Positions 1 through 64,000 of a DNA stretch of 64,000 nt are shown here, piece after piece. The DNA comes from an uncultured Fibrobacteraceae bacterium (GTDB taxonomy: Bacteria > Krumholzibacteriota > Krumholzibacteriia > LZORAL124-64-63): positions 15,860 to 79,859 of the forward strand of contig CAZTWK010000004.1 of NCBI GenBank assembly GCA_964617805.1, given 5' to 3'. Position 1 is the stretch's first letter. The number at the start of each line of letters is the position of its first letter. Both the position numbers and the translations under genes were made by a program. Under the pieces are notes generated by a model that saw only the letters and a list, made by a program, of their open reading frames with translations, made no database searches and was not told the origin of the DNA.

Positions 1-543
1 TTCCACGCCGCTGGACACGTCCAGGGCGTGGCAGACGACGGCGGCCAGGGCCGCCGGCACGTCCTCCGCGCTCAGCTTGCCCGCCAGGAAGACGGAGCGG
101 CCGCCGGCGACGGCGGCCGCCGCCTCGCGCCACAGCCGGTCGCGCTCGCCGGACGACGGCGCACGCCCCTTGGGCAGGTCGAACAACAGGTAGTCGGCCG
201 CGGCGGAGGCGGTCTCCCCCGCCCGCAGCGCCTTGATCACGGGCAGGCCCGTCCGCGCGGCCACGTCGGCCACCACGTCGTCGGGTTCGGCCCCGTGCAG
301 CTGCACGAGGTCCAGCCGGCAGGCCGACGCGGTCGCCGCCATCTCGTCGGCGGGCTGGTCGGCGAAGACCCCCACCAGCCTGGCTAGCGGCGCGGCCTCG
401 CGGACGGCCGTCGCCCCCGCGATATCCATCAACCGCGGTCCGCCGGCGAAGACCAGCCCCAGGTAGTCGGCGCCGGCCTCGTGGCAGGCGCGGGCCTCGT
501 CGGGCCGGGTCAGGCCGCAGATCTTCACGCGCGTCCGGGTCAT
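1..543 (-). CDS. trpF: phosphoribosylanthranilate isomerase TrpF, 5' part only (C-terminus runs off the left window edge)
   Basis: Reverse-strand translation from ATG at 541-543 reads MTRTRVKICGLTRPDEARAC, a typical PRAI N-terminus. This ATG overlaps the trpC stop (ATGA). Not in the ORF track because no stop falls inside the window. Confidence 0.7.
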   Translation of the reverse strand, partial: MTRTRVKICGLTRPDEARACHEAGADYLGLVFAGGPRLMDIAGATAVREAAPLARLVGVFADQPADEMAATASACRLDLVQLHGAEPDDVVADVAARTGLPVIKALRAGETASAAADYLLFDLPKGRAPSSGERDRLWREAAAAVAGGRSVFLAGKLSAEDVPAALAAVVCHALDVSSGVE

Positions 544-1328
544 CAAGATACGCCTCCCAGCTCGCGCAGCAGGGCGGCGGGATCGTCGGCCTGCAGCAGG
601 GCGCCGCCGATCAGGCAGGCGTCGGCGCCGCAGGCGGCCATCGCCTCCACTTCGGCGCGGGTGCGGATGCCGCTCTCGGCCACCGCCAGGGCGCGGCGGC
701 GCAGCAGGGGCAGCAGGCGGCGCGGCGCGTCGAGATCCACGTCGAGGCTCTCCAGGTCGCGACTGTTGACGCCGATGAGCGGAGCGCCCGCGGTGAGGGC
801 CTTCTGCACGTCGTGCTCGTCGTGGCACTCGACCAGGGCGGTCATGCCCGCGTCGCCGATGGCCGCCAGCAGGCCCGCGAGCTCGCCGGGGGCCAGGGTG
901 CGGGCGATGAGCAGCAGGGCGTCGGCGCCCGCGGCCCGCGCCAGGAGCACCTGCAGCGGATCGAACACGAAGTCCTTGACCAGCAACGGCAGCTCGCAGG
1001 CCGCGCGTGCGGCGCTGGCGTCGGCGAGACTGGTGCCGAAGTTGGGCTCGTCGGTGACAACCGAGAGGGCGGCCGCGCCGTTGGCCGCATAGACGCGGGC
1101 CGTGGCGGCGGGATCGACGCCCCGCGGAAATTCGACCACGCTCGGCGAGCGCCGCTTGAACTCGGCGATGACGGCCACGTCGCCGGGGGCGGCGCGCAGG
1201 GCCGCCGCGAAGTCGCGCACCGGGCGGGCCTCGGCCTCGGCCCGCAGCGCGCCGGCGTCGGCCGCCGCGGCCAGGAACGCGACTTCCTCGCGCTTGGCCG
1301 CCATCACCCGGCTCAGGAATCCGTTCAC
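543..1328 (-). CDS. trpC: indole-3-glycerol phosphate synthase
   Basis: 261-aa ORF with IGPS-like sequence throughout (e.g. IAEFKRRSPS, GVNSRDL). Stop overlaps the trpF start and the start overlaps the trpD stop. Confidence 0.9.
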   Translation of the reverse strand: MNGFLSRVMAAKREEVAFLAAAADAGALRAEAEARPVRDFAAALRAAPGDVAVIAEFKRRSPSVVEFPRGVDPAATARVYAANGAAALSVVTDEPNFGTSLADASAARAACELPLLVKDFVFDPLQVLLARAAGADALLLIARTLAPGELAGLLAAIGDAGMTALVECHDEHDVQKALTAGAPLIGVNSRDLESLDVDLDAPRRLLPLLRRRALAVAESGIRTRAEVEAMAACGADACLIGGALLQADDPAALLRELGGVS

Positions 1329-2350
1329 GATCCGTCCTCCGTCAAAGCCCGCGAGCGGGCCGCCAGGGTGTCAAGGGCCGCGCGCGCGCGGCCGTCGTCC
1401 ACGGCCGCGGCCGCCAGGGCCACACCCTCGGCAGGGTCGTCGGTGCGGCCGGCCAGCACGGCGCAGAAGCCGGCGTTGAGCAGCACGGCGTCGCGACAGG
1501 GGCCCGGGGCGCCGTCGAGCACGTCGCGGATGCAGTCGGCATTGGTCTGCGCGTCGCCGCCGGCCAGGTCGTCCAGCCCGCAGCACGGCAGTCCCACGAA
1601 CCCGGGCGTGAAGCTGTACTCCCGGACCGTGCCGTCGCGCAACTCGGCCACGTGGGTCGGTCCGGTGGCCGACACCTCGTCCACGCCGTCGTGACCGCAG
1701 ACCACGAAGGCCCGCTCGCTGCCCAGCCGCCCCAGCACACGCGCCAGCTTGCCGGCCAGGTCGACTCGGAAGACGCCCAGCAGCTGCCGCCGCACGCTCG
1801 CCGGGTTGGTCAGGGGGCCGAGCACGTTGAAGACCGTGCGCGCGGCCATCTCGCGCCGCACCGGCATGGCGTGGCGCATGGCGGGATGGTGGACCGGGGC
1901 GAACATGAAGCCGACCCCGATCTCGTCCACCAGCTCGGCCACCCGCTCCGGGGGCAGGTCCACGGCCACGCCCAGGGCCTCGAGCACGTCGGCGCTGCCG
2001 CACTGGGACGAGACCGCCCGGTTGCCGTGCTTGGCCACGGGGATGCCCATGCCCGCCGCCACCAGGGCGGTGGCGGTGGAGATGTTGAAGGTGCCGCGGG
2101 CGTCGCCGCCGGTGCCGCAGGTGTCGATGACCCCCTCGCGCGACACGGACACCGGCGCCGCGTGCTCGCGCATGGCCCGGGCGAAGCCGGCGATCTCGTC
2201 CACGGTCTCGCCCCTGACGCGCAGGGCGGCCAGGGCGGCGGCGATCCGGGCCGGGGCCATCTCCCCGTCCATGATGGACGACATGAACGCGCGGGCCTCG
2301 TCGCCCGTGAGGTCGTCGCCGTCGAGCAGGCGTTCCAGCAGGTCGCGCAT
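1325..2350 (-). CDS. trpD: anthranilate phosphoribosyltransferase
   Basis: Internal start MRDLLERLLDGDDLT within ORF 1325..2689. Contains GTGGD and KHGNRAVSS motifs of TrpD. ATG at 2348-2350 overlaps the trpG stop (ATGA). Confidence 0.9.
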   Translation of the reverse strand: MRDLLERLLDGDDLTGDEARAFMSSIMDGEMAPARIAAALAALRVRGETVDEIAGFARAMREHAAPVSVSREGVIDTCGTGGDARGTFNISTATALVAAGMGIPVAKHGNRAVSSQCGSADVLEALGVAVDLPPERVAELVDEIGVGFMFAPVHHPAMRHAMPVRREMAARTVFNVLGPLTNPASVRRQLLGVFRVDLAGKLARVLGRLGSERAFVVCGHDGVDEVSATGPTHVAELRDGTVREYSFTPGFVGLPCCGLDDLAGGDAQTNADCIRDVLDGAPGPCRDAVLLNAGFCAVLAGRTDDPAEGVALAAAAVDDGRARAALDTLAARSRALTEDGS

Positions 2351-2937
2351 CAGCGTCCTCCCCCGACCGCGGCGCAACTCCGCAGGAAGTTGCCCAGCAG
2401 GGTGGGGCCCTCGCCGGTCAGAATCGACTCGGGGTGGAACTGCACGCCCTCGATGGGGAACTCGCGGTGCCGCACGCCCATCACCTCGCCCGCCGAGGTG
2501 AAGGACGACACCTCCAGCTCCGGCGGCAGCGATTCCTCGGGCGCGATCAGCGAGTGGTAGCGGGTGGCCTCGAAGGGATTGCCCAGCCCGTTGTAGAGGG
2601 TGCGGCCGTCGTGGTAGATGCGCGAGGTCTTGCCGTGCATCACGCGCTCGGCCCGCTGCACCACGCCGCCGTAGGCCTCCACGATGCACTGGTGTCCCAG
2701 GCAGATGCCCAGGATGGGCGTCGTGCCGCCCAGGCGGGAGATGAGCTCCAGTGAGATCCCCGCGTCGCTCGGGCGGCCCGGCCCCGGTGAGATGATCAGC
2801 GAGGCGGGCTTCAGCGCCACGGCCTCGTCCACGCCCAGGGCGTCGTTGCGCACCACGTGCACCTCGGCGCCGAGTGTGCCGAGGGCCTGCACCACGTTGT
2901 AGGTGAAGGAATCGTAGTTGTCGACGAGCAGATGCAT
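2350..2937 (-). CDS. trpG: anthranilate synthase component II (glutamine amidotransferase)
   Basis: 195-aa C-terminal segment of ORF 2350..4566, starting MHLLVDNYDSFTYNVV. GICLGHQ catalytic Cys and HPES triad motifs. ATG overlaps the trpE stop (ATGA at 2935-2939). Confidence 0.9.
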   Translation of the reverse strand: MHLLVDNYDSFTYNVVQALGTLGAEVHVVRNDALGVDEAVALKPASLIISPGPGRPSDAGISLELISRLGGTTPILGICLGHQCIVEAYGGVVQRAERVMHGKTSRIYHDGRTLYNGLGNPFEATRYHSLIAPEESLPPELEVSSFTSAGEVMGVRHREFPIEGVQFHPESILTGEGPTLLGNFLRSCAAVGGGR

Positions 2938-4418
2938 CAGAACCCCTCCTCGGCGATGGCCACGGCCCGGCGCAGGGCGCCGATCTTGTCCAGGGTCTCC
3001 TGGTACTCGCGCGCCGGATCGCTGTCGGCCACGATCCCGGCGCCGGCCTGTACGTGGTAGACGCCGTCGCGCACGAAGAGCGTGCGGATGGCGATGCACA
3101 TGTCCATATCCCCGTTGGGACCGAAGTAGCCCGCCGCGCCCGCGTAGGGGCCGCGGCGGCGTCCCTCCAGCTCGCTGATCACCTGCATGGCGCGGATCTT
3201 GGGCGCCCCGCTGACCGTCCCCGCAGGGAAGGAGGCGCGCAGCACGTCGTACATGTCCAGGTCGGGCACCAGATCGCCGGCCACCCGCGAGACGATGTGC
3301 ATCACGTGCGAGTAGCGTTCGATGGACATGAAGGCCTCGGTCTCGACCGTACCCGTCTTGCAGACCCGGCCCAGGTCGTTGCGCCCCAGGTCCACCAGCA
3401 TCACATGTTCGGCCCGCTCCTTCTCGTCCGCCAGCAGTTCGCGCTCCAGGGCCAGGTCGGCCGCGGTGTCCTCGCCGCGCGGCCGCGTGCCGGCGATGGG
3501 GCACAGGCTGACCCGCCCGCCCTCCAGCTTGACCAGCACCTCGGGCGAGGAGCCGACCACCTGCACGTCGCCGTGGTCCATGTAGAACATGTAGGGCGAG
3601 GGGTTGAGAATGCGCAGGGCCCGGTAGATCTGGAAGGGATGGGCCCGCGTCGGACCGCGCAGGCACTGGGAGACGACGATCTGGAAGCAGTCGCCCTCGA
3701 GGATGAACTCCTTGGCGTCGCGGACCATGCGCTCGTACTCGTCCTGCGACATGTTGAACTCGGAGGCCTCGGGGGCGCCGTCCCGGGGCGCGGGCGATGC
3801 GGGCAGCGGCGGCAGGGGCGCGCCCAGGGCGGCCAGCAGCTCGTCGATGCGGCCGGCGGCCGCGTCGTAGGCCGCGGCGCCGCCGCCGTTGGCCGGCAGG
3901 GTCACCAGTTCGATCTCGCACTTCACGTGGTCGAAGACGGCCAGGGTGGTCGGGATCACGAAGCGGTAGTCCGGCAGGTCGTCCAGCCAGCCCCCCTCGG
4001 GCAGGGGCACGCGCTCGAAGCGGCGCACCGTGTCGTAGGCGATGTTGCCCACCGCGCCGGCGAAGGGCGCGGGCAGGTCGTCGCCCTCGAGATCGGCGTA
4101 CTCGGCCAGGGCCGCGCGGACCGGGGCGAAGAGGTCGGCCGGGTCCACCGGCGTGGTCGTCGACGCGCCGTCGCGCGTGATGACGGCCTCGTCCCCGTCC
4201 AGGCGGATCTCGGTGCAGGGCCCCACGCCGATGAAGGAGTAGCGTCCCACCTGGATGCCCTGCTCCACGCTCTCCAGCAGGAAGGCCGCGCCGTGGGGCA
4301 TGAGCTTCAGGTAGGCCGACACGGGCGTGTCGAGGTCGGCGGGTATGCGCCGCCGCAGCGGGGCGCGCCGGCCCCGGGACGTGAGTTCGAGATACGCGTC
4401 GCGCGTCGGTGCGAGCAT
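2937..4418 (-). CDS. trpE: anthranilate synthase component I
   Basis: 493-aa ORF with chorismate-binding enzyme motifs (LLESVE, GAAGYFG, IRTL) and an anthranilate synthase-like C-terminus. Confidence 0.9.
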   Translation of the reverse strand: MLAPTRDAYLELTSRGRRAPLRRRIPADLDTPVSAYLKLMPHGAAFLLESVEQGIQVGRYSFIGVGPCTEIRLDGDEAVITRDGASTTTPVDPADLFAPVRAALAEYADLEGDDLPAPFAGAVGNIAYDTVRRFERVPLPEGGWLDDLPDYRFVIPTTLAVFDHVKCEIELVTLPANGGGAAAYDAAAGRIDELLAALGAPLPPLPASPAPRDGAPEASEFNMSQDEYERMVRDAKEFILEGDCFQIVVSQCLRGPTRAHPFQIYRALRILNPSPYMFYMDHGDVQVVGSSPEVLVKLEGGRVSLCPIAGTRPRGEDTAADLALERELLADEKERAEHVMLVDLGRNDLGRVCKTGTVETEAFMSIERYSHVMHIVSRVAGDLVPDLDMYDVLRASFPAGTVSGAPKIRAMQVISELEGRRRGPYAGAAGYFGPNGDMDMCIAIRTLFVRDGVYHVQAGAGIVADSDPAREYQETLDKIGALRRAVAIAEEGF

Positions 4419-4464
4419 GCCAATCCTCCAGCTCTACGGTTGCCGTCGAATGCCGTCGACGGCG

Positions 4465-4493
4465 CACAAAAAACCGCCATCGTCGGATGGCGG
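4465..4493 (-). terminator. GC hairpin (CCGCCATC-loop-GATGGCGG) followed by a 7-nt U-run on the minus strand: intrinsic terminator or trp attenuator
   Basis: Seen directly: the inverted repeat ccgccatcgtcggatggcgg at 4474-4493 is preceded on the plus strand by cacaaaaaa, i.e. a T-run after the hairpin on the minus strand. It lies between the DUF255 gene end (4712) and the trpE start (4418). Confidence 0.4.
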
Positions 4494-4711
4494 GTCTATC
4501 GGTATCGTCTCTCGTCTGATTAGGGGAGATTCGATCCGCACCTGCCATCCCGACGGCGCATACCATACCATCGCCACCAGCGGTGGTCGACGTGTGCGTC
4601 GCGGTGCAGGTCGTTGCGGGTCATGCGGACGCTCTCCTCCTCGTGGAGCGGACAACGTCGCCGCAAGAGGCGGCGACGTCCAGTAATGATACCGCATCCG
4701 GACGGCCCGGG

Positions 4712-6967
4712 TCAATCCCCCCGCGAGACATCCCCCCGCGAGACACGCCGTTCGCAATGGGGCCAGCGGTTCCGCAGCTGCCCCCGCAGGGTGGCGCCGT
4801 CGGTGGCCGGGGCCTCGCAGGCGCCGAAGCGGCAGACGTAGGCGGCCGGCGCGTCGTCGAGGGCCGTCTTGCCCCGGGCGCCCGGCAGCAGGGCGGCCAG
4901 GTCGTCGCCGGGTCCGCCCGCCGGCACCGCCGACAGCACCGCGTAGTGGGGATCCAGCTCCCAGAAGGCCGCGCGCAGGGCGGCGGTCCGCTCGGCGGCG
5001 GGATCGCCGGCGATCACCACCTCGTAGTGGGGCCCGTGGTACAGGGACGCGGCGTCGGCCCACCAGGCCATCTCCAGGCCCGCGCGGGCCAGCCAGTCGC
5101 CGTGGCGGGCGAGGATCTCCCCCACCCGTTCGCGCCCGGCGGGATCGCCGGCCAGGGCCGCCTCGCGCAGCAGGGCGTGCAGCATGGCCGAGGCCCCCGA
5201 GGGCTCCACGCTGTCGAAGAGGTCCACGCGGCGGCCGAGGGGCGCCTCGCCGCCGGCGGCGGTCAGGAAGAAGCCGCCCGCGGGGTCGGCGAAGAGCTCG
5301 CCGGCGGTGGCGAGCAGCTCCCGCGCCCGACGCAGGTCCCGCGGGTCGCCGCCGGCCTGGTAGAGGTCGAGCAGCCCGCCGGCCAGCAGGGCGTAGTCGT
5401 CGAGGATGCCCTCGCCGCTGCGCACGCCGTCGGTCGACGCGCGGCAGAGGCGGCCGTCGTCGTCGCGGTGCAGCTCCCAGAGGCGGTCGGCGGTGCGGCG
5501 CGCCGCCTCGAGATAACGGGCGTCGCCCAGCACGGCGTGGCCGCGCGCGAAGGCCGACAGGGCCAGGCCGTTCCAGGCGGTCACCAGCTTCCGGTCCAGG
5601 CCCGGCCACGTGCGCGCGGCGCGGTGGTCGTACAGGGCCTGGCGATGGCGATCGAAGAGACCGGCCATCTCGGCCTCGTCGCGGCCGAACTCGGCGGCCA
5701 CTTCCACGGGCGACACACGGCGTGTGAGGATGGACTTGCCCTCGAAGTTGCCCCCCTCGGTCACGCCCAGCAGGCTTGCCAGGACGGGGCCGTCCTCGGG
5801 GCCGGCCACCGCCGCGATCTCCGCCGGCGTCCACACGTAGAAGCTGCCCTCCTCGCCCCCGCTGTCCGCGTCGTAGCTGGCGTAGAAGCCGCCCGCGGGA
5901 TCGCTCAGGTCGCGCAGCATGAAGTCGAGCAGGTCCACGGCGATTTCCCGGTAACGCGCGTCGTCGAAGACCGTGGCGGCCTCCAGGTAGAGGCTGGCGA
6001 GCTGGGCGTCGTCGTAGAGCATGATCTCGAAGTGGGGCACCAACCAGGTGCGCTCGACGGTGTAGCGGTGGAAGCCGCCGCCCAGGTGGTCGTGGATACC
6101 GCCGCTGCCCATGGCCGACAGGGTGTGCCGGATGGCCGCCGCGAGTTCCGGGTCGCCGTTGCGGCGGTACTGGTGCAGCAGGAAGCGCCAGCGCAGCGGG
6201 GTGGGGAACTTCTGCTCCTGGCGGAAGCCGCCCCAGGTCTCGTCGTAGCTCTCGAGGGCCTCGGCGGCCAGGGCAGCCAGGGCCTCCGGTCCGGGCACCG
6301 CGTCCCCCTCGCGGACGATGTCGCGGGACAGGTGCTCGGCCACCCGCTTCGCCTGGCCCACGAGCTCGTCGCGTCGTTCGTCATAGGCGGTCGCGATGCT
6401 GCGGCAGAGGTGCAGGAACGGGTCGCGGGGAAAGTAGGTGCCCCCGAAGAAGGGCTCCAGGTCGGGCGTGAGGAAGGCGGTCAGGGGCCAGCCGCCGCGC
6501 CCGGTCATGGCCTGCACGGCCTCCATGTACACGGCGTCCAGGTCGGGGCGCTCCTCCCGGTCCACCTTGATGCAGACGAAGCGGGCGTTGACCAGGGCCG
6601 CCACCGCGTCGTCCTCGAAGACCTCGTGCTCCATCACGTGGCACCAGTGGCACGAGGCGTAGCCGATGGACAGGAAGATGGGCTTGTCCTCCTCGCGCGC
6701 CCGCGCCAGCGCCGCCTCCCCCCACGGATACCAGTCCACGGGGTTGTGGGCGTGCTGGCGGAGGTAGACGGAGCTCTCGTCGCGCAGGTGGTTGCCCTGG
6801 GCGCGGATCTGCGCGGGCGTGCGAAGCCCGTCGTCGCGGTCGGTCATGGCGGCTCCCGTGCACACGGCCAGGAGCGCCAGGAACGCGGCCGTGCGCAGAA
6901 GTGGCAAGACACGGCGTCGGCGCGAAGGCGCCGCCGCCTTATTGAGAACGGTTTTCATTCTGCACAT
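4712..6967 (-). CDS. thioredoxin-domain protein, DUF255/YyaL family (N-terminal thioredoxin-like fold plus six-hairpin glycosidase-like domain), secreted
   Basis: 751 aa. Signal peptide, then the hallmark DUF255 motif IGYASCHWCHVMEHEVFED. Long alpha-helical C-terminal domain. Confidence 0.8.
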   Translation of the reverse strand: MCRMKTVLNKAAAPSRRRRVLPLLRTAAFLALLAVCTGAAMTDRDDGLRTPAQIRAQGNHLRDESSVYLRQHAHNPVDWYPWGEAALARAREEDKPIFLSIGYASCHWCHVMEHEVFEDDAVAALVNARFVCIKVDREERPDLDAVYMEAVQAMTGRGGWPLTAFLTPDLEPFFGGTYFPRDPFLHLCRSIATAYDERRDELVGQAKRVAEHLSRDIVREGDAVPGPEALAALAAEALESYDETWGGFRQEQKFPTPLRWRFLLHQYRRNGDPELAAAIRHTLSAMGSGGIHDHLGGGFHRYTVERTWLVPHFEIMLYDDAQLASLYLEAATVFDDARYREIAVDLLDFMLRDLSDPAGGFYASYDADSGGEEGSFYVWTPAEIAAVAGPEDGPVLASLLGVTEGGNFEGKSILTRRVSPVEVAAEFGRDEAEMAGLFDRHRQALYDHRAARTWPGLDRKLVTAWNGLALSAFARGHAVLGDARYLEAARRTADRLWELHRDDDGRLCRASTDGVRSGEGILDDYALLAGGLLDLYQAGGDPRDLRRARELLATAGELFADPAGGFFLTAAGGEAPLGRRVDLFDSVEPSGASAMLHALLREAALAGDPAGRERVGEILARHGDWLARAGLEMAWWADAASLYHGPHYEVVIAGDPAAERTAALRAAFWELDPHYAVLSAVPAGGPGDDLAALLPGARGKTALDDAPAAYVCRFGACEAPATDGATLRGQLRNRWPHCERRVSRGDVSRGD

Positions 6968-7054
6968 GATAGTCGCAATGGAACCTTCTGCACCTCCCGG
7001 TTCAACGACGGCAAGCCCTTCCTCGTGGACGGGTCAGCTTTGATCCAACATCAA

Positions 7055-7198
7055 GAACAGATGAGTGGAGACGCTTCAGTCCGGGCGTCGGGAGGGGCCT
7101 GGAGCCACGGATGACGGATGGCCCCGCACGCCGAGCTGCCCGGCGACAGGACGTCGCCGGGCGGCGCCCCGGGCTGAAGCGTCTCCACTCATCTGTTC
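7055..7198. repeat. structured palindromic repeat, copy 3 (inverted orientation): 25-bp perfect outer stem, inner hairpin, diverged core
   Basis: gaacagatgagtggagacgcttcag (7055-7079) is the exact reverse complement of 7174-7198. Inner hairpin cccggcgac-aggac-gtcgccggg at 7139-7161. Core resembles copies at 20.5 kb and 52.1 kb (tggctccag motif). Confidence 0.6.
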
Positions 7199-7233
7199 GT
7201 GTTGATGATCACCAGGCATACGCGTCCACGCGC

Positions 7234-8208
7234 CTAGGACTTGCGCCCGACGATCACCTGGCTGTGCACGGCCACGTCGACGATCTCGAACTCGGCGAAA
7301 CCGGCGGCGCCCAGGGCCGCGACGGTCTCGGCGCGCGTGTAGGAGCGCCCCTGCTCGCTGCCCACCAGCATGTTCACGGCGAAGCGGGCGGCGAAGGGGG
7401 GCGCACAGCGGTCGTCGTCCAGGAAGAAGTCCTTCACCAGGATGCGGCCGCCGGGGACCAGAGCGGCGTGGGCCTTGCGGTAGATCAGGGCGATGGCCTC
7501 GTCGCCGAGGCTGTGGATGATGTTCGACACGTAGACCACGTCGAAGCCCTCGCCGAAGTCGTCCACGAAGTAGTCGCCCTCGACTGCGCGGACGCGGTCG
7601 CCCAGGTCCGTCGCGGCGATCACCTCGCGGGCGATGGCCACCGTCTCGGGCAGGTCGAAGACCACGCATTCGAGATCCGGATGGGCGGCCGCGAAGGTCA
7701 GGGCCGACGTGGCCGGACCGCCGCCGAGGTCCAGCAGGCGGCGGGCGTCGCCCAGGTCGACGCGCTCGACCACCTCGCGGCTCGACCCGCGCGAGATGTC
7801 GCGCATGCCGCAGATGTAGTCGCGGTGCTTGCGGGCCGAGGGGACGCGGGGCACCGGCCGTCCCGTGCGCAACGTCTCCTCGAGGCGCACCCAGCGCTTC
7901 ATGAGGTGGAAGTGGTGGGCGAAGATGTGGGACTGGGAGTTCTCGCCGTCGCGCAGCAGCAGCGCCGCGTTGTCCGGCGGCAGGCCGAAGCGCCCCGTCT
8001 CGTCCCGCGCCAGGACACCGGCCGCCGCCAGGGCGTGTAGCAGGATGTCCACCGCGCGTCCGTCCAGCTCCAAGCGGGCGGCCAGCTCCGCGGGGCGGTG
8101 GGCCTCGCGTCCGAGGGCCTCGATCAGGCCCGTCTGCAGGGCGGTCAGGAGGATGGCGGCGTTCTGATAGCCGTGCGCGAGCGTTTCCAGGCGTTCCTTG
8201 GCGTCCAT
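7234..8208 (-). CDS. class I SAM-dependent O-methyltransferase (with N-terminal dimerisation/winged-helix domain)
   Basis: 324 aa. LDLGGGPAT SAM-binding glycine motif. Overall plant/bacterial O-methyltransferase family architecture. Confidence 0.75.
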   Translation of the reverse strand: MDAKERLETLAHGYQNAAILLTALQTGLIEALGREAHRPAELAARLELDGRAVDILLHALAAAGVLARDETGRFGLPPDNAALLLRDGENSQSHIFAHHFHLMKRWVRLEETLRTGRPVPRVPSARKHRDYICGMRDISRGSSREVVERVDLGDARRLLDLGGGPATSALTFAAAHPDLECVVFDLPETVAIAREVIAATDLGDRVRAVEGDYFVDDFGEGFDVVYVSNIIHSLGDEAIALIYRKAHAALVPGGRILVKDFFLDDDRCAPPFAARFAVNMLVGSEQGRSYTRAETVAALGAAGFAEFEIVDVAVHSQVIVGRKS

Positions 8209-8317
8209 GGCGGGCTCCTTCGGTTGGTCGTCCCGGACCCGATTCTAAGGGCTGTCCCGTGCATGGCAAGACCGCTCTGGACGCCGACGCGCCGGCAGCG
8301 CCGAAAAAACGGGGAGG

Positions 8318-8350
8318 GCCCTGCGGCCCTCCCCTTCGCGTGTCCGTGCG
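8318..8350 (-). terminator. intrinsic terminator downstream of the rhodanese lipoprotein gene
   Basis: Hairpin ggggagggcc-ctgc-ggccctcccc. Read on the minus strand it is followed by TTTTTT. Confidence 0.5.
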
Positions 8351-8357
8351 GGCGAGG

Positions 8358-10223
8358 TTAGGGGATCGGCGTCGTTTCGAGCGGGAAGTCGTTCTGGGCG
8401 CCGGCGCCCCACTTGTGTCCCAACAGGTCGTCGTAGAACAGGTTGTTGGAACCGAACTTCAGCGACAACGCCTCGTAGCCCAGCATGTTCAGCGCCGCGG
8501 TGATCTGGCTGCTGTGCTGTCCGGTCCAGCAGTAGACCACGATGGGCATGTCCGTGGGCAGATGGCCCAGCATGGTCTCCATGCTCATGCTCGCGTAGGG
8601 CGTGAACTGGAAGGCGCCCGGGATGTGGCCCGGCACGCCGTCTTCGCCGACGCCCAGATAATCGTCCTCGTTGAAGTAGTTGACGACGAAGTAGTCCTCG
8701 AGGTTGTCCATGATGTCGGCGTACATCACGCCCTGGAAGCCCTCGCCGAGCATCCAGGCCACGCGGTCGGCCACCACGGTGCCGGCGTCGTAGCCGGCGA
8801 GCTCCGGATAGGCGTAGCCCACGAGGTCGCCGTTGTTGTTGTCGGTCTCGGCCACGGCCAGGGTGTTGTCCACGTTGTTGTTCCACGGACCGCTGAGGGT
8901 CGTGTTCCAGGCGGACATGCCGAACTTGAGGCTGCTCACGTCCTCGTAGCCCAGCAGCTCCAGGGAGATCTTGGCGTGGCCGGCGCTCTGGCCGGTGTAG
9001 CAGGCGACCACCATGGGCAGGTCGACCGGGATGGTCGTGCCCACGTCGGTCAGCAGCGTCGACAGCGACGAGTGGTAGGCGCCCGTGATGTGGCCGGCGT
9101 CGTAGTCGGTCTGGCTGCGGATGTCGATGACCGTGTAGTCCTCGAGGTTGTCGTAGAGGGCCTGCGCGCCCAGCACGCCGGGGCAGTCGCCGTTGTCGTT
9201 GACGTAGTCGACGACGGCGGCTTCCATGGCCGCGAACACCGGCGTCGGCACGCTGCCGATCTCCAGCTCGAAGTCGTAGGAGGCGCTCCACTTGTGGCCG
9301 GTCAGCAGACTGTGGAACAGGTTGTTGGAACCGAACTTGAGCGAGTAGGCCTCGTAGCCCAGCAGATTCAGGTAGGCCGTGATCTGCGAGGAGTGCTGAC
9401 CGGTCCAGCAGTAGACGATGATCGGCGTGTCCGTGGGCAGGTTGTCCAGCATCTGGTCGTCGCCGAGGCTGGCGTAGGGCGTGAACTGGAAGGCGCCGGG
9501 GATGTGGCCCGGCACGCCGTCTTCGCCGTTGCCGAGGTAGTCGTTCTCTCCGAAGTAGTTGAGGATGAAGTAGTCGTCGAGGTTGTCCATGATGTCGGCG
9601 TAGCTCTTGCCCTTGAAGCCCTCGTTGAGCATCCAGGCCACGCGCTCGGCCACCACCGTGCCCGCGTCGTAGCCGCTGAGGGCGGGGAAGTCGTGGGTGC
9701 TCAGGTCGCCGTTGTTGTTGTCGGTCTCGGGCGCGGCGAGGTTGTCGCCGCAGTTGGTGGTCCACTTGTCCAGCGAGGGGCTCCAGGAGGACATGCCGAA
9801 CTTCAGGCTGTTGACGTCGTCGTAGCCCATCAGCTCCATGGCGATCTTGGCGTGGCCGGCGCTCTGGCCGGTGTAGCAGGCCACCACGTAGGGCTTGTCC
9901 GCGGGGATGGCCTTGGCCGCCAAGTCGGCCAGCAGCGTGCCGAGCGACGAGTGGTACGCGCCGGGGATGTGGCCGGCGAGGTAGTCCGCTTCCGAGCGGA
10001 TGTCGATGACCGTGTAGTCCTCGAGGTTGTCGTGGAGGTTCTGGGCGTCGAGCACGCCGGGGCACTGGGCGTTGTCGTTGACGTAGGCCTTGCCAGCCGC
10101 CACCATGGCCTCGAACGCCGTTTCCTCGGGGGTCGGCGACGTGCCGTCGTCGGAGCAACCCCAGACGGCCACCATGGCGATCAGCAGCAATGCCGTCCAC
10201 ATCAAGCGCTTCTGCATTCTCAT
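8358..10223 (-). CDS. lipoprotein with four rhodanese-like sulfurtransferase domains (internal tandem duplication of a two-domain unit)
   Basis: Lipobox VWGC after the signal peptide. Two ~290-aa halves are clearly homologous. Each half carries candidate active-site loops CYTGQSAGHAK and CWTGQHSSQ. Good SD (GAGGAG) before the start. Confidence 0.8.
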   Translation of the reverse strand: MRMQKRLMWTALLLIAMVAVWGCSDDGTSPTPEETAFEAMVAAGKAYVNDNAQCPGVLDAQNLHDNLEDYTVIDIRSEADYLAGHIPGAYHSSLGTLLADLAAKAIPADKPYVVACYTGQSAGHAKIAMELMGYDDVNSLKFGMSSWSPSLDKWTTNCGDNLAAPETDNNNGDLSTHDFPALSGYDAGTVVAERVAWMLNEGFKGKSYADIMDNLDDYFILNYFGENDYLGNGEDGVPGHIPGAFQFTPYASLGDDQMLDNLPTDTPIIVYCWTGQHSSQITAYLNLLGYEAYSLKFGSNNLFHSLLTGHKWSASYDFELEIGSVPTPVFAAMEAAVVDYVNDNGDCPGVLGAQALYDNLEDYTVIDIRSQTDYDAGHITGAYHSSLSTLLTDVGTTIPVDLPMVVACYTGQSAGHAKISLELLGYEDVSSLKFGMSAWNTTLSGPWNNNVDNTLAVAETDNNNGDLVGYAYPELAGYDAGTVVADRVAWMLGEGFQGVMYADIMDNLEDYFVVNYFNEDDYLGVGEDGVPGHIPGAFQFTPYASMSMETMLGHLPTDMPIVVYCWTGQHSSQITAALNMLGYEALSLKFGSNNLFYDDLLGHKWGAGAQNDFPLETTPIP

Positions 10224-10323
10224 CACTCCTCAGTCGAGCCCGCGGGCTCGGGGTTGTGGAGCGGCGCGGGCCGCCCCGTGCTAACGGAGACCGGGCGCGG
10301 CAAACGCCCGGCCGCTATACGCG

Positions 10324-11820
10324 TCATTCTTCCTCTTCCGGAAAGGATTCCGGGATCACGATGCCGACGTTCGCGTCGTGGTCCGGCAACGGCGTGACGC
10401 CGTCCTCGTCGTAGAGATCCGACACGCGCAACAGGTAGCCCTCGGGCGCGTCGGGCGATAGATGGCAGGCGTCGGAGCAGGACTGGCCCGCCTCGACCGT
10501 GGTCTGCGGCGTGTTGCGCAGGATGTTGTGGGGCGACGCGTAGGTCCAGGTCGGCTCGTCGAGATAGCCGGGCAGATCCAGGCCCCAATCCGCGAAGGTG
10601 CCGGGATCGGTGGGCACGTGCCTCACCACGGAGAAGTCGTACTCATCCCGGTACGGGCTCGGATTCCGCGCGATCTTGAACTGGATGCGGCTGGGATCGA
10701 TCTCGAACTTCGCTCCCTCGTCTGCCACCAGGTTGTGGCAGTTCGTGCAGTTCTTGTAGGGTTGCGAATGGCAGACCTGGCACTGGAGGTTCACGTCGGG
10801 CACGCCCACGTGCGCCTCGTGGAACTCGTTGTCCCACGCGCCGTCGAGGCCCTCGCCGTGGCAGTCCTCGCAACGGGGCATGGTGGCCACCTCGTAGCGG
10901 TGCTCGTAGTGGTCGCCGGCGTGCTGGCCATCGCCGTGCATCTCCTCCGCGCTGTGGCAGTTCTCGCACTTCATGCCGGCGCTGCGGTGCAGGTCGGGCA
11001 CGTTGCCCTCGAGTTCGCCCTTGAAATCGACCCCGACACGGCTGCCGTGACAGGCGGTGCACTGCTCGTTCATGTCCGGCGAGGCCCGGAAGCGGTGCGA
11101 GTAGTAGGAGCCGATCTTGGGGAAGCCGCCGCCCACGCTGTTGGGCCGGCCGATGTGGCACTGGCCGCAGGTGGTGTGGCAGCCGCCGCACTTGTTGTCG
11201 AAGTAGGTTTCGTAGCCCGACCCCTCGAAGACGCAGCGCCCGCGCGTCTCGATGGCGCGCTTCTCGCCCCAGAGATTGGTGTGCAGGCTGTTGGCGGTGG
11301 CCGCGGCCTCCGCCTCGTGGCACCCGGCGCAGGCGGAGTCGGCGAAGTCCTCCTCGTGGCAAGCGACGCAGCCGGACGGCCCGACGGCGCTGGGATCGGC
11401 GATCATGCCGTCATGGGCTTCGGCCATGTCGTCGAACGTGTTGTCGGGCTGACCCCCGTGGCAGTGCTGGCACGATAGCGGGTGCGGCACCAGGTCGCCC
11501 TCGTAGTCGGGGCCGTGCGCGCTGGTCAGGAAGCGGGTGGCGTTGGTGCCCCTGATGATGACCTTCTCCCAAGCCTCCAGCTCGGGTACGTCGCCGCCTC
11601 AGCCGTCCTGCTTGTGGGGCACGACCGCCTTGCTGCCCCCCGCGTCGGCCAGGGCCGCCTGGAGCATCTCCTCGCTCTCGTGGCAGCCGAGACAGGTCAG
11701 ATCGGTCAGGTGATCGCCCTCGCCCGGATCGAGCAGTTCGTTGGAGGTGTCGTGTTCGCACCCCCACAGGCAGGCCAGCGCCAGCAACGACATGGCGCTT
11801 ACGGTGATGACTCTGTTCAT
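10324..11820 (-). CDS. multiheme c-type cytochrome lipoprotein (about 12 CXXCH) interrupted by one in-frame TGA at 11599-11601: candidate selenoprotein or readthrough gene
   Basis: ORF 11599..11820 encodes lipoprotein signal MNRVITVSAMSLLALACLWGC plus CLGCH. ORF 10324..11490 encodes 11 further heme motifs (CQHCH, CVACH, CAGCH, CGGCH, CGQCH, CTACH, CENCH, CEDCH, CQVCH, CTNCH, CSDACH) with no signal peptide of its own. The two are in the same frame, separated only by a TGA and 36 sense codons. The downstream ORF start in the track is a GTG. Confidence 0.6.
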
Positions 11821-12464
11821 CGGGCTCTCCCGCGTTGGGCCGCGTCCCGGCTCGTGGAACCGTCGTGGAGTCCGCGAGCGAAGATCGGCACGTTGTTGCA
11901 GATGACCGTTTCGGCGTCGAGCCTGGTTCCGTCCAGGTCGCCCCAGACGTCGGCGCTGAGGGCGCAATCCATGACCATCCCCACGAAGCAGCGTCCGGTG
12001 ATGTAGGGGTCCACCTCGCGGATCTCTCCGGCGGAGATCCGGCGGGACAGTTCGTCGCGCAGGAACTCGATATAGGGCAGCCGGACTTCCTTGAAGAGCA
12101 CCGCGGAGCCCGGGCCGCTGTCCAGACGGTTGAAGTGCATCAGGCGAATCAGTTCGGGATCGCGGTCGGCCAGGGCGAGGATGTGCCTCGCCAGCATGAT
12201 GAGCATCTCCTCGATCCCTTCCCGGTCGGCCCGTCCGCTCAGGTAGGCGCGGATGTCGTGCTGGCGGGCCTTGTCGCGGATCACCTCTTCGTAGAGGTGG
12301 GCCTTGCCGTCGTAGTGGCGATAGATGGCGGCTTCGCTGATGCCGCAGGTGCCGGCGATGAGCCGGATGGAGGTCCCGGCGTAGCCCTTGTCCGCGAACA
12401 GGCGCGAGGCGTTCGCGAGGATCTGACGGCTGCGGCTGCCCGGACTGCCCTTGGCGGTCATCAT
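11817..12464 (-). CDS. TetR/AcrR family transcriptional regulator
   Basis: 215 aa. N-terminal HTH (RQILANASRLFADKGYAGTSIRLIAGTCGISEAAIYRHY). Stop overlaps the downstream cytochrome start (ATGA). Confidence 0.85.
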   Translation of the reverse strand: MMTAKGSPGSRSRQILANASRLFADKGYAGTSIRLIAGTCGISEAAIYRHYDGKAHLYEEVIRDKARQHDIRAYLSGRADREGIEEMLIMLARHILALADRDPELIRLMHFNRLDSGPGSAVLFKEVRLPYIEFLRDELSRRISAGEIREVDPYITGRCFVGMVMDCALSADVWGDLDGTRLDAETVICNNVPIFARGLHDGSTSRDAAQRGRAR

Positions 12465-12473
12465 CGCATCCCC

Positions 12474-14405
12474 CTAGAACCGGCCCGACAGCGCGAGGGT
12501 GTAGAGGTCCAGGATGTAGTCGTCCCACCTGTTCTCGTCGAACTCGTGGCGCCGGAAGGCCGCATGGGCCGTCTTGCCCGGCGAGAACTCCCAGCTCGCG
12601 CGCACGAGCAGGCGATTGTAGTCGGACATGACGTCGTCGGACACGCCGCCGGTCCCCGCGGCGTCCTCGTGCCGCACGCCCTCGTAGTGGCCCTCCACGC
12701 GCAGCGTCTCGCCGAGCTTGAGGGTCGCGCCGGGGGCGAAGCGCAGGGTGGTGCCGTCGTAGACCAGCGGCGCCATGCCCGCTTCCGCGTCCGGGCCGTC
12801 GGTGAGCCGGTACTCCTCGCGGCCCAGCGACACCGTCCCCAGCAGGGTTAGCCGGTCGTTCGCCAACCAGCTCGCCGCCACGTAGCCGCGACGGGCCCGC
12901 CAGGTCGTCTCGGTGTTCTCGAGATCGAGCCGCCGGAAGGTCCGTTCGACGACCCGGTGCCCCAGATCGACGCGCAGGTCGCGCAGGGGCCGCGCCTGCA
13001 GGGCCACCCGGCCGCCGTACTGCTCGCGTTCGCGATCGCCCATCCAGAAGTGCCAGGGCTCGCCGGAGGTCGTATCCCAGGTGTCGAGCTGCTCCACTTC
13101 GGAGCCGCGCCATTCGGCGCGCGCCTTCAGGACGGTGCGGGCGCCGAGGCGTACCCGCCCGCGGAAACCGACCTCCTGGTCCCGCCTGTCCTGGGCGGTG
13201 GTCTGGCTATCGCCCTCCAGGCCGCTGCCGGGGACGCCGTCCAGGGCCCGGGTCTCGTCCAGATCGGAGCTGCGGTACTTGTAGTGGAGCCGGAGACGCG
13301 TCCGGTCCAGCGCCGTAGTCGTCAGCACGGCGCGGAGATCCCGGCTAGACCGGCTGCGATCGGCGGCCTGGAGAGTCGCGTCGCCGAAGTCGACCCGGCC
13401 CTCGCTGTTCAGGCTGCGCAGGCCGGCCGACAGGCGCAGGGTCGAGGCGCGACCCAGCTTCTTGATCAGGCCGAGCCGGCCGGTATCCGTGTTCGCGTCG
13501 CCCGGGGACGTGAGCCGATTTCCCTGGTAGGTCTCGAACTGGGCGCTCTCCAGGCGCGAGGTCGCGGCGGCGCCCAGGACGCGCAACCCGTCGCCCACGT
13601 CCAGGGACGCCTTGAGCCGGGCGCTCCAGAGCTCGCCGTCGGCCTCGTAGGCGTGGCGAGTGTCGAGGGTGCGGGTACCGTCCGCGCCGCGATGGCTCAG
13701 ACGCAGATCGCCCGCGAAACCGCCGCGGGCATAGGCGCCGCGCAACCAGAATTCCCGGGCGGTCGTGTCGAAGGCCCTGGACGCCGGCGGCGCTTCGCCG
13801 GCGACCAGCATGCCCCGGGCCAGGCTGCTCTTCTCGCCCGAGCGCCTGGTCTGCACGGCGCCCGCCGACACGTCGAGACCGTCCCGGACATGGTGGCGCA
13901 CGCTGATCCGGGCGCGGTTCCAGTCGAGGACCGGCGCCGGGTCGAGGGCGGGGGGCGGAGGGTCGAGCCGGAAGACGGGCGCCCGCATCTCGCTGGTATC
14001 GTCGTAGTGGTGGTGGAAGCTGCGGTACGAGGCCGCGATGGCGTACCGGCCGGGCGCGCCCCAGTCCAGGGCGACGGCGCCGCTCGCGCCGGCCCCGCTG
14101 CCGTAGTCGCCCGCGCCCCGCAGGGACAGCCGGCGCCCGTCGTCCCGCACCCGCCGCCAGCCGAAGAGGCCCGCGTGACGGTGCTCGTCCACCCGCCACG
14201 CGTCCTCCGCCGCCTTGGCGCCACTGCCGTAGGCGTCCATGAATTCACCGGCGAGGGCCCAGTGGTTGCCGGTGCCGACCAGGTCGCCCGCGGGCGCCCA
14301 GATCCGGCCGGCCTGGACGGGCAGATCGTCCGCCGCCGCGACGGCGCTCACGATCAGAAGCGCCGCGGCCAGGACCATGCTGTAGGTCGAGCTCGTCGTC
14401 TTCAT
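12474..14405 (-). CDS. outer-membrane beta-barrel of the MtrB/PioB (porin-cytochrome) type
   Basis: 643 aa. Signal peptide. Many alternating amphipathic beta-strand segments rich in R, D, G and aromatics. C-terminal residue F. Begins 13 nt after the decaheme cytochrome gene. Confidence 0.7.
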   Translation of the reverse strand: MKTTSSTYSMVLAAALLIVSAVAAADDLPVQAGRIWAPAGDLVGTGNHWALAGEFMDAYGSGAKAAEDAWRVDEHRHAGLFGWRRVRDDGRRLSLRGAGDYGSGAGASGAVALDWGAPGRYAIAASYRSFHHHYDDTSEMRAPVFRLDPPPPALDPAPVLDWNRARISVRHHVRDGLDVSAGAVQTRRSGEKSSLARGMLVAGEAPPASRAFDTTAREFWLRGAYARGGFAGDLRLSHRGADGTRTLDTRHAYEADGELWSARLKASLDVGDGLRVLGAAATSRLESAQFETYQGNRLTSPGDANTDTGRLGLIKKLGRASTLRLSAGLRSLNSEGRVDFGDATLQAADRSRSSRDLRAVLTTTALDRTRLRLHYKYRSSDLDETRALDGVPGSGLEGDSQTTAQDRRDQEVGFRGRVRLGARTVLKARAEWRGSEVEQLDTWDTTSGEPWHFWMGDREREQYGGRVALQARPLRDLRVDLGHRVVERTFRRLDLENTETTWRARRGYVAASWLANDRLTLLGTVSLGREEYRLTDGPDAEAGMAPLVYDGTTLRFAPGATLKLGETLRVEGHYEGVRHEDAAGTGGVSDDVMSDYNRLLVRASWEFSPGKTAHAAFRRHEFDENRWDDYILDLYTLALSGRF

Positions 14406-14418
14406 GACCTTGCGCCTC

Positions 14419-15336
14419 CTAGTCGCGGAACGTCGGCGAGACGTTCGAACCGTGGATTTCCGTATGGCAGTCGTAGCAACGGGCCTCGCCGCCCAGGTAA
14501 CCGCCGTGATTGGCGTCGCCCAGCTCCCAGTTGTCGTCGGGACCGAAGGACGTCTCGAAATGGCACTGCAGACAGAGCGTGCCGCCGTCGGTGACCAGCA
14601 GCTTGTCGTTCATCGAGCCGTGGGGCCGATGGCAGGCGACGCAATCCTCGCCGGCGACGCCTTCGTGCTCGAAGACGAAGGGGCCGGACATCTCCGTATG
14701 GCAGGCGAGACAGACGTCGCTCATCCCGTTCCAGCCCACGTCGGGGAAGTCCGCGTGGGGATCGTGGCAATCGCCGCAGGTCACGGTGCCTTCCAGCACC
14801 CTGTGCCGGAAGGGCAGCCGGAAGTCGGAGGCCTGCGACCCGTGGCATTGGAGGCAGAACTCCGACGGATTGCGATAGTGCGACGGCGGCGTGACGTCCC
14901 CCGTGAAGTGCATCTGATCGAGGTGGCAGTCGGCGCAGCCCACGCCGCTCCCGGCGTGGGGGCCCGCGTGCCAGTCGACGCGCCGGTTCGCGTGGCACTG
15001 GGTGCACATGGCCGCGCGGTCGGCCTCGGACATCCGGGAGATGGCCTCCGCCCCGAGGATGAACCCGTCCCCCTCCTGCTCCACGTGCAGGCTGCCGGGG
15101 CCGTGGCAGGCCTCGCAGGCGTCGATGCCGGTGCCGGGCACCGTGGCCGCGCGCGACACCGCGTGGGGTGAATGCGCCGCGGGATCCTCGACGTCGTCGT
15201 GGCAGTCGAGGCAGGCGTCAGCGCCCACGTAGGCGGCCTCGGCCGGCACCCCGAGCCCTTCGCTGTACGTGCCAGTCGACGCCTGCGCCGCGATCAGGAC
15301 GAGTATCCCCGCCATCGGCAGGATCAGACGCTGCAT
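14419..15336 (-). CDS. periplasmic decaheme c-type cytochrome, MtrA/PioA-like
   Basis: Start MQRLILPMAGILVLIAAQA with strong SD GGAGGT. Ten CXXCH motifs: CLDCH, CEACH, CTQCH, CADCH, CLQCH, CGDCH, CLACH, CVACH, CLQCH, CYDCH. Confidence 0.85.
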   Translation of the reverse strand: MQRLILPMAGILVLIAAQASTGTYSEGLGVPAEAAYVGADACLDCHDDVEDPAAHSPHAVSRAATVPGTGIDACEACHGPGSLHVEQEGDGFILGAEAISRMSEADRAAMCTQCHANRRVDWHAGPHAGSGVGCADCHLDQMHFTGDVTPPSHYRNPSEFCLQCHGSQASDFRLPFRHRVLEGTVTCGDCHDPHADFPDVGWNGMSDVCLACHTEMSGPFVFEHEGVAGEDCVACHRPHGSMNDKLLVTDGGTLCLQCHFETSFGPDDNWELGDANHGGYLGGEARCYDCHTEIHGSNVSPTFRD

Positions 15337-15408
15337 GGGTGACCTCCACGCGAGAAGTGAACGTTCACTGATCGATTCAACGATATTTCCCGCAGGTGAC
15401 CTGGGCAA

Positions 15409-15480
15409 GCTATTTCGTTGGTATATAAAGGTCTTATATCATATCTAAATACTGGGCTATCGAGTGATTCCGGAGATTTC
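15409..15480. promoter_or_regulatory. AT-rich divergent promoter island between the cytochrome operon and the GT2 gene, with inverted repeat TATATAA-N5-TTATAT
   Basis: ctatttcgttggtatataaaggtcttatatcatatctaaatactgg is strikingly AT-rich against the GC-rich background. The palindrome is a possible operator, perhaps for the TetR encoded in the operon. Confidence 0.4.
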
Positions 15481-15628
15481 CAGGCCGATGAAGCATGTAC
15501 TGGACAGCCCGACATCGCGCCTCGGCCAGGCGGTTTCGACTTCAGGAAAGCCGTTCAGGGCCGATATCATACTCGTCCAGGCGCCCCGCGTGAATCGCCG
15601 TGCGCCGGTGCCCCATTCCGGAGGATAG

Positions 15629-16585
15629 ATGGCCGACACGCCCTTGATCAGCGTCGTCATTCCCTGCTACAAGGCCGCCGACACCCTGCCGGGGACGCTG
15701 GAGTCCGTCCTGTCCCAGGACCACGCCCAGGTGGAAGTCGTCGCGGTGGACGACGGCTCGCCGGACGACACCTCCGGCGTGCTGCTCGGCTACGGCGACC
15801 GCATCACCGCCGTGCGCATCGCCAACAGCGGCGGGCCCGCCCGCCCGCGTAACGTGGGCATCGACCAGGCGCAGGGAGAGTTCGTGGCCCTGCTGGATGC
15901 CGACGACATGATGCTGCCCGGCAAGCTCTCGGCCCAGGCCGCCGTCTTCGCGGCCCTGCCCGAGGTGGACCTGGTCTGCACCGACTTCCGGCGCGTCGAC
16001 GCCGACGGCTCCGTGCTCGCGAACAGCTACCTCGCCGACTACCGCGGCTTCCGGCGCCTGCTTCGCCCCACCGCGCTGCCGGGCGTGTCCCTGCTGTCCG
16101 CAAACGATCTCCACCACGAGTTGCTGCGGGGGAATTTCGTGGGCACCTCGAGCGTGATGGCCCGCCGCGATCGCCTGCGGGCCGTCGGCGGCTTCGACGA
16201 GACCCTGCGCAACGGCGACGACATCGACATGTGGCTCAAGCTGGCCCGCGACGGTGCCGTCTTCGCCTTCCTGGACCGCCCCTATCACGACTACCGCGTC
16301 AACGACGCGGGCATCTCCGCCGGCGGCTGGCGCCGGTTCCCTTCGGTGATCCGGGTGCGCGAGCGCCAGCTCGACCACATCACCGACCCCGAGATGCGCC
16401 GCTACCTCGACGACCGCCTGCTCTACATGCGGCTGGGCTACGCCTGGGGCCTGCGCGGCGACGGCCGCTACGACGAGGCCCTGCCCGCCTACCGCGAAGC
16501 CATCGCCCAGCGCTGGACCTGGCGCGGTTTCAAGGGCCTGGTGATGACGCGAGTGCTTTCGCTGCTGTCGTTTGGACGTCGCTAG
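15629..16585 (+). CDS. family 2 glycosyltransferase
   Basis: 318 aa. N-terminus ISVVIPCYKAADTL, DDGSPDDT and LDADD motifs of GT-A/GT2 enzymes. Confidence 0.85.
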   Translation: MADTPLISVVIPCYKAADTLPGTLESVLSQDHAQVEVVAVDDGSPDDTSGVLLGYGDRITAVRIANSGGPARPRNVGIDQAQGEFVALLDADDMMLPGKLSAQAAVFAALPEVDLVCTDFRRVDADGSVLANSYLADYRGFRRLLRPTALPGVSLLSANDLHHELLRGNFVGTSSVMARRDRLRAVGGFDETLRNGDDIDMWLKLARDGAVFAFLDRPYHDYRVNDAGISAGGWRRFPSVIRVRERQLDHITDPEMRRYLDDRLLYMRLGYAWGLRGDGRYDEALPAYREAIAQRWTWRGFKGLVMTRVLSLLSFGRR

Positions 16586-16600
16586 TGTATCCCGACAGAA

Positions 16601-16633
16601 AACCCCCGGCGACCAAGGCCGCCGGGGGTGTCG
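16601..16633 (-). terminator. hairpin terminator between convergent genes
   Basis: cccccggcg-accaagg-ccgccggggg. Followed by a T-run on the minus strand (ggggttttctgtc). Lies downstream of the porin gene. Confidence 0.45.
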
Positions 16634-16651
16634 CTGTCAGCAGGTGATCGT

Positions 16652-17977
16652 CTACCAGTAGACGGTGGCGGAACTGTACCACCAGCCCTGGCTGTCGGGA
16701 TCGCCGCCGTACATGTCCTTGTTGCGGGAGAACATGCCGTAGCCGGTCTTCCAGCCGAAGTCCGGAGCATTGAACATGACGAAGACGTCGATCTCGCTAC
16801 CGATGGAGGTCTCGTCGTTGCCGGAGCCGGTGAAGGCGCCGCCGATGTCCTCGACCGTGGCGAACTTGTGGAACGCGCCGCCGGCCGTCCAGGAGCCATT
16901 GATGGGGTACTTGGCCATGGCGAAGATGTCCATCAGGCCCGCGAACATGCCCATGGGATTCAGGTTCTGGTCCATGGCGCCCCAGAAGCGGTGGTAGTCC
17001 ATGTACAGGTTGTTGAAGTTCTCGTACTTGTCGTTCGTGGTGGTATCGTCACCGGTAGTGTAGTCCACGCCACCGGCGACCTTGAGGCCGCTGCTGAACT
17101 TCTTCGCGACCTTGCCGTTGAACATCATGCCGGAGAGGTCAGCCCCGTCGTCGTGGGTGCCGCTCTGCATGGCGAACATACCGTCGAACCAGACGTCCGT
17201 TGTAATCTCGCGGTTGGTGTAGGCGCCGAAGGTCATGAATGTGGTGTCGTCGGTGAAGGTCGGCGGCACTGAGAAGCTGCCCGGCATGGGCATCTTCACG
17301 TAGTAGATGAAGAAATCGACATTCTGCTCGGCCATGTTCAGGTTCACACCGTAGACCATGGGATCGGCCTGGGGGTCGTTCTGCCAGGGATCCGTACCGG
17401 TCGGATCGAAGTCCACGCTGGGACTGGTATCGCCGTACTCATCGAGCTGGAAGGCGAAGGCCGTGATGCTGGCATTCTCGTTGAACTGGCGACCGAACAT
17501 CAGACCCTCGAAGGTCCGTCCGACGTTGTCCCAGGGCACGGCGCTGATCAGGCGGCCGTTGTGCAGGGTGACCTCCATGATACCGGCCTTGAGCCAGCCC
17601 TTTTCACAGGGCTTGTACCAGAGGTAGGCCTGATGCGTCTGCAGGTCCATGGTGTTGAAGTTCTGGCTCATGTTGCTACCGATGAAGCGGCTGTCCTGCA
17701 TCTGGAAGAAGGCGCCGGCCTTGTCGTTGGCCTTGGCCTTCACACCCACGCGGGCCCGCGACTCGGTGTACCAGCTGAGAGGCGTGTCGGAGTTGAAGTC
17801 GAAACCTTCCGTGTTGAATCGATAGCGGAACGAACCGGAGACGCTCAGATCAGTCTCGGTCTCGTCGCCACAGCCTCCACACCCAGCACAGCTGCTGCCG
17901 CAGCCAGCCAGTACGTCGTATGCACCGAACGTCATCAGCATGACCATGAACAGCACAAACAGTTTTCGCGAATTCAA
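16652..17977 (-). CDS. outer-membrane beta-barrel lipoprotein/porin (alginate-export-like family), TTG start
   Basis: SD GGAAGGAG then TTG. N-terminus MNSRKLFVLFMVMLMTFGAYDVLAGC (lipobox LAGC). Cys/Gly-rich linker. Beta-barrel-like body ending in aromatic residue W. Confidence 0.6.
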   Translation of the reverse strand: MNSRKLFVLFMVMLMTFGAYDVLAGCGSSCAGCGGCGDETETDLSVSGSFRYRFNTEGFDFNSDTPLSWYTESRARVGVKAKANDKAGAFFQMQDSRFIGSNMSQNFNTMDLQTHQAYLWYKPCEKGWLKAGIMEVTLHNGRLISAVPWDNVGRTFEGLMFGRQFNENASITAFAFQLDEYGDTSPSVDFDPTGTDPWQNDPQADPMVYGVNLNMAEQNVDFFIYYVKMPMPGSFSVPPTFTDDTTFMTFGAYTNREITTDVWFDGMFAMQSGTHDDGADLSGMMFNGKVAKKFSSGLKVAGGVDYTTGDDTTTNDKYENFNNLYMDYHRFWGAMDQNLNPMGMFAGLMDIFAMAKYPINGSWTAGGAFHKFATVEDIGGAFTGSGNDETSIGSEIDVFVMFNAPDFGWKTGYGMFSRNKDMYGGDPDSQGWWYSSATVYW

Positions 17978-18258
17978 GGCGGTCTCCTTCCGGCATAACC
18001 ATGTCGCCGACCGGGCATTCCTTGTATCCGGCGGCAAATTCTGGGCGGTATGTTGGCACCCCTCATCAAGGGTAGCAAGGATTATTTGCCTTATTTGAGA
18101 ATTGATCTCAATTGCCCCCACCCCCCGAATCGCCCGTTTTCAGCCGTTGACAGGCCAGGAGCCCTTCTCTAGCTTGAGTCGCGTAGTCCCTTGTCGATAA
18201 GGACTTGAGTGAGGAAACGCCCCCGGATCGCCGGATCCCCCCCCCGACCCGAGGAGTC

Positions 18259-19827
18259 CGGATGGAATCGCGCCCCTCGAGACCGGCCCCGCCGGCCCCC
18301 CGCCTGATGGTCCTGCTGGGCCTGGCCCTGGCCCTCGTCCTGGCCTGGACGCCGCCCGCCGGCGCCCAGCACGACGAGCACCACGACCCGGCCGCCGCCG
18401 AGGAGACCGTACACGGCGCCGAGACCGCTCACGCCGCCGGGGCCGACGATCATCACGGCCCGGCCCTGGGTGCGCGCCTGCCCTTGTGGAGCGCCCTGCC
18501 GTTCGTGGGCATCCTGCTGTCGATCGCCGTGTTTCCGCTGGTGGCGCCCCATTTCTGGCACCGGCACTTCCCCAAGGTATCCGCCTTCTGGGCCCTGGTC
18601 TTCGCCGTGCCGTTCGTGATCGCCTACCGGAGCGAGGCGGTGCAGTCGATCCTGCACATCTACCTGATCGACTACATCCCCTTCATCGTGCTGCTGTGGG
18701 CCCTGTTCACCATCTCGGGCGGCATCTTCGTGGGCGGGAGTCTGCGGGGCTCGCCCAAGGTCAACCTGGTGCTGCTGCTTATCGGCACCGCCCTGGCCTC
18801 GTGGATCGGCACCACGGGCGCCGCCATGGTCATGATCCGGCCCCTGTTGCGGGCCAACGGCTGGCGCCGGCACAAGGTGCACGTGATCGTCTTCTTCATC
18901 TTCCTGGTGGCCAATATCGGAGGTTCCCTTACACCCCTGGGCGATCCGCCCCTGTTCCTGGGCTTCCTGCACGGGGTGCCCTTCTTCTGGGTGACCAGGG
19001 CCCTGCTGCCGCACATGCTGCTGGTGGTGGGCATCCTGCTGGCGGTCTTCTGGGCCGTGGACACCTACTGGTACCGCAAGGAGGAAGAGCCGCCGCCGGA
19101 CGACGGCAAGGGCGAGGGCATCAGCGTCCAGGGCGCGCACAACCTGATCTTCCTGCTGGGCGTGATGGGCGGCGTTATCTTCTCGGGTTCGGTCAAGCTG
19201 GACGCGCTGACCGTCTACGGGCACGTGTACGTGGAGCTGCAGAACCTGCTGAAGGACGGTTTCCTGATCCTGATGGGCCTGCTATCCCTGCGCACCACCG
19301 CCCGGGTGATCCGCGAGAGGAACGAGTTCGGCTGGTTCCCGATACAGGAGGTCGCCTACCTTTTCGCCGGCATATTCATGACGATCATTCCGGCCCTGGC
19401 CATCCTCCAGGTGGGCACACACGGGGCCCTGGCGGGCCTGATCGAGTTCGTCAAGACGCCCATGCACTACTTCTGGGTGACCGGCGGCCTGTCCAGCTTC
19501 CTGGACAACGCGCCGACATACCTGACATTCTTCAACACGGCGCTGGGCAGCTTCGGCCAGCCCGAGACGGCCGTGCCGGGCATGCTGGGCTACCTCGGCG
19601 AGACGGCCCGCAACACGCACTTCATCCGCGACCTGACGGCCATCTCCGCCGGCGCGGTCTTCATGGGCGCCATGACCTACATCGGCAACGCGCCCAACTT
19701 CATGGTCAAGTCCATCGCCGAGGAGGCCGGCATCCCCATGCCGAGCTTCTTCGGCTTCATGGTCAAGTATTCGTTGCCCATCCTGGTGCCGGTCTTCGTG
19801 ATCGTCACCCTCGTCTTCTTCGTCTAG
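18259..19827 (+). CDS. ArsB/NhaD-superfamily ion transporter (putative Na+/H+ antiporter), His-rich N-terminal periplasmic segment
   Basis: Start MESRPSR with SD GAGGAG. Signal-like LMVLLGLALALVLA. His-rich stretch QHDEHHDPAAAEETVHGAETAHAAGADDHHG. About 11 transmembrane segments. IGGSLTPLGDPPLFLG motif. Confidence 0.65.
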   Translation, partial: RMESRPSRPAPPAPRLMVLLGLALALVLAWTPPAGAQHDEHHDPAAAEETVHGAETAHAAGADDHHGPALGARLPLWSALPFVGILLSIAVFPLVAPHFWHRHFPKVSAFWALVFAVPFVIAYRSEAVQSILHIYLIDYIPFIVLLWALFTISGGIFVGGSLRGSPKVNLVLLLIGTALASWIGTTGAAMVMIRPLLRANGWRRHKVHVIVFFIFLVANIGGSLTPLGDPPLFLGFLHGVPFFWVTRALLPHMLLVVGILLAVFWAVDTYWYRKEEEPPPDDGKGEGISVQGAHNLIFLLGVMGGVIFSGSVKLDALTVYGHVYVELQNLLKDGFLILMGLLSLRTTARVIRERNEFGWFPIQEVAYLFAGIFMTIIPALAILQVGTHGALAGLIEFVKTPMHYFWVTGGLSSFLDNAPTYLTFFNTALGSFGQPETAVPGMLGYLGETARNTHFIRDLTAISAGAVFMGAMTYIGNAPNFMVKSIAEEAGIPMPSFFGFMVKYSLPILVPVFVIVTLVFFV

Positions 19828-19840
19828 GGAGGAACCGGTC

Positions 19841-20440
19841 ATGGCCAGCAAGTCGAGCGGACGGACCCGGACCAGCTACTACGAGGTCGTGCTCTGCGGT
19901 CCCCACGACCTGATCCACGGCCTGCTCACGGGATTGGCCATCGGCGCCGGCCACGAGGCGACCATCGAGTACGGCCACGAGCGCGGCATCTCCGACCGCT
20001 CCCTGCGCGAGAAGCTGGCCGACGTGTTCCGTCCCGGCGGCCACGAGTGCCAGGTGATCCTCGACAACACCACCCGCGGCCTGCTCAAGCGCAAGGCCCG
20101 GCGCCTGGCCCTGGAGACGGGTGTGGAGCTGTGCTCCGAGCGGAGGATCAGCAGCGCGGAATTCAAGTTCCGCTACGTGACCTACGCCCCCCGCTACGCC
20201 GACGAGATCGCCGGCCTGCTCGGCGGCCTGCCCAAGGGCGCGCGCCTGGTCAGCCACGAGCGGGAGGAGAAGATCAATCCCGCGGCCAAGGGCGCCGAGG
20301 GCTACACCCCCGTCCACGACTACGAGGTCAAGGGCGGCGGCGAGATCCGCGGGCGCGTCGATCTGATCCTCGATGCGCACGAAGCGCTCGATCGACATCC
20401 GCTGATCGAGGTCTCCGAGATAGAGCTCGAGACCGTATAG
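19841..20440 (+). CDS. hypothetical protein (199 aa), likely co-transcribed with the transporter
   Basis: SD GGGAGG 6 nt before the ATG. No recognisable family. Confidence 0.55.
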   Translation: MASKSSGRTRTSYYEVVLCGPHDLIHGLLTGLAIGAGHEATIEYGHERGISDRSLREKLADVFRPGGHECQVILDNTTRGLLKRKARRLALETGVELCSERRISSAEFKFRYVTYAPRYADEIAGLLGGLPKGARLVSHEREEKINPAAKGAEGYTPVHDYEVKGGGEIRGRVDLILDAHEALDRHPLIEVSEIELETV

Positions 20441-20476
20441 GCGCACTCAGAAAGCGCATGTTGTACCTCAGGAGCC

Positions 20477-20620
20477 GGATCCTGGGTATGACGCCCTGCT
20501 CCGGGGGCCGCTCACCGCCGACCTCATGTCGGCGGCTCGCTCGAATTCCGGGCCCTTCCGACCTCCATGTCTCCAGGACCCTTCATACGCCCCCGGAGCA
20601 GGGCGTCATACCCAGGATCC
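20477..20620. repeat. structured palindromic repeat, copy 1: 31-bp perfect outer stem, inner hairpin, conserved core
   Basis: ggatcctgggtatgacgccctgctccggggg (20477-20507) is the exact reverse complement of 20590-20620. Inner hairpin ccgccgac-ctcat-gtcggcgg at 20515-20535. Core ctcgctcgaattccgggcccttccgacctccatgtctccaggacccttcatacgc is shared with the copy at 52.1 kb. Confidence 0.65.
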
Positions 20621-20751
20621 TCCTCTCAGGTGCAACACGGCTTCCGAGTGCCCATACGGACCAAGCTCGGGATCGCGAAACCTCGAGGCCGCGCCTGCCT
20701 ACCAGGCACGGCCCGCCTTTCGACCCCGGATATGCTGCAAGCTAGGGAAAG

Positions 20752-20855
20752 AAAAGGGAGAGGGCGATGTGCCCTCTCCCGGAATGCTCCGCGCAGCGCA
20801 AGCGAGCGCAGCGAGCGTGCTGGAGGGAGAGGGCACATCGCCCTCTCCCTTTTCG
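20752..20855. terminator. pair of identical hairpins in opposite orientation (bidirectional terminators) between convergent genes
   Basis: H1 aaaa-gggagagggc-gatgt-gccctctccc (20752-20780) and H2 gggagagggc-acatc-gccctctccc-ttttc (20825-20854) are reverse complements of each other. Each is followed by a T-run on its own strand. Confidence 0.5.
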
Positions 20856-20861
20856 CGTTCC

Positions 20862-23800
20862 CTACTTGATCAGCATCATCTGCTTGGTCTCGGAAAGACC
20901 GTTCGCGTTCAGCTGATAGTAGTAGGTGCCGGAGGCAACCTGGCGACCGGTCAGGTCGCGTCCGTCCCAGACCACGGCGTGTTCGACCGCGGGGAGGTCG
21001 GCGTCGACCAGGGTGCGGACCAGGCGTCCGGCCAGGTCGTAGACCTTCAGGCTCACGTGGCCGGTCTGCGGCACGGCGAACTTGATGGTCGTCGACGGGT
21101 TGAACGGGTTCGGGTAGTTCTCGCCCAGCGTGAAGCGCTGCGCCACGTCCCCGACCGCGGTCGTGCCGCCGCCGTAGGTGATGTTCATGCACCACTCGTT
21201 GAGGGTGCCGATGTCGGCGCCGGCATTGTCGCTGATGGACAGCGTCCAGTCGCCGTCCAGATCGACGCCCGCGAAGCCGGACAGGGCCTCGGCCGGGGCC
21301 AACTCGGTCGGGTACCAGCCGTAGATGTTGTCGGCGCCCGAGCCGCTGCGGTTGTGCAGGCGTACCGTGGTGCCGGTCGGCGAACCCAGATCCACGATCA
21401 GGTCGCCCTGGTAGGTGTGGGTGATGTCCACGAAGACCTCGATGGCGGTCACCGAGGCGCCCAGGCCCAGGGAGACGTTGATCACGTCGCTCACGCCCGT
21501 CGGGTTGTTGTCCGGGATGGCCAGGGCCGGCGTGCTGCAGGCCGAGGTCTCGTAGACGTGGGTCAGGACCATGTCGACGCCGGTCAGGGCCTCGCCCTCG
21601 GCGAGCGTGAAGGTCTCGGCGTCGGTGCTCCAGGAGGGACGCGAGGCCGTCACGGTGTAGCCGGCCGCGTAGAGGCTGGTGAACGCGTAGTCGCCGGAGG
21701 GGCCGGTGGTCACGGTGTCGCCGCCGGGCATGAGTTCCACGAGAATGCCGGAATGGTCGGTCGCGCCCTGCAGGGTCACGGTGCCGCTCACCGACGCTGT
21801 GCCCGGGGCCTCGATGGCCAGCAGCCAGTTCACGGCGTTGTGCAGCAGGCTGAGGCCCTCGGTCACCTCGAGCGCGCCGTAGTCGAAGGCGAAGAACACG
21901 ATCTGTCCGCCCACCGGCGAGGGGGTCGGATCGTAGCAGACCACGCTGCCGAGGCCGCTGTAGTTGCTCCAGTCGCCGACCAGCTGCCCGTCGCCCGCCA
22001 CGGTCACGCGGTCGGCGTCGCCGTAGCCGCTGTAGGCGCAGGCGATGGGACCGACGATCGTGTTGGGCACGCTCATCACGCTGTGCAGGGGATCGGCCAC
22101 GGTCACGTTGCCGCTGCTGTCCCCGTTCCAGTCCGTGATGTGAAGCACTGTCGAGGCGAAGGCCGCCTCGTCGTTGTGGTAGTAGGCGATCTCGCCGCCC
22201 TCGATGAGCAGGTGCCCGCCGGCGTTGACGAAGTCGACCAGCTCGGCGCGGAAGGCCGTGTCGCCCAGCTCCGCCGTCTTGTCGGCCATCGACACCAGGA
22301 TCATGTCGTAGTCGAACCAGGTGCCGGGATCGGTGACGCCGAGATCCTCGAGGACCACACTGTAGCCGAGTCCCTCGAGGTCGGTGACCATGCCGGCCGC
22401 CGTGCGCGACGGGAGCGCGTGGTAGGGCGGGGCGATGAGCTGGCCGGTCTTGGCATCCAGCTTGCCCGGCAGGTCGCGGTCGAACTTGGCGTTGTCGTCG
22501 ATGATCAGGATGTCGCCAGCGGTGGGATCGAGGACGAAGTCCTGGACGACCGCGGGCGCGTCGATCGTCACCGCCACGGTGACGGGCGAGTGGTGGTAGG
22601 CCCGCACGTTCACATCGTAGGTAAAGTAGGTCAGGCCGGTGACGGTGTAGGTGCCGTCCACGCCGCTGACGACCTCGTCGACCAGGGCGCCGTTGTCCGT
22701 GCGGTAGACCTTCACGGTGCCCTCCAGCGGCGTACCGGTGCCGGTCTCGGTGATCACGCCGCTCAGATCGCCGGCCGGGGCCGCGTCGAGAGACGGGTCG
22801 ATCACGTTGGGACCGAAGGTCAGGAAGAACGGCAGCTCGTAATGCAGGAAGCCGAAGTGGTCGATGGACAGGATGTAGTCGTTCACCGCGATGTCACCGC
22901 CGAAGTCGTAGACGCCGCTGCCGTCGGTCACGGTCTCCATCAGGAAGCCGCCCATGTCGTCGAGCAGCTGGACCGTCACGTCGGGCATGGGCAGCGAGCC
23001 ACCGGCGTAGACGGTGCCGGTCAGGGTGCCGAAGGCCTCGACCACGTCGAAGGCCTCGCTGTAGACGTCGTAGCCGCTCACGGCGATGGTGCCGACGACC
23101 TCGCCCAGATCGGCGGGCGTGGCCTCCAGCGAGAGGTCCGTCGTGGACAGCTCGCTGCCGTCGGGCAGGACCACGTACAAGGTATGACCGGGCTCGCCCA
23201 CGGTGACGTGCATCGTGCCGGGCATGTTCTGCCCGTACATGTCGGTCATGCCGAAGGTGGTGGTCACGTTGAGGTCCGGCGCGGTCAGCGGCAGGGCGTT
23301 GACCGTGATGGCCTGCGAGAAGAGCAGGTAGGCCTCGGCCGGGTCCTGGCCCACGATGTCCAGGGTCGGGCCGAAGGGGTAGTCGACGTTGATCACGGCC
23401 ACGCCGTCGACGCCGGTGGCGACCGGGACGGTGCTGTAGCCGAAGCCGTCGGCCCACACGTCGATGCCCTCCAGAGGCGTGATGCCGTCGGGGCCGTAGA
23501 CCGTGACGGTGATGTCCGTCGGCGTGTTGGCGTCGATGACCATGGGATCGATCACGACGACCGAGGGGTTGATGGCCGGCAGATCCGCCTGGTAGGTGCC
23601 CAGGTTGAAGCCGGTGATCGTCAGGGTGACGTCGCCCGGGGTCAGCACGGGCGTGTCGAGTGTGATCGTGGCGAGGCCGGCGCCGTCGGCGTCCGCGACG
23701 CCGTGGGTGACGCCGTCGCGCCACAGGACGGCGCGCGCGCCGGCGGGCAGGCCGCTCACCTCGAAGGTGGCCGCACCCAGGTGCACGACCGGCAGGTGCG

Positions 23801-25532
23801 TCGGCGCCAGCGCCGTCGGCTCGAAGGAGCGGACGACCAGCGAGCAGTCACCGAAGATCTGGTACTGCTCGACCAGGGCGTGGCCCTCGCCGCCGGTACC
23901 GGGATAGGCGTCCAGGGCGGCCATGGAACCGTAGAAGAACAGCGCGCCCAGGGTGCTGGTGGTCTCGGCCACGAAGAGGTCGATGGCCTCGTCCGCCATG
24001 ACCGTGGGCGGCACCCACGCGCAGGTGCCCCAGGAGGAGAACATGCCCACCGCGCCGTAGGGCTCGGTCGGCGAGCCGGCGCGCAGGAAGGCCTCGGCCA
24101 TGCTGGGGTTGAGGCTGGTGGTGCCGTTGGAGCAGGACACGTCGATCACCCAGGGATGCATGCCCGCGTTGGTCAGCAGGGGCATGTCGCCGTTGCTCCA
24201 GGGCGGGTTGCTCCAGCTGGTGCCGCTGCCGTGGCCCATGTAGTACATCAAGCTGCGGCCCTCGTTGACGGCGGCCGCGATCTGGGCGGTGGTGCCGCTG
24301 GGCTGGTAGATCTGGTCCACGTGGGTGAAGCCGTAGGCCAGCAGGTCGTCGCGGATCCAGTTGCAGCGCTCGGCGTCCGAGGGGCTGCCCTCGTTCGACG
24401 CCAGGCCGGCGGCCTTGCTGTACCAGTCGGAGGCCGCGCCGAAGTCGGGATCGCGCTCGTAGGCGATGAACTTGTTGATCTGCGTCTGCAGCTCGGTGCT
24501 GTTGTTGGCCGAGATGCGCGAGACGAAGAGATCGGCGTAGAAGTCGCCGCCGGAGACCATGGCGTAGGTCGCGTCGGAGCCGTTGCCCTCGGCGGTGCCG
24601 GTGTGGGTCGGGATCTGGGCGATGTCGCCCACCAGCACCACGTAGGTCAGGCCGTCGGGGCCGGCGTAGCGGGTGTCGATGGCCGTCTGGATGCCCGCCA
24701 CCGAGCCGCCCACCGAGGAGGTGGTGATGACCTCGACGGGGATGCCCTTCTGCTGCTTCCACTCCACGAAGGGCGTCAGCGGACCCTGCAGCGCGTCGTC
24801 GACGACCACGAGCATGGGGCCGTCGGTGCCCACGGCGACGTACTTGTCGGCGCCGTAGTTGGCGAAGAGGTGGTCGTAGATGCGGTCGAAGGCGGGATCG
24901 ACGGTGCCGGCCTCGACGGCCAGCTCGTTGACGCCGCTGCCCTCGGTGACGATCTCGAGGCGCATGCTGCGCAGGACCATCAGGACGCCGCGGTCGGCGT
25001 CGTAGCGGAAGGCGTTGACCCGGACGGAGACGCCGCGCATGTCGCGCACGATGAAGGCGTCGCCCAGCTCGGTCACGGCCTGGGGATAGACGCCGCCCTC
25101 GCCGTAGAAGGCGCCGTGCCGGTAGGGCACGGTGGAGGGATCCACCTCACGCGAGATGTGTCCCCGGGACGGGACCACGGGATCGACGCTCAGCTCGTTC
25201 CACCGGGCGTCGAGCACGCGGACCGAGGGCATGCCCCGGCCGGCGATCGCGATGCTCTGGGTGATGTACGGGAGTTCGGGGAGTCCGGCCTCCATGTGCC
25301 AGACATGGCCGGGCACGGCGATGAGCGAGTGCGGGGAGCCGTCGATGTCCACGGTGGACAGCTCGAAACCCGGCACCTCGATATCCATGGTCACCGAGGA
25401 CGGCGCGCCGGAGGCGGCGATCCGCGGCTCGACCTGTGTCTGACTGCCCTGGTCGATCCACGCGGCGCTCGCCGTGGCGGTCATACCGAACATCAATACC
25501 AAGGCAAAAATAGCCATAATCCTGGGACGCAT
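20862..25532 (-). CDS. secreted multidomain C25 (gingipain-like) cysteine peptidase with P-domain and T9SS C-terminal sorting domain
   Basis: 1556 aa. SD AAGGAG. Signal peptide. Gingipain propeptide/catalytic region (YVVLVGD, MYYMGHGSGTSW, VIDVSCSNG). Carboxypeptidase-regulatory-like domains. Proprotein-convertase P-domain (THTYQGDLIVDLGSPTGTTVRLHNRSG). C-terminal Por-type secretion domain (ENYPNPFNPSTTIKF...YYYQL). Confidence 0.85.
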   Translation of the reverse strand: MRPRIMAIFALVLMFGMTATASAAWIDQGSQTQVEPRIAASGAPSSVTMDIEVPGFELSTVDIDGSPHSLIAVPGHVWHMEAGLPELPYITQSIAIAGRGMPSVRVLDARWNELSVDPVVPSRGHISREVDPSTVPYRHGAFYGEGGVYPQAVTELGDAFIVRDMRGVSVRVNAFRYDADRGVLMVLRSMRLEIVTEGSGVNELAVEAGTVDPAFDRIYDHLFANYGADKYVAVGTDGPMLVVVDDALQGPLTPFVEWKQQKGIPVEVITTSSVGGSVAGIQTAIDTRYAGPDGLTYVVLVGDIAQIPTHTGTAEGNGSDATYAMVSGGDFYADLFVSRISANNSTELQTQINKFIAYERDPDFGAASDWYSKAAGLASNEGSPSDAERCNWIRDDLLAYGFTHVDQIYQPSGTTAQIAAAVNEGRSLMYYMGHGSGTSWSNPPWSNGDMPLLTNAGMHPWVIDVSCSNGTTSLNPSMAEAFLRAGSPTEPYGAVGMFSSWGTCAWVPPTVMADEAIDLFVAETTSTLGALFFYGSMAALDAYPGTGGEGHALVEQYQIFGDCSLVVRSFEPTALAPTHLPVVHLGAATFEVSGLPAGARAVLWRDGVTHGVADADGAGLATITLDTPVLTPGDVTLTITGFNLGTYQADLPAINPSVVVIDPMVIDANTPTDITVTVYGPDGITPLEGIDVWADGFGYSTVPVATGVDGVAVINVDYPFGPTLDIVGQDPAEAYLLFSQAITVNALPLTAPDLNVTTTFGMTDMYGQNMPGTMHVTVGEPGHTLYVVLPDGSELSTTDLSLEATPADLGEVVGTIAVSGYDVYSEAFDVVEAFGTLTGTVYAGGSLPMPDVTVQLLDDMGGFLMETVTDGSGVYDFGGDIAVNDYILSIDHFGFLHYELPFFLTFGPNVIDPSLDAAPAGDLSGVITETGTGTPLEGTVKVYRTDNGALVDEVVSGVDGTYTVTGLTYFTYDVNVRAYHHSPVTVAVTIDAPAVVQDFVLDPTAGDILIIDDNAKFDRDLPGKLDAKTGQLIAPPYHALPSRTAAGMVTDLEGLGYSVVLEDLGVTDPGTWFDYDMILVSMADKTAELGDTAFRAELVDFVNAGGHLLIEGGEIAYYHNDEAAFASTVLHITDWNGDSSGNVTVADPLHSVMSVPNTIVGPIACAYSGYGDADRVTVAGDGQLVGDWSNYSGLGSVVCYDPTPSPVGGQIVFFAFDYGALEVTEGLSLLHNAVNWLLAIEAPGTASVSGTVTLQGATDHSGILVELMPGGDTVTTGPSGDYAFTSLYAAGYTVTASRPSWSTDAETFTLAEGEALTGVDMVLTHVYETSACSTPALAIPDNNPTGVSDVINVSLGLGASVTAIEVFVDITHTYQGDLIVDLGSPTGTTVRLHNRSGSGADNIYGWYPTELAPAEALSGFAGVDLDGDWTLSISDNAGADIGTLNEWCMNITYGGGTTAVGDVAQRFTLGENYPNPFNPSTTIKFAVPQTGHVSLKVYDLAGRLVRTLVDADLPAVEHAVVWDGRDLTGRQVASGTYYYQLNANGLSETKQMMLIK

Positions 25533-25744
25533 TGACGGACTCCTTCTCGGGAAAGAATGGTCAGCGGGATTGGTTTTCTCTGCGGGACCCTAATTATACA
25601 TCATTTCAGGGTCTTGATACAAGACATACCCTCGTACAACGGTCGGGATATTCCTTCTTCCATCGTCCAATAGAAGATCGAATTTCATGCAGAAAACGCA
25701 AAATAACGGGACAGCCGCCGGTTTCAGGCGACGAAAAGGCGGCG

Positions 25745-25770
25745 ACCCCGGGGGGCCGCCGCCACAACTC
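25745..25770 (-). terminator. intrinsic terminator after the lipoprotein gene
   Basis: ggcggcgacc-ccgg-ggggccgccgcc hairpin, followed by TTTT on the minus strand. Confidence 0.5.
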
Positions 25771-25786
25771 GTTGTCGTGTAAGGAA

Positions 25787-26959
25787 CTACTTCTGGATAT
25801 CATCCACGGCATCCTGATCGCAGAGGGTCGCCCAGCGACCGGCGAAGAAGCCGCCCGGACGATCCGGGATCTGCATGTACTGGCCGCCCAGGACGCCCTC
25901 GACCGTCTCCGCTGCGTTGATCCACTGGCCCTCGAAGAAGCCGTGGCCCTCGCTCGGTCCCGGACCGTAGGTACCCGAGAGCAGCCCGCGGAACTGGCCG
26001 TTGCGGCTGACGTACTTGCCGAAGAACACGTTCTCGCCCATGTCGTCGACGCCGTAGCGCCCGCGCAGCAGACCCTTCACGCGGCCCCAGATGGTCATCC
26101 AGCGCCCCTTGAAGTAGCCGTTGGCGATGAGCGTGCCGTCCTCGTCGTACTGGGGATCGGCGACCCAGATGCCGCTCAGGAAGCCCTTGGGGCACAGGTC
26201 CACGTCGGTCAGCCGGAAGCCCTCGAAGCTCAGGGCGTTGCCCAGCTCGTCCACGGGGTAGGTCTCGTCCAGGCCGGCGACCTCGTCCATGGGGATGTCG
26301 AGGGTGATCTGGGGCGTGACCAGATGCAGCATGTTGGGCTCGGGCAGCGTGCCGTCGGGCTCGGGCTCGACCGGGGGCTCGATGATCTGGATGACCAGGC
26401 CGTCGTAGTGGGGACCGGTGTGCGAGAACCAGGCCACGGTGTGGCGGTCGATGCGCGGGCGCACCAGGCTGTCCCAGGGGCGCTCGAAGAGGATCACCCG
26501 CCGGGCCACGGCGATGCCGCGGTCCACGCGCAGCATGCCGCTCCAGTCCAGGGCGTTGAAGTCGTCGTCGATGTCGTCCACCAGGCCGTCGAGCTGGCCC
26601 CAGAGCAGCCGCACGACGGTGATGCGCGGGCGGGTCGGATCGTCGGGATCGCTGTTGACGAGCTCGTCCTCGTAGTTCGCCACCTCGTCGGCCAGCGCCG
26701 GCTCGACCTCGTCCATGGGATCCTCGGCGTCGGCGTCCGCGTAGAGGTACGCCGTGTCCTCGTAGTAGGCGTCGTCGAAGTTTTCCGCCTCGTCGGTGGC
26801 GGTCAGGCCGCCGTTGGCCTTGCTCATGTCCATCTGGTCGTAGTCGTCGACGGCGATGTCGGCCGTCTCGGTGACGCCGGGCGTCTCCGAACAGCCCGCG
26901 GCGCCCAGGATGATCAGGCCCAGCAGGGTGAGCAGGCCCAGGATTCTCAGGTTCTTCAT
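25787..26959 (-). CDS. hypothetical acidic lipoprotein
   Basis: Start MKNLRILGLLTLLGLIILGAAGC (lipobox) with SD GGGAG. Asp/Glu-rich N-terminal region. No recognised family. Confidence 0.6.
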   Translation of the reverse strand: MKNLRILGLLTLLGLIILGAAGCSETPGVTETADIAVDDYDQMDMSKANGGLTATDEAENFDDAYYEDTAYLYADADAEDPMDEVEPALADEVANYEDELVNSDPDDPTRPRITVVRLLWGQLDGLVDDIDDDFNALDWSGMLRVDRGIAVARRVILFERPWDSLVRPRIDRHTVAWFSHTGPHYDGLVIQIIEPPVEPEPDGTLPEPNMLHLVTPQITLDIPMDEVAGLDETYPVDELGNALSFEGFRLTDVDLCPKGFLSGIWVADPQYDEDGTLIANGYFKGRWMTIWGRVKGLLRGRYGVDDMGENVFFGKYVSRNGQFRGLLSGTYGPGPSEGHGFFEGQWINAAETVEGVLGGQYMQIPDRPGGFFAGRWATLCDQDAVDDIQK

Positions 26960-27186
26960 GATCGTCTCCCTCTTGGTGTGTCCCTGGCCGTGGATCCTCT
27001 CCGCGATCGCGCGGCCGTCGTCCTCTCGTCTGCCCCCCGTCTGCATCTGCGGTGCCAGGCGGGGCTGTGTCAGTCTATCGATTTCAGGACAACGGATTAC
27101 AGAGACGAGGGCCGGGAAATGATTGCTCCGGGGCCCCTGAAGGTGAACCTGTGGGTACGGTCGGCGGTCGGGAGGGTACAGGTGGG

Positions 27187-27639
27187 CTAGCGATCGCGGG
27201 CGCGCAGCTTGAGCGCGATGGTCTCCTCGTGCTTGAGCCCGAGCAGCTTCGACAGCTTGTGGACCAGGGCGTCCTCGTGGGCGTCCAGCACGCCGTCGCT
27301 GTAGACCACGCGCCAGAGGGCCTCCAGCACGCGCAGGCGCTCCTTGCGCGGGAGCTCCTCGCGGATCAGGCGCGTGAACTGGTAGAGGTCGGTGCTGCGC
27401 TCGCGCTCGCGGCGGGCCAGGTCGAGCAGGGTGTCGGTGGCGGCCTCGTCCAGGTCGAAGCGCTCGCGCACCAGGGCGGCCACGGCGTCGCGCTCCTCGT
27501 CGCCGAAGTCCTCGTCGGCCCAGGCGATCTCCAGCAGCAGCGCGCAGGTCGAGAGCCGGATGCGGTGCTCGACGTCGTCGTCGGGGCGGCCGGTGGGCGC
27601 GGCCTCGTCCTGGAACAGCTTGCGGATGGCGTCCAGCAA
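27187..27639 (-). CDS. TerB-family (tellurite-resistance/DjlA N-domain-like) protein, TTG start
   Basis: 150 aa. SD AGGAG then TTG. Acidic helical protein resembling the TerB fold. Confidence 0.55.
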   Translation of the reverse strand: MLDAIRKLFQDEAAPTGRPDDDVEHRIRLSTCALLLEIAWADEDFGDEERDAVAALVRERFDLDEAATDTLLDLARRERERSTDLYQFTRLIREELPRKERLRVLEALWRVVYSDGVLDAHEDALVHKLSKLLGLKHEETIALKLRARDR

Positions 27640-27640
27640 C

Positions 27641-28801
27641 TCAGCTCCTGACCGCGGCGCCGCGGACCACGCGCCGCCACGTGGGACCGGGCAGGGTGAG
27701 CACTTCGTAGGGGATGGTGCCGAGCCAGTCGGCCATCTTCTCGGCGGTGATGCGCTCCTCCCCCTGGGCGCCCAGCAGCACGGCCTCGTCGCCGGCGGCC
27801 ACGCCGGGGATGTGCGTCACGTCGACCATGGTGAGGTTCATGCAGACGCGGCCGCGCACAGGGGCGCGCCGCCCGGCGATCAGGACGTGGGCCTGCTGGG
27901 AGAGGCGGCGCGGGTAGCCGTCGGCGTAGCCCACGGGCAGCACGGCGATCCGGCTGTCGACGGGGGCCTGCCAGGTGCGGCCGTAGCCGACGGTCTCGCC
28001 GGCGGGGACGCGGCGGACCTGGGACACGCCGCAGGACCAGGTGACGGCCGGCTCGAGCTCCAGGTCGGGGTGGTCGCCGGCCCGCGCCGAGACGAGGGTC
28101 TCGCGCGAGGGCCAGATGCCGTAGGCCGCGATGCCGACGCGCACGATGTCGCGGCAGGCCGAGCGCCAGAGGATGGCCGCCGCGCTGCACGACATGTGCC
28201 GCGCCAGCCCGTCGTGCCCGCGCGCGGCGAGGGCCGCGAGCCAGGCCTCGAACCTGTCCGTCTGGGCGTGGGCCCAGCCGTGGTCGGTGGTGTCCTCGAT
28301 GTCGGCGTAGTGGCTGGAGACGCCGGCCAGTTCCAGGCCCGGCGCGCCGGTCAGCAGGTCCAGGGCCTCGTCCAGTTCGTCCTCGACGATGCCCTGGCGG
28401 TTGACGCCGGTCTCCACCTTGAGATGGACGCGCAGGGAGCGGTCGGGCGCGACCGCCGCGGCGGCGTCGGCCGCGGCGGCCAGGGAGCCGACGGTGATCT
28501 CGGCCTGGAGGCGGGCGGCCAGCGCGGCGCCCTCGCGGGTGAGCGGTCCGAGGATGAGCAGCGGAACGCCGACGCCGCCCTCGCGCAGGGCGGCGGCCTC
28601 CTCGACGGCGTGCACGCCGAGCATGTCGGCGCCGCCGGCGAGGAAGGCCGTGGCGGCCGGCAGCAGTCCGTGGCCGTAGCCGTCGGCCTTGACCACGGCG
28701 AGCAGGCGCGCGCGCGGCGGCGCGAGGGCGCGGAAGCGCTCCACGTTCCGCCGCAGCGCGTCATGGTCCGTCTCGAGCCTGAGCCAGCCGGCCTCGATCA
28801 T
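27641..28801 (-). CDS. alr: alanine racemase
   Basis: AVVKADGYGHG PLP-lysine motif. Typical Alr length (386 aa). Confidence 0.85.
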   Translation of the reverse strand: MIEAGWLRLETDHDALRRNVERFRALAPPRARLLAVVKADGYGHGLLPAATAFLAGGADMLGVHAVEEAAALREGGVGVPLLILGPLTREGAALAARLQAEITVGSLAAAADAAAAVAPDRSLRVHLKVETGVNRQGIVEDELDEALDLLTGAPGLELAGVSSHYADIEDTTDHGWAHAQTDRFEAWLAALAARGHDGLARHMSCSAAAILWRSACRDIVRVGIAAYGIWPSRETLVSARAGDHPDLELEPAVTWSCGVSQVRRVPAGETVGYGRTWQAPVDSRIAVLPVGYADGYPRRLSQQAHVLIAGRRAPVRGRVCMNLTMVDVTHIPGVAAGDEAVLLGAQGEERITAEKMADWLGTIPYEVLTLPGPTWRRVVRGAAVRS

Positions 28802-28846
28802 CGCACCGCTCTCCCCGTCCTGGTGGACCCGAATCCGCGGTCGTCG

Positions 28847-29356
28847 CTACTTTTCCTTGAGCCTGCCCTCGCCCTTGGCCTGACGGTAGTTCTCGCAGCT
28901 CTCGACGTCCGTGCAGGATCCGTAGAGTTCCAGGCGGTGACGGTGGATGGTGAACTCGTGCTCGCCGGCCAGCTTCTCCTGCAGGGCCTCGAGCTCCGGG
29001 TTGAAGAACTCGAAGATGCGGCCGCAGTTCTGGCAGATCATGTGGTCGTGGTGCTCGACCTGGGAATGACCTTCGTATCGCGCCAGGCCGTCGCCGAAAC
29101 GGCGCTCCTCGACCAGCCCGCTGCGGACCAGCAGGTGCAGCGTGCGGTAGACCGTGGCGTATCCGATCTTCGGGTTGACGGCCTTGACCTCGCGCAGCAA
29201 CTCCTCGACGGAGATGTGTCCCTTCAGGTTGAAGAACACGTTGACGATGGTGTTGCGCTGGCGGGTGGTCTTCAGACCCTCCGACTGGATGAACTTCTGG
29301 AAGGCCCGTTCCTTCTCCTTGACGGCCTCCGGTAAGACGTCTCGCTTGATGGCCAC
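28847..29356 (-). CDS. fur: Fur family transcriptional regulator
   Basis: 169 aa. Winged helix plus HHDH...C-x2-C metal-binding motifs (HHDHMICQNCGRIFEF). Confidence 0.85.
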   Translation of the reverse strand: MAIKRDVLPEAVKEKERAFQKFIQSEGLKTTRQRNTIVNVFFNLKGHISVEELLREVKAVNPKIGYATVYRTLHLLVRSGLVEERRFGDGLARYEGHSQVEHHDHMICQNCGRIFEFFNPELEALQEKLAGEHEFTIHRHRLELYGSCTDVESCENYRQAKGEGRLKEK

Positions 29357-29394
29357 GTGCTGTTCCTTCCTGTGCAGTGAAGCGTGATTCTGAT

Positions 29395-29445
29395 ATCCAA
29401 AATCAAGGAAATTGATAATTCACCTTCTGACGCCTGTCAAGTCCT
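29395..29445. promoter_or_regulatory. AT-rich Fur-box-like sequence upstream of fur (possible autoregulation)
   Basis: tgattctgatatccaaaatcaaggaaattgataattcacc contains GATAAT/ATTGATAATT elements resembling the Fur-box consensus. Confidence 0.35.
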
Positions 29446-29538
29446 CAACGGTGTGGGGCGCGGGATCTTGCGGAGGCAGCCGCGCGGGAAACGCGCTCCA
29501 GCCCGGTTAAACCGGGCGGGCGGCCACGTGGGGATTTC

Positions 29539-30303
29539 TCAATGAAAATGAATCCGATATGCCACCGAGCCCGGCTGAGGGACCGCCCAGAGGGTCGCTC
29601 CATCCCAGGCCAGTATCACGTCGTGTCCGCGGAAATCGAAGCCCTCGCGCGCGACCGTGCCGCTCCAGCGGCCGGCCCCCCGCGAGAGCCGGTAGAGGCG
29701 TCCGGTCCCGCTGTCGCTGGTCCAGAAGGCGCGCCCGTCGAAACCGACTCCGTAGGGCGAGAAGGCCGGCGCGAGTTGCGAACGGGAGATCTCCTCGGCC
29801 TCGGGATCGAAGCTCTCGAGCCGTCCGCGATCGCGGTCGGTGATCCAGATGTGGCGCCCGTCCCAGGCGAGCCCGCAGGGATGGTGCCCGGGCGTGGGAT
29901 AGACGGCGTCCACGAACAGGGTGTCCGATTCGATCTTGTAGAGCGTGGCCTCGGCCTCCGCCGTGGCGTCGCCGAGACTCCACAGGTACTTGCCGTCGAA
30001 GGCCAGCCCCCGCGACAGGGTGCCGGTGAAATCCTCCTCGCGCACGAGCTCGCCGCGACCGTCGTACCAGGCGAGCGCGACCTTGAGCGGCGGCGCCCCG
30101 GGTACGGTGTCGGGCTGCGCCACCAGCGCCACGTAGTTGAGATCGTCGAGCCAGGCCAGGCCCCGGATCTCACCCTCGGCGACGGTCAACGAATCGCCCC
30201 AGCTCATGCCGATCACGTCGGCGGCCGACGCGAACGCCGGCGCGGCGAGGCAGAGCGCGATCAACAGACAGGACAGGCGGGGGATGTGGGCGACGGTCCT
30301 CAT
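29539..30303 (-). CDS. secreted beta-propeller protein, glutaminyl-cyclase-like
   Basis: Start MRTVAHIPRLSCLLIALCLAAPAFA. Repeated blade motifs LAFDGKYLWSLGD, LAWDGRHIWITD, VGFDGRAFWTSD, LAWDGATLWAV. Confidence 0.5.
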   Translation of the reverse strand: MRTVAHIPRLSCLLIALCLAAPAFASAADVIGMSWGDSLTVAEGEIRGLAWLDDLNYVALVAQPDTVPGAPPLKVALAWYDGRGELVREEDFTGTLSRGLAFDGKYLWSLGDATAEAEATLYKIESDTLFVDAVYPTPGHHPCGLAWDGRHIWITDRDRGRLESFDPEAEEISRSQLAPAFSPYGVGFDGRAFWTSDSGTGRLYRLSRGAGRWSGTVAREGFDFRGHDVILAWDGATLWAVPQPGSVAYRIHFH

Positions 30304-31202
30304 GGGCCCTCCTCGGGCGATGCCTCCGGCGCGTCGGCGGACGCCGTGTCGAGGGCGATCGACACGGCGACGGTGGCGTGGGTGGCGAAGAGACGATCCT
30401 CGGCGTCGGCGAGTCCGCGCATCAGGCCCAGGGTGAGGCCGCGCCCCTCCCCCCAGGGCAGGTCCAGGGTCAGACGCAGCCGCCGGCATTCCCCGGCGCC
30501 CGCGTCCCGCGCGGAGAACCGCAGCTCGGCGGCCGGGGCCAGACGCCACGCCAGCGAGCCGCCCCAGACGGTGAGCTCGGGAAAGGCCTCGTCGGCGAGC
30601 TCCTCGCCGGCGGCGCCCATGTTCATGACCTGCTCGAAGACCAGGGCCCCGCTCAGGCGCTCGCCGAGACGGAAGGCCCGGCGCAGGGCGAGCCGCACGC
30701 TGGTGCTGCGCGCGGCGAAGGGGTAGAGGGCGTTGGGCGCGAAGGGCAGGGCCACCTCGCCGCCGAAGAGGCTGTCGCCGATCAGCGGCAGGCGCAGCGG
30801 GGCGAGGAGCCCCAGCTCGGGCCGCCCCCAGCCGGAGACGCCGTCCTCCCCCGGCCAGTCGAGGTCCGGCGTCTCGCCCTCGGCCACCGGCGGCACGGCC
30901 TCGGGCCAGCGCGCCAGGGCGGAACGCCCGGCCGTGTGGAAGGTGAGATGGCGCCAGCGCAGGTAGATGCGGTTGACGTCGCCCTGGGACATGACGCTGG
31001 TCAGGCCGAAGGCGTCCACCTGCCAGTCGCTCTCGGGGTCGTCGAAACGCTGGACGTCGAAGGTGAAGCCGGTGTCGCCGGTCATGGCCTCCCAGGGCAG
31101 GGGCTCGGCCCAGGGCGCGGCGGCGGGAGCGGCGGCGGGAAGCAGGGCGGCGAGGACCAGGCAGGCGCAGGCGGCGGCGGGGCGGCGCCGGGAGCCGTTC
31201 AC
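30300..31202 (-). CDS. hypothetical secreted protein, GTG start
   Basis: SD GGAGGGAGAGGGG then GTG. Signal peptide AACACLVLAALLPAAAPAAA. Start overlaps the upstream gene stop (GTGA). Confidence 0.45.
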   Translation of the reverse strand: MNGSRRRPAAACACLVLAALLPAAAPAAAPWAEPLPWEAMTGDTGFTFDVQRFDDPESDWQVDAFGLTSVMSQGDVNRIYLRWRHLTFHTAGRSALARWPEAVPPVAEGETPDLDWPGEDGVSGWGRPELGLLAPLRLPLIGDSLFGGEVALPFAPNALYPFAARSTSVRLALRRAFRLGERLSGALVFEQVMNMGAAGEELADEAFPELTVWGGSLAWRLAPAAELRFSARDAGAGECRRLRLTLDLPWGEGRGLTLGLMRGLADAEDRLFATHATVAVSIALDTASADAPEASPEEGP

Positions 31203-31702
31203 GGCCCCTCTCCCTCCTGCTCGATCAGGCGCACGGTGCCGGCCTCGGCGAAGTGGACCTGGACCACGTTGCGGTTGCCGGGAAGCGTCTCCTTGGCCAC
31301 GACCACGCCGTAGTCGTCCCAGGCCAGGTGGTGTATGACGTCGCCCTCGGCGTAGGTCTCCCAGGGCCGGTAGGGCACGGCCTGCGAGACGTCCATGTCG
31401 GCGAGGGGATCGGGCGGCGGCGGTTCGTCCGGCGGGGGTTCCTCCTCCGCGGCCTCTGACGGGGCCGCCTCCGGGTCGGGCGTCGCGGGCGTCTCGGCCG
31501 GGGCCTCCGGGGCCGCGTCCTCGGCGGGCGCGTCGCGCTCGTCGGCGGGCTTGAGGTCGACGCTGGAGCTGACCTTCGGCAGGAATCCCTTGCAGCTCGG
31601 GCACTGGAGCCACACGACGCCGTCGTCGTCCCCGTCCGACGTGGGCACGACCGACATCTCGTACTCCGCCTTGCAGACGGAACAGTACTGCGGAATCTTC
31701 AT
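31199..31702 (-). CDS. hypothetical zinc-ribbon protein with acidic Pro/Glu-rich linker
   Basis: MKIPQYCSVCKAEYEM...LQCPSCKGF (C-x2-C ... C-x2-C), then a PE-rich low-complexity segment and a C-terminal domain. Confidence 0.45.
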   Translation of the reverse strand: MKIPQYCSVCKAEYEMSVVPTSDGDDDGVVWLQCPSCKGFLPKVSSSVDLKPADERDAPAEDAAPEAPAETPATPDPEAAPSEAAEEEPPPDEPPPPDPLADMDVSQAVPYRPWETYAEGDVIHHLAWDDYGVVVAKETLPGNRNVVQVHFAEAGTVRLIEQEGEGP

Positions 31703-31748
31703 GGCGAGGTCCGTGTCAGGGGCGTGTGACGCATGGACGGCCGAACCG

Positions 31749-31931
31749 TCATGGGAGGATCTTGCAGCAGTTCTCCGCATCGTCCTTGTGCAGGTACCGC
31801 ATGCCGCAGACCAGGCACTTGAACTCGCCGTCGATGCGGCCCTCGTTCTCGGCCTTGGTCAGGAGCTGTTCGAACTTAACGTAGGATTTGTCGCGGATCA
31901 GGATCTCCGTTTCTCCCCTGCGTCGCTGCAT
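31749..31931 (-). CDS. small Cys-containing protein (60 aa)
   Basis: Strong SD GGAGGA 5 nt before the ATG. MQRRRGETEILIRDKSYVKFEQLLTKAENEGRIDGEFKCLVCGMRYLHKDDAENCCKILP. Confidence 0.5.
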   Translation of the reverse strand: MQRRRGETEILIRDKSYVKFEQLLTKAENEGRIDGEFKCLVCGMRYLHKDDAENCCKILP

Positions 31932-32077
31932 GGCATCCTCCTTGATCTCCACGGCCCGTGTGGCGGACCGTATCGTGCACAACGTACCGAGCGTTCGGTG
32001 TCGGGCATACTACAAGATCGGCACGGCAGAGTCAACCGGACCGGGTCGAAAGAGTTCCGAATGGATTTGAGGTTGCG

Positions 32078-32926
32078 TCAGCCGGCGGCGTTGGCCTCGA
32101 GCAGGTCGTCGTCCGCGCCGAGATCGCTGCGGGCGTCGATGACGCGGTAGAGATCGCCAAGGGTCTCCGCGCCGAGTTCGCGCGTGGCGGCCAGGGCGCG
32201 GGCCAGCACGCCGGCGGTGGCCAGGGCGTCCTCGCCGGCCCGGTGGGGATGCGTGTGGGCCACGGCGAAGGTGCCCGCCAGGTCCTGCAGGCGCCAGCCG
32301 TCCAGGTCCGGCCAGAGGCTGCGGGAGAGCTGCAGGGTGCAGACCGCGGGCAGGTCCGGCATCACCAGGCCGTGACGTTCCAGCTCCCAGCGCAGGAAAG
32401 GCATGTCGAAGCGCACGTCGTGGGCGACGAAGGCGTGGGCGCCGTGGAGCATGTCCACGACCACGGGCGCCACCTCCGCAAACGGCGGCGCCTCTTTGAG
32501 CTGGCTGGGTTTGATCCCGGTCAGCCGGCGGATGCGCGGCGAGACGTGGCGCTTGCTGTGGCAGAGACTGCTGAACTGCTTGACCACCTGGCCGCGCTCC
32601 AGCACGGCCATGCCGACCTCGATGATCCGGTCCACGCCGGTGAGGCTGCCGGTGGTCTCCAGGTCGACCGCCACCATGCGGATGTCCTTCAGCGGCACGT
32701 CCAGGAAGGGGGCGTCGTAGGACAGCCAGTTGCCGTCGTGGGCGCGTCCGATGTGGAGCAGGGGATCGAGGATGGCGCGCACCAGCAGGGCCGCCACGGG
32801 GTCCTCGTGGCGCTGGGGGCCGAAAATGTGGCGTGCGACGGCCTGCGGGGCGCAGGGGCGGTCGCAGGACTGGAGGAAGTCGGCAGCCTCCATCCGCAAT
32901 TCATGCAATTCAGCAGAAAGCATCAC
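32078..32926 (-). CDS. DnaQ-like 3'-5' exonuclease (DNA polymerase III epsilon family) with N-terminal extension
   Basis: VAVDLETTG (Exo I), HGAHAFVAHDVRFD (Exo II) and HTHPHRAGEDALATA (Exo III-epsilon) motifs. Confidence 0.8.
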   Translation of the reverse strand: MMLSAELHELRMEAADFLQSCDRPCAPQAVARHIFGPQRHEDPVAALLVRAILDPLLHIGRAHDGNWLSYDAPFLDVPLKDIRMVAVDLETTGSLTGVDRIIEVGMAVLERGQVVKQFSSLCHSKRHVSPRIRRLTGIKPSQLKEAPPFAEVAPVVVDMLHGAHAFVAHDVRFDMPFLRWELERHGLVMPDLPAVCTLQLSRSLWPDLDGWRLQDLAGTFAVAHTHPHRAGEDALATAGVLARALAATRELGAETLGDLYRVIDARSDLGADDDLLEANAAG

Positions 32927-32941
32927 TCATTATAACATATA

Positions 32942-33805
32942 TCAAAACGATGACTCAAGACCTCCGAGACAGGGTTCGGCATCCGCCCCGAAACCCAGCA
33001 ATTCCATGATTTCCACCCTCAGCGACGGCGGCGGCGGCTGACGATGGCCGGCGGGTTCGAGCTCCGAACGCGTCTCGGCGCGCTCCGCGGCGTAGGCGAT
33101 CCCCAGGAAGGGCACGTCCGCGTGGACCGCGGCGCTCACTTCCCGCCGGTGGATCTGCAGCATCCGGCCGCGCGGCAGGTCTATGCGCGTCGTGTCGCCG
33201 GCGACCAGGGTGAACTGGTCGCAGAGCAGGTCCGCCTCGCCGACCACGCGCGTGGTCCGGCCCTCCTCGGTGCGGGTGTCGGCCTCGAAATCGGTCTCCA
33301 GGAAGGCGCCGGTCAGGGGATCGTCGCGCCACTGCTCGGGCGGCAGGGTGCGGGCCTCCCCCTCCTGCCACTGCACGACCTCCCGCACGTGGTCGACCAG
33401 CGACCCCGTGCGCGCGGCCAGCCCCTTGTCGAGGGTCAGGCGCAGTCCCTCCCCCGGCACGGGCTCGCGGCCGTCGGGGCTCTCGGCCAGGGGCAGCACC
33501 TCGATCAGCCAGGCCGCCTCCGACTCGCCCACGCACTGGATGCGCACGACCTCCACGCGCCGGCGTCCCCCTTCGAGGGTCGTGGCCTGGTAGTCCGCCC
33601 GGCAGCCGGGCTCGATGCGCATCACCGCCTCGGGCTGGCGCCACAGGGTGAACACGTCCAGGGCCCGGGCGGCGTCGGCCCCGGCCAGCCCCAGCAGGCA
33701 CAGGCCACATAGCGCGACGGCCGTCGCTCGGTGGCTCCGGCCGTCGGCGCGCGCGTCCGCGGGGACGTGCCGCTCAGTGTTCGATCTTGGCCCAGTACGT
33801 GTCAT
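32942..33805 (-). CDS. hypothetical secreted protein (start uncertain, possibly an internal GTG near 33718)
   Basis: 287-aa ORF. Hydrophobic signal-like segment VALCGLCLLGLAGADAARA. Overlaps the upstream gene by 31 nt if the annotated ATG is used. Confidence 0.45.
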   Translation of the reverse strand: MTRTGPRSNTERHVPADARADGRSHRATAVALCGLCLLGLAGADAARALDVFTLWRQPEAVMRIEPGCRADYQATTLEGGRRRVEVVRIQCVGESEAAWLIEVLPLAESPDGREPVPGEGLRLTLDKGLAARTGSLVDHVREVVQWQEGEARTLPPEQWRDDPLTGAFLETDFEADTRTEEGRTTRVVGEADLLCDQFTLVAGDTTRIDLPRGRMLQIHRREVSAAVHADVPFLGIAYAAERAETRSELEPAGHRQPPPPSLRVEIMELLGFGADAEPCLGGLESSF

Positions 33806-35138
33806 AGTCGAAGTCCGGGCTGTTCTCCTGGTCGTGGCAGGTCACGCACGCGTTGCGCGCCTCCTGCTTCCACTTGCCGTCGCGGCTGTGCAGCGTGCCG
33901 TAGCCGTGGCAGGCCTCGCACTGCACGGCGCGCAGGCGGTTGGCCGGCGGCTTGTCGTCGTAACCGCCGATGTAGACGTAACCGGTCGTGTGGCAGACCA
34001 GGCATTCCGGCGCGTCGGTCTGGCCCTTGCGCGCCAGGGTGTTGAAGGCGTCGCTGTGGGCGCTGTCGCGCAGCAGGTCCGCGACGTCCTGGTGGCACTT
34101 GCGGCACTCGCGGTCGGTCAGGAAGGACTCGTCCGCGAAACCCTGGGTCTGCTGGTAGATGCCGCGGGCCGCGACCCGGAACTCCTCGAGCCGCACCTTG
34201 AAGGCCTCCACGCGCTCCAGCATGACGGGATCGTCGGCGACGGAGTCGTTCAACTCGTAGACCTCCAGGGCGAAGGCCTTCATGTCGCCGCTGGCCGGAT
34301 CGAACTGACCGTCCAGGCGGCCGATGTAGCGGCCCTCGAAGGACGAGCAGATCAGGGCGGCGTCGTTCAGGATCCGCTCCGTGCGGTAGGGACGCCGGGA
34401 GTGCCCGACCAGGCAGATGTCCACGCCGTCCACGTCGGCCAGCAGGGCCTCGGTGCCGGCGTCGCCCATGTGCGAGAGCACGATGACCGTCTGGGCGCCC
34501 GCCGCGCGCAGGCGCGGGAGCACTTCGTTGAGGGTCTCCACCGGATCGTCGACCTGGTAGATCTCCTCCTTGGCGGACATGGACATGATGTTCGACGCGG
34601 GGTCGAGCACCGAGCATACGCCGAAGGTGACGCCCCCCCGCTCGATGAGCAGGTACTCGGGCAGGATCAGCTCGCCCGTTTCGGGCAGGCGCACGTTGGC
34701 GCTGGTGAAGGGGAGCTGATAGGTGTCCATCATCTCGCGCAGGAAGTCGAGACCGTAGTTCAGGTCGGCCTCGCCGAGGCCGATCGCGTCGTAGCCGAAC
34801 TCGCTGGTCAGCTCGCAGACGAAACGGGTCTGCTCGCGTTCGATGCGCTTGCGGCGGCCGAAGAGGTCGCCGGCATCGATCATCAGCACGGGATCGCCCG
34901 TATTCCAGATCTCGTCGAGTATCGTGGCCCGCCGGGCCACACCGCCGCGTCGGTTCGACTTTCACCCACAGGGTTCGATCTTGCCGATCACGTCGGAGTT
35001 GTAGACGATCTTCACCGGCGCCCACGTGCCGGCGTCCTGGGCGGAGGACTCGAGCGCCGCGGGGGGCGTGCTCGATACGAGGACCAGCAGGGCCAGCAGC
35101 CCCAGCCAGGCCTTACTTGCCTTGATCAATGACACCAT
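33774..35138 (-). CDS. secreted metallophosphoesterase (5'-nucleotidase-like) fused to a C-terminal tetraheme cytochrome c domain, with one in-frame TGA at 34962-34964: candidate selenoprotein
   Basis: Start MVSLIKASKAWLGLLALLVLVSS (signal) with SD GTGGAG. The upstream ORF ends ...VIGKIEPCG-TGA. The same frame continues KSNRRGGVARRATILDEIW...LMIDAGDLFG (phosphoesterase), and the C-terminus has CRKCH, CLVCH, CEACH, CVTCH. The downstream part has no signal peptide of its own. Confidence 0.6.
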
Positions 35139-35350
35139 CGTAACTCCACGATTGCGGGATTCGTTGCGGACAGGATGACGGGTTCCCATGCGGGGAACCC
35201 AGGATCAAACCAACACGGTGCGTCCGAGTTCCCGCACCGCGGCGTCAATGATACCAGCAGGGGGCGGGCCGATCAAGGACGGTGCGGTTCCCGGGACGAG
35301 ACGAGGGGACGGCACGCGGCCGACCCCTCGTTCGAGTTCCCCGAAGGGAG

Positions 35351-35647
35351 CTACTTCTTCGAGATACGCTCCTTGAGCGACTTGCCCGCGGAGAACGCGG
35401 GATACTTGGTCGCGGGGATCATGATCTCAGCGCCGGTCTGCGGATTGCGGGCCTTGCGCTTCTTGCGGTTGCGTCGTTCAAAAGTACCGAAGCCTGTCAG
35501 CTGTACCCTCTTGCCCTTCGCGACCTCGGTCGCGATGATGCCCTCGCGGGGCACCGTCGAGAAGATGGCGTTGACGGCTGACGTAGCGTCCTTCTTGGAC
35601 AGCCCGGCCTTCTTGGCGACAGCAGTGATCAGTTCAGTCTTATTCAT
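35351..35647 (-). CDS. hup: HU/IHF-family nucleoid-associated DNA-binding protein
   Basis: Start MNKTELI with SD GGAGGTGA. Conserved arm GFGTFERRNRKKRKARNPQTGAEI. Confidence 0.85.
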   Translation of the reverse strand: MNKTELITAVAKKAGLSKKDATSAVNAIFSTVPREGIIATEVAKGKRVQLTGFGTFERRNRKKRKARNPQTGAEIMIPATKYPAFSAGKSLKERISKK

Positions 35648-35745
35648 GATATCACCTCCTTGGACGGAGGAAATCGCGAACACGCGATCCTGTCAACACA
35701 AAAAATGGAGTTTTTCCAGTCCTGGAGCGGGCTTTCGTCCACCCG

Positions 35746-38700
35746 TCAGAAGAGACCGCTGGTGGCTCGCCCGTAACCGCTGACCATGTCCTCCTTGCCG
35801 CGGGTCATCTTCACGTCGGGAATCGCCTTGAGCGAGAGGATGAAACCGAACTGCGAGTCCACGGCGTTCACGGTGCGCGAGAAGCGGATCTGCCAGCAGT
35901 GGAGGTCGCGGGAGAGGTTCCAGGTCTGGTTGGTCAGCGTGCCGCGTTCGATGTCGTAGCTCGTGCGGTAGTCGAACTTCCAGTTGCGCGTCACGGTGGC
36001 GCCGATGCTCAGGCTGACGCGGGCGGTGGTGGCGTCGCCGAGGTGGTCCTTGTTGTAGGAGAAGTTGCTGCCCAGCCGCCAGGGGATGAAGCGGCCGCCC
36101 TCGGTCTCGTCGCGGCCGCCGGTGGCCTCCTCGGCGCCGAAGTGCTCGAAGCCCGGGAAGCCCCCCTGCTCGTCCTGCTCGTCCTCGAAGAGGTATTCGT
36201 CCTCCTCGGCCGCCACGCCGGTGGTGTCGGCCCCCGCGTCGAGCAGGCCGATGGCGCTGTTGAGCGCCTGCTCGGGGGCCCGCACCTGGCCGCCGGTGTC
36301 CACCCGCCCGCTGAAGTTCAGGCCGTAGACGATGCGCGTGCTGGTCACGCGCATGGCGTAGGGATCGATGGACTGGTTGACCGTCAGCTTCAGGTTGCGG
36401 TTCGTGCCCGGCTTCAGCGTGAGCGAGCTGCTGACGGTCTGCCAGCGCTGGTCTTCGGGACGGGCCGGGTTGTAACCCGTGCTCAGGCCCCAGTCGATCA
36501 GGCCGTCGAGCTTGCGGTACTCGGCCGTGGAGTCGGCCTCGCTGCCGGCGAGGTACTTGGCGTCGAAGCGGTTGTTGAGCGACAGGCTGAAGGACTCGCT
36601 GCGGGTCTGCTGCCCGGGGATGCTGGGCGACAGCCGGTGGCCCACGTTGAAGGCGAAGGTGTGCCGGATGGCGCGCAGGCGCCCGATCTTAGGCCGGAAC
36701 AGTCCGTAGAGCTTGGCCGAGACCGCCGAGTTGATGGAGAAGCCCTTGTCGGTGGTCTCCACCACCTCGCGCACCTCCTCGGCCACGTAGTTGGTGTCCG
36801 CGTCGAGGGTGTAGACGGTGCCCGCGTTCTCCTCGCGCGACCAGGCGTAGCTGGCGCTGACGCCGGTGCTGGCCGTCAGGAAGAACAGCCGCTGCTGCTT
36901 GAGCGACATGGAGGCCGAGCCCCGCGCCGAGTGCGTCGTGTTGTCGGTCGTCTCGAAGGACCTGCGCGTGCTGTCGAAGTTGTAGTTGTGGCTGACGTAG
37001 GTGCTGCGCAGCAGGTTGGTGAACACGTTCCCCTTCTCCCCCGTGCGCAGGGCCGGCAGCAGCGAGGTGCTCTTGAAGGTGAGCTTGAGCTGGGGGAAGT
37101 TCGTGGTCGCGAGCAGGTTGTCGGTGCCGAGGTCGTCGTCCTCGCGGTTGACGAACTCGTCGCGCTTGAAGTTGAGGGTGGCGCTGAGGTTCGACCAGTT
37201 GCGGCTGAGGTAGATGGTCGAGGTCTGCTGCCCGCTGATCACCTCCTGGCCCACGTCGTTGATCAGGTCCTCGCGCGAGATGGTCTTGCTGGACATCTGC
37301 ACGCTGGAGCGGAAGCGGTAGTAGTCGAAGAGGGTCTGCTGGTCGTGGTTCCAGCGCAGCTGCCACTCGCGGGTGCCCGCCTGGTCGCCGAGGGTGTTGC
37401 GCCGCGAGTAGTCGACGTTGCCGGTGAAGGCGTAGCGCTTGACGTAGCGGTTGCTGATCCGCCAGGTGAGCTCCCGGTTCTCGTTGTAGTCGCCGCGCAC
37501 GGTGAAGTCGGTGTAGTCGTTGGTCGCCCAGTAGTAGCCCCAGTCGCGGATGTAGCGCCCCGTCCGCTCCGACCAGCCGAAGTTGAAATTGGGAAAGAGG
37601 ATGCCCGACTTGCGGCCCGTCTCCAGCGCCTTGAAGTAGAAGGGCAGCGCGAAGACCGGCACCTCGCCCACCTTCATGACGATGGGCTTGGCGACCACCT
37701 TGTCGCCGGTCCGGATCTTCATCTTGTCGGCCCAAAAGTGGTAGTGGGGTTCGGCCAGGTCGCAGCTGGTCATCTTGCCGGACTCGATCTTCAGGGTGCC
37801 GTCGTCAAAGCGCTTGATCTTCTCGCCCACGTAGAAGAACTCGTCCATGGCCGTGGCGCCCTCGCGCACCGCGCCGGTGCGGTGCTCGAAGCCGTAGCCG
37901 AGCTGGCGGCCCGCGATCTTCTGGGAGGCGTCCACCAGCAGCGGGTTATCCTCGGCGTAGAGCTCCCGGGAATCCAGGTCCATGCGCACCTTGCCGGCGG
38001 TCAGGTCCAGGGTGCCGTAGACCAGATTGCCGTCGCCGGAGATGTCGATGCGCCGGCCGGCAAGGTCGAAGATGGCGGCGTTCCCCTCGTACTCCACCAA
38101 CTGCCGGTTGGCCTCGAAATCCCAGGTGCGCCGGCCGTCCGACAGGGTGTCGCTCACGGCGCGCAGCAGGGTCGCCACCAGGGCGCTGTCGGCCAGGGCG
38201 GCGGACAGGGCCGGGTTGTCGAGCAGGGAAGTGAGGGTCGTGTCGGCCGCCGCGTCGAGGCTGTCGCCCGCGGCCACGGCCGCCAGCAACGCGACCAGTT
38301 CCGGGCTGGGCACGCCGTCGGGCAGCAGGGGCGCGAGGGTGTCGCCGCCCGCGGTGGCCAGGCTGTCCAGGACGGCGCCCGCGCGGTCGGCGACGATCCC
38401 CAGCTCCGCCAGCCGCAGGAAGGAGTAGACGCCGCTCATGCGGCCCTTGACGTCGACCTGGCGCACCTTCCCGTCCTGGAAGTCGATGACGATGGTGTCG
38501 CCCGAGACGTCGTTGTAGGCCACCTCCTCGGCGGCGTCCAGGGGCACGTAGACGCTGCGCGCGTTGCCGATCACCACCGAGCGGTCGGGCACCTCGTCCG
38601 CGAAGTAGACCGTGATGTCGTCGCCGTTCAGCTCGTCGGTGCCGGGCAGGCCCACGTACTGCTCGGCCAGCTCGGCCGGCTTGCGGTCCAGGACCCAGGC

Positions 38701-39594
38701 CTGGCGGCGCAGGTGCACGCGGTCGAGTTCGCCGTCCAGGTAGACGAACTCGATCTCCTCGGCGTCCATGGTGCTGCCCTCGCCGTCGTCGAGCTCCGGG
38801 TCGCCGGTCAGCACCACCCGGTCCTGGCCGTGGACCACGGCGGTGTCGGCGCGGGCGGAAGTGGGGCCCTGCACTATGCGTACGCTGTCCACCATCACTA
38901 CGCGCTCGTCGGCCTGATGGAAGTACATCACCTCGGCGAGGGCGTGGAAGGGTCGCTCGCCCTGCTCCCGGCTCGTCAGCTCCGGGTCGCGGTCGACGAT
39001 GGCCAGGTCCTCCTGGCGGAAGAACAGGGCGTGCTCGCCGGTGACCAGGCTCTGGGCGTCGGGATCGACGATCTTCACGTGGCCGAAGGCCTCGCCGCGT
39101 TCCTCCTCGTCCCACTGGGAGATGGTGTCGGCCCAGACCACGTAGTCCGGCGTGACCAGGCGCGCGTCGTGCATCAGGCTCAGCCGATCGCCCCGCTCGC
39201 GCAGCTCGCCCTCGTCGGCGGTGGCGATCATGTCGCCGTCCTCCACGCGCACCTCGCGGTGGAACTCGGCCTCCTCGGTGTCCCCGTGGTAGATGGCGCC
39301 GCGGCAGGTGAGCACGGTGGCGCCGCGGGTCATGCGCACGGCGCCGAAGAACTCGTACTCGTCGCGGTCGTCGTAGAAGGCGGCGGAATCGCCCGTCACC
39401 GTCAGCGAGTCCCGCGTGACCACCACGTCGCCGATCAGCCAGGTGACCTTCTCGCCGTCGACCATCTCGTCGATGAGGCGCTTGGCGCTGTAGGTGGTGC
39501 GCTGGCGCGCCGGGTCGGACGCGGCGGCCAGGCAGAGGACGGCGCAGACGAGGAGGGCGGCGGCCAGCGCATCGCGCCGGGTCGGCGACCTCAT
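35746..39594 (-). CDS. LptD/OstA-like outer-membrane LPS-assembly protein (unusually long, 1282 aa)
   Basis: Signal peptide. N-terminal OstA-like beta-jellyroll repeats. Very large beta-barrel region with C-terminal F. Start overlaps the ROK gene stop (ATGA). Confidence 0.65.
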   Translation of the reverse strand: MRSPTRRDALAAALLVCAVLCLAAASDPARQRTTYSAKRLIDEMVDGEKVTWLIGDVVVTRDSLTVTGDSAAFYDDRDEYEFFGAVRMTRGATVLTCRGAIYHGDTEEAEFHREVRVEDGDMIATADEGELRERGDRLSLMHDARLVTPDYVVWADTISQWDEEERGEAFGHVKIVDPDAQSLVTGEHALFFRQEDLAIVDRDPELTSREQGERPFHALAEVMYFHQADERVVMVDSVRIVQGPTSARADTAVVHGQDRVVLTGDPELDDGEGSTMDAEEIEFVYLDGELDRVHLRRQAWVLDRKPAELAEQYVGLPGTDELNGDDITVYFADEVPDRSVVIGNARSVYVPLDAAEEVAYNDVSGDTIVIDFQDGKVRQVDVKGRMSGVYSFLRLAELGIVADRAGAVLDSLATAGGDTLAPLLPDGVPSPELVALLAAVAAGDSLDAAADTTLTSLLDNPALSAALADSALVATLLRAVSDTLSDGRRTWDFEANRQLVEYEGNAAIFDLAGRRIDISGDGNLVYGTLDLTAGKVRMDLDSRELYAEDNPLLVDASQKIAGRQLGYGFEHRTGAVREGATAMDEFFYVGEKIKRFDDGTLKIESGKMTSCDLAEPHYHFWADKMKIRTGDKVVAKPIVMKVGEVPVFALPFYFKALETGRKSGILFPNFNFGWSERTGRYIRDWGYYWATNDYTDFTVRGDYNENRELTWRISNRYVKRYAFTGNVDYSRRNTLGDQAGTREWQLRWNHDQQTLFDYYRFRSSVQMSSKTISREDLINDVGQEVISGQQTSTIYLSRNWSNLSATLNFKRDEFVNREDDDLGTDNLLATTNFPQLKLTFKSTSLLPALRTGEKGNVFTNLLRSTYVSHNYNFDSTRRSFETTDNTTHSARGSASMSLKQQRLFFLTASTGVSASYAWSREENAGTVYTLDADTNYVAEEVREVVETTDKGFSINSAVSAKLYGLFRPKIGRLRAIRHTFAFNVGHRLSPSIPGQQTRSESFSLSLNNRFDAKYLAGSEADSTAEYRKLDGLIDWGLSTGYNPARPEDQRWQTVSSSLTLKPGTNRNLKLTVNQSIDPYAMRVTSTRIVYGLNFSGRVDTGGQVRAPEQALNSAIGLLDAGADTTGVAAEEDEYLFEDEQDEQGGFPGFEHFGAEEATGGRDETEGGRFIPWRLGSNFSYNKDHLGDATTARVSLSIGATVTRNWKFDYRTSYDIERGTLTNQTWNLSRDLHCWQIRFSRTVNAVDSQFGFILSLKAIPDVKMTRGKEDMVSGYGRATSGLF

Positions 39595-40556
39595 GCCGCC
39601 TCCAGGCCGTCCCGGGCGAGGCGGGAGGCGCCGAGGGCGGCCGCGAGCGGACCGAGTTCGGCGGGTTCGATGGGCGTGGCGCGGCTGGCCACGCAGAGCA
39701 CGGTCGCGGCGGCGGTCTCGCGGCAGGGCGCGAAGAGGAGCTCGCCCGCCTGGGCCACGCCTCCGCCGATGATGACCTTGTCCGGATCGAGCAGGTTGAG
39801 CAGGTTGCCCACGGCGAGGCCCAGCATGCGCCCCGTGCGGTCGAAGAGGGTCGCGGCGTCGGCGTCGCCGGCGGCGGCCAGGTCGGCCAGGTCGCGGGTC
39901 GAAAACGCCTCGCCGCGCGCCGCGACGAGGTCCCGCAGGGCGGGGCCGGCGCCGGATCCGGCAGCCATGTCCCGCGCCGCGGCCAGCAGGCTGAGCGCGC
40001 CGGCGTAGGCCTCGACGCAGCCCCGGTTGCCGCAGCCGCAGAGGGAGCCCTCCGGATCCAGGATCATGTGGCCGATCTCGCCGGCGCCGTGCCGCGCGCC
40101 GGTGACCAGACGTCCGTCGACCATCACGGCGCCGCCGACGCCGGTACCCAGGGCCAGCATCACGAGATCGCTGCAGCCGCGGCCGGCGCCGAAGCGCGCC
40201 TCCCCGGCCAGGGCGGCGTTCACGTCGTTGGCGAAGACGCCGAGGATGTCGCCGAAGGTCTCGCGCAGGGCGGCGGCGAGGTCGCTGTTCTCCCAGCCGG
40301 GCAGGTTGGGGGCGCGCCCCAGGGTGCCCCGCACCGGATCCACGATGCCGGCGCAGGCCAGGCCCGCGGCGGCCAGCCCCGCACCGCCGGGCAGCCGCTC
40401 GTCGACGGCCGCGGACAGGCGGGCGAAGGTCTCGCGCACGTCGGAGGTATCGGTGGACACCTCGCCAGCGATGCGGTCCGGGTCCTCGGCGCCGCCCACG
40501 ACGTACTTGACCGTCGTGCCGCCGATATCCGCTCCCAGCACCAACCGCTCCGTCAT
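39591..40556 (-). CDS. ROK-family sugar kinase (glucokinase-like)
   Basis: Start MTERLVLGADIGGTTVKYVV (DxGGT ATPase motif). ROK zinc motif GHMILDPEGSLCGCGNRGCVE. Confidence 0.8.
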   Translation of the reverse strand: MTERLVLGADIGGTTVKYVVGGAEDPDRIAGEVSTDTSDVRETFARLSAAVDERLPGGAGLAAAGLACAGIVDPVRGTLGRAPNLPGWENSDLAAALRETFGDILGVFANDVNAALAGEARFGAGRGCSDLVMLALGTGVGGAVMVDGRLVTGARHGAGEIGHMILDPEGSLCGCGNRGCVEAYAGALSLLAAARDMAAGSGAGPALRDLVAARGEAFSTRDLADLAAAGDADAATLFDRTGRMLGLAVGNLLNLLDPDKVIIGGGVAQAGELLFAPCRETAAATVLCVASRATPIEPAELGPLAAALGASRLARDGLEAA

Positions 40557-41956
40557 GTCCTCAATCCCTTCAGCATGGATCCGGCCGCGCGCGTCCCGCG
40601 CGTGTCCTCCAGCGAGCGGAAGCCCAGGGCGTGGAGCACCTCCGCCACCAGGAAGCCCGAGCCGCAGACGAGCAGGGCGTCCCGGGACGCGAGGGTCTCC
40701 GCCAGGGTCCGCAGGGCCGTGACCAGGTTCTCGTGCACCTCGACCGCATTGTGTTCGGCGAGACCCCATCGGTCCATCAACGATTTCAACTGGCCGGGGT
40801 TCCGCGAACGGGGCAGGCCGATGGGCGCCGCCAGCACGGCGTCGGCCCGCGCAAGCAGGCGACCGGTCTCCTCGCCGGGCTCCTTGTCCGCCAGGCCGCC
40901 GAAGAGCACCACGCGCCGGCCGGCGCAGGGCCGCTCCAGGAAGGCCGTCAGGGCCACGCCGAGGGCCTCCGCGTTGTGGGCCGTATCCACCAGGACGTCG
41001 GGTTCCTCCAGCACGCGCTGGAAGCGGCCGGGCAGGAAGGCGGCGCGCAGCGAGGCGGCCGGATCCGGGGGCAGGTCGAGCACCCCGGCCGCGGCGAGCT
41101 CGTCCAGGCAGAGCAGGGCCAGGGCGGCGTTGCGGCGCAGGGCCGGTGGGCGCCAGGCGGGCAGCCCGTCGAAGCGGCGGCGGCGGGTGGCGAGGTCCCA
41201 GGCCTCGCCGCGGTCGTCCACGCGGGCCAACTCGTCGAGGAAGTGGCAGGGGCTGCCGGCGGCCACGGCGGCCTCGAAGACCTGGGCGCGCAGCTCCGGC
41301 GTCACGGCGGTGAACAGGGGCGCGCCCTTGAGCAGGCCCAGCTTCTCGGCGGCGATCTCGGCCACCGTCCCACCCAGGATGTGCTGGTGGTCCAGGGACA
41401 CGCCCGTCAGCAGCAGGGCCTCGTGGGGCAGGGCGTTGCTGGCGTCGAGGCGCCCGCCCAGACCGGTCTCGCAGCAGAAGACGTCCACGCCGGCCTCGCG
41501 GGCCACCGCCAGCGACGTGGCCGTGAGGGTCTCGAACCAGCTCGCCTGGTGGCGGTCCACCGAGGGACGCAACGACTCGGCGGTGCGGCAGAAGAGGTCG
41601 GGATCGACGGGGCGGTCGTCCAGGGCCAGCCGCTCGTAAACCCGCAGCAGGTGGGGACTGGTGAAGCAGGCGACGCGGTGGCCGGCGTCCTGGAGCAGGC
41701 GCGCCAGAAGCCGCGTGGTGCTGCCCTTGCCGTTGGTGCCGGCGGTGACCAGGATCCGGTAGTCGCGTTCGGGATGGCCGAGGTCCTCGAGCAGGCCGCG
41801 GATCCGCTTCAGCCCGGGCCGGATGCCCTTGCGGTTCAGCGCGAAGAGCCAGCGGGTGGTCTCGTTGTCGGCCGCGAAGGGAGGGCGCGCCTCGCCGAGG
41901 CCCGGCTCGCCCGGGTAGCTGATGTCCTCGTAGGGTCTGGCGTCGGGGTCGGCCAT
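40553..41956 (-). CDS. folC: bifunctional folylpolyglutamate synthase/dihydrofolate synthase
   Basis: Internal start MADPDARPYED of the long ORF. VTAGTNGKGST P-loop. Mur-ligase family central and C-terminal domains. Confidence 0.85.
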   Translation of the reverse strand: MADPDARPYEDISYPGEPGLGEARPPFAADNETTRWLFALNRKGIRPGLKRIRGLLEDLGHPERDYRILVTAGTNGKGSTTRLLARLLQDAGHRVACFTSPHLLRVYERLALDDRPVDPDLFCRTAESLRPSVDRHQASWFETLTATSLAVAREAGVDVFCCETGLGGRLDASNALPHEALLLTGVSLDHQHILGGTVAEIAAEKLGLLKGAPLFTAVTPELRAQVFEAAVAAGSPCHFLDELARVDDRGEAWDLATRRRRFDGLPAWRPPALRRNAALALLCLDELAAAGVLDLPPDPAASLRAAFLPGRFQRVLEEPDVLVDTAHNAEALGVALTAFLERPCAGRRVVLFGGLADKEPGEETGRLLARADAVLAAPIGLPRSRNPGQLKSLMDRWGLAEHNAVEVHENLVTALRTLAETLASRDALLVCGSGFLVAEVLHALGFRSLEDTRGTRAAGSMLKGLRT

Positions 41957-41961
41957 GCGGC

Positions 41962-42843
41962 TCAACCGCGGAAGGGCTGCTTGACCGAGACCTCGCGCCC
42001 GTCCACGAACCAGTGCAGGACCTGTCCCAGCCGCTCCTTGAGATCCTTGCGCTCGACGATCATGTCGATCATGCCGTGCTCCAGGAGGAACTCCGAGGAC
42101 TGGAAGCCCTCGGGCAGGTCGCTGTTGATCGTCTGCTGGATCACGCGCGGGCCGGCGAAGCCGATCAGCGCGCCGGGCTCGGCGATGATCACGTCGCCCA
42201 GCGAGGCGTAGCTGGCGGTCACGCCGCCGGTGGTCGGGTGGGTCAGGATGGAGACGAAGGGGATGGCCTCCTCCTTGAGCCGCGCCAGTACGGCGCTGGT
42301 CTTGGCCATCTGCATGAGCGAGAGCAGGGACTCCTGCATGCGCGCGCCGCCCGAGCAGGACACGATGATCGCGGCCTCGCGGTTCTTCAGGCTGTCGAGC
42401 AGCATGCGGGCGATCTTCTCGCCCACGACAGACCCCATGCTGCCGCCCATGAAGTCGAAGTCCATCACGCCCAGGCAGACGGGCAGGCGGTCGATCTCGC
42501 AGCGCCCGGTGAGGATCGCGTCGTCGCGCCCGGTCTTCTTCAGGCCGGCCTTGATGCGGTCCGCGTAGCGCTTGGAATCCTTGAAGTCGAGGGGATCGCG
42601 CGAGGTGATGCCGGCGTGCGTCTCCTGCCAGGTGCCCTCGTCGACCAGCAGTTCGAGGATCTGGATGACGCCGATGCGCAGGTGGTGGTTGCAGCTCGTG
42701 CAGACCCAGTGGTTGCGCGTCAACTCCCGGTGGTAGAGGACCTCGCCGCAGGACGGACACTTGCTCCAGAGATTGTCCGGAATCTCCTTCTTCTGCGTGG
42801 TCAGGGCCTTGATGCCCTTCTTGGCCTGATCTATCCAGGACAT
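41962..42843 (-). CDS. accD: acetyl-CoA carboxylase carboxyltransferase beta subunit
   Basis: N-terminal zinc ribbon CPSCGEVLYHRELTRNHWVCTSCNHH followed by the carboxyltransferase domain. Confidence 0.9.
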   Translation of the reverse strand: MSWIDQAKKGIKALTTQKKEIPDNLWSKCPSCGEVLYHRELTRNHWVCTSCNHHLRIGVIQILELLVDEGTWQETHAGITSRDPLDFKDSKRYADRIKAGLKKTGRDDAILTGRCEIDRLPVCLGVMDFDFMGGSMGSVVGEKIARMLLDSLKNREAAIIVSCSGGARMQESLLSLMQMAKTSAVLARLKEEAIPFVSILTHPTTGGVTASYASLGDVIIAEPGALIGFAGPRVIQQTINSDLPEGFQSSEFLLEHGMIDMIVERKDLKERLGQVLHWFVDGREVSVKQPFRG

Positions 42844-42940
42844 TCCGTACTCCTCGCTGCGGGTCCGCCCGGATCCGTGGGCTCACAAGCCTAGGCGTTC
42901 GGGGGGCCGGGGACAAGTCGAAACCGGGAACGGATCCCTT

Positions 42941-43405
42941 TCAGGGCCTGGCCGCCGCCAGGGAGCGGAACAGCACCAGGGCGTCCTCTCCGGTGTCCCG
43001 GTAATAGCAGGGCCGGCGCTCCAGGGGCTTGAACCCGTGCCGCTCGTAAAAGGCCAGGGCCGGGGCGTTGCCGACGCGCACCTCGAGGGTGGCCGCGGTG
43101 CATCCCTCCGCGACCGCCGCCGCCAGGGACGTATCGAGCAGGCGCGTGCCCACGCCCGACCGGCGCTCGCCGGTGGCCACCGCCAGGTTGATCACGTGCC
43201 ACTCGGCGGCGACCTTCCAGGCCATGAGGTAGCCCACTACCTCGCCGTCGCGCAGGGCGGTCAGCGGGCGCCGCATGCGGTCGGTGCGCAGTTCGGTGAG
43301 CAGGGAGTCGATGGGCCAGGGATCGGAGAAGCTCGCCGCCTCGATGCGCAAGACCGCGGGCAGGTCGGCAGGCAGGGAGCGCCGCAGTTCGAGGCCCTCG
43401 CTCAC
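42941..43405 (-). CDS. rimI: ribosomal-protein-alanine N-acetyltransferase (GNAT), GTG start
   Basis: C-terminal 154 aa of ORF 42941..44176. GNAT motif RRSGVGTRLL...AFYERHGF. GTG overlaps the tsaB stop (GTGA). Confidence 0.7.
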   Translation of the reverse strand: MSEGLELRRSLPADLPAVLRIEAASFSDPWPIDSLLTELRTDRMRRPLTALRDGEVVGYLMAWKVAAEWHVINLAVATGERRSGVGTRLLDTSLAAAVAEGCTAATLEVRVGNAPALAFYERHGFKPLERRPCYYRDTGEDALVLFRSLAAARP

Positions 43406-44181
43406 GAGCCCTCCCCCTCCCCCGGGGCCGGCCGGGGATGTCGCGGCGTGAGGTCGAGTCCGCGCTGGACCTCGGCGTCGGAGACCCGCAGGTAGGCGGG
43501 GGTCAGGGCGAAGGGATGCGTCGGCGCGAAGCCGGCCCGGCCGCGACTGACCGCCCAGGCCAGGGCCCGCGCCGTGGCGGGGTGCGTGGAATCCCAGGGC
43601 CGCAGCCGCGGCTCCCCGGTCTCGCGCAGTTCCGGTCGCAGGTCGGCGCCCTCGCCGAGCAACAGCGGCACGCCGTTGCCGGCGAAGGCCAGCTCCTCGA
43701 CCGGGGGCGTGGCGGCCATCAGGTCCCGCCACCAGGCGTCGTAGCCGGCGGGAGCGGGCGGACGGACCTCCTCCACCCAGTCGCCGCGGCGGCGGTAGAC
43801 GGCGGCGAACACCTCCCCGCGCCGGGCGTCCAGCACCGGCACGGCCCAGTCGCGGGTCCGGTTCTCGGCCAGCATGGCGGCGGCCATGGCTTCCAGGGTC
43901 GAGACGGCGAACAGCGCGCAACCCAGGCTCCAGGCCATGCCCTTGGCCGTCGCGACGCCGATGCGCACGCCGGTGAAGCTGCCCGGCCCGCGGCACACGG
44001 CCACGGCGTCGATGTCCTGCCGGGCGCGACCCGCGGCCGACAGCACGTCGTCCACCACCGGCAACAAGGCGTCTGCGTAGGACCCCGTGACGTTCCAGGG
44101 CTGGTAGCGCAGGACCTCGCCGTCCTCGGCCAGGGCGAAGCGTCCCCAGTTGGTCGAGGTGTCCAGGGCCAGGCACAGCAT
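43402..44181 (-). CDS. tsaB: tRNA threonylcarbamoyladenosine biosynthesis protein TsaB (YeaZ)
   Basis: Start MLCLALDTSTNWGRFALA, typical of inactive Kae1/YeaZ homologues. ATG shares one nucleotide with the tsaE stop. Confidence 0.75.
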   Translation of the reverse strand: MLCLALDTSTNWGRFALAEDGEVLRYQPWNVTGSYADALLPVVDDVLSAAGRARQDIDAVAVCRGPGSFTGVRIGVATAKGMAWSLGCALFAVSTLEAMAAAMLAENRTRDWAVPVLDARRGEVFAAVYRRRGDWVEEVRPPAPAGYDAWWRDLMAATPPVEELAFAGNGVPLLLGEGADLRPELRETGEPRLRPWDSTHPATARALAWAVSRGRAGFAPTHPFALTPAYLRVSDAEVQRGLDLTPRHPRPAPGEGEGS

Positions 44182-44690
44182 CAGGGCGCCTCCCCGTCCG
44201 GGAAGTCCGCCCAGGCGGACGGCAGGTCGGGCACGCCGCGCAGCCGCCAGACGCGCGCGTCCGGCGCGTCGCCCGGGAGCACCAGGAACTCCAGGCGCGC
44301 CGCGAGCCACGGCAGCAGGGGCCCCGGCCACTCGGCCAGCAGCACCGCGCCGCCGTCCTCGACCTCGTCCATCACGGCGTCGATCCCGATGTCGTGCAGG
44401 TCGTCGGTGGCGTCGAGCCGGTAGAAGTCCAAGTGGTGCACGACGAGGCGTCCCGTGTAGCGGTTGGCGAGGGTGAAGGTGGGCGAGACCACATCCTCGG
44501 CGACCCCGAGCCCGCCGCACAGGCCCTGGGTGAAGAGGGTCTTGCCGGCGCCGAGGGGCCCCCACAGCAGCAGCACCTCGCCCCCGGCCAGGCGTTCGGC
44601 GGCGCGGCGTCCCAGCGCCAGCGTCTCCGCGGGCGAGGTCGTGGGGAATCCGGGACCGAAGTCCCGCGCGTCGGGCAGGGCGTGTTCCAT
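44181..44690 (-). CDS. tsaE: tRNA threonylcarbamoyladenosine biosynthesis ATPase TsaE (YjeE)
   Basis: Start MEHALPDAR. Walker A LLLWGPLGAGKTLF. About 169 aa. Confidence 0.8.
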   Translation of the reverse strand: MEHALPDARDFGPGFPTTSPAETLALGRRAAERLAGGEVLLLWGPLGAGKTLFTQGLCGGLGVAEDVVSPTFTLANRYTGRLVVHHLDFYRLDATDDLHDIGIDAVMDEVEDGGAVLLAEWPGPLLPWLAARLEFLVLPGDAPDARVWRLRGVPDLPSAWADFPDGEAP

Positions 44691-44707
44691 GGCGTCGTCC
44701 AGTGCTA

Positions 44708-46261
44708 CTAGCGGGGGCGCATCACGGCGAAGGGAACGACCATCTCCTCGAGACTGATGCCGCCGTGCTGGAAGCTCCCGCGATACAGCCTTTCGTACTC
44801 GTGGTAGTTGGTCGGGTAGACCAGATAATGGTTCTCGGTCGTGATGGCGTAGTTCTCGATGGCGGACTGCCGGGGCAGCATGTACTCCTCCGGCTCCTTC
44901 ATCAGGAACACGGCTTTCTCCTCGACCCCGAGGTTGTCCCCGTACTTGTAGCGCACGTTGCTGCTGGTGTCGCGGTTGCCCTTGATGGTCGTGGCCTTGG
45001 AACACAGGGTCGAGCCGTGGTCGGTGGTGATGAACACGGTCACGTCCTTGCGGGCCAGCATCTTGAGCACCTCGAAGAGCGTCGAGTGCGCGAACCAGCT
45101 GCGCATCAGGGAGCGGAAGGCGGCCACGTCGGGCGCCAGCTCCTTGAGGATCGCCGACTGGGCGCGGCCGTGGGCCATGATGTCCAGGAAGTTGTAGACC
45201 GCGGCCACCAGCTTCACGTCGTCCAGCGAGCCCACGTGGCGCCGCAGGTCGTCGGTGTCGCGGGCGTCGTAGACCTTGTAGTAGCGGAAGTTGTTGGCCG
45301 CCGGCGAGCCCAGGCGCTTGAGCTGCTCGCCCAGCAGCTCCTTCTCGTGGGCGTTCTTGGAATGCTGCTGGACGCTGGAGCCGCGCCACCATTCGGGATA
45401 GCGGGCCGCGATCTCGCTGGGGTAGATCCCGGCGAAGAGGGCGTTGCGCGCGAAGGGCGTGGCCGTGGGCAGGATCGACCAGTAGAGCCGGCGCTCGGTC
45501 TGGTAGTAGGGCTCCAGCACCGCTTCCACGTGTTGCCACTGGTCCAGGCGCATGCAGTCGATGACGATGAAGTAGACCTGCCGGCCGGACTCGATCTCCG
45601 GCGCGACCCAGGTGCGGAACAGGTCGGGGCTGAGCAGCGGGGCCCCGTCGGCGCCGCTGACCCAGCCGGCGTAATGGTCGCGCACGAAGCGCGAGAAGGC
45701 GCGGTTGGCCTCGGAGTACTGTTCCTCGTGGGTGCTGAGCAGGCCGTGGTCGCTGTGGGCGTAGAGGTCCAGCTCCCAGGTCACCAGGTCGCCGTAGAGG
45801 GTTTCCCATTCGGACGGCGTGTCGGCCATGGGCAGGCGCGCGGCGACGTCCTGGTAATGGGACAGGAAGTCGCGGTTGATCTGCTCGCCGCGGATGCGGC
45901 GGCCCTCCAGCAGGCGCTTGAGCGCGGAGACGATCTGCAGGGGCGAGACCGGCTTGACGAGGTAGTCGTCGATGCGCCGGCCGATGGCCCGGTTCATCAG
46001 GTCTTCTTCCTCGCTCTTGGTGATCATCACCACCGGCACGTTGTCGCGGACCTGCTTGAGCTCGCCCAGGGTCTCCAGGCCGCCCATGCCGGGCATCATC
46101 TCGTCGAGCAGGATGGCGTCGTAGGCGGTCTCGCGCAGCATCTCGACGGCATCGCGCCCGTTGCTGGCGCCTTGCACCTCGTAGCCCTTCTCGGTCAGGT
46201 AGACGACGTGTGAGCGGAGTTCCTCTATCTGGTCATCGACCCACAGGATCTTGAACGGCAA
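44708..46261 (-). CDS. porX: response regulator with CheY-like receiver domain and C-terminal PglZ/alkaline-phosphatase-like domain (PorX-like)
   Basis: MPFKILWVDDQIEEL...ILLDEMMPGMGG (receiver Asp pocket), then a ~380-aa PglZ-type domain. Neighbour is a histidine kinase. A T9SS cargo gene lies in the window. Confidence 0.75.
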   Translation of the reverse strand: MPFKILWVDDQIEELRSHVVYLTEKGYEVQGASNGRDAVEMLRETAYDAILLDEMMPGMGGLETLGELKQVRDNVPVVMITKSEEEDLMNRAIGRRIDDYLVKPVSPLQIVSALKRLLEGRRIRGEQINRDFLSHYQDVAARLPMADTPSEWETLYGDLVTWELDLYAHSDHGLLSTHEEQYSEANRAFSRFVRDHYAGWVSGADGAPLLSPDLFRTWVAPEIESGRQVYFIVIDCMRLDQWQHVEAVLEPYYQTERRLYWSILPTATPFARNALFAGIYPSEIAARYPEWWRGSSVQQHSKNAHEKELLGEQLKRLGSPAANNFRYYKVYDARDTDDLRRHVGSLDDVKLVAAVYNFLDIMAHGRAQSAILKELAPDVAAFRSLMRSWFAHSTLFEVLKMLARKDVTVFITTDHGSTLCSKATTIKGNRDTSSNVRYKYGDNLGVEEKAVFLMKEPEEYMLPRQSAIENYAITTENHYLVYPTNYHEYERLYRGSFQHGGISLEEMVVPFAVMRPR

Positions 46262-47507
46262 CGTCTTTCCCCTCTCCCGGTAGCGTGATCAGGAACGTGG
46301 TGCCCGCCGGACCGGTGCGCTCCACCTGGATGCGGCCGCCGTGGTACTGGACGACGATGCGCTTGACGAGCGCGAGTCCCATGCCCCAACCGCGGCGCTT
46401 GGTGGTATACCCCGCCTCGAAGATGCGGTTCCTGTGGGCCGACGGGATGCCGCCGCCGGTGTCGGAAACCCGGATCTGCACGCTCTCGCGGGGACCGTCG
46501 CTCAGCGTCACCCGGAGGGAGCCGCCCTGCTCGGGCAGGGCGTCGATGCCGTTCTTGATCAGGTTCTCGAGCACCCATTCCATGAGATCGCGGTTGTAGC
46601 GGCAGCGGTTCCCCGACGTGCTCTCGCAGGCCAGGTCGATGCGCCCGCCCAGGTGGGGCAGCCGTTTCTCAAAATAAGCCACCGTGGCCTCGACCGCATT
46701 CTGGAGGTCGGTGTCGTCGAGCCGGGGGCGCGATCCGATCTTGCTGAAGCGCTCCGAAACCTTGCCCAGCCGCGCGACGTCGCGGGAGATCTCCTCGACC
46801 ACCTCGCCGTCGGCCGCCTCCTTGTCGCGCAGGATGGCGATCCAGCCCAGGATCGAGGTGATGGGCGTGCCGAGCTGGTGCGCGGTCTCCTTGGCCATGC
46901 CGGCGAAGAGCTTCTGCTCGTCGCCGTCCCACTTGACGTAGAGGGCCCAGACGATGAGCAGGAAGAAGATCGCCAGCAGCGCCAGCTCCAGGTAGGGCAG
47001 CCAGCGGATGTGCCGGCCCAGCACGGAGGCCCCGTAGTGCAGCGTCAGCATGCGCTGGCCGGTGGCCGGATCGTTGATGGCGAAGGGCTCGTTGCGGGCG
47101 TCGTACTCGCGGACCAGCTCGAGGATGCGGTCCAGTTCGGGACCGTTGCCCCCCTCGGGATCGACATTCGCGAGGGTCTCCTGCTCGTCGGGCATGGGGA
47201 TGCCGATCATGGTGCCGTTCCACAGCACCGGCCGTCCCTGGTTGTCGGTGACGATGAAGGGCACGTCGATCTCGCGCGTGCGGGTCAGCACCTCGCCCAG
47301 CTCGGCGATGCGCCCCTGCGACAGGTGCAGGCTCGCGAAGTGGGACAGCAGCCAGGTGGAATGCCGGGCCTGCTGCTCGACCCGGTCGGCGACGCGGAAG
47401 GAGGCCTGGCTGATGGCGATGAAGATGATCAGGCTGCCGACCAGCACGTAGGCCGTGAAGATATGCCGTCGGCGGAACATCACCAGCGACTTGGGCAACC
47501 AGGCCAT
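46233..47507 (-). CDS. porY: sensor histidine kinase (PorY-like), two N-terminal transmembrane segments
   Basis: H-box HQLGTPITSILGW. HATPase motifs NLIKNGIDA, DTGGGIP, GWGMGLALV. Confidence 0.8.
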   Translation of the reverse strand: MAWLPKSLVMFRRRHIFTAYVLVGSLIIFIAISQASFRVADRVEQQARHSTWLLSHFASLHLSQGRIAELGEVLTRTREIDVPFIVTDNQGRPVLWNGTMIGIPMPDEQETLANVDPEGGNGPELDRILELVREYDARNEPFAINDPATGQRMLTLHYGASVLGRHIRWLPYLELALLAIFFLLIVWALYVKWDGDEQKLFAGMAKETAHQLGTPITSILGWIAILRDKEAADGEVVEEISRDVARLGKVSERFSKIGSRPRLDDTDLQNAVEATVAYFEKRLPHLGGRIDLACESTSGNRCRYNRDLMEWVLENLIKNGIDALPEQGGSLRVTLSDGPRESVQIRVSDTGGGIPSAHRNRIFEAGYTTKRRGWGMGLALVKRIVVQYHGGRIQVERTGPAGTTFLITLPGEGKDVAVQDPVGR

Positions 47508-47516
47508 GCCGTCCTC

Positions 47517-48775
47517 CTATTCGAGATATTCCATCCCGTCCAGATAGGGACGGAGGGCGTCCGGCACGGTCATGCGTCCGTCCGCGGTCTGGTAGTTCTC
47601 CATGACGGCCACGATCACGCGGGGCAGCGCCAGCCCCGATCCGTTGAGCGTGTGCACGAAGCCGCCGCCGCCGGCTCCCTTGTAGCGGATGCCCGCGCGG
47701 CGCGCCTGGAAGTCGCCGAAGTTGCTGCAGGAAGAGACCTCCAGCCAGGCGCCGACGCCGGGCGCCCAGGCCTCCAGGTCATAGCACTTGGCGGCCGCGA
47801 AGCTGAGGTCGCCGGTGGCGAGGGTCAGCACGCGGTAGGGCAGCTCCAGGCGGCGCAGGATCTCCTCGGCGTCGTCGGTGAGGGTTTCCAGCACGTCGTA
47901 GGAGTCCTCGGGCCGCACGAACTGCACCATCTCCACCTTGTGGAACTGGTGCACGCGCAGCAGGCCGCGCGTGTCCTTGCCCGCGGCGCCGGCCTCGCGC
48001 CGGAAGCAGGGCGAGAAGGCCACGTACTTCACAGGCAGCCGGTCGGCGACCAGGGTCTCCTGGCGGTGGATGTTGGTGACCGAGACCTCGGCGGTGGGGA
48101 TCAGGAAGAGATCGTCCACGCCGCAGTGGTACATGTCCTCTTCCATCTTGGGCAGTTGGCCGGTGCCGGTCATGGCGTCGCGGTTGACCAGGTAGGGCAC
48201 GTTGACCTCGGTGTAGCCCTGCTCCAGGTGCACGTCGATCATGAAGTTGATCAGCGCCCGCTCCAGGCGCGCGCCGGCGCCGGACAAGACAGTGAAGCCG
48301 GAGCCGGACATGCGACCCGCCGCCTCCAGGTTCATCAGGCCGGCGGCGGCGCCCAGGTCCCAGTGGGGCCGGGGCTCGAAACCGAGCTCGCGCGGCGCGC
48401 CCCATTCGCGCATCAGCAGGTTGTTCTCCTCGCCCCCCTCGGGCACGCTCTCGTGGGGCACGTTGGGGATGCGCAGGTACAGCGCGTCGACCTCCGCCTC
48501 GGCAGCGGCGGCCTCCAGCTTGAGGGCCTTGATGCGGCCCGAGAGCTCCTTCATGCGGGCGATGGCCTCGCCGGTATCCTCGCCGGCCTTGCGGCTGGCG
48601 GCGATGTCCTTGTTGGCCTTGTTGGCCTCGGCCTGCAACGCCTCGAGCTGCTTGAGCGCCGCGCGCCGGGCGGCGTCCTTCTCGTAGTAGATGTCCACGT
48701 CGAAGGACTCGCGTTTGGCCGCGACGGCCCAGGTCACGCGCTCCCGGTTCTCCCGCAGGTATCTTCTGTCCAGCA
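47517..48775 (-). CDS. serS: seryl-tRNA synthetase, TTG start
   Basis: SD GGAGGAA then TTG. N-terminal coiled-coil arm. Class II aaRS motifs (FRRE, GSGLAL). Confidence 0.85.
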
Positions 48776-48950
48776 AGGGGGTTCCTCCAGCCAGCCGGCG
48801 GCTGTTTCGCATTGCAATCGGTCGTGACGGCTGTTAAGAAGGGTATAGACTAACGACCCAGGGCGGGCAAGGCAAATCGCCCTTGGCGGCCCGGGTCATG
48901 GTACGTCCGCGAAGCGGATTGATTCCACGTCGCATCGGAACGGAAACACG

Positions 48951-49706
48951 ATGACGGACACCTCCCCGGCGGCCGCCGCCCTGCGCGACCTGCCCCTGGA
49001 AGAACGGGTGATCACGGCCCTCGACGTGCCCGACCCCCGGGCCGCCTACGATCTCGCGCGGTCCCTCGGCGAGCGGGGACGGATCGTCAAGATCGGCATG
49101 GAGCTCTTCACGGCCGCCGGACCGGCGATCCTCGCGGGCCTGCGCGCGGTGGGCAAGGAGATCTTCCTGGACCTCAAGTTCAAGGACATCCCCAACACCG
49201 TGGCCGGCGCGGTCGGGTCGGCCTGCGGCCTGGGCGTCGCCATGCTGACCCTGCACGCCGACGGGGGACGCCGCATGCTGGAGGCCGCGGTCGCCGCGGC
49301 GGACGAGGCCGCCGCCCGGGGGCTGCGGCGCCCGGCGCTGCTGGCGGTCACCGTCCTGACCAGTCTCACGCCGGAGGAGGCGGAAGAGGCCGCGCCCGGC
49401 GGCGGCCCGATCGCGGACCGCATCGTGCGCCTGGCGCGTCTGGCCCGGGACAGCGGCTGCGACGGCATCGTCTGCTCGCCGCAGGACCTGCCAGCCCTGC
49501 GCGGCGAACTGGGCGGCGGGTTGCTGGCCGTCACGCCCGGCGTCCGGCCCGCGGGCGCCGCCGGCGACGACCAGCGCCGGGTCGCCACACCGGCCGCAGC
49601 CCTGCGCGGCGGCGCGGATTTCCTCGTCGTCGGACGACCCATCACCCGGGCCGACGATCCCGCCGCGGCCCTGACGGAGATCAGCCAGGAGTTGACAACC
49701 GCATGA
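48951..49706 (+). CDS. pyrF: orotidine 5'-phosphate decarboxylase
   Basis: 251 aa. DLKFKDIPNTV and catalytic-Lys region typical of OMPDC. Confidence 0.85.
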   Translation: MTDTSPAAAALRDLPLEERVITALDVPDPRAAYDLARSLGERGRIVKIGMELFTAAGPAILAGLRAVGKEIFLDLKFKDIPNTVAGAVGSACGLGVAMLTLHADGGRRMLEAAVAAADEAAARGLRRPALLAVTVLTSLTPEEAEEAAPGGGPIADRIVRLARLARDSGCDGIVCSPQDLPALRGELGGGLLAVTPGVRPAGAAGDDQRRVATPAAALRGGADFLVVGRPITRADDPAAALTEISQELTTA

Positions 49707-50278
49707 CCGAATCAGAGATCCTCAACCTGATGAGCGAACTGGACGCGCTCAAGCGCGGCCACTTCAAGCTGAGCAGCGGACTGCACAGCGACACCTACTT
49801 CCAGTGCGCCCAGGTGCTGCAGTTCCCCGAGCTCGCCACCGAGCTCGGCCGCCTGATCGCCTCCCGCTTCGAGGCCGACGACGTGGACATGGTCGTCTCC
49901 CCCGCCCTCGGCGCCGTCCTGCTCGGGCACGAGGTCGCGCGGGCCCTGGGCCGCCGCTTCGTCTTCACCGAGCGCAAGGAAGGCGTGATGTGCCTGCGCC
50001 GCGGCTTCGCCATCGCCACAGGCGAGCGCGCCCTGATCGTCGAGGACGTGGTCACCCGCGGCACCTCGACACACGAGGTGGCGGACATCGTCACCGCCGA
50101 GGGCGGCCGGGTCTGCGGCCTGGCCTCGCTGGTCGACCGCACGGCCGACGACGTGGAGCTGCCCGCCCCCCTGCTGTCGCTGCTGCGGGTGGAGGTGGTC
50201 ACCCACGATCCCGACGACTGCCCCCTCTGCGCCGAGGGCCTGCCGCTGGTCAAGCCCGGCAGCCGCCGGGAGAGCTGA
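49703..50278 (+). CDS. pyrE: orotate phosphoribosyltransferase
   Basis: 191 aa. PRPP-binding motif LIVEDVVTRGTS. Start overlaps the pyrF stop. Confidence 0.85.
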   Translation: MTESEILNLMSELDALKRGHFKLSSGLHSDTYFQCAQVLQFPELATELGRLIASRFEADDVDMVVSPALGAVLLGHEVARALGRRFVFTERKEGVMCLRRGFAIATGERALIVEDVVTRGTSTHEVADIVTAEGGRVCGLASLVDRTADDVELPAPLLSLLRVEVVTHDPDDCPLCAEGLPLVKPGSRRES

Positions 50279-50281
50279 GAC

Positions 50282-51754
50282 GTGTCGCGCGCGGCGTCCA
50301 CCCGGCGAACGCTGGCGGCGGCCGCCGCGCTGGCCCTGGCCTTCGCCTGGTGGGCGACGCGCGAGCCGCCCCCCCACGCCTCCGGCAGCGACGTCTACAC
50401 CCACCTCTGCGTGGCGCGCCACCTGGTGCGCGGCGACGGATTCGTCAACGACGTGGTCTATCCCCTGTCCCTGACCTTCCCCTTCGCCGCGCAGGTGCCC
50501 CAGCCCCTGGTGCACCGCCCCCCCGGCTACCCCCTGCTGCTGACGCTCCCGGTGGCGCTGTCGGGCGACGACCCGGCGCGCGCGGAAAGGCTGGCGGGAC
50601 ATCTGGCCCTGCTGCTGCTGGCGGTGATCGCCTGGCGCGGCGCCGCCTGGGCCCTGGGCCGCGGGCGCGGCGACGCGGTCCTGCCCTGGCTGGCCGTGTT
50701 GCTGGTGAATCCGCTGCTGCACATGACCGTGGGCTGGTCCCAGGTGGAGATACCGGCGGCCCTGCTGCTGCTGTGGCTTTGGACGCGGGTGCGCGGACGC
50801 GCGGGACCTCCCGCGCCGGGCGCCGCCGCCGTCGACGGCCTGCTGGCCGCCGCGGTCGCGCTGCTGCGGGCCGACCTCTTCTGGCTGCCCTGGCTGTGGC
50901 TGGTCTGGGCGGGACACCTGCGCGGCCGGCCGCTGCTGGTGGCGGCGGCCTGCTGGGCGGGCGCCCTGGCGCCCTGGTGGATCCGCACCGCCCTGCTGAC
51001 CGGCCACCCCTTCTTCACCCTGCAGGCCTACGCGGAGCACCTCAAGCAGACCCCGGCCTGGCCGGGCTATGCCATCTACGGATCCCTGTCGCCGGAATCC
51101 CTCTGGCATACCCTGCGCCACGACCCCGGGCTCGTCCTCGACAAGACCCTGGCCGGCCTGCGCTACTACCTGACGCGGCTCGACGGCTGGCTGCCCCTGG
51201 TCCTGTGGGTGGGCGGCGGCCTGGCCGCGGCGGCGCACTTCGTGCGGGACCGGCGTCCCGACGCGCCGGCCCCGGTGCTGCTGCTGAGCCTGGTGGCGCT
51301 GACGGTGGCCTACGCCCCCTTCTCCCACACCCTGCGCTACATGGTCGTGCTGCTGCCCGTCCTCTCCCTCGAGCTGTGGCTGGCCGCGGCCGGCGCCCTG
51401 TCCGCCCGCCTGGACGGACGCGGAGGGCCGCTGCTGCGCCACGGCCTGTTGCTGCTCGGGGCGGCCGCCTGCGTCTGGGTCCTGCCCGCCCGCATGCCGG
51501 GCTGGGAGCGGGCGCGGGACGCGGCCGGCGCCGACGCCGACACCCTCCCCGCGGCGCTCGAACGCCTGGCGGACGCGCCGCCCGGACCGGTCTTCACCGA
51601 CAGCGCCGCCCTGCTGTGGCACGGCGGGCGCGCGGGCGTGTGGTGGACGGGGGATCGGGACGTGGAAAAGACGATCCGCGCGACGGTCGCGGACATGGAA
51701 CGGGCCCCGGCGGTGTGCCAGGGCCCGTCGACAGGCGGCTCAGGAGACGACTGA
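50282..51754 (+). CDS. polytopic membrane protein, GT-C fold (ArnT/PMT-like) glycosyltransferase candidate
   Basis: 490 aa. About 11 predicted transmembrane segments. Trp/Arg-rich loops. Immediately follows pyrE. Confidence 0.55.
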   Translation: MSRAASTRRTLAAAAALALAFAWWATREPPPHASGSDVYTHLCVARHLVRGDGFVNDVVYPLSLTFPFAAQVPQPLVHRPPGYPLLLTLPVALSGDDPARAERLAGHLALLLLAVIAWRGAAWALGRGRGDAVLPWLAVLLVNPLLHMTVGWSQVEIPAALLLLWLWTRVRGRAGPPAPGAAAVDGLLAAAVALLRADLFWLPWLWLVWAGHLRGRPLLVAAACWAGALAPWWIRTALLTGHPFFTLQAYAEHLKQTPAWPGYAIYGSLSPESLWHTLRHDPGLVLDKTLAGLRYYLTRLDGWLPLVLWVGGGLAAAAHFVRDRRPDAPAPVLLLSLVALTVAYAPFSHTLRYMVVLLPVLSLELWLAAAGALSARLDGRGGPLLRHGLLLLGAAACVWVLPARMPGWERARDAAGADADTLPAALERLADAPPGPVFTDSAALLWHGGRAGVWWTGDRDVEKTIRATVADMERAPAVCQGPSTGGSGDD

Positions 51755-52006
51755 GAAGACGATGCCGCCCAGAATGCAGAGCGGCAGGGCCACCACCACC
51801 AGCACCAGGGGCAGGGCCGTGGTCAGCAGCACGGCCACGAGGATCAGCAGGGGAATGCCCACGACCAGCGCCAGCAACCCCTTCGTGAGAAAGAGCAGCA
51901 GCTTGAACGGCAGTAGCACCAGCGCGAAGACCACCTTCAACAGGAACAGCCCCACGCTCAGCACCACCAGCAAGGCCAGCAACCCGATTATGAACTCGAT
52001 GATCAT
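51740..52006 (-). CDS. small hydrophobic membrane protein (88 aa)
   Basis: Strong SD GGGAGGGA before the ATG. MIIEFIIGLLALLVVLSVGLFLLKVVFALVLLPFKLLLF... is almost entirely hydrophobic. Confidence 0.5.
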   Translation of the reverse strand: MIIEFIIGLLALLVVLSVGLFLLKVVFALVLLPFKLLLFLTKGLLALVVGIPLLILVAVLLTTALPLVLVVVALPLCILGGIVFSVVS

Positions 52007-52075
52007 GGTCTGATCCCTCCCGTTTATCCGACCGAATCCACCTGACATACGCATCATCTCATCTATTGGTTGCAA

Positions 52076-52209
52076 TGTGCGTGCGGGGGCTATTCCAGGG
52101 GCCGCGAGCCGGTCACCTCCTGTGACCGGCTCGCTCGAATTCCGGGCTCTTCCGCCCTCCATGGCTCCAGAGCCCTTCATACGCCCCTGGAATAGCCCCC
52201 GCACGCACA
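52076..52209. repeat. structured palindromic repeat, copy 2: 26-bp perfect outer stem, inner hairpin, conserved core
   Basis: tgtgcgtgcgggggctattccagggg (52076-52101) is the exact reverse complement of 52184-52209. Inner hairpin gccggtcac-ctcct-gtgaccggc at 52108-52130. Core is about 90% identical to copy 1. Confidence 0.65.
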
Positions 52210-52254
52210 GGGCTTAGCCTTCTACAGACAGTCTCCTTACCGTTCCACCTCTGG

Positions 52255-52335
52255 TTGATATATTGCACTATTGTAATTATTGATGACGTTATTATGTGAT
52301 TTGTGATATAATAACATCAATGAAGAAGCTGCAAC
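52255..52335. promoter_or_regulatory. strongly AT-rich island (promoter region)
   Basis: gttgatatattgcactattgtaattattgatgacgttattatgtgatttgtgatataataacatcaatg contrasts sharply with the GC-rich surroundings. Multiple TATAAT-like hexamers on both strands. Confidence 0.4.
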
Positions 52336-52458
52336 CGTCGGTGACGTCTCGGGATTCGGTTAGGCCTCTCGCTACCTGGGGAACTCGGGTGACCACGGAA
52401 GCGGCTTCTTTTCCAGAGACCCCGTGCGGGGCGGGGACATTGGAATCTTCACCAAGTG

Positions 52459-52492
52459 AAAACGGGCTCCGGAGACCTCCGGAGCCCGTTTC
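52459..52492. terminator. bidirectional intrinsic terminator
   Basis: Perfect 14-bp stem aaacgggctccgga-gacc-tccggagcccgttt, flanked by A-run and T-run. Lies immediately after the M16 peptidase gene. Confidence 0.6.
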
Positions 52493-52513
52493 ACGCTTGC
52501 GGCGGACCGCTCG

Positions 52514-54652
52514 CTACGGCTTGGCGAAGAAGCCGTCGTCCACCTTGGGATTGGGCACGAACTTCTTCAGCTCGCCGGCGGCGAAGTGCTCGCCGTCGTG
52601 CAGGATCGTGATGGTCGACGGACGCTGGTACCCGCCGAAGTCCGCGTAATCCGCGTACATGATCTTCTCCTGGACGGGGCTGCCGGTCATGGGGTCCTGT
52701 CCCTTGCCCTGCTCCATGAGGATCAGTCCGCTCGCGGCGTCCAGGTAGAACAGCTGGAAGTCGCCGTCGCCCTGGTCCACGTAGACGCGATCGCAGAGCA
52801 CGCCGTCGAGCTCTTCCTGGTCGAGGGCCTGGCAGGTCTGCCCGGCGGGGTCGCGCAGGAGACTCATGGTCGCGCCGGTGATCTCCTGCTTCATGTCGCC
52901 GAGGCCATCGGCGGGCACGTCCTGGACGCCCCCGGGGGTCAGCATCCAGCCCGCCTCGCCGTCGAGGACCTGGGTCATCTCGCCGAAGGGCGTCTTCTGG
53001 ACGACCTTCAGCTTGTCCGGGTAGACGATGGTCTGCTCGGCGGTGACGGAGATGGGCATGCCCTGGATCTCCAGGTCCAGCGTCATCTCGCTGACGAAGC
53101 CCTTGAGCGAGGCGAGCTTTTTGCCGCCGATCGCCGCGGCGGCCTTGCCCATCAGGGCCTGGCCCGCGGCCAGCGTCTCCTCGGTCGCCGCGGGCACGTC
53201 CAGGGTCAGCTTGGGCTCCGGGATGGTGATGTCGATGTCGTTCACGGGCCCGTACTTGCTCAGGTCGCCGTCGAAGAGCTCGGGGTTGCCGACCACCAGC
53301 AGGGACAGCTGATCCGGCTTCCAGACGGCCTGGCAGGCGGTGAGCACCGTCTCGGGCGTCAGGGTCAGGACGTTCTCGCGGTAGGTTGTCAGGAAGTCCT
53401 GCGGGTAGCCGTACATCTCGAAGAGCACGGCGCGGTCGAGGACCTCGCGCTTGGTGTCGTAGTTGAAGACGTCGCTGTTCATGATGCCGTCGACGGCGTC
53501 CTGCAGCTCCTTCTCGGTGACCGGCTCGGTGGTCATGAGCTCGATCTGCTCGAGCATCACGTCCAGGGCCTCCTCCGAGGTCTCGCACTTGGTGCCGGTG
53601 AAGGCCACGAATGTGCCGGGGAAACGCCAGCCGGTGCCGGCCTGGCTGCCCGTGGAGTAGGCCAGCCCGCGCTTGCTGCGCACCTCGTTGAACAGGCGCG
53701 ACGAGAAGCCGCCGCCGAGGATCTTGTTGGCGACCTGGATGGCCGCGTAGTGCTCGTTGTCGTTGCGGATGCCCTTGTGCCCCATCAGGACCATGGACTG
53801 GGTCAGGTCCTCCTTGGCCGCCACGTTGACCGTGCGCGGGAAATTGGGGATGTCCGGATCGGGAGGCAGTGGCGCCGTGGCCTTTTCCCAACCGGCGAAG
53901 GTCGTCTCGATCTTGGCGATCATGTCCGCGGTGTCGAAGTCGCCGAGCACGACCAGGTACATGCGGTCGGGATGGAAGAACAGGTCGTGGAACATGACCA
54001 GGTCGTCACGGGTGATGCTGCCGATGGTGTCGTATTCCTTCACACGGGCCAGCTCGTGATCGGCGCCGAAGATGACCTTCGTGAACTCGCGCATGGCGAT
54101 GCTCATGGGTTCGTCGTTGCGGCGCGAGATGCCGGCCTTCTCCTGGGTCTTGGCGAGGGTGATCTTGTCCTCGTCGAAGACCGGGTGCATGAGGATCTGG
54201 CCCAGGATCTCGAGCGCCTGGTCCGCGTCCTCGGTCAGGGCCGACAGGTAGGCCCCGCCGGTGGCGCCGCCGACCCAGGTCTCGACCGCGGCGCCCATGT
54301 TCTCGACTATCTCGTCGATCTCGTCGCCGGTCCACTTCTCGGTACCGCCGGTGCGCAGCACGCTGCCCGTGATCGAGGCCAGACCGGTGAGATGGGCCGG
54401 CTCGTAGATGCTGCCCGCCTTGATGGTGGCCGAAAGCTGCACCAGCGGCAGTTCATCGTCGACGGCCAGGAACAGGATCATGCCGTTGTCCAGCTCGACC
54501 CGCTCGTACTCGGGCATCTTGATCTCGCCCAGATCGGGATATTTGAATTTCTCCCACGGTCGCTTGGCGGCTGCCGCCTCGGGAACCGTGACCGAGGCGA
54601 TCACCAGTGCCAGCAGCAGCAACGCCGTCGTCTTCAACAGAAATCGCTTCAT
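52514..54652 (-). CDS. secreted M16-family (pitrilysin-like) peptidase, non-catalytic/partner subunit, with extra C-terminal domain
   Basis: 712 aa. Signal peptide MKRFLLKTTALLLLALVIASVTVPEAAAA. M16 N and C folds without an HxxEH motif. Confidence 0.75.
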   Translation of the reverse strand: MKRFLLKTTALLLLALVIASVTVPEAAAAKRPWEKFKYPDLGEIKMPEYERVELDNGMILFLAVDDELPLVQLSATIKAGSIYEPAHLTGLASITGSVLRTGGTEKWTGDEIDEIVENMGAAVETWVGGATGGAYLSALTEDADQALEILGQILMHPVFDEDKITLAKTQEKAGISRRNDEPMSIAMREFTKVIFGADHELARVKEYDTIGSITRDDLVMFHDLFFHPDRMYLVVLGDFDTADMIAKIETTFAGWEKATAPLPPDPDIPNFPRTVNVAAKEDLTQSMVLMGHKGIRNDNEHYAAIQVANKILGGGFSSRLFNEVRSKRGLAYSTGSQAGTGWRFPGTFVAFTGTKCETSEEALDVMLEQIELMTTEPVTEKELQDAVDGIMNSDVFNYDTKREVLDRAVLFEMYGYPQDFLTTYRENVLTLTPETVLTACQAVWKPDQLSLLVVGNPELFDGDLSKYGPVNDIDITIPEPKLTLDVPAATEETLAAGQALMGKAAAAIGGKKLASLKGFVSEMTLDLEIQGMPISVTAEQTIVYPDKLKVVQKTPFGEMTQVLDGEAGWMLTPGGVQDVPADGLGDMKQEITGATMSLLRDPAGQTCQALDQEELDGVLCDRVYVDQGDGDFQLFYLDAASGLILMEQGKGQDPMTGSPVQEKIMYADYADFGGYQRPSTITILHDGEHFAAGELKKFVPNPKVDDGFFAKP

Positions 54653-54689
54653 GGTCTATCCTTTCTTTCCGCGCGTTTCGCGGCAGTTT

Positions 54690-56195
54690 CTACTCGGCCT
54701 CGACAGTCTCGATGTAGGCCACGGTGCGATTGTTGGGCACGAAGATCTCCTTGGCCACGCGCTGGACGTCCTCGACCGTGACGGCTTCGATGTCGTCGAG
54801 CTGCACGAACATCTCGCGCCAGTCGCCGGTGAGTCCCTGGTAGGACGCGAGCTGGCGCGCCAGGCCCAGGTTGCCCCGCAGCGAGCGTACGTAGTTGGCC
54901 TTGGCACGGCGCTTCACTCCGGCCAGTTCCTCCTCGGACACGCCCTCATCGACCAGCTTCTGAATCTCCTCGAAGATGGCTTCCTCGATCTCGAGGGCGG
55001 TGACGTCCTTGGACGGTATGCCCAGGAAGGCCAGCAGGGTCGGGTACTTGTTGGCGGGGAAGCCGGCGAAGGACATGACCTGCGCCGCGATCTTGTCCTG
55101 CTTCACCAGGCGCTCGTAGAGACGGCTGGTGCGGCCCTGGCCGATGATGTCGGCGATGGCCTCGTAGACGGCGTAGTCGGCGTCCGCGTAGTTACCGATG
55201 TGAAAGCCGCAGATGTAGAAGGGCTGGGACTCGTCCTCGATGACGATGCGGCGCTCGCCCTTCTGCTCGGGCTCGAAGGTGTCCATGACCGGGGGTTCGG
55301 CGTCGTTGACGTCCGCGAAGTACTTCTTGGCCAGCTTCTTGACCTCGTCGAAATCGACGTCGCCCACCACGGCCACGGTCATGTTCCCGCCCACGTACAA
55401 CTTGTCGTAGAAAGCCCGACAGTCGGCGCGGGTGGCGTTCTGGATGTCGCTCATCCAGCCGATGGTCGAGTGGTGGTAGGGATGGGCCATGAAGGACAGA
55501 TTCTGGAACTGCTCGATGAGCATGCCGATCGGACTGTTGTCCGTGCGCATGCGGCGTTCCTCGGTGACCGGGCCGTGCTTCTCGGTGTAGAACTGGCGCA
55601 GCACGGGGTCGGACATGCGCGTGCCCTCGAGGTAGGCCCACAGCTCGAGGCGGTTGCTCGGGAAGCTGTAGAAGTAGTTCGTGGCGTCGGTCCAGGTGCC
55701 GGCGTTCATGCCGCGGCCACCGTTGTTCTCGACGATCTCGCCGAACTCGTTGCTGTTCACGAATTCCTTGGCCGCTTCCTCGGCGGCGTCGAAGACGGCC
55801 TGCAGCTCGGCCAGCTTGTCGGGATCGGCCTCGTCGCCCTTGTTGCGCTCTTCGAGCAGCGCGAGGAAGGCCGCGTCCTCGGCCTGCATGGCCTTGAGCT
55901 CCTTCTTGATGTCCTTGGTGCCGATCTCGGAGGTGCCCTTGAAGGCCATGTGCTCCAGGATGTGCGCCATGCCCGTGTGCCCGGTCACCTCGTCGGAGCT
56001 GCCGACGTTCATGTAGGTGTTGAAGGAGAAGACGGGCACGTCGTGCCGCTCGAGCACGATGAAGTGGATGCCGTTGTCCAGGGTGAACTCCTGGACCTGG
56101 TCCTGGATCTCCTGGGGGCCGGCCAGGGCGGTCGCCGCCAGCAGCAGCACGGCGCCCAACAGACCTGTCGCCAGTTTCTTGTGGATTACGGGCAT
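54690..56195 (-). CDS. M16-family zinc metallopeptidase (active subunit)
   Basis: Start MPVIHKK with SD GGAGG. Signal peptide. Inverted zinc-binding motif HILEHMAF. Confidence 0.85.
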   Translation of the reverse strand: MPVIHKKLATGLLGAVLLLAATALAGPQEIQDQVQEFTLDNGIHFIVLERHDVPVFSFNTYMNVGSSDEVTGHTGMAHILEHMAFKGTSEIGTKDIKKELKAMQAEDAAFLALLEERNKGDEADPDKLAELQAVFDAAEEAAKEFVNSNEFGEIVENNGGRGMNAGTWTDATNYFYSFPSNRLELWAYLEGTRMSDPVLRQFYTEKHGPVTEERRMRTDNSPIGMLIEQFQNLSFMAHPYHHSTIGWMSDIQNATRADCRAFYDKLYVGGNMTVAVVGDVDFDEVKKLAKKYFADVNDAEPPVMDTFEPEQKGERRIVIEDESQPFYICGFHIGNYADADYAVYEAIADIIGQGRTSRLYERLVKQDKIAAQVMSFAGFPANKYPTLLAFLGIPSKDVTALEIEEAIFEEIQKLVDEGVSEEELAGVKRRAKANYVRSLRGNLGLARQLASYQGLTGDWREMFVQLDDIEAVTVEDVQRVAKEIFVPNNRTVAYIETVEAE

Positions 56196-56352
56196 GATGC
56201 CTCCATCTGTTAGCTCTCCCCGCCCGCGGGACACGGAGAGCGACCGTTTCACGATCCGCTCCGAGCCGGATCCTGTACGAGTGCGATGTGATGTGGGTGG
56301 TGCGGGACCCGGAGAGGCACGCTAGCACCATCACACGGTCCTGTCAAATCCC

Positions 56353-57204
56353 TCACCTGAAGAGTTCCTTGCGTCTCAATAGCCAGCAACCGAGTAGGAT
56401 ACTGACGCCGACCACGGCCAGCAACACCAGCCCCGACTGCCAGGGCGACGGGGGAACCTCGTTGAGCACCATCTGCTTGAGGTGCTGCAACAGATTGGGG
56501 ACGCTCTCCGAATCGGGCGCCGTGTTCTGGAGCAGGTTGCGCAGGTGGAAGACCACCGTCATCTCCTGCAGGCGCAGGGGCGCGTTGCCGCCGATGGACT
56601 CCCAGCCGAAGGCGAAGAGGATGGCCGGCAGCAGGGGCTTCTTCAGCCAGGTGCCCAGGCAGGCGAAGATGGCCGAGTAGACCACGGCGCCGCAGACGAT
56701 CACCACGCAGGCGCCGATGTAGAGCCTCAGGAAATCCCAGGACAGGATGCCGAAGTTGCCGACGATCATCACCAGGAAACAGACCACCAGTGAGCCCGAG
56801 ACCAGCACCGCGGAGACCGCCTGGGCGGCGAAGAGCCGGCCCACGTAGATGGCCTCGCGGCGCAGCGGCCGGGTCCAGTAGTAGATGATGGTGCCCTCGT
56901 CGGCGCTCTCGCCGATGGCCGACAGCCCGAAGGCCAGCGACACCACGGCCACCATGAAGTGCACGTAGACCATGCCGCTGAGATTGGCCAGCAGCAGGTC
57001 CGGCGAGATGAGGCCGTCCTTGTCGAGCAGGCGCCAGGCGACCACGAGCACCACCGGCAGCAGCATGAGCAGCCCCACCGAGAGGATGCGCCGCCGGCGC
57101 ACCATCTCCCGGAAGGAGAAGAAGGCGATCCAGAAGGCCGAGAACCAGATCGAGAGCGGTCGATCGGTGCCGGCGGCGGGAGCGGTCGCGGTCCGGGACG
57201 TCAT
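56353..57204 (-). CDS. ABC-2 type transporter permease
   Basis: 283 aa. Six hydrophobic segments. Follows an ABC ATPase gene. Confidence 0.65.
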   Translation of the reverse strand: MTSRTATAPAAGTDRPLSIWFSAFWIAFFSFREMVRRRRILSVGLLMLLPVVLVVAWRLLDKDGLISPDLLLANLSGMVYVHFMVAVVSLAFGLSAIGESADEGTIIYYWTRPLRREAIYVGRLFAAQAVSAVLVSGSLVVCFLVMIVGNFGILSWDFLRLYIGACVVIVCGAVVYSAIFACLGTWLKKPLLPAILFAFGWESIGGNAPLRLQEMTVVFHLRNLLQNTAPDSESVPNLLQHLKQMVLNEVPPSPWQSGLVLLAVVGVSILLGCWLLRRKELFR

Positions 57205-57205
57205 C

Positions 57206-58153
57206 TCACCCTCCCACCAGATAGTCGAAGACGGCCTGCAGGTTGTCGTCGAGGGTCTGGAACTCGTCGACGGGCAGGTTCTCGGCGAGCAGCCAGCCCG
57301 GCAGTTCGCGGTAGAAGCTCACCGCGTGGTCCGTGCGCACCACGACCCGGCCGAACTCGTCGAGCTCCACGCCGACCACCAGTTCCTGGCCGGCCAGGAA
57401 CGACGAAAGGCGGCGTGGGTCGGGGCTCTTGAAGGCCACGATGGTCGGCCTGTCCTCGATGGCGTCGCGGATCTCGGTGATGTCGCCCTCGGCCATGAGC
57501 TTGCCGTGGTGGATCAGGGCGATCGACCGGGTCATGGTCTCGATCTCGGGCAGGATATGGCTCGAGACGATCACGCAACGGCCCTCACCGCCGAGACGCT
57601 TGACCAGGGACACGATTTCGCGTCGCGAGACCGGATCCATGCCGTTGAGCGGCTCGTCCAGGAAGATGATCTCGGGATCGTGGGCCAGGGCCTGGGCCAT
57701 CTTGATCTTCTGGCGCATGCCCTTGGAGTAGGCGCCGATGCGCGTATCGGCGGCCTCGGTCAGATGCACGAGTTCGAGGGCGTCGCCGGTGCGACGGACG
57801 ACCTCGGGCGTCTCGTAGCCCATCAAGCGGATCATCAGGGAGAGAAACTCGCGTCCGGTCAGCCAGTCGAAGAGCGCGTCGCTCTCCGGACAAAAACCCA
57901 CACCCCTGAACAGGCCCACTTCGCGGCGCAGGCGGTTGCCGCGGATCGTCACCTCGCCCTGGCTGGGCACGATCAGGCCGGACATGAGCTTGAACAGGGT
58001 GGTCTTGCCGGCGCCGTTGAGTCCCAGCAGGCCGGTGACACCGGCGCCCAGGGAAAGAGTGCAGTCGTTGACGGCGATCACTTCGCCGAACCACTTGCTG
58101 ACCCGATCGGCGTGCAGCAGCGGGGAGTTCCGGTCGGCGACGAAACCGCTCAC
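57206..58153 (-). CDS. ABC transporter ATP-binding protein, GTG start
   Basis: SD GGAGGTGGTG then GTG overlapping the upstream stop (GTGA). Walker A GLNGAGKTT. Signature YSKGMRQK. Walker B IIFLDEP. Confidence 0.8.
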   Translation of the reverse strand: MSGFVADRNSPLLHADRVSKWFGEVIAVNDCTLSLGAGVTGLLGLNGAGKTTLFKLMSGLIVPSQGEVTIRGNRLRREVGLFRGVGFCPESDALFDWLTGREFLSLMIRLMGYETPEVVRRTGDALELVHLTEAADTRIGAYSKGMRQKIKMAQALAHDPEIIFLDEPLNGMDPVSRREIVSLVKRLGGEGRCVIVSSHILPEIETMTRSIALIHHGKLMAEGDITEIRDAIEDRPTIVAFKSPDPRRLSSFLAGQELVVGVELDEFGRVVVRTDHAVSFYRELPGWLLAENLPVDEFQTLDDNLQAVFDYLVGG

Positions 58154-59004
58154 GACACCACCTCCACCGGTCGGATACGGGTGCGCAGGATCAACCAGCC
58201 CGCCACGGCGTAGAGCACGACCACCGTCAGGCTGACGACGGGCGCCACACCCTCCAGGTGCCGCGTCGCGCCGAAGAACAGGGTGCCGGCATTGAGAAAC
58301 TGCCCCGGGAAACTCATGATCGCCAGCCGGGCGTCGAACAGGGCATTGATCTCGGCCAGCGCGTCGGTACCCGCGACCAGCAGCACCCACCACATGACCG
58401 AAAAGGCCGTCCGGGTCATCATCGCCGAGATGGACAGCAGGACCAGCGCGTAGACGGATCCCGCCAGCAGACAGTAGGCGGTGGCGCGCAAGGGGATCTC
58501 CAGGAGCATTTCCAGACCGGTGGCGCCGTTGGTCACCAGATAGCCGAAGATACAGAGCGCATAGATGGGAAAAAGCGTGACCGAGAAGTAGTAGGTCATG
58601 ATGATGGCGCCCTTGCCCGCCACGTAGTCGCGCAGGCCGAGCGGGCGCGAGAAATAGAGCGCGAGACCGTTCTCGCGCCGGTCCTTGGTGATCAGGTTCG
58701 CACCGATGATGGCCAGGACGATCAGCACGAACGGCGACTGCCACTTGAGGAACTCGTGGAAACCGGCGGCGGTGATGTCGGTCCAGGCGCCGCCCAGCAG
58801 ACGGGTCAGCTCGCCCATCTTGAAGGTGAAGTAGAGGATGCCGCCCTTGACGATCGCCGGCACCCAGGCCACCACCAGCAGGAAGAGCAGACGACGGCTC
58901 TTGATGGGTTCGGCGATGCCGCGCTTGGCGATCGCCCACCACGCGGGGGCGGCGCGTCGGCCGGAGTATTCCCAGTGACGATAGCCGCGCTCGTAGACCG
59001 GCAT
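58150..59004 (-). CDS. ABC-2 type transporter permease
   Basis: 284 aa. Multiple transmembrane helices. Adjacent to ATPase genes. Confidence 0.65.
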   Translation of the reverse strand: MPVYERGYRHWEYSGRRAAPAWWAIAKRGIAEPIKSRRLLFLLVVAWVPAIVKGGILYFTFKMGELTRLLGGAWTDITAAGFHEFLKWQSPFVLIVLAIIGANLITKDRRENGLALYFSRPLGLRDYVAGKGAIIMTYYFSVTLFPIYALCIFGYLVTNGATGLEMLLEIPLRATAYCLLAGSVYALVLLSISAMMTRTAFSVMWWVLLVAGTDALAEINALFDARLAIMSFPGQFLNAGTLFFGATRHLEGVAPVVSLTVVVLYAVAGWLILRTRIRPVEVVS

Positions 59005-59005
59005 G

Positions 59006-59983
59006 TCACTCCCCCTTCCCGGCGGTTGCAGCCGCGCCGTTGTCCACCAGCCTGAAGAACAGGTCTTCGAGGGTCTCGGTCTTGATCTCGAGTCGCCGCA
59101 GGGCGAATTCGCAGCCCGCAGCCGCCTCCAGGATCAGCCTGGCGCCGTTGGCACGGGGCAGGGTCACCTCCCACAACCGGTCCCTTCGCTCCACGCCTGC
59201 ACCGGCGTCGGTGAGCCCGGCCGCGAAAGCCTGCTCGTCCCCGAACCCCTCCACGATGTACGCCTCCTGATCACCGGTGGTCTCCGCCCTCACGCGGCCG
59301 TGATCCAGCAGCACGCCTTCGCGCAGCACGAGGATCTCATCGCACACGGCGCGCACGTCGGCCAGCAGATGTGTCGAAAGGATCACGCCGAAACCCTTGG
59401 CGCGGGCCAGGTCGCGAACCAGCTCCAGCAGGCTCACGCGGCCGCTGGGGTCGAGACCGCTGGTAGGTTCGTCCAGCAGTAGCCAGTCGGGGTCGTGCAC
59501 CAGGGCCTGGGCGAGCTTCAGACGCTGGCGCATGCCCTGGCTGTAGGTGTCGGCCTTGCGGTAGCGCTCGTCGGCGAGGCCCACGTAGTTCAGCACCTCG
59601 TGGGCGCGCTGCAGGGCGTCGGTGGGCGGCATGCCCGAGAGCTCGCCCAGGTAGGCCACCATGCCCACGCCGCTCATGGCGGGCAGGATGCCGCCGCGCT
59701 CGGGCATCCAGCCGAGGCGGCGACGGGCGGCGTGGGGGTCGGCGGACATGTCGCTGCCGAGCACCGTCACGCTGCCGCGGGGCACCCGCAGATGGCCCAG
59801 CAGGGCGCGCAGCAGGGTGGTCTTGCCTGAGCCGTTGGGCCCCAGCAGGCCGATGGCGCGCTTCTCGAGGGTGAAGCCCACGTCGCTCAGCACGGGGACG
59901 CGCCCGTAGGCGAAGGTCAGGCCGCTGACCTCGATGGCGCCCGTGTCGGTCCGGTTGACTTTGGCGTGTCCAGTCTGCATCAT
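59006..59983 (-). CDS. ABC transporter ATP-binding protein
   Basis: Walker A GPNGSGKTT. Signature YSQGMRQR. Walker B LLLDEPTSGLD. Confidence 0.8.
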   Translation of the reverse strand: MMQTGHAKVNRTDTGAIEVSGLTFAYGRVPVLSDVGFTLEKRAIGLLGPNGSGKTTLLRALLGHLRVPRGSVTVLGSDMSADPHAARRRLGWMPERGGILPAMSGVGMVAYLGELSGMPPTDALQRAHEVLNYVGLADERYRKADTYSQGMRQRLKLAQALVHDPDWLLLDEPTSGLDPSGRVSLLELVRDLARAKGFGVILSTHLLADVRAVCDEILVLREGVLLDHGRVRAETTGDQEAYIVEGFGDEQAFAAGLTDAGAGVERRDRLWEVTLPRANGARLILEAAAGCEFALRRLEIKTETLEDLFFRLVDNGAAATAGKGE

Positions 59984-60121
59984 GGATTCCGTAATTCAAT
60001 CGGTCGTACGCCGGATCACAGAGTCGATCAGGCTGCTTTTACGGCACGCGGCGACCATTGTTTCAGAGACGCAGGGAATTGCAAGGAAGTTCCCTCGCTC
60101 GAACGGGAAGAGGTGGGAGAG

Positions 60122-61319
60122 CATGGCGAAGAAGCCCTTCGGATTCAGCACCCGATGCGTCCACGGTCACGGCCACCAGTCCGACGGACGCTGGCGGACG
60201 GCCCGCCCGGTATCGGTCCCCATCGTGCAGACCTCCACCTTCGCCTTCGACAACGCCGACCACGGCGCGGCCATCTTCGCCGGCGAGGACGACGGCTTCC
60301 TCTACACCCGTCTGGGCAATCCCACCCAGGAGGCCCTGGAGCAGCGCATGGCCGCCCTGGAGGGCGCCGAGGCCGCCCTGGCGGTGGCCAGCGGCATGGC
60401 GGCGGCCACCACGGCGGTGCTGACCCTCTGCGAGTGCGGCGACCACATCGTCTCGGGCGACACCCTCTACGGCGGCACCCACCAGCTCTTCTCCCACACC
60501 CTGCCCCGCCTGGGCATCGAGGTGACCGAGGTCAACGCCACCGATCCCGCCCACTTCGAGGCGGCCATCACCGACAAGACCAAGCTGATCTACGTGGAGA
60601 CCCCGGCCAATCCGACCCTGGTGCTCACGAACATCCCCGCCGTGGCGGAGATCGCCCACGCCCACGGCCTCCCGCTGCTGGTCGACAACACCTTCTGCAC
60701 GCCCGCGCTGCAGCGGCCGGTGGAGATGGGCGCCGACATCATCCTGCACAGCGGCACGAAATACATCGGCGGCCACGGCGACGCCATCGCGGGCCTGCTG
60801 GTCGGCGACGCCGAGTTCATCACCCGCGCCCGCTTCGAGACCCTGCGCGACGTGGGCGGCTGCATCAGCCCCTTCAACGCCTGGCTGCTGATCCGCGGCC
60901 TGAAGACCCTGCCCATCCGCATGGAGAAGCACTGCGAGAACGCCATGACCATGGCCCGCTGGCTGGTCGATCACCCCAAGGTGATCAAGGTCAACCACCC
61001 CGGCCTCGACAGCCACCCGCAGCACGAACTGGCGGTGCGCCAGCAGGACGGCTTCGGCGGCCTGATCACCTTCGAGATCGAGGGCGGCCGCGAAGCCGGC
61101 AAGACCGTCATGGACAACGTGAAGCTCTGCACCCTGGCGGTGAGCCTGGGCGACGTGGACACCCTCATCGAGCACCCGGCGACCATGACGCACTCGACCT
61201 ACAGCGAGGACGAGCTGCGGCACGTGGGGATCGCCCCCGCCATGATACGGCTCTCGGTCGGGCTGGAGGACCCCACGGACATCATGGCGGATCTCGATCA
61301 AGCGATCGCACGGATATAG
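60122..61319 (+). CDS. PLP-dependent Cys/Met-metabolism enzyme (methionine gamma-lyase / cystathionine gamma-synthase / O-acetylhomoserine sulfhydrylase family)
   Basis: Internal start MAKKPFGFSTRCVHG. PLP-lysine region HSGTKYIGGHGD. C-terminus typical of the family. Confidence 0.8.
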
Positions 61320-61352
61320 ACGGGCCATGGCTTGTTCGAGATCAGATGATGT

Positions 61353-61916
61353 TCAGGGCTCCAGAACCGAAGCGCCGGTGGGTTGGGGGTAGCGGCGGAT
61401 GATGAGGGCCGCCAGTTCGGCGCCCAGGCCCAGACCGCTGCCGGTGAGCAGGCCGTTGGTCGTGTTCACCAGCAAGGGTGTCCCGTACTCCGTCCAGCCG
61501 AAGGACTGGGCCAGCATGTACGTCGCCAGCGCGTAGGATCCGGCGCAGAGCACGCCCCAGAGCAGGAACTTGCCGAAGACGAGGCGGGGCAGGTAGGTAT
61601 TGAGGGCCGCGCCGAGGTAGATGGCCAGGGCCAGGGCATGCGCGATGACGACGTCGCGCAGGATCAGCCTGGACGTGTCGGATCCCGTCGTCAGCTTCAT
61701 CAGCACGGCCACGACCAGCACGAGCAGATAGAAACGGGAGGACCGCAAGCGGAACGCGCCCACGACCAGGATGCCGCCCAGCAATCCCAGTGGGACGAAC
61801 TGGAACGCCTGCATCTCCCGGTTGAAGATGAGGGGCCCATACTTCAATGAGCCGGCCCACATGCAACCGGCCCAACACAACAACACCGTCAAGATCACCT
61901 GATACATACCACGCAT
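61353..61916 (-). CDS. hypothetical membrane protein
   Basis: Start MRGMYQVILTVLLCWAGC with SD GGGGAGGGG. Four to five transmembrane segments. Confidence 0.5.
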   Translation of the reverse strand: MRGMYQVILTVLLCWAGCMWAGSLKYGPLIFNREMQAFQFVPLGLLGGILVVGAFRLRSSRFYLLVLVVAVLMKLTTGSDTSRLILRDVVIAHALALAIYLGAALNTYLPRLVFGKFLLWGVLCAGSYALATYMLAQSFGWTEYGTPLLVNTTNGLLTGSGLGLGAELAALIIRRYPQPTGASVLEP

Positions 61917-62027
61917 GGCCCCTCCCCCGATACGATCACGAATATCGAAGCCTGATACGAACTCCAGCCTACAATGTTCGCGGACGGATTGCACAGGCCA
62001 ATGAAGAGACACCGGGACCTTACCTGA

Positions 62028-62115
62028 GCCGATCCGGGTGGACAGAGAGACGCGCCAGAATTGATGCGCTTCGCGGATGCAATTCTGGCGCGTCTCTCTG
62101 TCCACCCGGATCGGC
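62028..62115. repeat. 88-bp hairpin with 36-bp perfect stem and 16-nt loop, abutting the ctp stop codon
   Basis: gccgatccgggtggacagagagacgcgccagaattg (62028-62063) is the exact reverse complement of 62080-62115. No U-run follows on either strand. Confidence 0.6.
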
Positions 62116-62117
62116 CC

Positions 62118-63875
62118 TCAGTGTACGGCCGTGGCAGTCTCATCCTCGGCCTGTGCAACCCTCTCCGCTTCCCACTCCGCGGCGATCGCCAGCAGGTCCG
62201 TGGTGGTCCGGGCCCGCTTGAAGATCTCGAGGGTTTCCTGGAGCTGCACGTCGTCCTCGATGGCCACCTGGTAGGCGGCCTGGGGGCCGAAGTTGCGGCG
62301 CATGAGCTCACGGCGGATACCCTGGCGGATGTAGTCGGCGTTCTCGGCCAGCAGGTCGTCGGTGCGCACCAGTTCGTAGACGCCGAGGTACTCGTCGATC
62401 TTCTCGCGGGTGCCGAGGTGCTCGGCGAAGGTCGCCAGCATGTCCGCGTCGACCACCGCGTCGCGGCCGACCTCGTGGTGGGCCGACCAGGTGGTCGCGA
62501 AGCTGAAGAGGGCGCCGTCGCGCTCCAGCGCCACCTCGAAGTCGGTCAGGAAGGGCTGCTCGATCTCGATGTCCGGGGTGATGCCGCCGCCACCGTAGAC
62601 GATGCGGCCGGCGTCGGTGCTGAACTTCTCCTTCTCGTCGCGCGGGACGTCCTGCTCGATCTCGGCCGCGTCGCCCTGGCCCTCCAGCGGCGCCTCGGTC
62701 AGGTCGATGTCGCTGTCGTCCTCGTGGCGGTCCTTGTGGATGGAGCGGCCCGACGGCGTGTAGTACTTGGCCGTGGTCAGCTTCAGGGCGCGGTCGTCGC
62801 TCAGGGGGAAGACCGTCTGCACGGTGCCCTTGCCGAAGGTGGTCTTGCCCACCACCATGCCCAGGTCGTGATCCTGGATGGCCGCCGAGACGATCTCGCT
62901 GGCCGAGGCGGAGGAGCCGTTGACCATGACGATGGTCGGCAGCTCGGTGCGGCGCTGGGTGCCGGCGTCCTCGGCGTAGTAGCTGCGGTTCTGGCTGCGC
63001 AGGCGGCCCTTGGTGTAGACGATCAGGTCCCCGTCGTCCAGGAAGAGCTCGCTGACGCCGTTGGCCGACTCGAGCAGGCCTCCGGGGTTCCAGCGCAGGT
63101 CCAGGATCAGGCCGCGCGCGCCCTGGCTCTCCAGTTCGGCCAGTTTCTCGACCAGCTCGTCGGTGGTCGTGCGGGAGAAGTTGGCCACGCGGACGTAGCC
63201 GATGTCGTCGATCATGAAGGCGTAGGGAACGCTGTCCACCTGGATGATGTCGCGGGTGATGGTCAGGGGGAAGGGATCGTCGAGCCCCTCGCGTTCGATG
63301 GTGATGGTGACCTGGGTGCCCGGCTCGCCGCGCAGCAGCTTCACGGCGTCGTTGCTCGTGAAGTCGAGGGTCGTCTCCCCCTCGATCTCGATGATCTTGT
63401 CGCCGCCCTGGATGCCCATCAGGAACGCGGGCGTGCCTTCGATGGGCGAGACCACCGTCGGGTAGTGGTCCCGGATGTTGATGGTGATGCCCAGGCCGCC
63501 GAACTCGCCCTCGGTGGACATCATCAGGTCGTCGTAGAAGCTGGGCGGCAGGTACTGGGTGTGCTCGTCCAGGTAGTCGAGCATGCCCTCGATGCCGGAT
63601 TCCAGGAGCTCGTAGGCGTCCACGTCCTCGACGTAGTTGTAGAAAACCCGCTCGTAGACGCTGCCGAGAATCTTCAGTCCGTCCAGGAACTGCTGGCGAT
63701 CAGTGCCCCGGCCGGTGTCTTTGGCCTGCACGGAGCCCTGCCAGATCGGCACCAGCACCAACACCGCAAGCGCCAGCACGGAGCAGGCACGGCGGAGGAT
63801 CGGAGAGTGAAACCTCTTGGCGGCGTTCATTTTGTCTTCATCTTCCGTTGGTGGAGACGGCGCTGTCTTGCCCAC
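62118..63875 (-). CDS. ctp: carboxyl-terminal processing (tail-specific) protease, S41 family
   Basis: 585 aa. PDZ domain. S41 catalytic region GLILDLRWNPGG...TFGKGTVQTV. Signal peptide. Confidence 0.85.
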   Translation of the reverse strand: MGKTAPSPPTEDEDKMNAAKRFHSPILRRACSVLALAVLVLVPIWQGSVQAKDTGRGTDRQQFLDGLKILGSVYERVFYNYVEDVDAYELLESGIEGMLDYLDEHTQYLPPSFYDDLMMSTEGEFGGLGITINIRDHYPTVVSPIEGTPAFLMGIQGGDKIIEIEGETTLDFTSNDAVKLLRGEPGTQVTITIEREGLDDPFPLTITRDIIQVDSVPYAFMIDDIGYVRVANFSRTTTDELVEKLAELESQGARGLILDLRWNPGGLLESANGVSELFLDDGDLIVYTKGRLRSQNRSYYAEDAGTQRRTELPTIVMVNGSSASASEIVSAAIQDHDLGMVVGKTTFGKGTVQTVFPLSDDRALKLTTAKYYTPSGRSIHKDRHEDDSDIDLTEAPLEGQGDAAEIEQDVPRDEKEKFSTDAGRIVYGGGGITPDIEIEQPFLTDFEVALERDGALFSFATTWSAHHEVGRDAVVDADMLATFAEHLGTREKIDEYLGVYELVRTDDLLAENADYIRQGIRRELMRRNFGPQAAYQVAIEDDVQLQETLEIFKRARTTTDLLAIAAEWEAERVAQAEDETATAVH

Positions 63876-63887
63876 AAGATAAGCGGA

Positions 63888-64000
63888 TCAGAGTTTCCGC
63901 AGCAAATCGTGTTCCAGAGAACGCAGAAAGGCCACGGCTTGTTCCAACATCTCCGCGGGACTGCGGGTGGCGTCGACGACCCTGAAGCGGGGATCGCCCG
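63888..64000 (-). CDS. 3' end of an unidentified minus-strand gene (partial)
   Basis: Open frame to the window edge ending ...MLEQAVAFLRSLEHDLLRKL-TGA. No recognisable family in 37 residues. Confidence 0.25.
   Translation of the reverse strand, partial: GDPRFRVVDATRSPAEMLEQAVAFLRSLEHDLLRKL

Follow-up and report, generated by a model that had tools for sequence, protein, structure and literature searches.

A predicted transcription unit combining an MtrAB-type electron conduit with a likely selenocysteine-containing cytochrome and a rhodanese lipoprotein

Five adjacent genes on the minus strand of a 64,000-nucleotide stretch of DNA (the window) are best explained, with a probability of roughly 0.55, as a single transcription unit that combines an MtrAB conduit with a chalcogen-handling module, composed of a selenocysteine (Sec) cytochrome and a rhodanese lipoprotein, for redox chemistry wired through the Mtr pair. 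The joint presence of the conduit, the Sec cytochrome, and a constant rhodanese suggests sulfur or selenium compounds, and not metals, as the probable donors or acceptors of the electrons. The features are given below in window coordinates.

8311 to 8334, minus strand: terminator-like GC hairpin and T-run, 24 nt past the rhodanese stop
8358 to 10226, minus strand: lipoprotein with four rhodanese domains (PF00581 in four stretches, 166 bits, E = 3e-49)
10324 to 11820, minus strand: lipoprotein multiheme cytochrome c, 11 CXXCH and 1 CX3CH, with a very likely Sec at residue 74 in a D-G-U-G-G motif
11568 to 11586, minus strand: SECIS-like hairpin, 8-bp stem CCCGAGCU/GGCUUGGG, loop GGA, beginning 15 nt past the U of the UGA
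11599 to 11601, minus strand: in-frame UGA, very likely read as Sec (conserved codon and hairpin)
11817 to 12464, minus strand: TetR-family regulator (PF00440, E = 1.4e-14)
12474 to 14405, minus strand: MtrB/PioB-like outer-membrane beta-barrel, 643 amino acids, with a signal peptide (AF2 model, Foldseek, PF11854 in the family)
14419 to 15336, minus strand: periplasmic decaheme cytochrome c of the MtrA/DmsE family, ten CXXCH
15356 to 15369, minus strand: 14-bp perfect palindrome AGTGAACGTTCACT, a candidate TetR operator, ~30 nt upstream of the decaheme ATG

The genes are ordered decaheme, barrel, TetR, cytochrome, and rhodanese and are separated by a 13-nt gap, a 9-nt gap, a 4-nt overlap (ATGA, which holds both the TetR stop and the cytochrome ATG), and a 97-nt gap. 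The operon likely ends at the hairpin at 8311 to 8334; within the cluster, the minus strand showed no terminator-like site. Of 34 evaluable species genomes carrying the decaheme and the barrel, 31 have the same five genes in the same order, and the arrangement is therefore not a product of chance. An earlier, sequence-only reading of the window had proposed an MtrA/MtrB-type pair with 13-nt spacing and a 643-residue barrel, an embedded TetR, and a four-rhodanese lipoprotein; each of these proposals held. A methyltransferase gene is syntenic downstream in nine loci, and none of the window ORFs scanned was a sulfur-metabolism gene.

The longest ORF of the decaheme gene spans 14419 to 15408 and opens at a TTG (15408); the true start is likely the ATG at 15336, followed by a signal peptide. 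The product scored 203.6 bits against TIGR03508, the DmsE/MtrA family model (cutoff, 192.2), and its best PDB sequence match was the MtrA chain 6r2q_A (E = 1.5e-40, residues 37 to 298), which at the level of sequence indicates a firm MtrA affinity. The barrel sequence had no Pfam match and reached no Pfam or NCBIfam MtrB/PioB threshold; PF11854 (MtrB_PioB) matched 12 of 33 members of its family, which is small (62 representatives among 1.84 billion proteins). Its AF2 model (pLDDT, 84.9) has ~26 strands, where 26 to 28 had been expected, and the top Foldseek match was the MtrB chain 6r2q_B (E = 9.6e-17; TM, 0.64), with the runner-up seven orders of magnitude worse in E value. The modeled fold thus points clearly to MtrB.

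A Geobacter pair is also among the closest known systems. With the family model of its decaheme, GSU2203, the window decaheme scored 203 bits, under the 325-bit cutoff, and the barrel matched GSU2204 weakly, under the 350-bit cutoff. GSU2204 is both an MtrB/PioB-like barrel and a selenoprotein (PMC13188914), so that Sec lies in the barrel there and in the lipoprotein cytochrome here. As in Shewanella MtrCAB (PDB 6R2Q), an MtrA homologue stands beside an MtrB-matching barrel with a lipoprotein multiheme cytochrome in the same operon. However, the order is C-A-B in Shewanella and A-B-(TetR)-cytochrome in the window, and the window cytochrome falls outside the MtrC/OmcA family, very likely contains Sec, and has a constant rhodanese partner. 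PioAB and MtoAB are likewise two-component MtrA/MtrB-type pairs, workable without MtrC and able to carry electrons inward, but they serve Fe(II) oxidation without a Sec cytochrome or rhodanese, whereas the window holds no pointers to iron.

The unit is probably autoregulated by its own TetR, whose gene immediately precedes that of the cytochrome in 50 of 73 loci; an ArsR-rhodanese regulator takes its place in one locus (L050). In 22 of 38 loci, a palindrome with an AACGTT core falls between −28 and −46 relative to the decaheme start, compared with 0.02 per 290 nt as background. Where the decaheme and barrel are missing, the palindrome lies instead ~31 nt upstream of TetR. The palindrome accompanies whichever gene comes first in the unit, and an operator-like site thus stands at its head.

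The ~12-heme lipoprotein cytochrome, suspected of being a selenoprotein in the sequence-only reading, is now very likely one. The in-frame TGA is kept in ~75 of 80 species-level genomes, within the motif [DE]G-U-GG, although TGA is otherwise a normal stop codon in the host genome and the commonest ordinary stop in the window (16 of 31 ORFs). Among 752 homologues found, the gene call is cut short at or after the TGA in 114 of the best 120. In 57 sequences, 96.9% of the cells of the SECIS-like hairpin are paired; at pair 20-30, 33 sequences have AU and 24 have CG, without mismatches, and one pair in a second register class is CG in 4, GC in 4, and AU in 3. This covariation falls at synonymous sites. 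The hairpin has decayed in five non-Sec homologues (TGG or deletion variants), in which 5 to 6 of 8 positions pair. Replacements of Sec in the sampled homologues are Trp (TGG) or an in-frame deletion that keeps a single ORF; no replacement by Cys was found among them, which is unusual for a catalytic Sec. We found no listing of this cytochrome family among known selenoprotein families.

The best PDB profile match of the cytochrome was only 3ov0, a protein of c7-type repeats, and the NF040886 (ExtKL) model gave no match. Its structural model is of low confidence (pLDDT, 63.5; <50 at the Sec loop), and proximity of Sec to a heme therefore has no structural support. A conserved distal His is lacking for one or two of its 12 hemes. 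The non-motif Cys196 is conserved in only 61%, so a His/Cys heme like that of the Geobacter selenoprotein MccSep is not supported.

The rhodanese lipoprotein has a VWGC lipobox and four CxxGQxS loops, with the catalytic Cys kept in all four domains (CYTGQSA twice and CWTGQHS twice); domain 1 weakly matches Sud (PDB 1qxn, E = 7e-4). In 71 of 73 loci, its gene is the one immediately downstream of the cytochrome. Sec and rhodanese are both present in 70 loci and both absent in 3, with no locus having Sec alone (Fisher P = 6e-5), and the one remaining non-Sec locus has a single small rhodanese; the Sec codon and the rhodanese were lost together. This pattern supports a functional tie between rhodanese and cytochrome rather than a bystander role. 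The cytochrome-rhodanese pair occurs across several phyla, with an MtrAB-like pair in 36 of 64 loci and without one in ~28. Judged from this distribution, the evolutionary core consists of the cytochrome and the rhodanese, TetR being optional. Many genomes have that core but no MtrAB, so it is the Mtr pair that one lineage added, and not the rhodanese that joined an Mtr module.

The combination had been thought uncharacterized, but Geobacter offers a precedent in ExtHIJKL, with rhodanese lipoprotein ExtH, porin ExtI, and the multiheme selenoprotein ExtKL, or MccSep (PMC13510729, PMC6148476, PMC5877670). MccSep, encoded beside ExtH and ExtI (PMC13510729, PMC6148476), was shown in 2026 to be a polysulfide reductase needed for S0 respiration, with a D-G-U-P loop and a heme-based active site that reduces polysulfide and selenite (PMC13510729). 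The ExtHIJKL(MNOPQS) cluster of G. sulfurreducens fills the same roles (rhodanese-family lipoprotein, outer-membrane beta-barrel, and multiheme cytochrome c with one Sec in a flexible D-G-U loop), and TetR-family regulators stand beside some ext clusters; the likeness is one of roles rather than of demonstrated homology. The differences are considerable: 12 hemes in the window cytochrome versus 5 in MccSep, a lipoprotein versus a soluble periplasmic protein, and an N-terminal Sec (residue 74 of 498) versus one in a C-terminal Ig-like domain. ExtI is a 21-strand phosphate-porin-like protein, whereas the window barrel is modeled as MtrB-like with ~26 strands and is paired with an MtrA decaheme; the window rhodanese, with four apparently active domains, scored 21 bits against the ExtH model (cutoff, 200). 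Hosts also differ, being Krumholzibacteriota-like and other FCB-related lineages here and Desulfobacterota for ext. In Wolinella Sud-Psr and Aquifex SbdP, a rhodanese-type carrier picks up polysulfide sulfur and passes it to a terminal reductase. That terminal enzyme is a molybdopterin protein, in contrast to a multiheme selenoprotein, and Sud is soluble and single-domain, in contrast to the four-domain lipoprotein of the window.

We infer a mechanism with two modules. In the first, the decaheme would thread through the ~26-strand barrel as an MtrAB-type outer-membrane conduit; the second would be the 12-heme Sec lipoprotein cytochrome, with its glycine-rich [DE]G-U-GG loop, and the rhodanese-domain lipoprotein. 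Rhodanese Cys residues may take sulfane sulfur (or selenium) as persulfides from polysulfide, S0, thiosulfate, or selenite and hand it on to the cytochrome, where the selenolate would attack an S-S or Se bond to form a covalent Se-S intermediate, to be resolved by the heme chain with electrons supplied or removed via MtrA in MtrB. In the Mtr lineage the pair would most likely sit at the cell surface as an MtrC equivalent, with access to poorly soluble S0 or polysulfide.

It is possible, though unlikely, that the pair is instead membrane anchored in the periplasm and either oxidizes reduced sulfur compounds (sulfide-derived polysulfide or thiosulfate) with electron export through MtrAB to an extracellular acceptor or, as in PioAB and MtoAB, uses electrons that MtrAB imports from an extracellular donor for polysulfide or selenite reduction in the periplasm, both versions dispensing with an extracellular cytochrome. 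PioAB and MtoAB conduits function without an MtrC-type partner. The ~28 loci without an Mtr pair, together with locus L061, where the pair adjoins an 11-heme/cytochrome b561 fusion of a type usual for quinol links in the inner membrane, suggest that the pair is periplasmic in those genomes at least; one cluster (L006) adjoins cytochrome oxidase and ACIII genes, and MccSep is itself periplasmic (PMC13510729). However, a tether motif after the lipid Cys, C-[DE]-[NH]-x-T-x-N, is found in 30 of 31 cytochromes with the Mtr pair but in 1 of 19 without, tracking the pair even in close relatives, which suggests a cytochrome specifically adapted to the conduit. The acidic residues after this Cys presumably resemble the surface-export signal of FCB-group lipoproteins, and the cluster encodes no other candidate extracellular partner.

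That selenium or tellurium oxyanions are the substrate, with rhodanese carrying perselenide during selenite or tellurite reduction (detoxification, respiration, or Se acquisition), is improbable. The ExtI/ExtH cluster was first tied to selenite and tellurite reduction (PMC5877670), SelD adjoins the module in L050, the downstream methyltransferase would fit, and MccSep reduces selenite, but less efficiently than polysulfide, which it prefers ~sevenfold (PMC13510729). Matches to the NCBIfam "selenite/tellurite reduction operon" models (ExtH, E = 1e-4; ExtM, E = 3e-4) are weak and far under cutoffs, selenium is scarce relative to sulfur in most habitats, and four rhodanese domains better suit bulk handling of sulfane sulfur.

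An ordinary Fe/Mn conduit of the Mtr/Pio/Mto type, with a divergent MtrC analogue and an unrelated rhodanese neighbor, is very doubtful. The MtrA and MtrB affinities are solid, many cytochrome homologues have weak or subthreshold matches to the PF22113 MtrC/MtrF domain, and a role in iron cycling has been proposed for Krumholzibacteria MAGs (PMC7914226). However, PDB profile and fold searches detected no relation of the cytochrome to MtrC, and the rhodanese is inherited with the cytochrome across phyla, mostly independently of MtrAB, and was lost together with Sec. To our knowledge, no MtrC or OmcA contains Sec. Least credible of all is a genuine stop or pseudogene at the TGA, yielding a 73-residue monoheme lipoprotein and a separate 424-residue cytochrome as gene callers split it: no tRNA-Sec, selA, or selB lies within the 64-kb window, but the downstream part has neither the signal peptide needed for heme attachment nor a conserved start codon, both frame and peptide continue conserved past the TGA in ~75 of 80 species, a covarying hairpin lies at SECIS distance, and replacements leave the ORF single.

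Taken with its conduit, we read the Sec cytochrome-rhodanese module as a new variant in which chalcogen redox, of polysulfide, S0, or selenite, would be wired to an Mtr conduit.

In this stretch of ~69% G+C, five closely packed genes lie on the minus strand between 8358 and 15408, and the sequence-only reading had described them correctly in every item: an MtrA-like decaheme cytochrome, an MtrB/PioB-like barrel, a TetR regulator, a multiheme lipoprotein cytochrome with a putative selenocysteine (Sec; hereafter the Sec-cytochrome), and a rhodanese lipoprotein.

Genes and sequence elements of the cluster
15411-15451: AT-rich imperfect inverted repeat TATTTCGTTGGTATATAA / TTATATCATATCTAAATA, ~75 to 115 nt upstream of the decaheme start
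15356-15369: perfect 14-bp palindrome AGTGAACGTTCACT, ~30 nt upstream of the decaheme ATG
15336 (likely start ATG), minus: decaheme of the MtrA/DmsE family, ten CXXCH, signal peptide after that ATG
13 nt downstream of the decaheme, minus: barrel, 643 aa, signal peptide
9 nt past the barrel stop, minus: TetR (PF00440, E 1.4e-14)
11599-11601, minus: in-frame TGA of the Sec-cytochrome, followed by 424 codons in the same frame; lipoprotein, lipobox LWGC
15 nt past the U of the UGA, minus: SECIS-like hairpin, 8-bp stem, 3-nt G-first loop
97 nt after the cytochrome, minus: rhodanese lipoprotein, 622 aa, lipobox VWGC, four PF00581 domains (E 3e-49)
8334-8311, minus: terminator-like GC-rich hairpin and T-run after the rhodanese stop

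The TGA stop of TetR overlaps the ATG of the cytochrome as ATGA, and no terminator-like site was found on the minus strand inside the cluster. The exact palindrome GTGAACGTTCAC was not found in other loci; the conserved element is a degenerate palindrome with an AACGTT core (consensus A[AG]T[AG]AACGTT[TC]ACT), which 22 of 38 loci have between -28 and -46 relative to the decaheme start (background, 0.02 per 290 nt). Where the decaheme and barrel are missing, it lies ~31 nt upstream of TetR. Because the palindrome tracks whichever gene heads the unit, we infer that it is a candidate operator of the embedded TetR; its placement speaks for the five genes being a single regulated unit. The inverted repeat at 15411-15451 may mark the promoter region; still further upstream, at 15594-15566, there is a sigma-70-like match.

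The decaheme and barrel form an MtrAB-type pair. The decaheme scored 203.6 bits against TIGR03508, the DmsE/MtrA family model (cut-off, 192.2), and its best match among solved structures was chain A of the Shewanella Mtr complex, 6r2q_A (E 1.5e-40, nearly full length), a 333-aa chain that we take to be MtrA. The PDB sequence file names this chain "Cystathionine beta-synthase," which looks like a deposition or parsing error. The window copy of the barrel had no Pfam or NCBIfam match of its own, including to PF11854 and TIGR03509. A word-index search for homologues gave only 4 proteins; a profile search run exhaustively over 1.84 billion representatives gave 62, which makes the family a small one. 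When 33 family members were scanned singly, PF11854, the MtrB/PioB porin model, was matched by 12 (best E, 9.6e-10) and a generic model of outer-membrane barrels by 14; the sequence-level assignment to MtrB/PioB is transitive only, by way of these family members. An AlphaFold2 model built from the family alignment (mean pLDDT, 84.9) was all-beta with ~26 strands, and a Foldseek search of the PDB placed MtrB (6r2q_B) first (E 9.6e-17; TM, 0.64), seven orders of magnitude ahead of the runners-up, 22-strand TonB-dependent receptors (from 1.6e-9). The predicted structure bears out the proposed barrel type, with about the 26 strands of MtrB/PioB porins. We regard the pair as established because an MtrB-like barrel adjoins an MtrA homologue.

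The in-frame TGA of the cytochrome very likely encodes Sec (residue 74, U74), judging from its conservation and from covariation across genomes, so that the possible selenoprotein of the sequence-only reading has gained considerable substance. A scan of one genome per species returned 219 cytochrome relatives, for which 80 loci were fetched, and the UGA is kept in ~75 of the 80 species genomes. Coding is conserved on both sides of it in the motif [DE]G-U-GG-x-V-x-x-L-E-x-W-E-K (in the window, ...DG-U-GGDVPELEAWEK), and in those ~75 loci it is preceded by a signal peptide of the lipoprotein type and a single heme motif. The window protein has one CXXCH before the TGA and ten CXXCH plus one CX3CH after it, and the part that follows the TGA lacks a signal peptide. 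The hairpin, which starts 15 nt past the UGA's U and has its loop (GGA or GUU) at 23 nt, lies at a distance as expected for a bacterial SECIS. Its stem is paired in 96.9% of cells across 57 distinct sequences, and one pair covaries (A-U in 33, C-G in 24) with zero mismatches, its 3' side being a synonymous third-codon position. A second group of 11 sequences has the hairpin shifted by one codon and a pair that is C-G in 4, G-C in 4, and A-U in 3, also with zero mismatches. All eight positions are paired in 55 of 73 TGA-bearing loci and seven of eight in 16; the five homologues without TGA encode a near-identical peptide, yet pair at 5 to 6 of the 8 positions.

Reassignment of UGA to Gly (code 25) or Trp was ruled out, since TGA is the commonest ordinary stop in the window: of 31 confident ORFs, 16 terminate with it, including those of TetR and the cytochrome itself. 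Two species have TGG (Trp) in place of the UGA, and in three others it is lost through short in-frame deletions or substitutions. The Trp is no artefact of code-4 translation, as the codon is truly TGG in loci L005 and L006. No Cys was found at the Sec position among the sampled homologues, in which the replacements are Trp or a short deletion; a catalytic Sec without Cys variants is unusual. The non-Sec homologues (L005/L038, L006, L047, L085, and L086) tend to have 13 heme motifs, not 12. An Rfam scan of the window matched neither SECIS nor any other family, no tRNA-Sec was found in the 64 kb, and selA, selB, and selD were absent among the scanned window ORFs. In a "Deltaproteobacteria" MAG (locus L050), selD (TIGR00476, 334 bits) lies 1.3 kb upstream of the cytochrome-rhodanese module.

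By sequence comparison, the cytochrome belongs to neither MtrC/OmcA nor MccSep (ExtKL), the multiheme selenoprotein of the Geobacter ExtHIJKL system. It scored 19.5 bits against PF22113 for MtrC/OmcA/MtrF (cut-off, 30) and gave no match at E ≤ 0.01 to NF040886, the ExtKL model on which the separation from MccSep mainly rests. PDB sequence and profile searches returned no kinship to MccSep or MtrC, the profile search yielding only c7-type repeats (3ov0, E 8e-11, partial length). The modeled structure of a Trp-variant homologue, P0026 (pLDDT, 63.5, and <50 around the Sec site), had no Foldseek match in the PDB. The cytochrome-type selenoproteins listed for prokaryotes in a 2026 review are only three, ExtKL, the GSU2204 barrel, and octaheme tetrathionate reductase (PMC13188914), and the window cytochrome matched none of their models. 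We found no paper describing the Sec-cytochrome family. The cytochrome is classed as a member of a selenoprotein family without a description found in the literature, within an overall scheme for which ExtHIJKL provides a precedent.

A search with the post-TGA part of the cytochrome gave 752 relatives at E ≤ 1e-3, and identity among the best 120 is 50 to 70%. The N terminus is missing from 114 of these 120 best gene calls, which start at or just past the TGA position, and six are full length. Many truncated calls (e.g., P0024, P0036, and P0045) carry the JGI label "thiosulfate/3-mercaptopyruvate sulfurtransferase" without having a rhodanese domain, probably through annotation transferred from the neighboring gene or from a fused reference. 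All 12 heme motifs are conserved. Because the conserved His residues outside these motifs are fewer (only 10 at ≥97% and one at 82%), the alignment leaves room for one or two hemes with unusual ligation. Cys196, considered as an MccSep-like heme ligand, was unsupported, being conserved in 61% only.

The rhodanese lipoprotein has a catalytic Cys in all four domains (CYTGQSA twice and CWTGQHS twice). It is no ExtH equivalog, reaching 21.3 bits against NF040901 (cut-off, 200) over residues 8 to 98 only. When the window proteins were searched by tblastn against the 80 species loci, it was the gene immediately after the cytochrome in 71 of 73 evaluable loci, and TetR was the gene immediately before it in 50 of 73. 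The decaheme, the barrel, and both together each occurred upstream in 36 of 64 loci, so that the Mtr pair was never split. The five genes stood in the order of the window in 31 of 34 evaluable loci, which upholds the synteny of the cluster that had been proposed as a check. The Mtr pair is limited to closer relatives, mostly Krumholzibacteriota-labeled MAGs, and more distant members (Eisenbacteria, Gemmatimonadota, "Deltaproteobacteria," Ignavibacteria, and Deferribacteres MAGs) have only the cytochrome and a two-domain rhodanese in varied surroundings. Sec and rhodanese occurred together in 70 loci, Sec without rhodanese in none, and neither in three (L006, L047, and L086), and one non-Sec locus retained no more than a single rhodanese domain of 127 aa (Fisher P = 6e-5, with small numbers and phylogeny uncorrected). 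These linkage and co-occurrence counts indicate that the evolutionary unit is (regulator)-Sec-cytochrome-rhodanese and that the MtrAB pair was put in front of it in one lineage. L006 keeps the Mtr pair and TetR and has lost the rhodanese.

Genes beside the cytochrome-rhodanese pair in loci L050 and L061
L050, 5662-6603, minus: selD, ahead of the pair
L050, 6890-7630, plus: ArsR-rhodanese fusion, ahead of the pair
L061, 13311-15293, plus: 11-heme cytochrome c/cytochrome b561 (Ni_hydr_CYTB) fusion, 660 aa, directly downstream of the rhodanese

The ArsR-rhodanese fusion of L050 takes the place of TetR, and the selD call there lacks approximately the first 33 model positions. The b561 fusion of L061 could link versions of the module without the Mtr pair to quinol. 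The opposite strand of L061 encodes, close by, an 8-heme cytochrome and a 453-aa protein without a family match.

Evidence that the Sec-cytochrome may have adapted to the Mtr conduit comes from its lipid tether. The motif C-[DE]-[NH]-[DAS]-T-x-N, starting at the lipidated Cys, occurs in 30 of 31 cytochromes with the Mtr pair versus 1 of 19 without it (Fisher P = 2e-11, a figure inflated by shared ancestry), although L028, L044, and L046, close relatives without the pair, lack it too. The acidic residues that immediately follow the lipidated Cys are reminiscent of the signal for surface export in FCB-group lipoproteins. The ancestral location of the cytochrome-rhodanese pair was arguably periplasmic, since the pair occurs without the conduit and, in L061, adjoins a cytochrome b/c of the inner membrane.

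MccSep is a pentaheme selenoprotein with its Sec in a mobile D-G-U-P loop beside a His/Cys-ligated heme; it reduces polysulfide, and selenite less well, and S0 respiration depends on it, while in Geobacter ExtH is a rhodanese lipoprotein and ExtI a porin (PMC13510729, PMC6148476, PMC5877670). By analogy, the rhodanese domains of the window protein may load sulfane sulfur (or selenium), which the U74 selenolate, in its glycine-rich D-G-U-G-G loop, would attack; the Se-S adduct would be resolved by the heme chain, and the electrons would pass via MtrA in MtrB. The analysis supports the core intuition of the sequence-only reading, that an electron conduit is coupled to the chemistry of sulfur compounds, but not its claim that the combination had no precedent. 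The system would work like ExtHIJKL. The parts differ, however. MccSep has five CXXCH and a C-terminal Ig-like Sec domain, whereas the window cytochrome has 12 heme motifs and an N-terminal Sec, and the local D-G-U motif is the only feature that they have in common. Compared with ExtHIJKL, a similar working would be achieved here with other parts and, in addition, in union with a true Mtr conduit; compared with MtrCAB, the extracellular lipoprotein decaheme of the MtrC/OmcA/MtrF family is missing. We assign a probability of roughly one in three to the tentative reading that the Sec-containing 12-heme lipoprotein and the rhodanese are a cell-surface terminal module of MtrAB for insoluble chalcogens, with the 12-heme lipoprotein defining a second family of multiheme selenoproteins.

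Genes neighboring the cluster in the window
4712-6967, minus: DUF255 thioredoxin-domain protein
7234-8208, minus: O-methyltransferase (PF00891)
15629-16585, plus: family-2 glycosyltransferase, divergent, between the AlgE-like gene and the cluster
16652-18121, minus: AlgE-like outer-membrane protein, 489 aa (Alginate_exp barrel, E 1.2e-9)
18205-19827, plus: CitMHS_2 transporter
20862-25589, minus: C25 (gingipain-type) peptidase, 1,575 aa, with a type IX secretion C-terminal sorting domain
28847-29419, minus: Fur-family regulator

No sulfur or selenium metabolism genes were found among the neighboring genes scanned in the window. An AlgE-like homologue also lies upstream of the decaheme in ~10 related loci (e.g., L008, L011 to L014, L021, L036, L039, and L045), and this barrel could be a substrate channel analogous to ExtI. 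The O-methyltransferase and DUF255 genes, which lie downstream of the rhodanese past the terminator-like hairpin, are syntenic in ~9 related loci; the former has only faint matches, to ArsM and TehB-type models. The C25 peptidase with its type IX sorting domain is consistent with an FCB-group host.

How bacteria respire or oxidize poorly soluble sulfur is still largely unsolved, and a multiheme selenoenzyme that reduces polysulfide was not described until 2026, when the first was reported from Desulfobacterota. The locus points to a second, rhodanese-tied family of multiheme selenoproteins without detectable relation to MccSep, one of 219 relatives in species-representative genomes and 752 protein clusters that gene callers systematically split at the UGA. 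Were the cell-surface reading true, this would be the first case of a selenoenzyme outside the cell and of an Mtr-type conduit devoted to S0, polysulfide, or elemental Se rather than metals, with the second family widespread in Krumholzibacteriota, Eisenbacteria, Latescibacterota, and Gemmatimonadota. If confirmed, it would extend selenium-dependent heme catalysis beyond MccSep, provide a testable instance of an Mtr conduit with a nonmetal substrate, and imply sulfur or selenium cycling for little-known sediment phyla that are now scored as "iron cyclers" from their Mtr-like genes.

Follow-up and report, generated by a model that had tools for sequence, protein, structure and literature searches.

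A lipoprotein with four rhodanese domains is the last product of an operon that also encodes a predicted selenocysteine-containing multihaem cytochrome and a predicted MtrAB-like conduit, and its interest lies in this genomic context and not in the number of cysteines. The five genes share one strand, are separated by short gaps and follow the order decahaem cytochrome, MtrB-like barrel, TetR regulator, selenocysteine cytochrome and rhodanese. They occupy part of a 64-kb window, the whole stretch of 64,000 nucleotides that was analysed. A tentative model, with a chance well under even, makes the operon an undescribed extracellular chalcogen reductase, in which an MtrAB-type conduit would supply a surface selenocysteine cytochrome and the rhodanese would draw sulfur from insoluble S0 or polysulfide. 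The elements of the operon, from its upstream end, are the following.

15566..15594, minus strand: site resembling a promoter, upstream of the gene for the decahaem cytochrome, by consensus match only
14419..15408, minus strand: first gene of the operon, for a decahaem cytochrome of the periplasm that belongs to the DmsE/MtrA family
12474..14405, minus strand: 643-aa protein of the outer membrane that has a signal peptide and ends in ...SGRF
11817..12464, minus strand: gene of a TetR-family regulator, lying within the operon and retained by 50 of 82 related loci
10324..11820, minus strand: multihaem lipoprotein cytochrome of 498 aa with about 11 haem motifs, directly upstream of the rhodanese
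11568..11586, minus strand: SECIS-like hairpin with an 8-bp stem and a GGA loop, 13 nt after the in-frame TGA of the cytochrome
8358..10226, minus strand: four-rhodanese lipoprotein gene, 622 aa when read from GTG 10226
8311..8334, minus strand: terminator-like hairpin of the intrinsic type, with a 10-bp stem of which 9 pairs are G-C, followed by a T run

The rhodanese gene ends in a TAA stop codon at 8360-8358, and the terminator-like hairpin, which begins 24 nt past this stop, would mark the end of the operon. A reading made from the letters of the DNA (the sequence-only reading) had given the open reading frame as 8358-10223. The frame is real, but 10223 is the next ATG and the frame itself reaches a GTG at 10226. 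The most likely translation start is ATG 10217, which gives a protein of 619 aa; a GAGGAG Shine-Dalgarno sequence lies 8 nt before it, and the 619-aa product agrees with the database protein P0001. The parts of the protein map to the DNA as follows.

10155..10226, minus strand: signal peptide with the lipobox V-W-G-C24 (Cys codon 10157-10155), followed by S-D-D
9261..10136, minus strand: unit 1, residues 31-322, with rhodanese domains A and B
9878-9876, minus strand: C117, domain A of unit 1, loop CYTGQSA
9410-9408, minus strand: C273, domain B of unit 1, loop CWTGQHS
8376..9251, minus strand: unit 2, residues 326-617, with domains A and B, 70% identical to unit 1
9002-9000, minus strand: C409, domain A of unit 2, loop CYTGQSA
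8531-8529, minus strand: C566, domain B of unit 2, loop CWTGQHS

The sequence-only reading had seen here rhodanese folds with four candidate catalytic cysteines, and both parts of that claim stand. The Pfam Rhodanese profile PF00581 matches four stretches of the protein with 166 bits against a cutoff of 22.2 (E 3e-49). All four cysteines lie at the active-site position and none aligns outside it: C117 and C273 fall on Cys65 of GlpE (loop CYHGNSS) with loops of equal length, and C409 and C566 are placed at the active site through the A/A and B/B alignments. The four cysteines are unchanged in an alignment of 95 homologues, and the loop residues around them are also invariant. The predicted structure (pLDDT 93.9) has the rhodanese alpha/beta fold with the active-site loop after the central strand, each cysteine sitting between this strand and the next helix. 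The loops are of the six-residue C-X5 kind typical of sulfurtransferases, lack an Arg at +6 and contain no basic residues; a phosphatase or arsenate-reductase reading was rejected on loop length and the missing Arg. The protein is thus predicted to carry four independent GlpE-type active sites of the sulfurtransferase type. It falls outside the classical tandem rhodaneses (bovine TST, RhdA and SseA/MST), which pair an active C-terminal domain with an inactive, Cys-less N-terminal one across a tight interface, because both domains of each unit keep the invariant Cys. The tandem enzymes superpose on the predicted structure over only about 100-130 residues (TM ≤0.37), and the inter-domain arrangement of the model has no match among solved tandem rhodaneses.

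The proposed tandem duplication of a two-rhodanese unit is equally clear. A BLASTP comparison of residues 1-325 with residues 326-622 gives 207 identities over 295 positions (70%, E 5e-149), a similarity that exceeds chance by far, and self-comparison of the DNA shows direct repeats whose period is 876-879 nt and whose identity is 80-85%. When the halves are aligned by codon their nucleotide identity is 80%, a value that was rejected as a mark of recent duplication, since GC3 is 96% and codon identity between the halves is uninformative. Inside one unit, domain A shares 35-39% identity with domain B (E ~1e-17), cysteine aligning with cysteine. Family members hold one, two or three such units. 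An ancient duplication followed by independent divergence of the halves was also rejected, because a search by position found no diagnostic residue separating unit 1 from unit 2 at the 70% threshold and the biases that exist, such as L83 versus D/N376, are weak. The units of this family evolve in concert, and their similarity is best read as maintained by gene conversion or unequal crossing-over. The duplication and the one- and three-unit members are best read together as dosage tuning, which provides more capture sites per anchor.

The N-terminus of the rhodanese consists of a KR n-region, a hydrophobic core and V-W-G-C24, and matches a bacterial lipoprotein signal, as had been claimed; C24 is kept in 94 of the 95 aligned homologues. 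The lipobox consensus of the family is [FLMV][WAVT][GA]C. The W at −2 is atypical when compared with [LVI][ASTVI][GAS]C and is common to the neighbouring cytochrome (LWGC). The CSDD at the lipid Cys fits the Bacteroides export signal CS(D/E)2, and a lipobox followed by CS(D/E)n is present in 98 of 121 family proteins, with CSDDDD (41), CSSDDD (14) and similar variants after the lipid Cys. Members that have no lipobox carry a plain signal peptide and a type IX secretion C-terminal domain instead, and one further type IX substrate is encoded in the same genome. The lipobox with its CSDD and the type IX tails both point to the cell surface. The rhodanese is predicted to be an outer-membrane lipoprotein and is probably exposed on the cell surface, the signal concerned being one that is validated in Bacteroidota only. 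Its experimental definition as a lipoprotein export signal comes from Bacteroides (PMC6222051), for which PMC5080379 is also cited.

The products of the first two genes of the operon are predicted to form an MtrAB-like conduit. For the decahaem cytochrome, the DmsE-family model TIGR03508 gives 203.6 bits (cutoff 192.2). The outer-membrane protein is predicted to fold into a barrel of 26 strands, and among known structures MtrB (6r2q_B) matches it best (E 1.2e-18, TM 0.67), every other match of the model having a TM of ≤0.45. The barrel alignment was built from 52 homologues, collected in an exhaustive search of representatives; the family profile found nothing among PDB sequences, so the likeness to MtrB is visible only from the predicted structure. 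In order and folds, a decahaem cytochrome followed by a 26-strand barrel and then by extracellular lipoprotein(s), the operon resembles MtrCAB and DmsEFAB of Shewanella. It differs from them in that selenocysteine multihaem and rhodanese lipoproteins replace MtrC or the DMSO reductase, and in the TetR gene embedded within it.

The in-frame TGA of the cytochrome gene, at 11601-11599, corresponds to U74 in the motif DG-U-GG-x-VPxLEAWEKV and is predicted to be read as selenocysteine. In the 53 loci with the full motif the codon is always TGA and never Cys, and the SECIS-like hairpin is conserved, with one compensatory pair among four loci. The window also holds a second, catalogued selenoprotein, a UshA-like protein with a PCGU motif, and the organism therefore decodes selenocysteine; no tRNA gene of any kind, tRNA-Sec included, lies in the 64 kb. 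The pairing of the rhodanese with the selenocysteine cytochrome is near-obligate. Of 53 loci with an identity of 50% or more and with sequence available on the upstream side, 51 show a cytochrome with an in-frame stop 1.26-1.52 kb upstream of the rhodanese, and the selenocysteine cytochrome is present in relatives of 33-41% identity as well. The protein begins acidic after its lipid Cys (C-E-H-D), and a conserved free Cys was looked for in this ~11-haem cytochrome and not found. A phmmer search of PDB sequences gave no real match and so showed no sequence-level tie to MccSep of Geobacter. NCBIfam models give the cytochrome only a weak ExtM match, and none of them describes an ~11-haem selenocysteine cytochrome. 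It appears to represent a family of selenoproteins whose reading frames are cut in two by gene callers.

A second gene context is found in Bacteroidota, where Marinifilum, Draconibacterium and other Bacteroidales encode an orthologue of the rhodanese that is 35-40% identical. The Bacteroidales orthologue sits with an octahaem cytochrome of the tetrathionate-reductase family (577 bits, cutoff 375), and the same cluster encodes a PhsC-like cytochrome b, two more rhodaneses and an ExtI-like porin that scores 61 bits, below the cutoff of 150. The neighbourhoods of two single-unit type IX paralogues (L054 and L056) lack cytochromes and gave no functional lead.

The closest parallel to this set of genes is the Geobacter extHIJKL cluster, whose products are a lipoprotein of the rhodanese type, a porin and MccSep, a pentahaem cytochrome with selenocysteine (PMC13510729, PMC6148476). 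MccSep is a polysulfide reductase that is essential for sulfur respiration and has a D-G-U-P loop (PMC13510729). Like ExtH (GSU2940 of Geobacter sulfurreducens), the studied protein is a rhodanese-like lipoprotein encoded with an outer-membrane barrel and a selenocysteine multihaem cytochrome, which in Geobacter is ExtKL, that is, MccSep. The barrel here is MtrB-like and accompanied by an MtrA-like decahaem cytochrome, unlike the ExtI-type porin of Geobacter; in Bacteroidota the studied family adjoins its below-cutoff ExtI-like porin, as ExtH does. The proteins themselves differ. The NCBIfam equivalog NF040901 gives the rhodanese 21.3 bits against a cutoff of 200, over residues 8-98 only, and ExtH is a protein of about 49 kDa (PMC5877670), whereas four GlpE-type domains, each with its cysteine, make up the studied protein. 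It is accordingly no orthologue of ExtH. The MccSep/ExtKL family is defined by five haems, a C-terminal Ig-like selenocysteine domain and a Cys-ligated haem 2, and the cytochrome of the operon lies outside it: it is a lipoprotein with about 11 haems, its selenocysteine stands near the N-terminus at residue 74, and it shares only the tripeptide D-G-U with MccSep. With neither ExtH orthology nor MccSep family membership, function can therefore be transferred from Geobacter by analogy only. On that analogy, the operon would be an uncharacterised variant of the Geobacter arrangement.

Other rhodaneses offer parallels for single features. Sud of Wolinella succinogenes (1qxn) binds polysulfide sulfur and serves the respiratory polysulfide reductase. 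It resembles the studied protein in having a rhodanese domain with one catalytic Cys, but it is a soluble single-domain homodimer with no lipid anchor and no duplication, and its partner is a molybdoenzyme where the partner here is a cytochrome. GlpE, PspE and TSTD1 are the best matches at the level of the domain, with the same loop length and Cys position; they are single cytoplasmic or periplasmic domains, and here four are joined on a lipid anchor. Several domains per chain are known from Pseudomonas aeruginosa 1yt8 (four), which is the top Foldseek match of the model, from Escherichia coli YnjE (three) and from a Desulfitobacterium tandem rhodanese, and some known multi-rhodanese proteins have more than one active Cys. 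In each comparison only one domain superposes at a time, and the inter-domain arrangement differs. The sequence-only reading had called four catalytic cysteines on an anchored protein unusual for sulfurtransferases, which is only partly borne out. No description of 1yt8, YnjE or the Desulfitobacterium protein presents it as a surface lipoprotein linked to a conduit in the outer membrane, but structures of multi-rhodanese proteins have been solved, the Desulfitobacterium protein is described with two active sites (a reference in PMC6148476), and ExtH is a rhodanese lipoprotein already on record (PMC6148476). The architecture is itself common, the family being present in 390 species-level genomes, mostly Krumholzibacteriota.

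Taken together with these analogies, the sequence makes it plausible, a little short of an even chance, that the rhodanese is a surface sulfane-sulfur carrier whose four sites feed a selenocysteine-haem reductase. Each catalytic Cys would take sulfane sulfur from polysulfide or elemental sulfur and hold it as a Cys persulfide or polysulfide, a thiosulfate-type donor being another possible source. The sulfur would then be handed directly to the selenocysteine of the ~11-haem cytochrome, electrons would reach the cytochrome across the outer membrane through the MtrA-like decahaem protein and the MtrB-like barrel, and the bound sulfur would be reduced to sulfide. The rhodanese would act as the arm that captures substrate for an extracellular chalcogen reductase, a role that parallels that of Sud for polysulfide reductase and the presumed role of ExtH beside MccSep. 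The substrate is somewhat likelier than not to be sulfur, and the chances that electrons flow in the reductive direction are about even.

The same chemistry could take place on the periplasmic side. The rhodanese would then be a periplasm-facing lipoprotein in the inner leaflet of the outer membrane, a Sud-like carrier to a periplasm-facing cytochrome, and polysulfide sulfur would enter through the barrel or another porin. MccSep is indeed periplasmic in Geobacter, not extracellular (PMC13510729), and according to the title of a reference in the same source the localisation of ExtH depends on the porin ExtI. The Bacteroidota orthologue adjoins an ExtI-like porin and not an MtrB-like barrel, which fits uptake followed by periplasmic handling, and the surface-export signal is unproven outside Bacteroidota. 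This topology is nevertheless unlikely, given the CSDD-type signals in nearly all lipoprotein members, the type IX tails in the others and the acidic start of the cytochrome, itself a lipoprotein; moreover, the lipoprotein whose gene follows that of the barrel lies outside in operons of the MtrCAB type (6r2q architecture). Electrons might also run the other way. MtoAB and PioAB are MtrAB-type conduits that carry electrons inward in iron oxidisers, and a rhodanese that mobilises sulfur from sulfide, thiosulfate or S0 could serve a cytochrome that oxidises it and passes electrons inward. The His/Cys-haem enzymes TsdA and SoxAX work oxidatively (PMC13510729). Such a direction is improbable all the same: Sox, Dsr and sulfide:quinone oxidoreductase genes are absent from the operon, MccSep, the nearest characterised analogue, is reductive, and the Bacteroidota orthologues stand under a CRP/FNR-type regulator with reductase-type partners.

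If selenium or tellurium were the substrate, the cysteines would bind Se or Te derived from selenite or tellurite as perselenides, and the selenocysteine cytochrome would reduce them to the element for detoxification or respiration. The only named matches, weak as they are, come from ExtH and ExtM, two models for the "selenite/tellurite reduction operon". In Geobacter, loss of ExtI weakens selenite and tellurite reduction (PMC5877670) and MccSep reduces selenite as well (PMC13510729), but the role that emerged there as physiological was sulfur respiration (PMC13510729). Sulfur is also favoured by the gene neighbours in Bacteroidota, a tetrathionate-reductase-family cytochrome and a thiosulfate-reductase-type cytochrome b, and selenium oxyanions would be rarer than sulfur species in the sediments and sulfidic habitats suggested by the genome records, which leaves this substrate quite improbable. 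Finally, the protein might be no carrier at all: it could buffer thiols or redox state, bind metals at the surface, or help to mature or protect the selenocysteine of the cytochrome. Rhodanese domains without catalysis usually lose the loop cysteine, whereas all four cysteines and their loop residues are invariant here, and a non-carrier role is very improbable.

Access to insoluble S0 and the handling of polysulfide at the outer membrane are open questions (PMC13510729, 2026), and an extracellular chalcogen reductase with a rhodanese capture arm would bear on both. If the model is true, solid sulfur would be respired without import by a system conserved across Krumholzibacteriota, with an uptake-type version, built on the octahaem reductase and the ExtI-like porin, in cultured marine Bacteroidota. 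Two gene contexts join a multi-site rhodanese lipoprotein to an outer-membrane component and multihaem cytochromes, and in one of them the selenocysteine cytochrome is an almost obligate partner. Together with ExtH-MccSep of Geobacter, the association of rhodanese and cytochrome covers three phyla, and this is an argument that cytochrome-based chalcogen respiration generally uses rhodanese lipoproteins to capture its substrate. The cultured carriers of the family are Marinifilum and Draconibacterium, whose orthologues open this idea to genetic testing.

The four-rhodanese lipoprotein is encoded on the minus strand by an ORF of 622 aa (8358..10226) whose codon usage resembles that of real genes in this window of ~70% G+C (GC3 0.96). 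A Shine-Dalgarno sequence, GAGGAG at 10231-10226, runs into the GTG at 10226 and is only 2 nt from the ATG at 10223, which makes the ATG at 10217 the most plausible start (window 10217-10231, minus strand). The sequence-only reading, which had placed the gene at 8358-10223, was correct about the ORF but ended it at the second possible start codon. Initiation at 10217 gives a protein of 619 aa that is found verbatim in public data (P0001). The mature protein is the same whichever start codon is used, and residue numbers are counted here from 10226.

Pfam Rhodanese matches the protein in four stretches (E 3e-49), so each ~290-aa unit comprises two domains, A and B. Comparison with solved structures places C117 of domain A on the catalytic Cys65 of E. 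coli GlpE (VVACYTGQS versus VMVMCYHGNS), and the cysteine of domain B (IIVYCWTGQH) likewise falls on the catalytic position. The loops are of the six-residue sulfurtransferase type, as opposed to the seven-residue C-X5-R type of phosphatases and arsenate reductases. In 95 aligned full-length homologues, C117, C273, C409 and C566 are invariant and the loops CY[ST]GQSA and CWTGQHS nearly so. An AlphaFold model built from this alignment is confident (pLDDT 93.9, pTM 0.81) and sets each loop cysteine where rhodaneses always have it, with a strand on one side and a helix on the other. The repeats are therefore rhodanese folds with their loops on the active-site position, and the structural interpretation made from sequence was right. 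Its remark that four candidate catalytic cysteines are unusual is right only in part: on a multi-rhodanese protein they are not in themselves without precedent, and within one phylum this architecture is common. The four-domain protein 1yt8, RhdA, YnjE and MST each superpose on the model over only one domain, so the packing of the four domains differs from that of classical tandem rhodaneses.

The proposed internal tandem duplication is real. BLASTP aligns the two halves with 207/295 identities (70%, E 5e-149), and the gene contains direct DNA repeats with a period of 876-879 nt and 80-85% identity. Each unit consists in turn of an A and a B domain that are 35-39% identical with aligned cysteines; the gene thus went through two rounds of duplication, from A to A-B and then from A-B to A-B-A-B.

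More than 100 close homologues share 50-68% identity with the protein, and contigs representing one genome per species yield 390 matches, mostly from Krumholzibacteriota and often mislabelled. A branch at 35-40% identity comes from Bacteroidota in culture (Marinifilum, Draconibacterium and Labilibaculum). Among 120 listed homologues, some of them fragments, the unit is matched twice in 110, three times in 5 and once in 6. Units within one protein are on average 69% identical (up to 87%), exceeding the identity between proteins for units of equal (60%) or unequal (58%) position. In the neighbour-joining tree, first and second units do not separate at depth; many clades mix both units of a given protein set, position-pure clades reach no more than 8-9 members, and positional biases between the units are weak. 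High identity within proteins without a deep positional split is the signature of units evolving in concert, via gene conversion or unequal crossing-over, with repeated independent duplication as a possible alternative. Concerted evolution also fits the variation in copy number from one to three units.

The N-terminus has the features of a lipoprotein signal, as had been read from the sequence: a KR n-region, a hydrophobic core and the lipobox V-W-G-C24, whose cysteine is kept in 94/95 homologues (family pattern [FLMV][WAVT][GA]C). Trp at lipobox position −2 is common to both lipoproteins of the operon (VWGC at 10155-10166 and LWGC at 11749-11760, both minus strand); it is atypical of the classical consensus, yet is the commonest residue there in the family of the four-rhodanese lipoprotein (43/100). 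The lipid-bearing cysteine is followed directly by S-D-D, and nearly all lipoprotein members carry CSDDDD, CSSDDD or a similar sequence. Experiments have shown that the motif CS(D/E)2 flips lipoproteins of Bacteroides onto the surface of the cell (PMC6222051), and a related signal is described for Capnocytophaga lipoproteins (PMC5080379). Where family members have no lipobox, a standard signal peptide is combined with a type IX secretion C-terminal domain (Pfam Por_Secre_tail/FlgD_ig). This use of two alternative surface-targeting devices within one family is our chief reason for inferring that the four-rhodanese lipoprotein is extracellular. The type IX-tailed paralogues have one or two units (P0028, P0031, P0050, P0113-P0120; 7908-9185 of locus L054), lie apart from cytochrome genes and often co-occur with the lipoprotein form in one genome. 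Evidence for a type IX secretion system in this organism comes from one of its substrates:

20862-25532, minus strand: gingipain-like C25 peptidase of 1556 aa with carboxypeptidase-regulatory-like and P-domain repeats and a type IX tail

All genes from 15408 down to 8358 lie on the minus strand, with a promoter-like site upstream of the first and a strong terminator (10-bp stem and T run) 24 nt past the rhodanese stop codon. They look like one five-gene operon:

14419-15408, minus strand: DmsE/MtrA-family decahaem cytochrome (TIGR03508, 203.6 bits against a cutoff of 192.2)
12474-14405, minus strand: MtrB-like barrel protein of 643 aa, by predicted structure, with a signal peptide and C-terminal ...SGRF
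11817-12464, minus strand: TetR-family regulator, between the barrel and selenocysteine cytochrome genes
10324-11820, minus strand: selenocysteine multihaem cytochrome, adjoining the rhodanese gene upstream
8358..10226, minus strand: four-rhodanese lipoprotein, last gene

The barrel protein has no Pfam match and a faint NCBIfam match, and its family is very small (52 representatives among 1.84 billion proteins). The solved structure closest by far to its model (pLDDT 86, 26 long strands) is MtrB from the Shewanella Mtr complex (6r2q_B, E 1.2e-18, TM 0.67; all others ≤0.45). On the strength of this match, barrel and decahaem cytochrome make up an MtrAB-type conduit for electrons across the outer membrane, encoded in a genome that is Krumholzibacteriota-like.

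The cytochrome gene consists of two ORFs in one frame, a small one at 11599-11820 and another at 10324-11490, split by a TGA at 11601-11599. Read-through yields a lipoprotein of 498 aa (LWGC followed by EHD) that has ~11 haem motifs and contains ...KQDG-U-GGDVPELEAWEKV, in which U is U74. Another 53 loci have this in-frame stop with conserved flanks (DG-U-GG-x-VPxLEAWEKV) immediately upstream of the rhodanese gene; in all of them the codon is TGA, and in none does it encode Cys. The stop recurs in relatives at only 33-41% identity. A conserved SECIS-like hairpin at 11568-11586 (minus strand), 13 nt past the TGA, has an 8-bp stem, a GGA loop and one compensatory change. The lipobox Cys, ten CxxCH, one CxxxCH and the selenocysteine are conserved in 53 unique cytochrome sequences, which share no further conserved free Cys. 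These features point to a selenoprotein. Gene callers split it into ORFs of 73-76 and 360-385 aa in every public locus seen. It probably represents an uncatalogued selenoprotein family, since NCBIfam gave only a weak ExtM match and PDB sequences none. That the organism decodes selenocysteine follows from a second in-frame TGA, which coincides exactly with the PCGU motif of a catalogued family, the UshA-like NF041198 (PMC13188914) and truncates the ORF as called (33774-34940):

33774-35138, minus strand: second selenoprotein, UshA/SoxB-like metallophosphoesterase fused to a c554-like multihaem domain; TGA at 34964-34962 in the PCGU motif

The cytochrome is the tightest partner of the rhodanese. 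Of 53 loci that have upstream sequence and share 50% identity or more with the query rhodanese, 51 carry it 1.26-1.52 kb upstream, the two exceptions being single-unit type IX paralogues; in 82 related loci, TetR is a neighbour in 50, the barrel in 39 and the decahaem cytochrome in 35.

In outline the operon may be likened to extHIJKL of Geobacter sulfurreducens, which encodes the rhodanese lipoprotein ExtH, the porin ExtI, a small protein and ExtKL (PMC6148476, PMC5877670). Work from 2026 showed ExtKL to be MccSep, a selenocysteine enzyme with five haems and a D-G-U-P loop; it reduces polysulfide, and sulfur respiration depends on it. The authors of that study left open the route of sulfur species to MccSep and considered extra sulfur-transfer components possible (PMC13510729). 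The operon is not a member of this group. The four-rhodanese lipoprotein scores 21 bits against the ExtH model (cutoff 200), the outer-membrane part resembles MtrAB and not an ExtI porin, and the cytochrome differs from MccSep in size, haem count and selenocysteine position. The two share only the D-G-U tripeptide, which may be coincidence.

The Marinifilum breve orthologue is a lipoprotein of 624 aa with four rhodanese stretches. Its Bacteroidota cluster (L059, 5175-12443; likewise L061, L062, L077-L079, L081 and L082) includes or adjoins:

octahaem cytochrome of the tetrathionate-reductase family (TIGR04315, 577 bits against a cutoff of 375)
thiosulfate-reductase-type (PhsC-like) cytochrome b with a PAS domain
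one-domain rhodanese lipoprotein
ExtI-like porin (NF040900, 61 bits, below cutoff; Pfam Porin_O_P)
two-domain SseA/ExtH-like rhodanese
CRP/FNR regulator, near the cluster

The ExtI-like porin follows the four-rhodanese gene in ~19 loci, and at least 8 have the genes for the octahaem cytochrome and cytochrome b. The same rhodanese lipoprotein, along with an outer-membrane component, has been recruited by two unrelated cytochrome systems, both tied by family to sulfur-compound reduction.

Four conserved sulfurtransferase-type sites are thus carried on a lipid-anchored protein with surface-sorting and co-transcription signals, paired almost obligately with a selenocysteine multihaem lipoprotein at an MtrAB-like conduit. 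A mechanism can be proposed in which the rhodanese cysteines would take up sulfane sulfur as persulfides and hand it to the selenocysteine, forming a Se-S bond; electrons delivered via the haems would then release sulfide, with every step outside the cell. Rival explanations depart from this scheme at different points. The lipoprotein could face the periplasm in a Sud-like role, a placement to be weighed against the two surface-targeting devices of its family. The true substrate could equally be selenium or tellurium, the module could equally run in the oxidative direction, or the rhodanese could have a role other than that of a carrier. The value of the system lies in the conserved coupling of a rhodanese to a selenocysteine cytochrome outside NCBIfam models and to an MtrAB-like conduit, with testable orthologues in cultured bacteria.

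Past the terminator and a promoter-like site lie genes for an O-methyltransferase (7234-8208, minus strand) and a DUF255 thioredoxin-like protein (4712-6967, minus strand). Both recur downstream in 12-13 of the 82 related loci and may be loosely linked to the operon.

Follow-up and report, generated by a model that had tools for sequence, protein, structure and literature searches.

The window, by which we mean the whole 64-kb stretch of DNA that was analysed, carries on its minus strand a predicted operon of five genes, in the order decahaem cytochrome, putative barrel, TetR regulator, candidate selenocysteine (Sec) cytochrome and rhodanese. The fourth of these, the cytochrome gene, is the subject of this analysis, and its start overlaps the stop of the TetR gene (ATGA at 11820-11817). 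The features of the locus are as follows.

15566..15594, minus strand: promoter-like site TTCACG-17-TATGAT upstream of the operon, matching the consensus at only 9 of 12 positions.
14419..15408, minus strand: the operon's first gene, for a DmsE/MtrA-family decahaem c-type cytochrome of the periplasm (TIGR03508, Paired_CXXCH_1).
12474..14405, minus strand: putative outer-membrane beta-barrel of 643 aa with a signal peptide and the C-terminus ...LSGRF, named from its position between the decahaem and lipoprotein cytochromes.
11817..12464, minus strand: TetR-family regulator (TetR_N, 54 bits).
10324..11820, minus strand: predicted multihaem cytochrome pre-lipoprotein of 498 residues with a candidate Sec at codon 74, 11 CxxCH motifs and one CxxxCH motif, a single gene by sequence comparison.
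11758..11820, minus strand: predicted signal peptide and lipobox (M1-C21, LWGC), from sequence motif only.
11680..11694, minus strand: haem motif 1 (CLGCH, residues 43-47), the sole haem motif upstream of the proposed Sec codon.
11599..11601, minus strand: in-frame UGA, the proposed Sec codon (U74) in the motif D-G-U-G-G, conserved in homologues.
11568..11586, minus strand: SECIS-like hairpin CCCGAGCU-GGA-GGCUUGGG, 12 nt after the UGA, from the folding centroid and covariation.
8358..10226, minus strand: lipoprotein with four rhodanese domains (PF00581, 166 bits over four stretches; GlpE-type models).
8311..8334, minus strand: intrinsic-terminator-like hairpin 24 nt past the stop codon of the rhodanese gene, with a 10-bp stem that includes 9 GC pairs and with a run of T behind it.

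The cytochrome gene occupies a single frame that runs from the ATG at 11820-11818 through an internal TGA at 11601-11599 to the terminal TGA at 10326-10324. Thirty-six sense codons separate the internal TGA from a GTG at 11490, and the frame totals 498 sense codons plus the internal TGA. That the open reading frames 11599..11820 and 10324..11490 share one frame was the starting point of the original prediction, and the layout was borne out when the coordinates were re-read. The N-terminus of the product is MNRVITVSAMSLLALACLWGC, with the lipobox LWGC, and the residues C-(E/D)-N-D-T-S-N after the lipobox are frequent among close homologues. Canonical CxxCH motifs are found at residues 43, 117, 151, 164, 211, 218, 254, 285, 317, 347 and 358 (n = 11), and a single CxxxCH (CSDACH) at residues 448-453. 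The protein had been described as a twelve-haem cytochrome; twelve motifs can indeed be counted, but the twelfth is CxxxCH rather than CxxCH, and the name is therefore accurate only if this motif binds haem. All the invariant cysteines in the homologue alignment fall within haem motifs. In each of the 79 Sec-type genes exactly one CxxCH precedes the Sec codon, with 22-33 residues between its histidine and Sec. An AF2 model was made of the W-variant P0002 as a stand-in for the read-through protein, and its residues 1-90 fell below pLDDT 50. No match was found for the cytochrome model by Foldseek against the PDB, and sequence and profile searches of the cytochrome against the PDB gave no significant match.

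TGA is found at the proposed Sec codon in 78 of the 80 species-level GTDB genomes that have the gene, as well as in the window, whereas TAA and TAG never occur there. The context shared by the 79 genes reads K-[GD]-[DE]-G-U-G-G-x-V-P-x-L-E-A-W-E-K-V, positions T13, G14 and A15 of the alignment are invariant across 74 distinct rows, and the protein sequence is conserved on either side of the TGA. As judged from these alignments, the recurrence of the same TGA in the same motif is far in excess of chance.

The hairpin downstream of the UGA has in the window a stem of 8 bp (CCCGAGCU/GGCUUGGG) and the loop GGA, is encoded by the conserved P-E-L-E-A-W codons, and starts 11-12 nt after the UGA across homologues. 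A 6-bp stem beginning 12 nt after the UGA had been proposed earlier; the stem is real and its 12-nt start was confirmed, but it extends to 8 bp. Pairing in register A (8 bp, loop GGA) extends to 91.7% of cells, compared with 24-53% when the partner is shifted by 1-3 columns, and the score of this register was matched by none of 500 shuffles. Its pair 32-42, in which column 42 is the wobble base of an Ala codon, has 33 rows with C-G and 31 with A-U; all 10 rows left unpaired here are apparently register-B or variant rows. Register B (6 bp, loop GUU or GGU) comprises 12 rows from Eisenbacteria and other lineages and is 98.6% paired, its pair 27-41 occurring as G-C five times, C-G four times and A-U three times. 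The hairpin shows compensatory covariation. According to the bSECIS rule, the stem-loop lies just 3′ of the UGA and has a small apical loop that opens with G and then G/U, 16-37 nt from the UGA (PMC13188914). The loop found here opens with G and then G/U at about 20 nt from the UGA, in agreement with this rule (PMC13188914). Five homologues without the TGA (TGG, TGG, CAA, CCT and a deletion) have lost the specific hairpin while retaining P-x-L-E-A-W, and their folding energies range from -3.4 to -11.8 kcal/mol, compared with a mean of -12.7 kcal/mol for the Sec type (sd 1.75, n = 79). The 91-nt region folded alone was no more stable than shuffles (z = -0.77), so that the hairpin signal comes only from the comparative analysis. 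An Rfam scan of the window gave no match.

Alignment of homologues at the UGA column, which had been suggested as a check on the original prediction, returned not only the Sec codon in 78 of 80 genomes but also Cys, in G-C-G-G or a similar loop, in 9 of 30 distant full-length homologues recovered by HMM search (P0133, P0136, P0161, P0162, P0180, P0190, P0192, P0209 and P0212). No Cys was found at this column among the close homologues, which have W, Q, P or a deletion instead, and Sec is therefore dispensable for some functions of the protein. The residues lost together with Sec in the TGA-less homologues are only U74, G75, S228, V229, S352, K356 and S377, and no haem motif is lost alongside it. 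When metagenome DNA was searched with a pattern for the close motif bearing Cys, three chance matches came up, all in non-coding frames; the Cys forms are more divergent than this pattern.

Part of the selenium machinery can be found beside related genes. In locus L043, a selD gene with its own in-frame UGA (CAG-U-ASK; TIGR00476, 366 bits) is divergent from the cytochrome gene and adjoins it, and a selD motif was matched at the equivalent position in locus L044. Within the 64-kb window, ARAGORN and signature-motif regexes for selA, selB and selD found none of these three genes and no tRNA-Sec. ARAGORN likewise found no tRNA-Sec in the related loci L001-L060, and the signature-motif regexes found neither selA nor selB in the related loci scanned. 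Local recoding, most likely to Sec, had been predicted from the window, and all the comparative tests that were run (TGA, hairpin, Cys column and neighbouring selD) agree with it.

The same observations bear on a reading that needs no selenium. In programmed read-through, the hairpin would slow termination and the UGA would be read by a near-cognate tRNA, with tRNA-Trp the likeliest, giving a 73-residue monohaem lipoprotein together with a minor full-length form. Hairpins 3′ of stop codons can in principle favour read-through, the Sec machinery was not seen in the window, and several homologues with a sense codon have Trp at the column (P0002/L020, P0025/L082, P0143, P0170, P0172, P0251 and P0253). 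If Trp were acceptable, however, TGG would suffice, yet TGA has been kept in nearly every species with the gene (78 of 80). A single mutation also suffices to turn TGA into a Trp codon, which accounts for how often Trp is met in the TGA-less forms. The nine Cys-type homologues place Cys in the same G-x-G-G loop, the loop sequence and spacing of the hairpin match the SelB-type SECIS rule, and the glycines flanking Sec are invariant in the Sec forms but substituted in the W, Q and P forms. With a Sec-containing selD adjoining the gene in L043 and a selD motif in L044, read-through without selenium is considered very improbable.

It is still less probable that the TGA is a true terminator, either separating a small monohaem lipoprotein gene from the gene of a separate cytochrome or marking a decaying pseudogene. 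Public gene callers do annotate the locus in this manner, and most of the database homologues start at or after 'VPELEAW'. The earliest start codon after the TGA, however, lies 4-80 codons downstream at a position that is not conserved, and is at least 10 codons away in 55 of the 79 genes. Between the TGA and the earliest usable start codon, in the stretch that would be left untranslated, lie the invariant W84 and H102-G103-P104, and full-length homologues with a sense codon exist. Attachment of c-type haem requires a signal peptide, and the part of the cytochrome downstream of the TGA has none. A separate start with its own signal peptide in homologues would have spoken for two genes; what was found instead is conservation on both flanks, no conserved internal start and no downstream signal peptide, which upholds the earlier proposal of one secreted protein made from both parts. 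Moreover, lineages whose labels span several phyla keep both the frame and the codon, a pattern that rules out a pseudogene.

That the TGA at 11599-11601 arose in sequencing or assembly, or that TGA is reassigned throughout the genome (code 4 or 25), is an a priori possibility only, although a Gly reading would suit D-G-x-G-G, and can be dismissed as extremely improbable, given that the same TGA recurs in 78 independent assemblies, that TGA is the commonest ordinary stop in this window of ~69% GC (ending 25 of 45 GC3-selected ORFs, in keeping with the earlier remark that it is a normal stop here), and that the internal TGA is alone in the 64 kb in having coding-type composition both before and after it.

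From these comparisons, the TGA can be taken neither for an error nor for the boundary of a gene, because it is conserved, because the hairpin covaries and decays in the absence of the TGA, because distant homologues have Cys, because a selD adjoins the gene in a related genome, and because TGA serves elsewhere in the window as an ordinary stop. The product is very probably an exported lipoprotein cytochrome with a UGA-encoded Sec, made from one gene. We consider it highly likely that this single gene is translated into a 498-residue lipoprotein cytochrome, with the UGA being read as Sec by SelB and tRNA-Sec under the guidance of the SECIS-like element.

The first gene of the operon encodes a decahaem cytochrome that scores 203.6 bits against TIGR03508 (cut-off 192.2) and 203 bits against the GSU2203-family model, which is under the cut-off of 325. 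Its homologue is found upstream of the cytochrome gene in 35 of 80 related loci. The putative barrel gene is syntenic in 40 of 80 loci and the TetR gene in 51 of 80. The 643-aa protein gave no Pfam or NCBIfam match and no MtrB/PioB signature; its AF2 model, built from four homologous sequences, consists mostly of beta strands but is unusable at pLDDT 29.7. We infer that this protein could serve as the barrel of an electron conduit. The rhodanese domains of the last gene each have a Cys loop, which reads CYTGQSAG in two of them and CWTGQHSS in the other two, and the terminator-like hairpin after this gene is, by its sequence, the operon end. In all 74 TGA-type loci whose sequence continues for at least 700 nt downstream, a rhodanese-repeat gene follows directly; none of the four TGA-less loci has one there. 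One Cys-type homologue has a rhodanese neighbour and another does not, two rhodanese domains form part of one cytochrome homologue, and Tyr stands at the Sec column in one rhodanese-fused homologue. In L043, an ArsR-rhodanese regulator is found upstream. The rhodanese neighbour and the outer-membrane electron-conduit operon together point to respiration on sulfur or selenium compounds. A Sec cytochrome encoded beside a rhodanese in an operon of conduit type is probably the best explanation of the locus as a whole.

The nearest precedent is MccSep/ExtKL (GSU2937-2936) of Geobacter sulfurreducens, a pentahaem Sec polysulfide reductase (NF040886; Mihara et al., Sci Adv 2026, PMC13510729). MccSep shows polysulfide reductase activity, contains a D-G-U-P loop and shares its cluster with the rhodanese-like ExtH (PMC13510729; PMC5877670). 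This cluster also encodes a porin-like protein and further multihaem cytochromes (PMC5877670), and a single polypeptide extending over both parts of MccSep has been demonstrated by western blot. In both cases a multihaem c-type cytochrome is annotated as two ORFs around an in-frame UGA, the Sec or proposed Sec is located on a small loop that opens D-G-U, the UGA has a SECIS-like hairpin no more than about 30 nt away, and homologues of both Sec and Cys type exist. A rhodanese-like gene is also clustered in both (ExtH there, and the gene in 74 of 74 TGA-type loci here), which is an analogy of context and not proof of homology. The differences are nevertheless considerable. The window cytochrome does not match NF040886 at E <= 0.01, and its only NCBIfam match is to ExtM at 19 bits (cut-off 800). 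It has 12 haem motifs as opposed to five, a proposed Sec at residue 74 near the N-terminus as opposed to U325 in a C-terminal Ig-like domain, and a lipoprotein signal as opposed to a soluble periplasmic signal peptide. The family also lacks an invariant non-motif Cys that would match the strictly conserved haem-ligating C239, and its hosts are labelled Krumholzibacteriota, Eisenbacteria, Gemmatimonadota and others, whereas those of MccSep belong to Desulfobacterota and Nitrospirota. MccSep/ExtKL with ExtH is thus our working analogy, but one drawn from a different protein family.

Other systems share fewer features with the window. The octahaem tetrathionate reductase (OTR) family (TIGR04315; structure PDB 1sp3) has GenBank-annotated Sec members according to the 2026 selenoproteome review. 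The window cytochrome does not match TIGR04315 and has no sequence-level match to any PDB chain (its model is unreliable over the N-terminal 90 residues), and it differs in being a lipoprotein and in its number of haems. The MtrCAB/Pcc conduits of Shewanella and Geobacter are comparable in that a DmsE/MtrA decahaem cytochrome and a multihaem lipoprotein cytochrome occur together with a large signal-peptide protein at the place of the barrel. The lipoprotein cytochrome of the window nevertheless falls outside the MtrC/OmcA family (PF22113, 17.8 bits against a cut-off of 30), and its operon includes a TetR gene. To our knowledge, the known MtrCAB/Pcc conduits have neither Sec nor a rhodanese partner. 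In the Sud-Psr system of Wolinella succinogenes, a rhodanese-like polysulfide-sulfur transferase feeds polysulfide reductase, which is a molybdopterin enzyme and not a haem or Sec enzyme. The likeness here is that of a rhodanese-type carrier encoded with an extracytoplasmic respiratory reductase, to which it presumably delivers sulfane sulfur, although the rhodanese of the window is a four-domain lipoprotein.

A mechanism can be outlined on this basis. The UGA at 11601-11599 would be decoded as Sec by SelB and tRNA-Sec, with the hairpin at 11586-11568 as guide; Sec insertion itself is inferred from the conserved UGA, the covarying hairpin and the Sec/Cys pair. Sec74 would then sit on a glycine-rich loop (D-G-U-G-G) some 26 residues past the first haem motif. 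The decahaem-barrel module could carry periplasmic electrons to the haem chain of the lipoprotein cytochrome, where the selenolate of Sec74 would attack a chalcogen-chalcogen bond in polysulfide or sulfane sulfur, possibly also in tetrathionate or a selenium species. The resulting Se-S adduct would be reduced by the haems of the cytochrome, and the rhodanese lipoprotein would bind sulfane sulfur and pass it on, akin to the role of Sud with the polysulfide reductase of Wolinella. This scheme of electron transfer, Sec attack and rhodanese delivery is put forward tentatively, at slightly less than even confidence, and any placement on the surface or the periplasmic face, any substrate and any direction of reaction assigned to it would be conjectural. 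Being a lipoprotein, the cytochrome may be surface-located. A bolder version, which we regard as unlikely, is that of a surface selenoenzyme at the outer end of the conduit, in which Sec would either ligate a c-type haem (a natural His/Sec ligation) or act beside one, and which would work with a surface rhodanese in the extracellular reduction of insoluble elemental sulfur or selenium. If true, such a surface selenoenzyme would provide a route of sulfur respiration without polysulfide import, a point left open by the MccSep paper.

At least 550 relatives were confirmed in GTDB representatives, and the homologues form 446 clusters at 50% identity. The gene thus appears to be widespread, carried by hundreds of species-level genomes. 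Nearly all of the best 120 database homologues listed are called as N-truncated products, and few of them bear names, 'hypothetical protein' or a spurious 'thiosulfate/3-mercaptopyruvate sulfurtransferase' being what is found. No NCBIfam model and no entry in the 2026 selenoproteome review was found for this cytochrome family, which from sequence appears to be a so far unannotated selenoprotein family and looks like a second family of Sec multihaem cytochromes, unrelated to MccSep. The combination of Sec, haem and rhodanese appears to have arisen at least twice, by convergence. The use of selenium would extend, going by record labels, to poorly known lineages such as Krumholzibacteriota, Eisenbacteria, Gemmatimonadota, Latescibacterota and others. 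That Sec codon and rhodanese gene go strictly together in a conduit-type operon offers a concrete, testable hypothesis for a possible respiration of sulfur or selenium compounds by uncultured anaerobes.

The cytochrome gene is read in a single minus-strand frame from an ATG at 11820, through an internal TGA at 11601-11599, to a terminal TGA at 10326-10324, with no further stop between them; the coordinates bear out the originally predicted layout of two ORFs that share one frame and are separated by one TGA. By motif reading, its N-terminus (MNRVITVSAMSLLALACLWGC) comprises a signal peptide and a lipobox. CLGCH is the sole haem motif upstream of the internal TGA, and all the others lie downstream. 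The predicted total of twelve motifs holds, but only 11 are canonical CxxCH, the putative twelfth being a CxxxCH (CSDACH). The first start codon past the TGA is a GTG at 11490, 36 codons away. Genome-wide reassignment of TGA is excluded, as TGA is the ordinary stop of 25 of the 45 ORFs picked by third-position GC in this ~69% GC window, and the trp genes also end in TGA, as had been noted from the sequence. Among the TGAs of the 64-kb window, that of the cytochrome is unique in having coding-type composition on both flanks. The trp genes form an ordinary tryptophan-biosynthesis block (543-4418, minus strand) with trpE (TIGR00564, 537 bits), an anthranilate phosphoribosyltransferase-type ORF and IGPS. 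A 1556-aa protein encoded at 20862-25532 (minus strand) ends in a T9SS sorting domain (TIGR04183), a hint that the host is FCB-group-like and uses type IX secretion.

The internal TGA is conserved among relatives. A protein search returned 829 homologues, and most of the best 120 cover just 72-85% of the query. Many of the aligned homologues begin at ‘M/VPELEAW’, five codons past the TGA position, which is the gene-caller output expected where a stop sits at that position. At the DNA level, the best 80 of at least 550 confirmed relatives (one genome per GTDB species) were compared. TGA occupies the equivalent codon in 78 of these 80 loci, TAA or TAG never does, and the in-frame upstream part of TGA-type loci always consists of a signal/lipobox-type N-terminus with exactly one CxxCH. 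Their records are mostly labelled Krumholzibacteriota, but also Eisenbacteria, Gemmatimonadota, Latescibacterota, Myxococcota-like ‘Deltaproteobacteria’, Calditrichia, Ignavibacteria and others. Across 79 genes the context is K-[GD]-[DE]-G-U-G-G-x-V-P-x-L-E-A-W-E-K-V, with G(-1) in 78 genes and invariant G(+1), G(+2), V(+4) and W(+10).

An assembly error is ruled out by the retention of the TGA in 78/80 species-level loci, and a pseudogene by this retention together with the conserved residues on either side. Two separate genes would require the downstream part to have its own start and, since c-type haem attachment needs export, its own signal peptide. This part has no signal peptide, and the first start codon past the TGA is scattered from 4 to 80 codons away in the 79 genes, so that no internal start is conserved; in 55 genes it is at least 10 codons away, past the invariant W84. 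The two-gene reading is accordingly excluded, and the original view that both parts make one protein is upheld.

A hairpin follows the UGA. In a gap-free alignment of 74 distinct 60-nt segments spanning the TGA, most rows form an 8-bp stem (columns 28-35 with 39-46) with a GGA loop, here called register A. In the window this hairpin occupies 11586-11568; the stem proposed from the sequence alone and its onset 12 nt past the UGA are real, but its length is 8 rather than 6 bp. Pairing is seen in 91.7% of cells; sliding the 3′ partner by 1-3 columns lowers this to 24-53%, and the observed score was reached in 0 of 500 shuffles. The informative pair, 32-42, forms as C-G in 33 rows and as A-U in another 31; the 10 rows in which it is unpaired all appear to be other-register or variant rows. 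Column 42 is an Ala wobble base and follows the x codon of P-x-L (GAG versus GCG/ACG/CCG). Register B, found in 12 rows (Eisenbacteria and several further lineages), is shifted 3 nt upstream (GUN CCU CCG UUG GAG GNN; loop GUU or GGU) and pairs at 98.6%. Its closing pair is G-C (5), C-G (4) or A-U (3), one side being a Val wobble base while the other swaps the encoded residue between Ala, Val and Gly. Two registers, 3 nt apart, are thus used in different lineages, and in register B it is through changes of the encoded residue that pairing is maintained. A loop of G then G/U, ~20 nt from the UGA, matches the bacterial SECIS rule on loop sequence and UGA distance as given in a 2026 review (PMC13188914). 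The region past the UGA, which the original prediction had singled out for such a comparison, fits in loop and spacing, and covariation was found in addition.

Five homologous loci lack the TGA:

Codon or change at the Sec column in TGA-less loci
L020: TGG; Ala and Val replace the flanking Gly residues
L082: TGG
L039: CAA
L081: CCT
L083: column deleted

These loci serve as a negative control: all five have lost the specific hairpin while keeping P-x-L-E-A-W, so the hairpin goes with the UGA rather than with the protein sequence. Their folding energies range from -3.4 to -11.8 kcal/mol, against -12.7 ± 1.75 kcal/mol for 79 Sec-type genes.

A profile built from full-length homologues was run exhaustively against 1.84 billion representatives and yielded 446 clusters at E ≤ 1e-3. 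Homologues were compared at the TGA position, as had been proposed: of 30 full-length members at greater distance (26-39% identity), 9 have Cys there in the same glycine-rich setting, e.g., GEG-C-GG-TVPEMEAWEK in protein P0133 and GGG-C-GG in protein P0136. Judged from the alignment, this alternation is a classical Sec/Cys pair. Trp is the commonest of the other residues, as expected because TGA to TGG is a one-step escape. In locus L043, a selD gene (3896-4940, minus strand; TIGR00476, 366 bits) is the immediate upstream neighbour of the cytochrome gene, in divergent orientation, and has its own in-frame TGA at the canonical CAG-U-ASK position; in L044, a motif-level selD match near 2024 has the same relative position. 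Both loci come from ‘Deltaproteobacteria’-labelled MAGs. No selA, selB, selD or tRNA-Sec was found within the 64-kb window. The conserved TGA, the covarying hairpin and the Cys homologues support the predicted local recoding, and the UGA is very probably decoded as selenocysteine.

The cytochrome gene is the fourth of a five-gene unit:

The five-gene unit in the window
15594-15566, minus strand: promoter-like site, upstream bracket
Gene 1: DmsE/MtrA-family decahaem cytochrome, scoring above the TIGR03508 cut-off
Gene 2: putative outer-membrane barrel, a 643-residue signal-peptide protein with C-terminal Phe
Gene 3: TetR regulator, its stop overlapping the cytochrome ATG (ATGA)
Gene 4 (10324-11820, minus strand): probable Sec-cytochrome
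Gene 5: lipoprotein with four rhodanese domains, a Cys loop in each
8334-8311, minus strand: strong terminator-like hairpin, downstream bracket

We infer that the 643-residue protein is the outer-membrane barrel of the unit; it had no family match, and its AF2 model was unusable. Across 80 loci, a rhodanese recurs in 75, TetR in 51, the barrel in 40 and the decahaem cytochrome in 35. The link to rhodanese is strict in raw counts that ignore kinship: a rhodanese gene lies directly downstream in 74/74 TGA-type loci with enough sequence versus 0/4 TGA-less loci. Three of the latter share an alkaline-phosphatase neighbour, possibly represent a single evolutionary event, and were chosen deliberately rather than at random. 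These three (L081, L082 and L083) have an opposite-strand alkaline-phosphatase gene in place of the rhodanese downstream of the cytochrome gene, and are probably one clade in which Sec and rhodanese were lost together. A rhodanese gene lies 33 nt downstream of that for the Cys-type P0136, while none is near the Cys-type P0133. The distant homologue P0189 (715 aa) has two rhodanese domains fused at its C-terminus, a Rosetta-stone fusion, but is exceptional in having Tyr, neither Cys nor Sec, at the Sec column. In L043, the place of TetR upstream of the cytochrome is taken by a fusion of an ArsR-type HTH with a rhodanese domain (5124-5864, plus strand), a hint of regulation through reactive sulfur or selenium species. 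The unit is flanked (4712-8208, minus strand; 15629-16585, plus strand) by genes for a DUF255/thioredoxin-like protein (751 aa; PF03190, 235 bits), an O-methyltransferase-like protein and a family-2 glycosyltransferase, a trio also found beside it in 7-8 of the closest loci (e.g., L001, L004, L010, L024 and L028).

The nearest precedent is MccSep/ExtKL of Geobacter, a periplasmic pentahaem selenoprotein shown experimentally to be a polysulfide reductase, with its Sec in a D-G-U-P loop adjoining a His/Cys-ligated haem (PMC13510729). Its gene shares a cluster with the rhodanese-like ExtH (PMC13510729; PMC5877670). By analogy, the present cytochrome plausibly works like MccSep, yet it is not a member of that family: the MccSep/ExtKL model NF040886 does not match it, and it differs in having 12 rather than 5 haem motifs, an N-terminal Sec, a lipoprotein signal and no invariant non-motif Cys. 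In the 2026 review, the table of selenoprotein families of prokaryotes has just three cytochrome-related entries, namely ExtKL, the GSU2204-type barrel and the octahaem tetrathionate reductase (OTR) family, and searching the review by term turned up neither the present motif nor the host taxa (PMC13188914). NCBIfam release 20 holds no model for it. Among the best 120 of the 829 homologues, most public gene calls are truncated, and those with names are ‘hypothetical protein’ or mislabelled. JGI gives several N-truncated fragments the name ‘thiosulfate/3-mercaptopyruvate sulfurtransferase’, which was presumably carried over from the neighbouring rhodanese gene.

Polar and acidic residues directly follow the lipobox Cys of the cytochrome (C-E-H-D-T-S-N; 11740-11757, minus strand), many of its close homologues (C-[ED]-N-D-T-S-N) and the rhodanese lipoprotein (C-S-D-D-G-T-S; 10130-10160, minus strand). 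On sequence grounds they may act as a signal for sorting or surface export in both lipoproteins; we take them to resemble the surface-export signals of Bacteroidota lipoproteins.

As neither NF040886, NCBIfam nor the review provided a match, the protein is therefore classed, within the literature searched, as a new family among Sec-containing multihaem cytochromes. We tentatively suggest, at somewhat less than even confidence, that the decahaem-barrel module would pass electrons into its haem chain, that the rhodanese would act as a carrier presenting the substrate, and that the selenolate of Sec74 would attack the S-S (or Se) bond of this substrate to give an adduct that the haems may then reduce.
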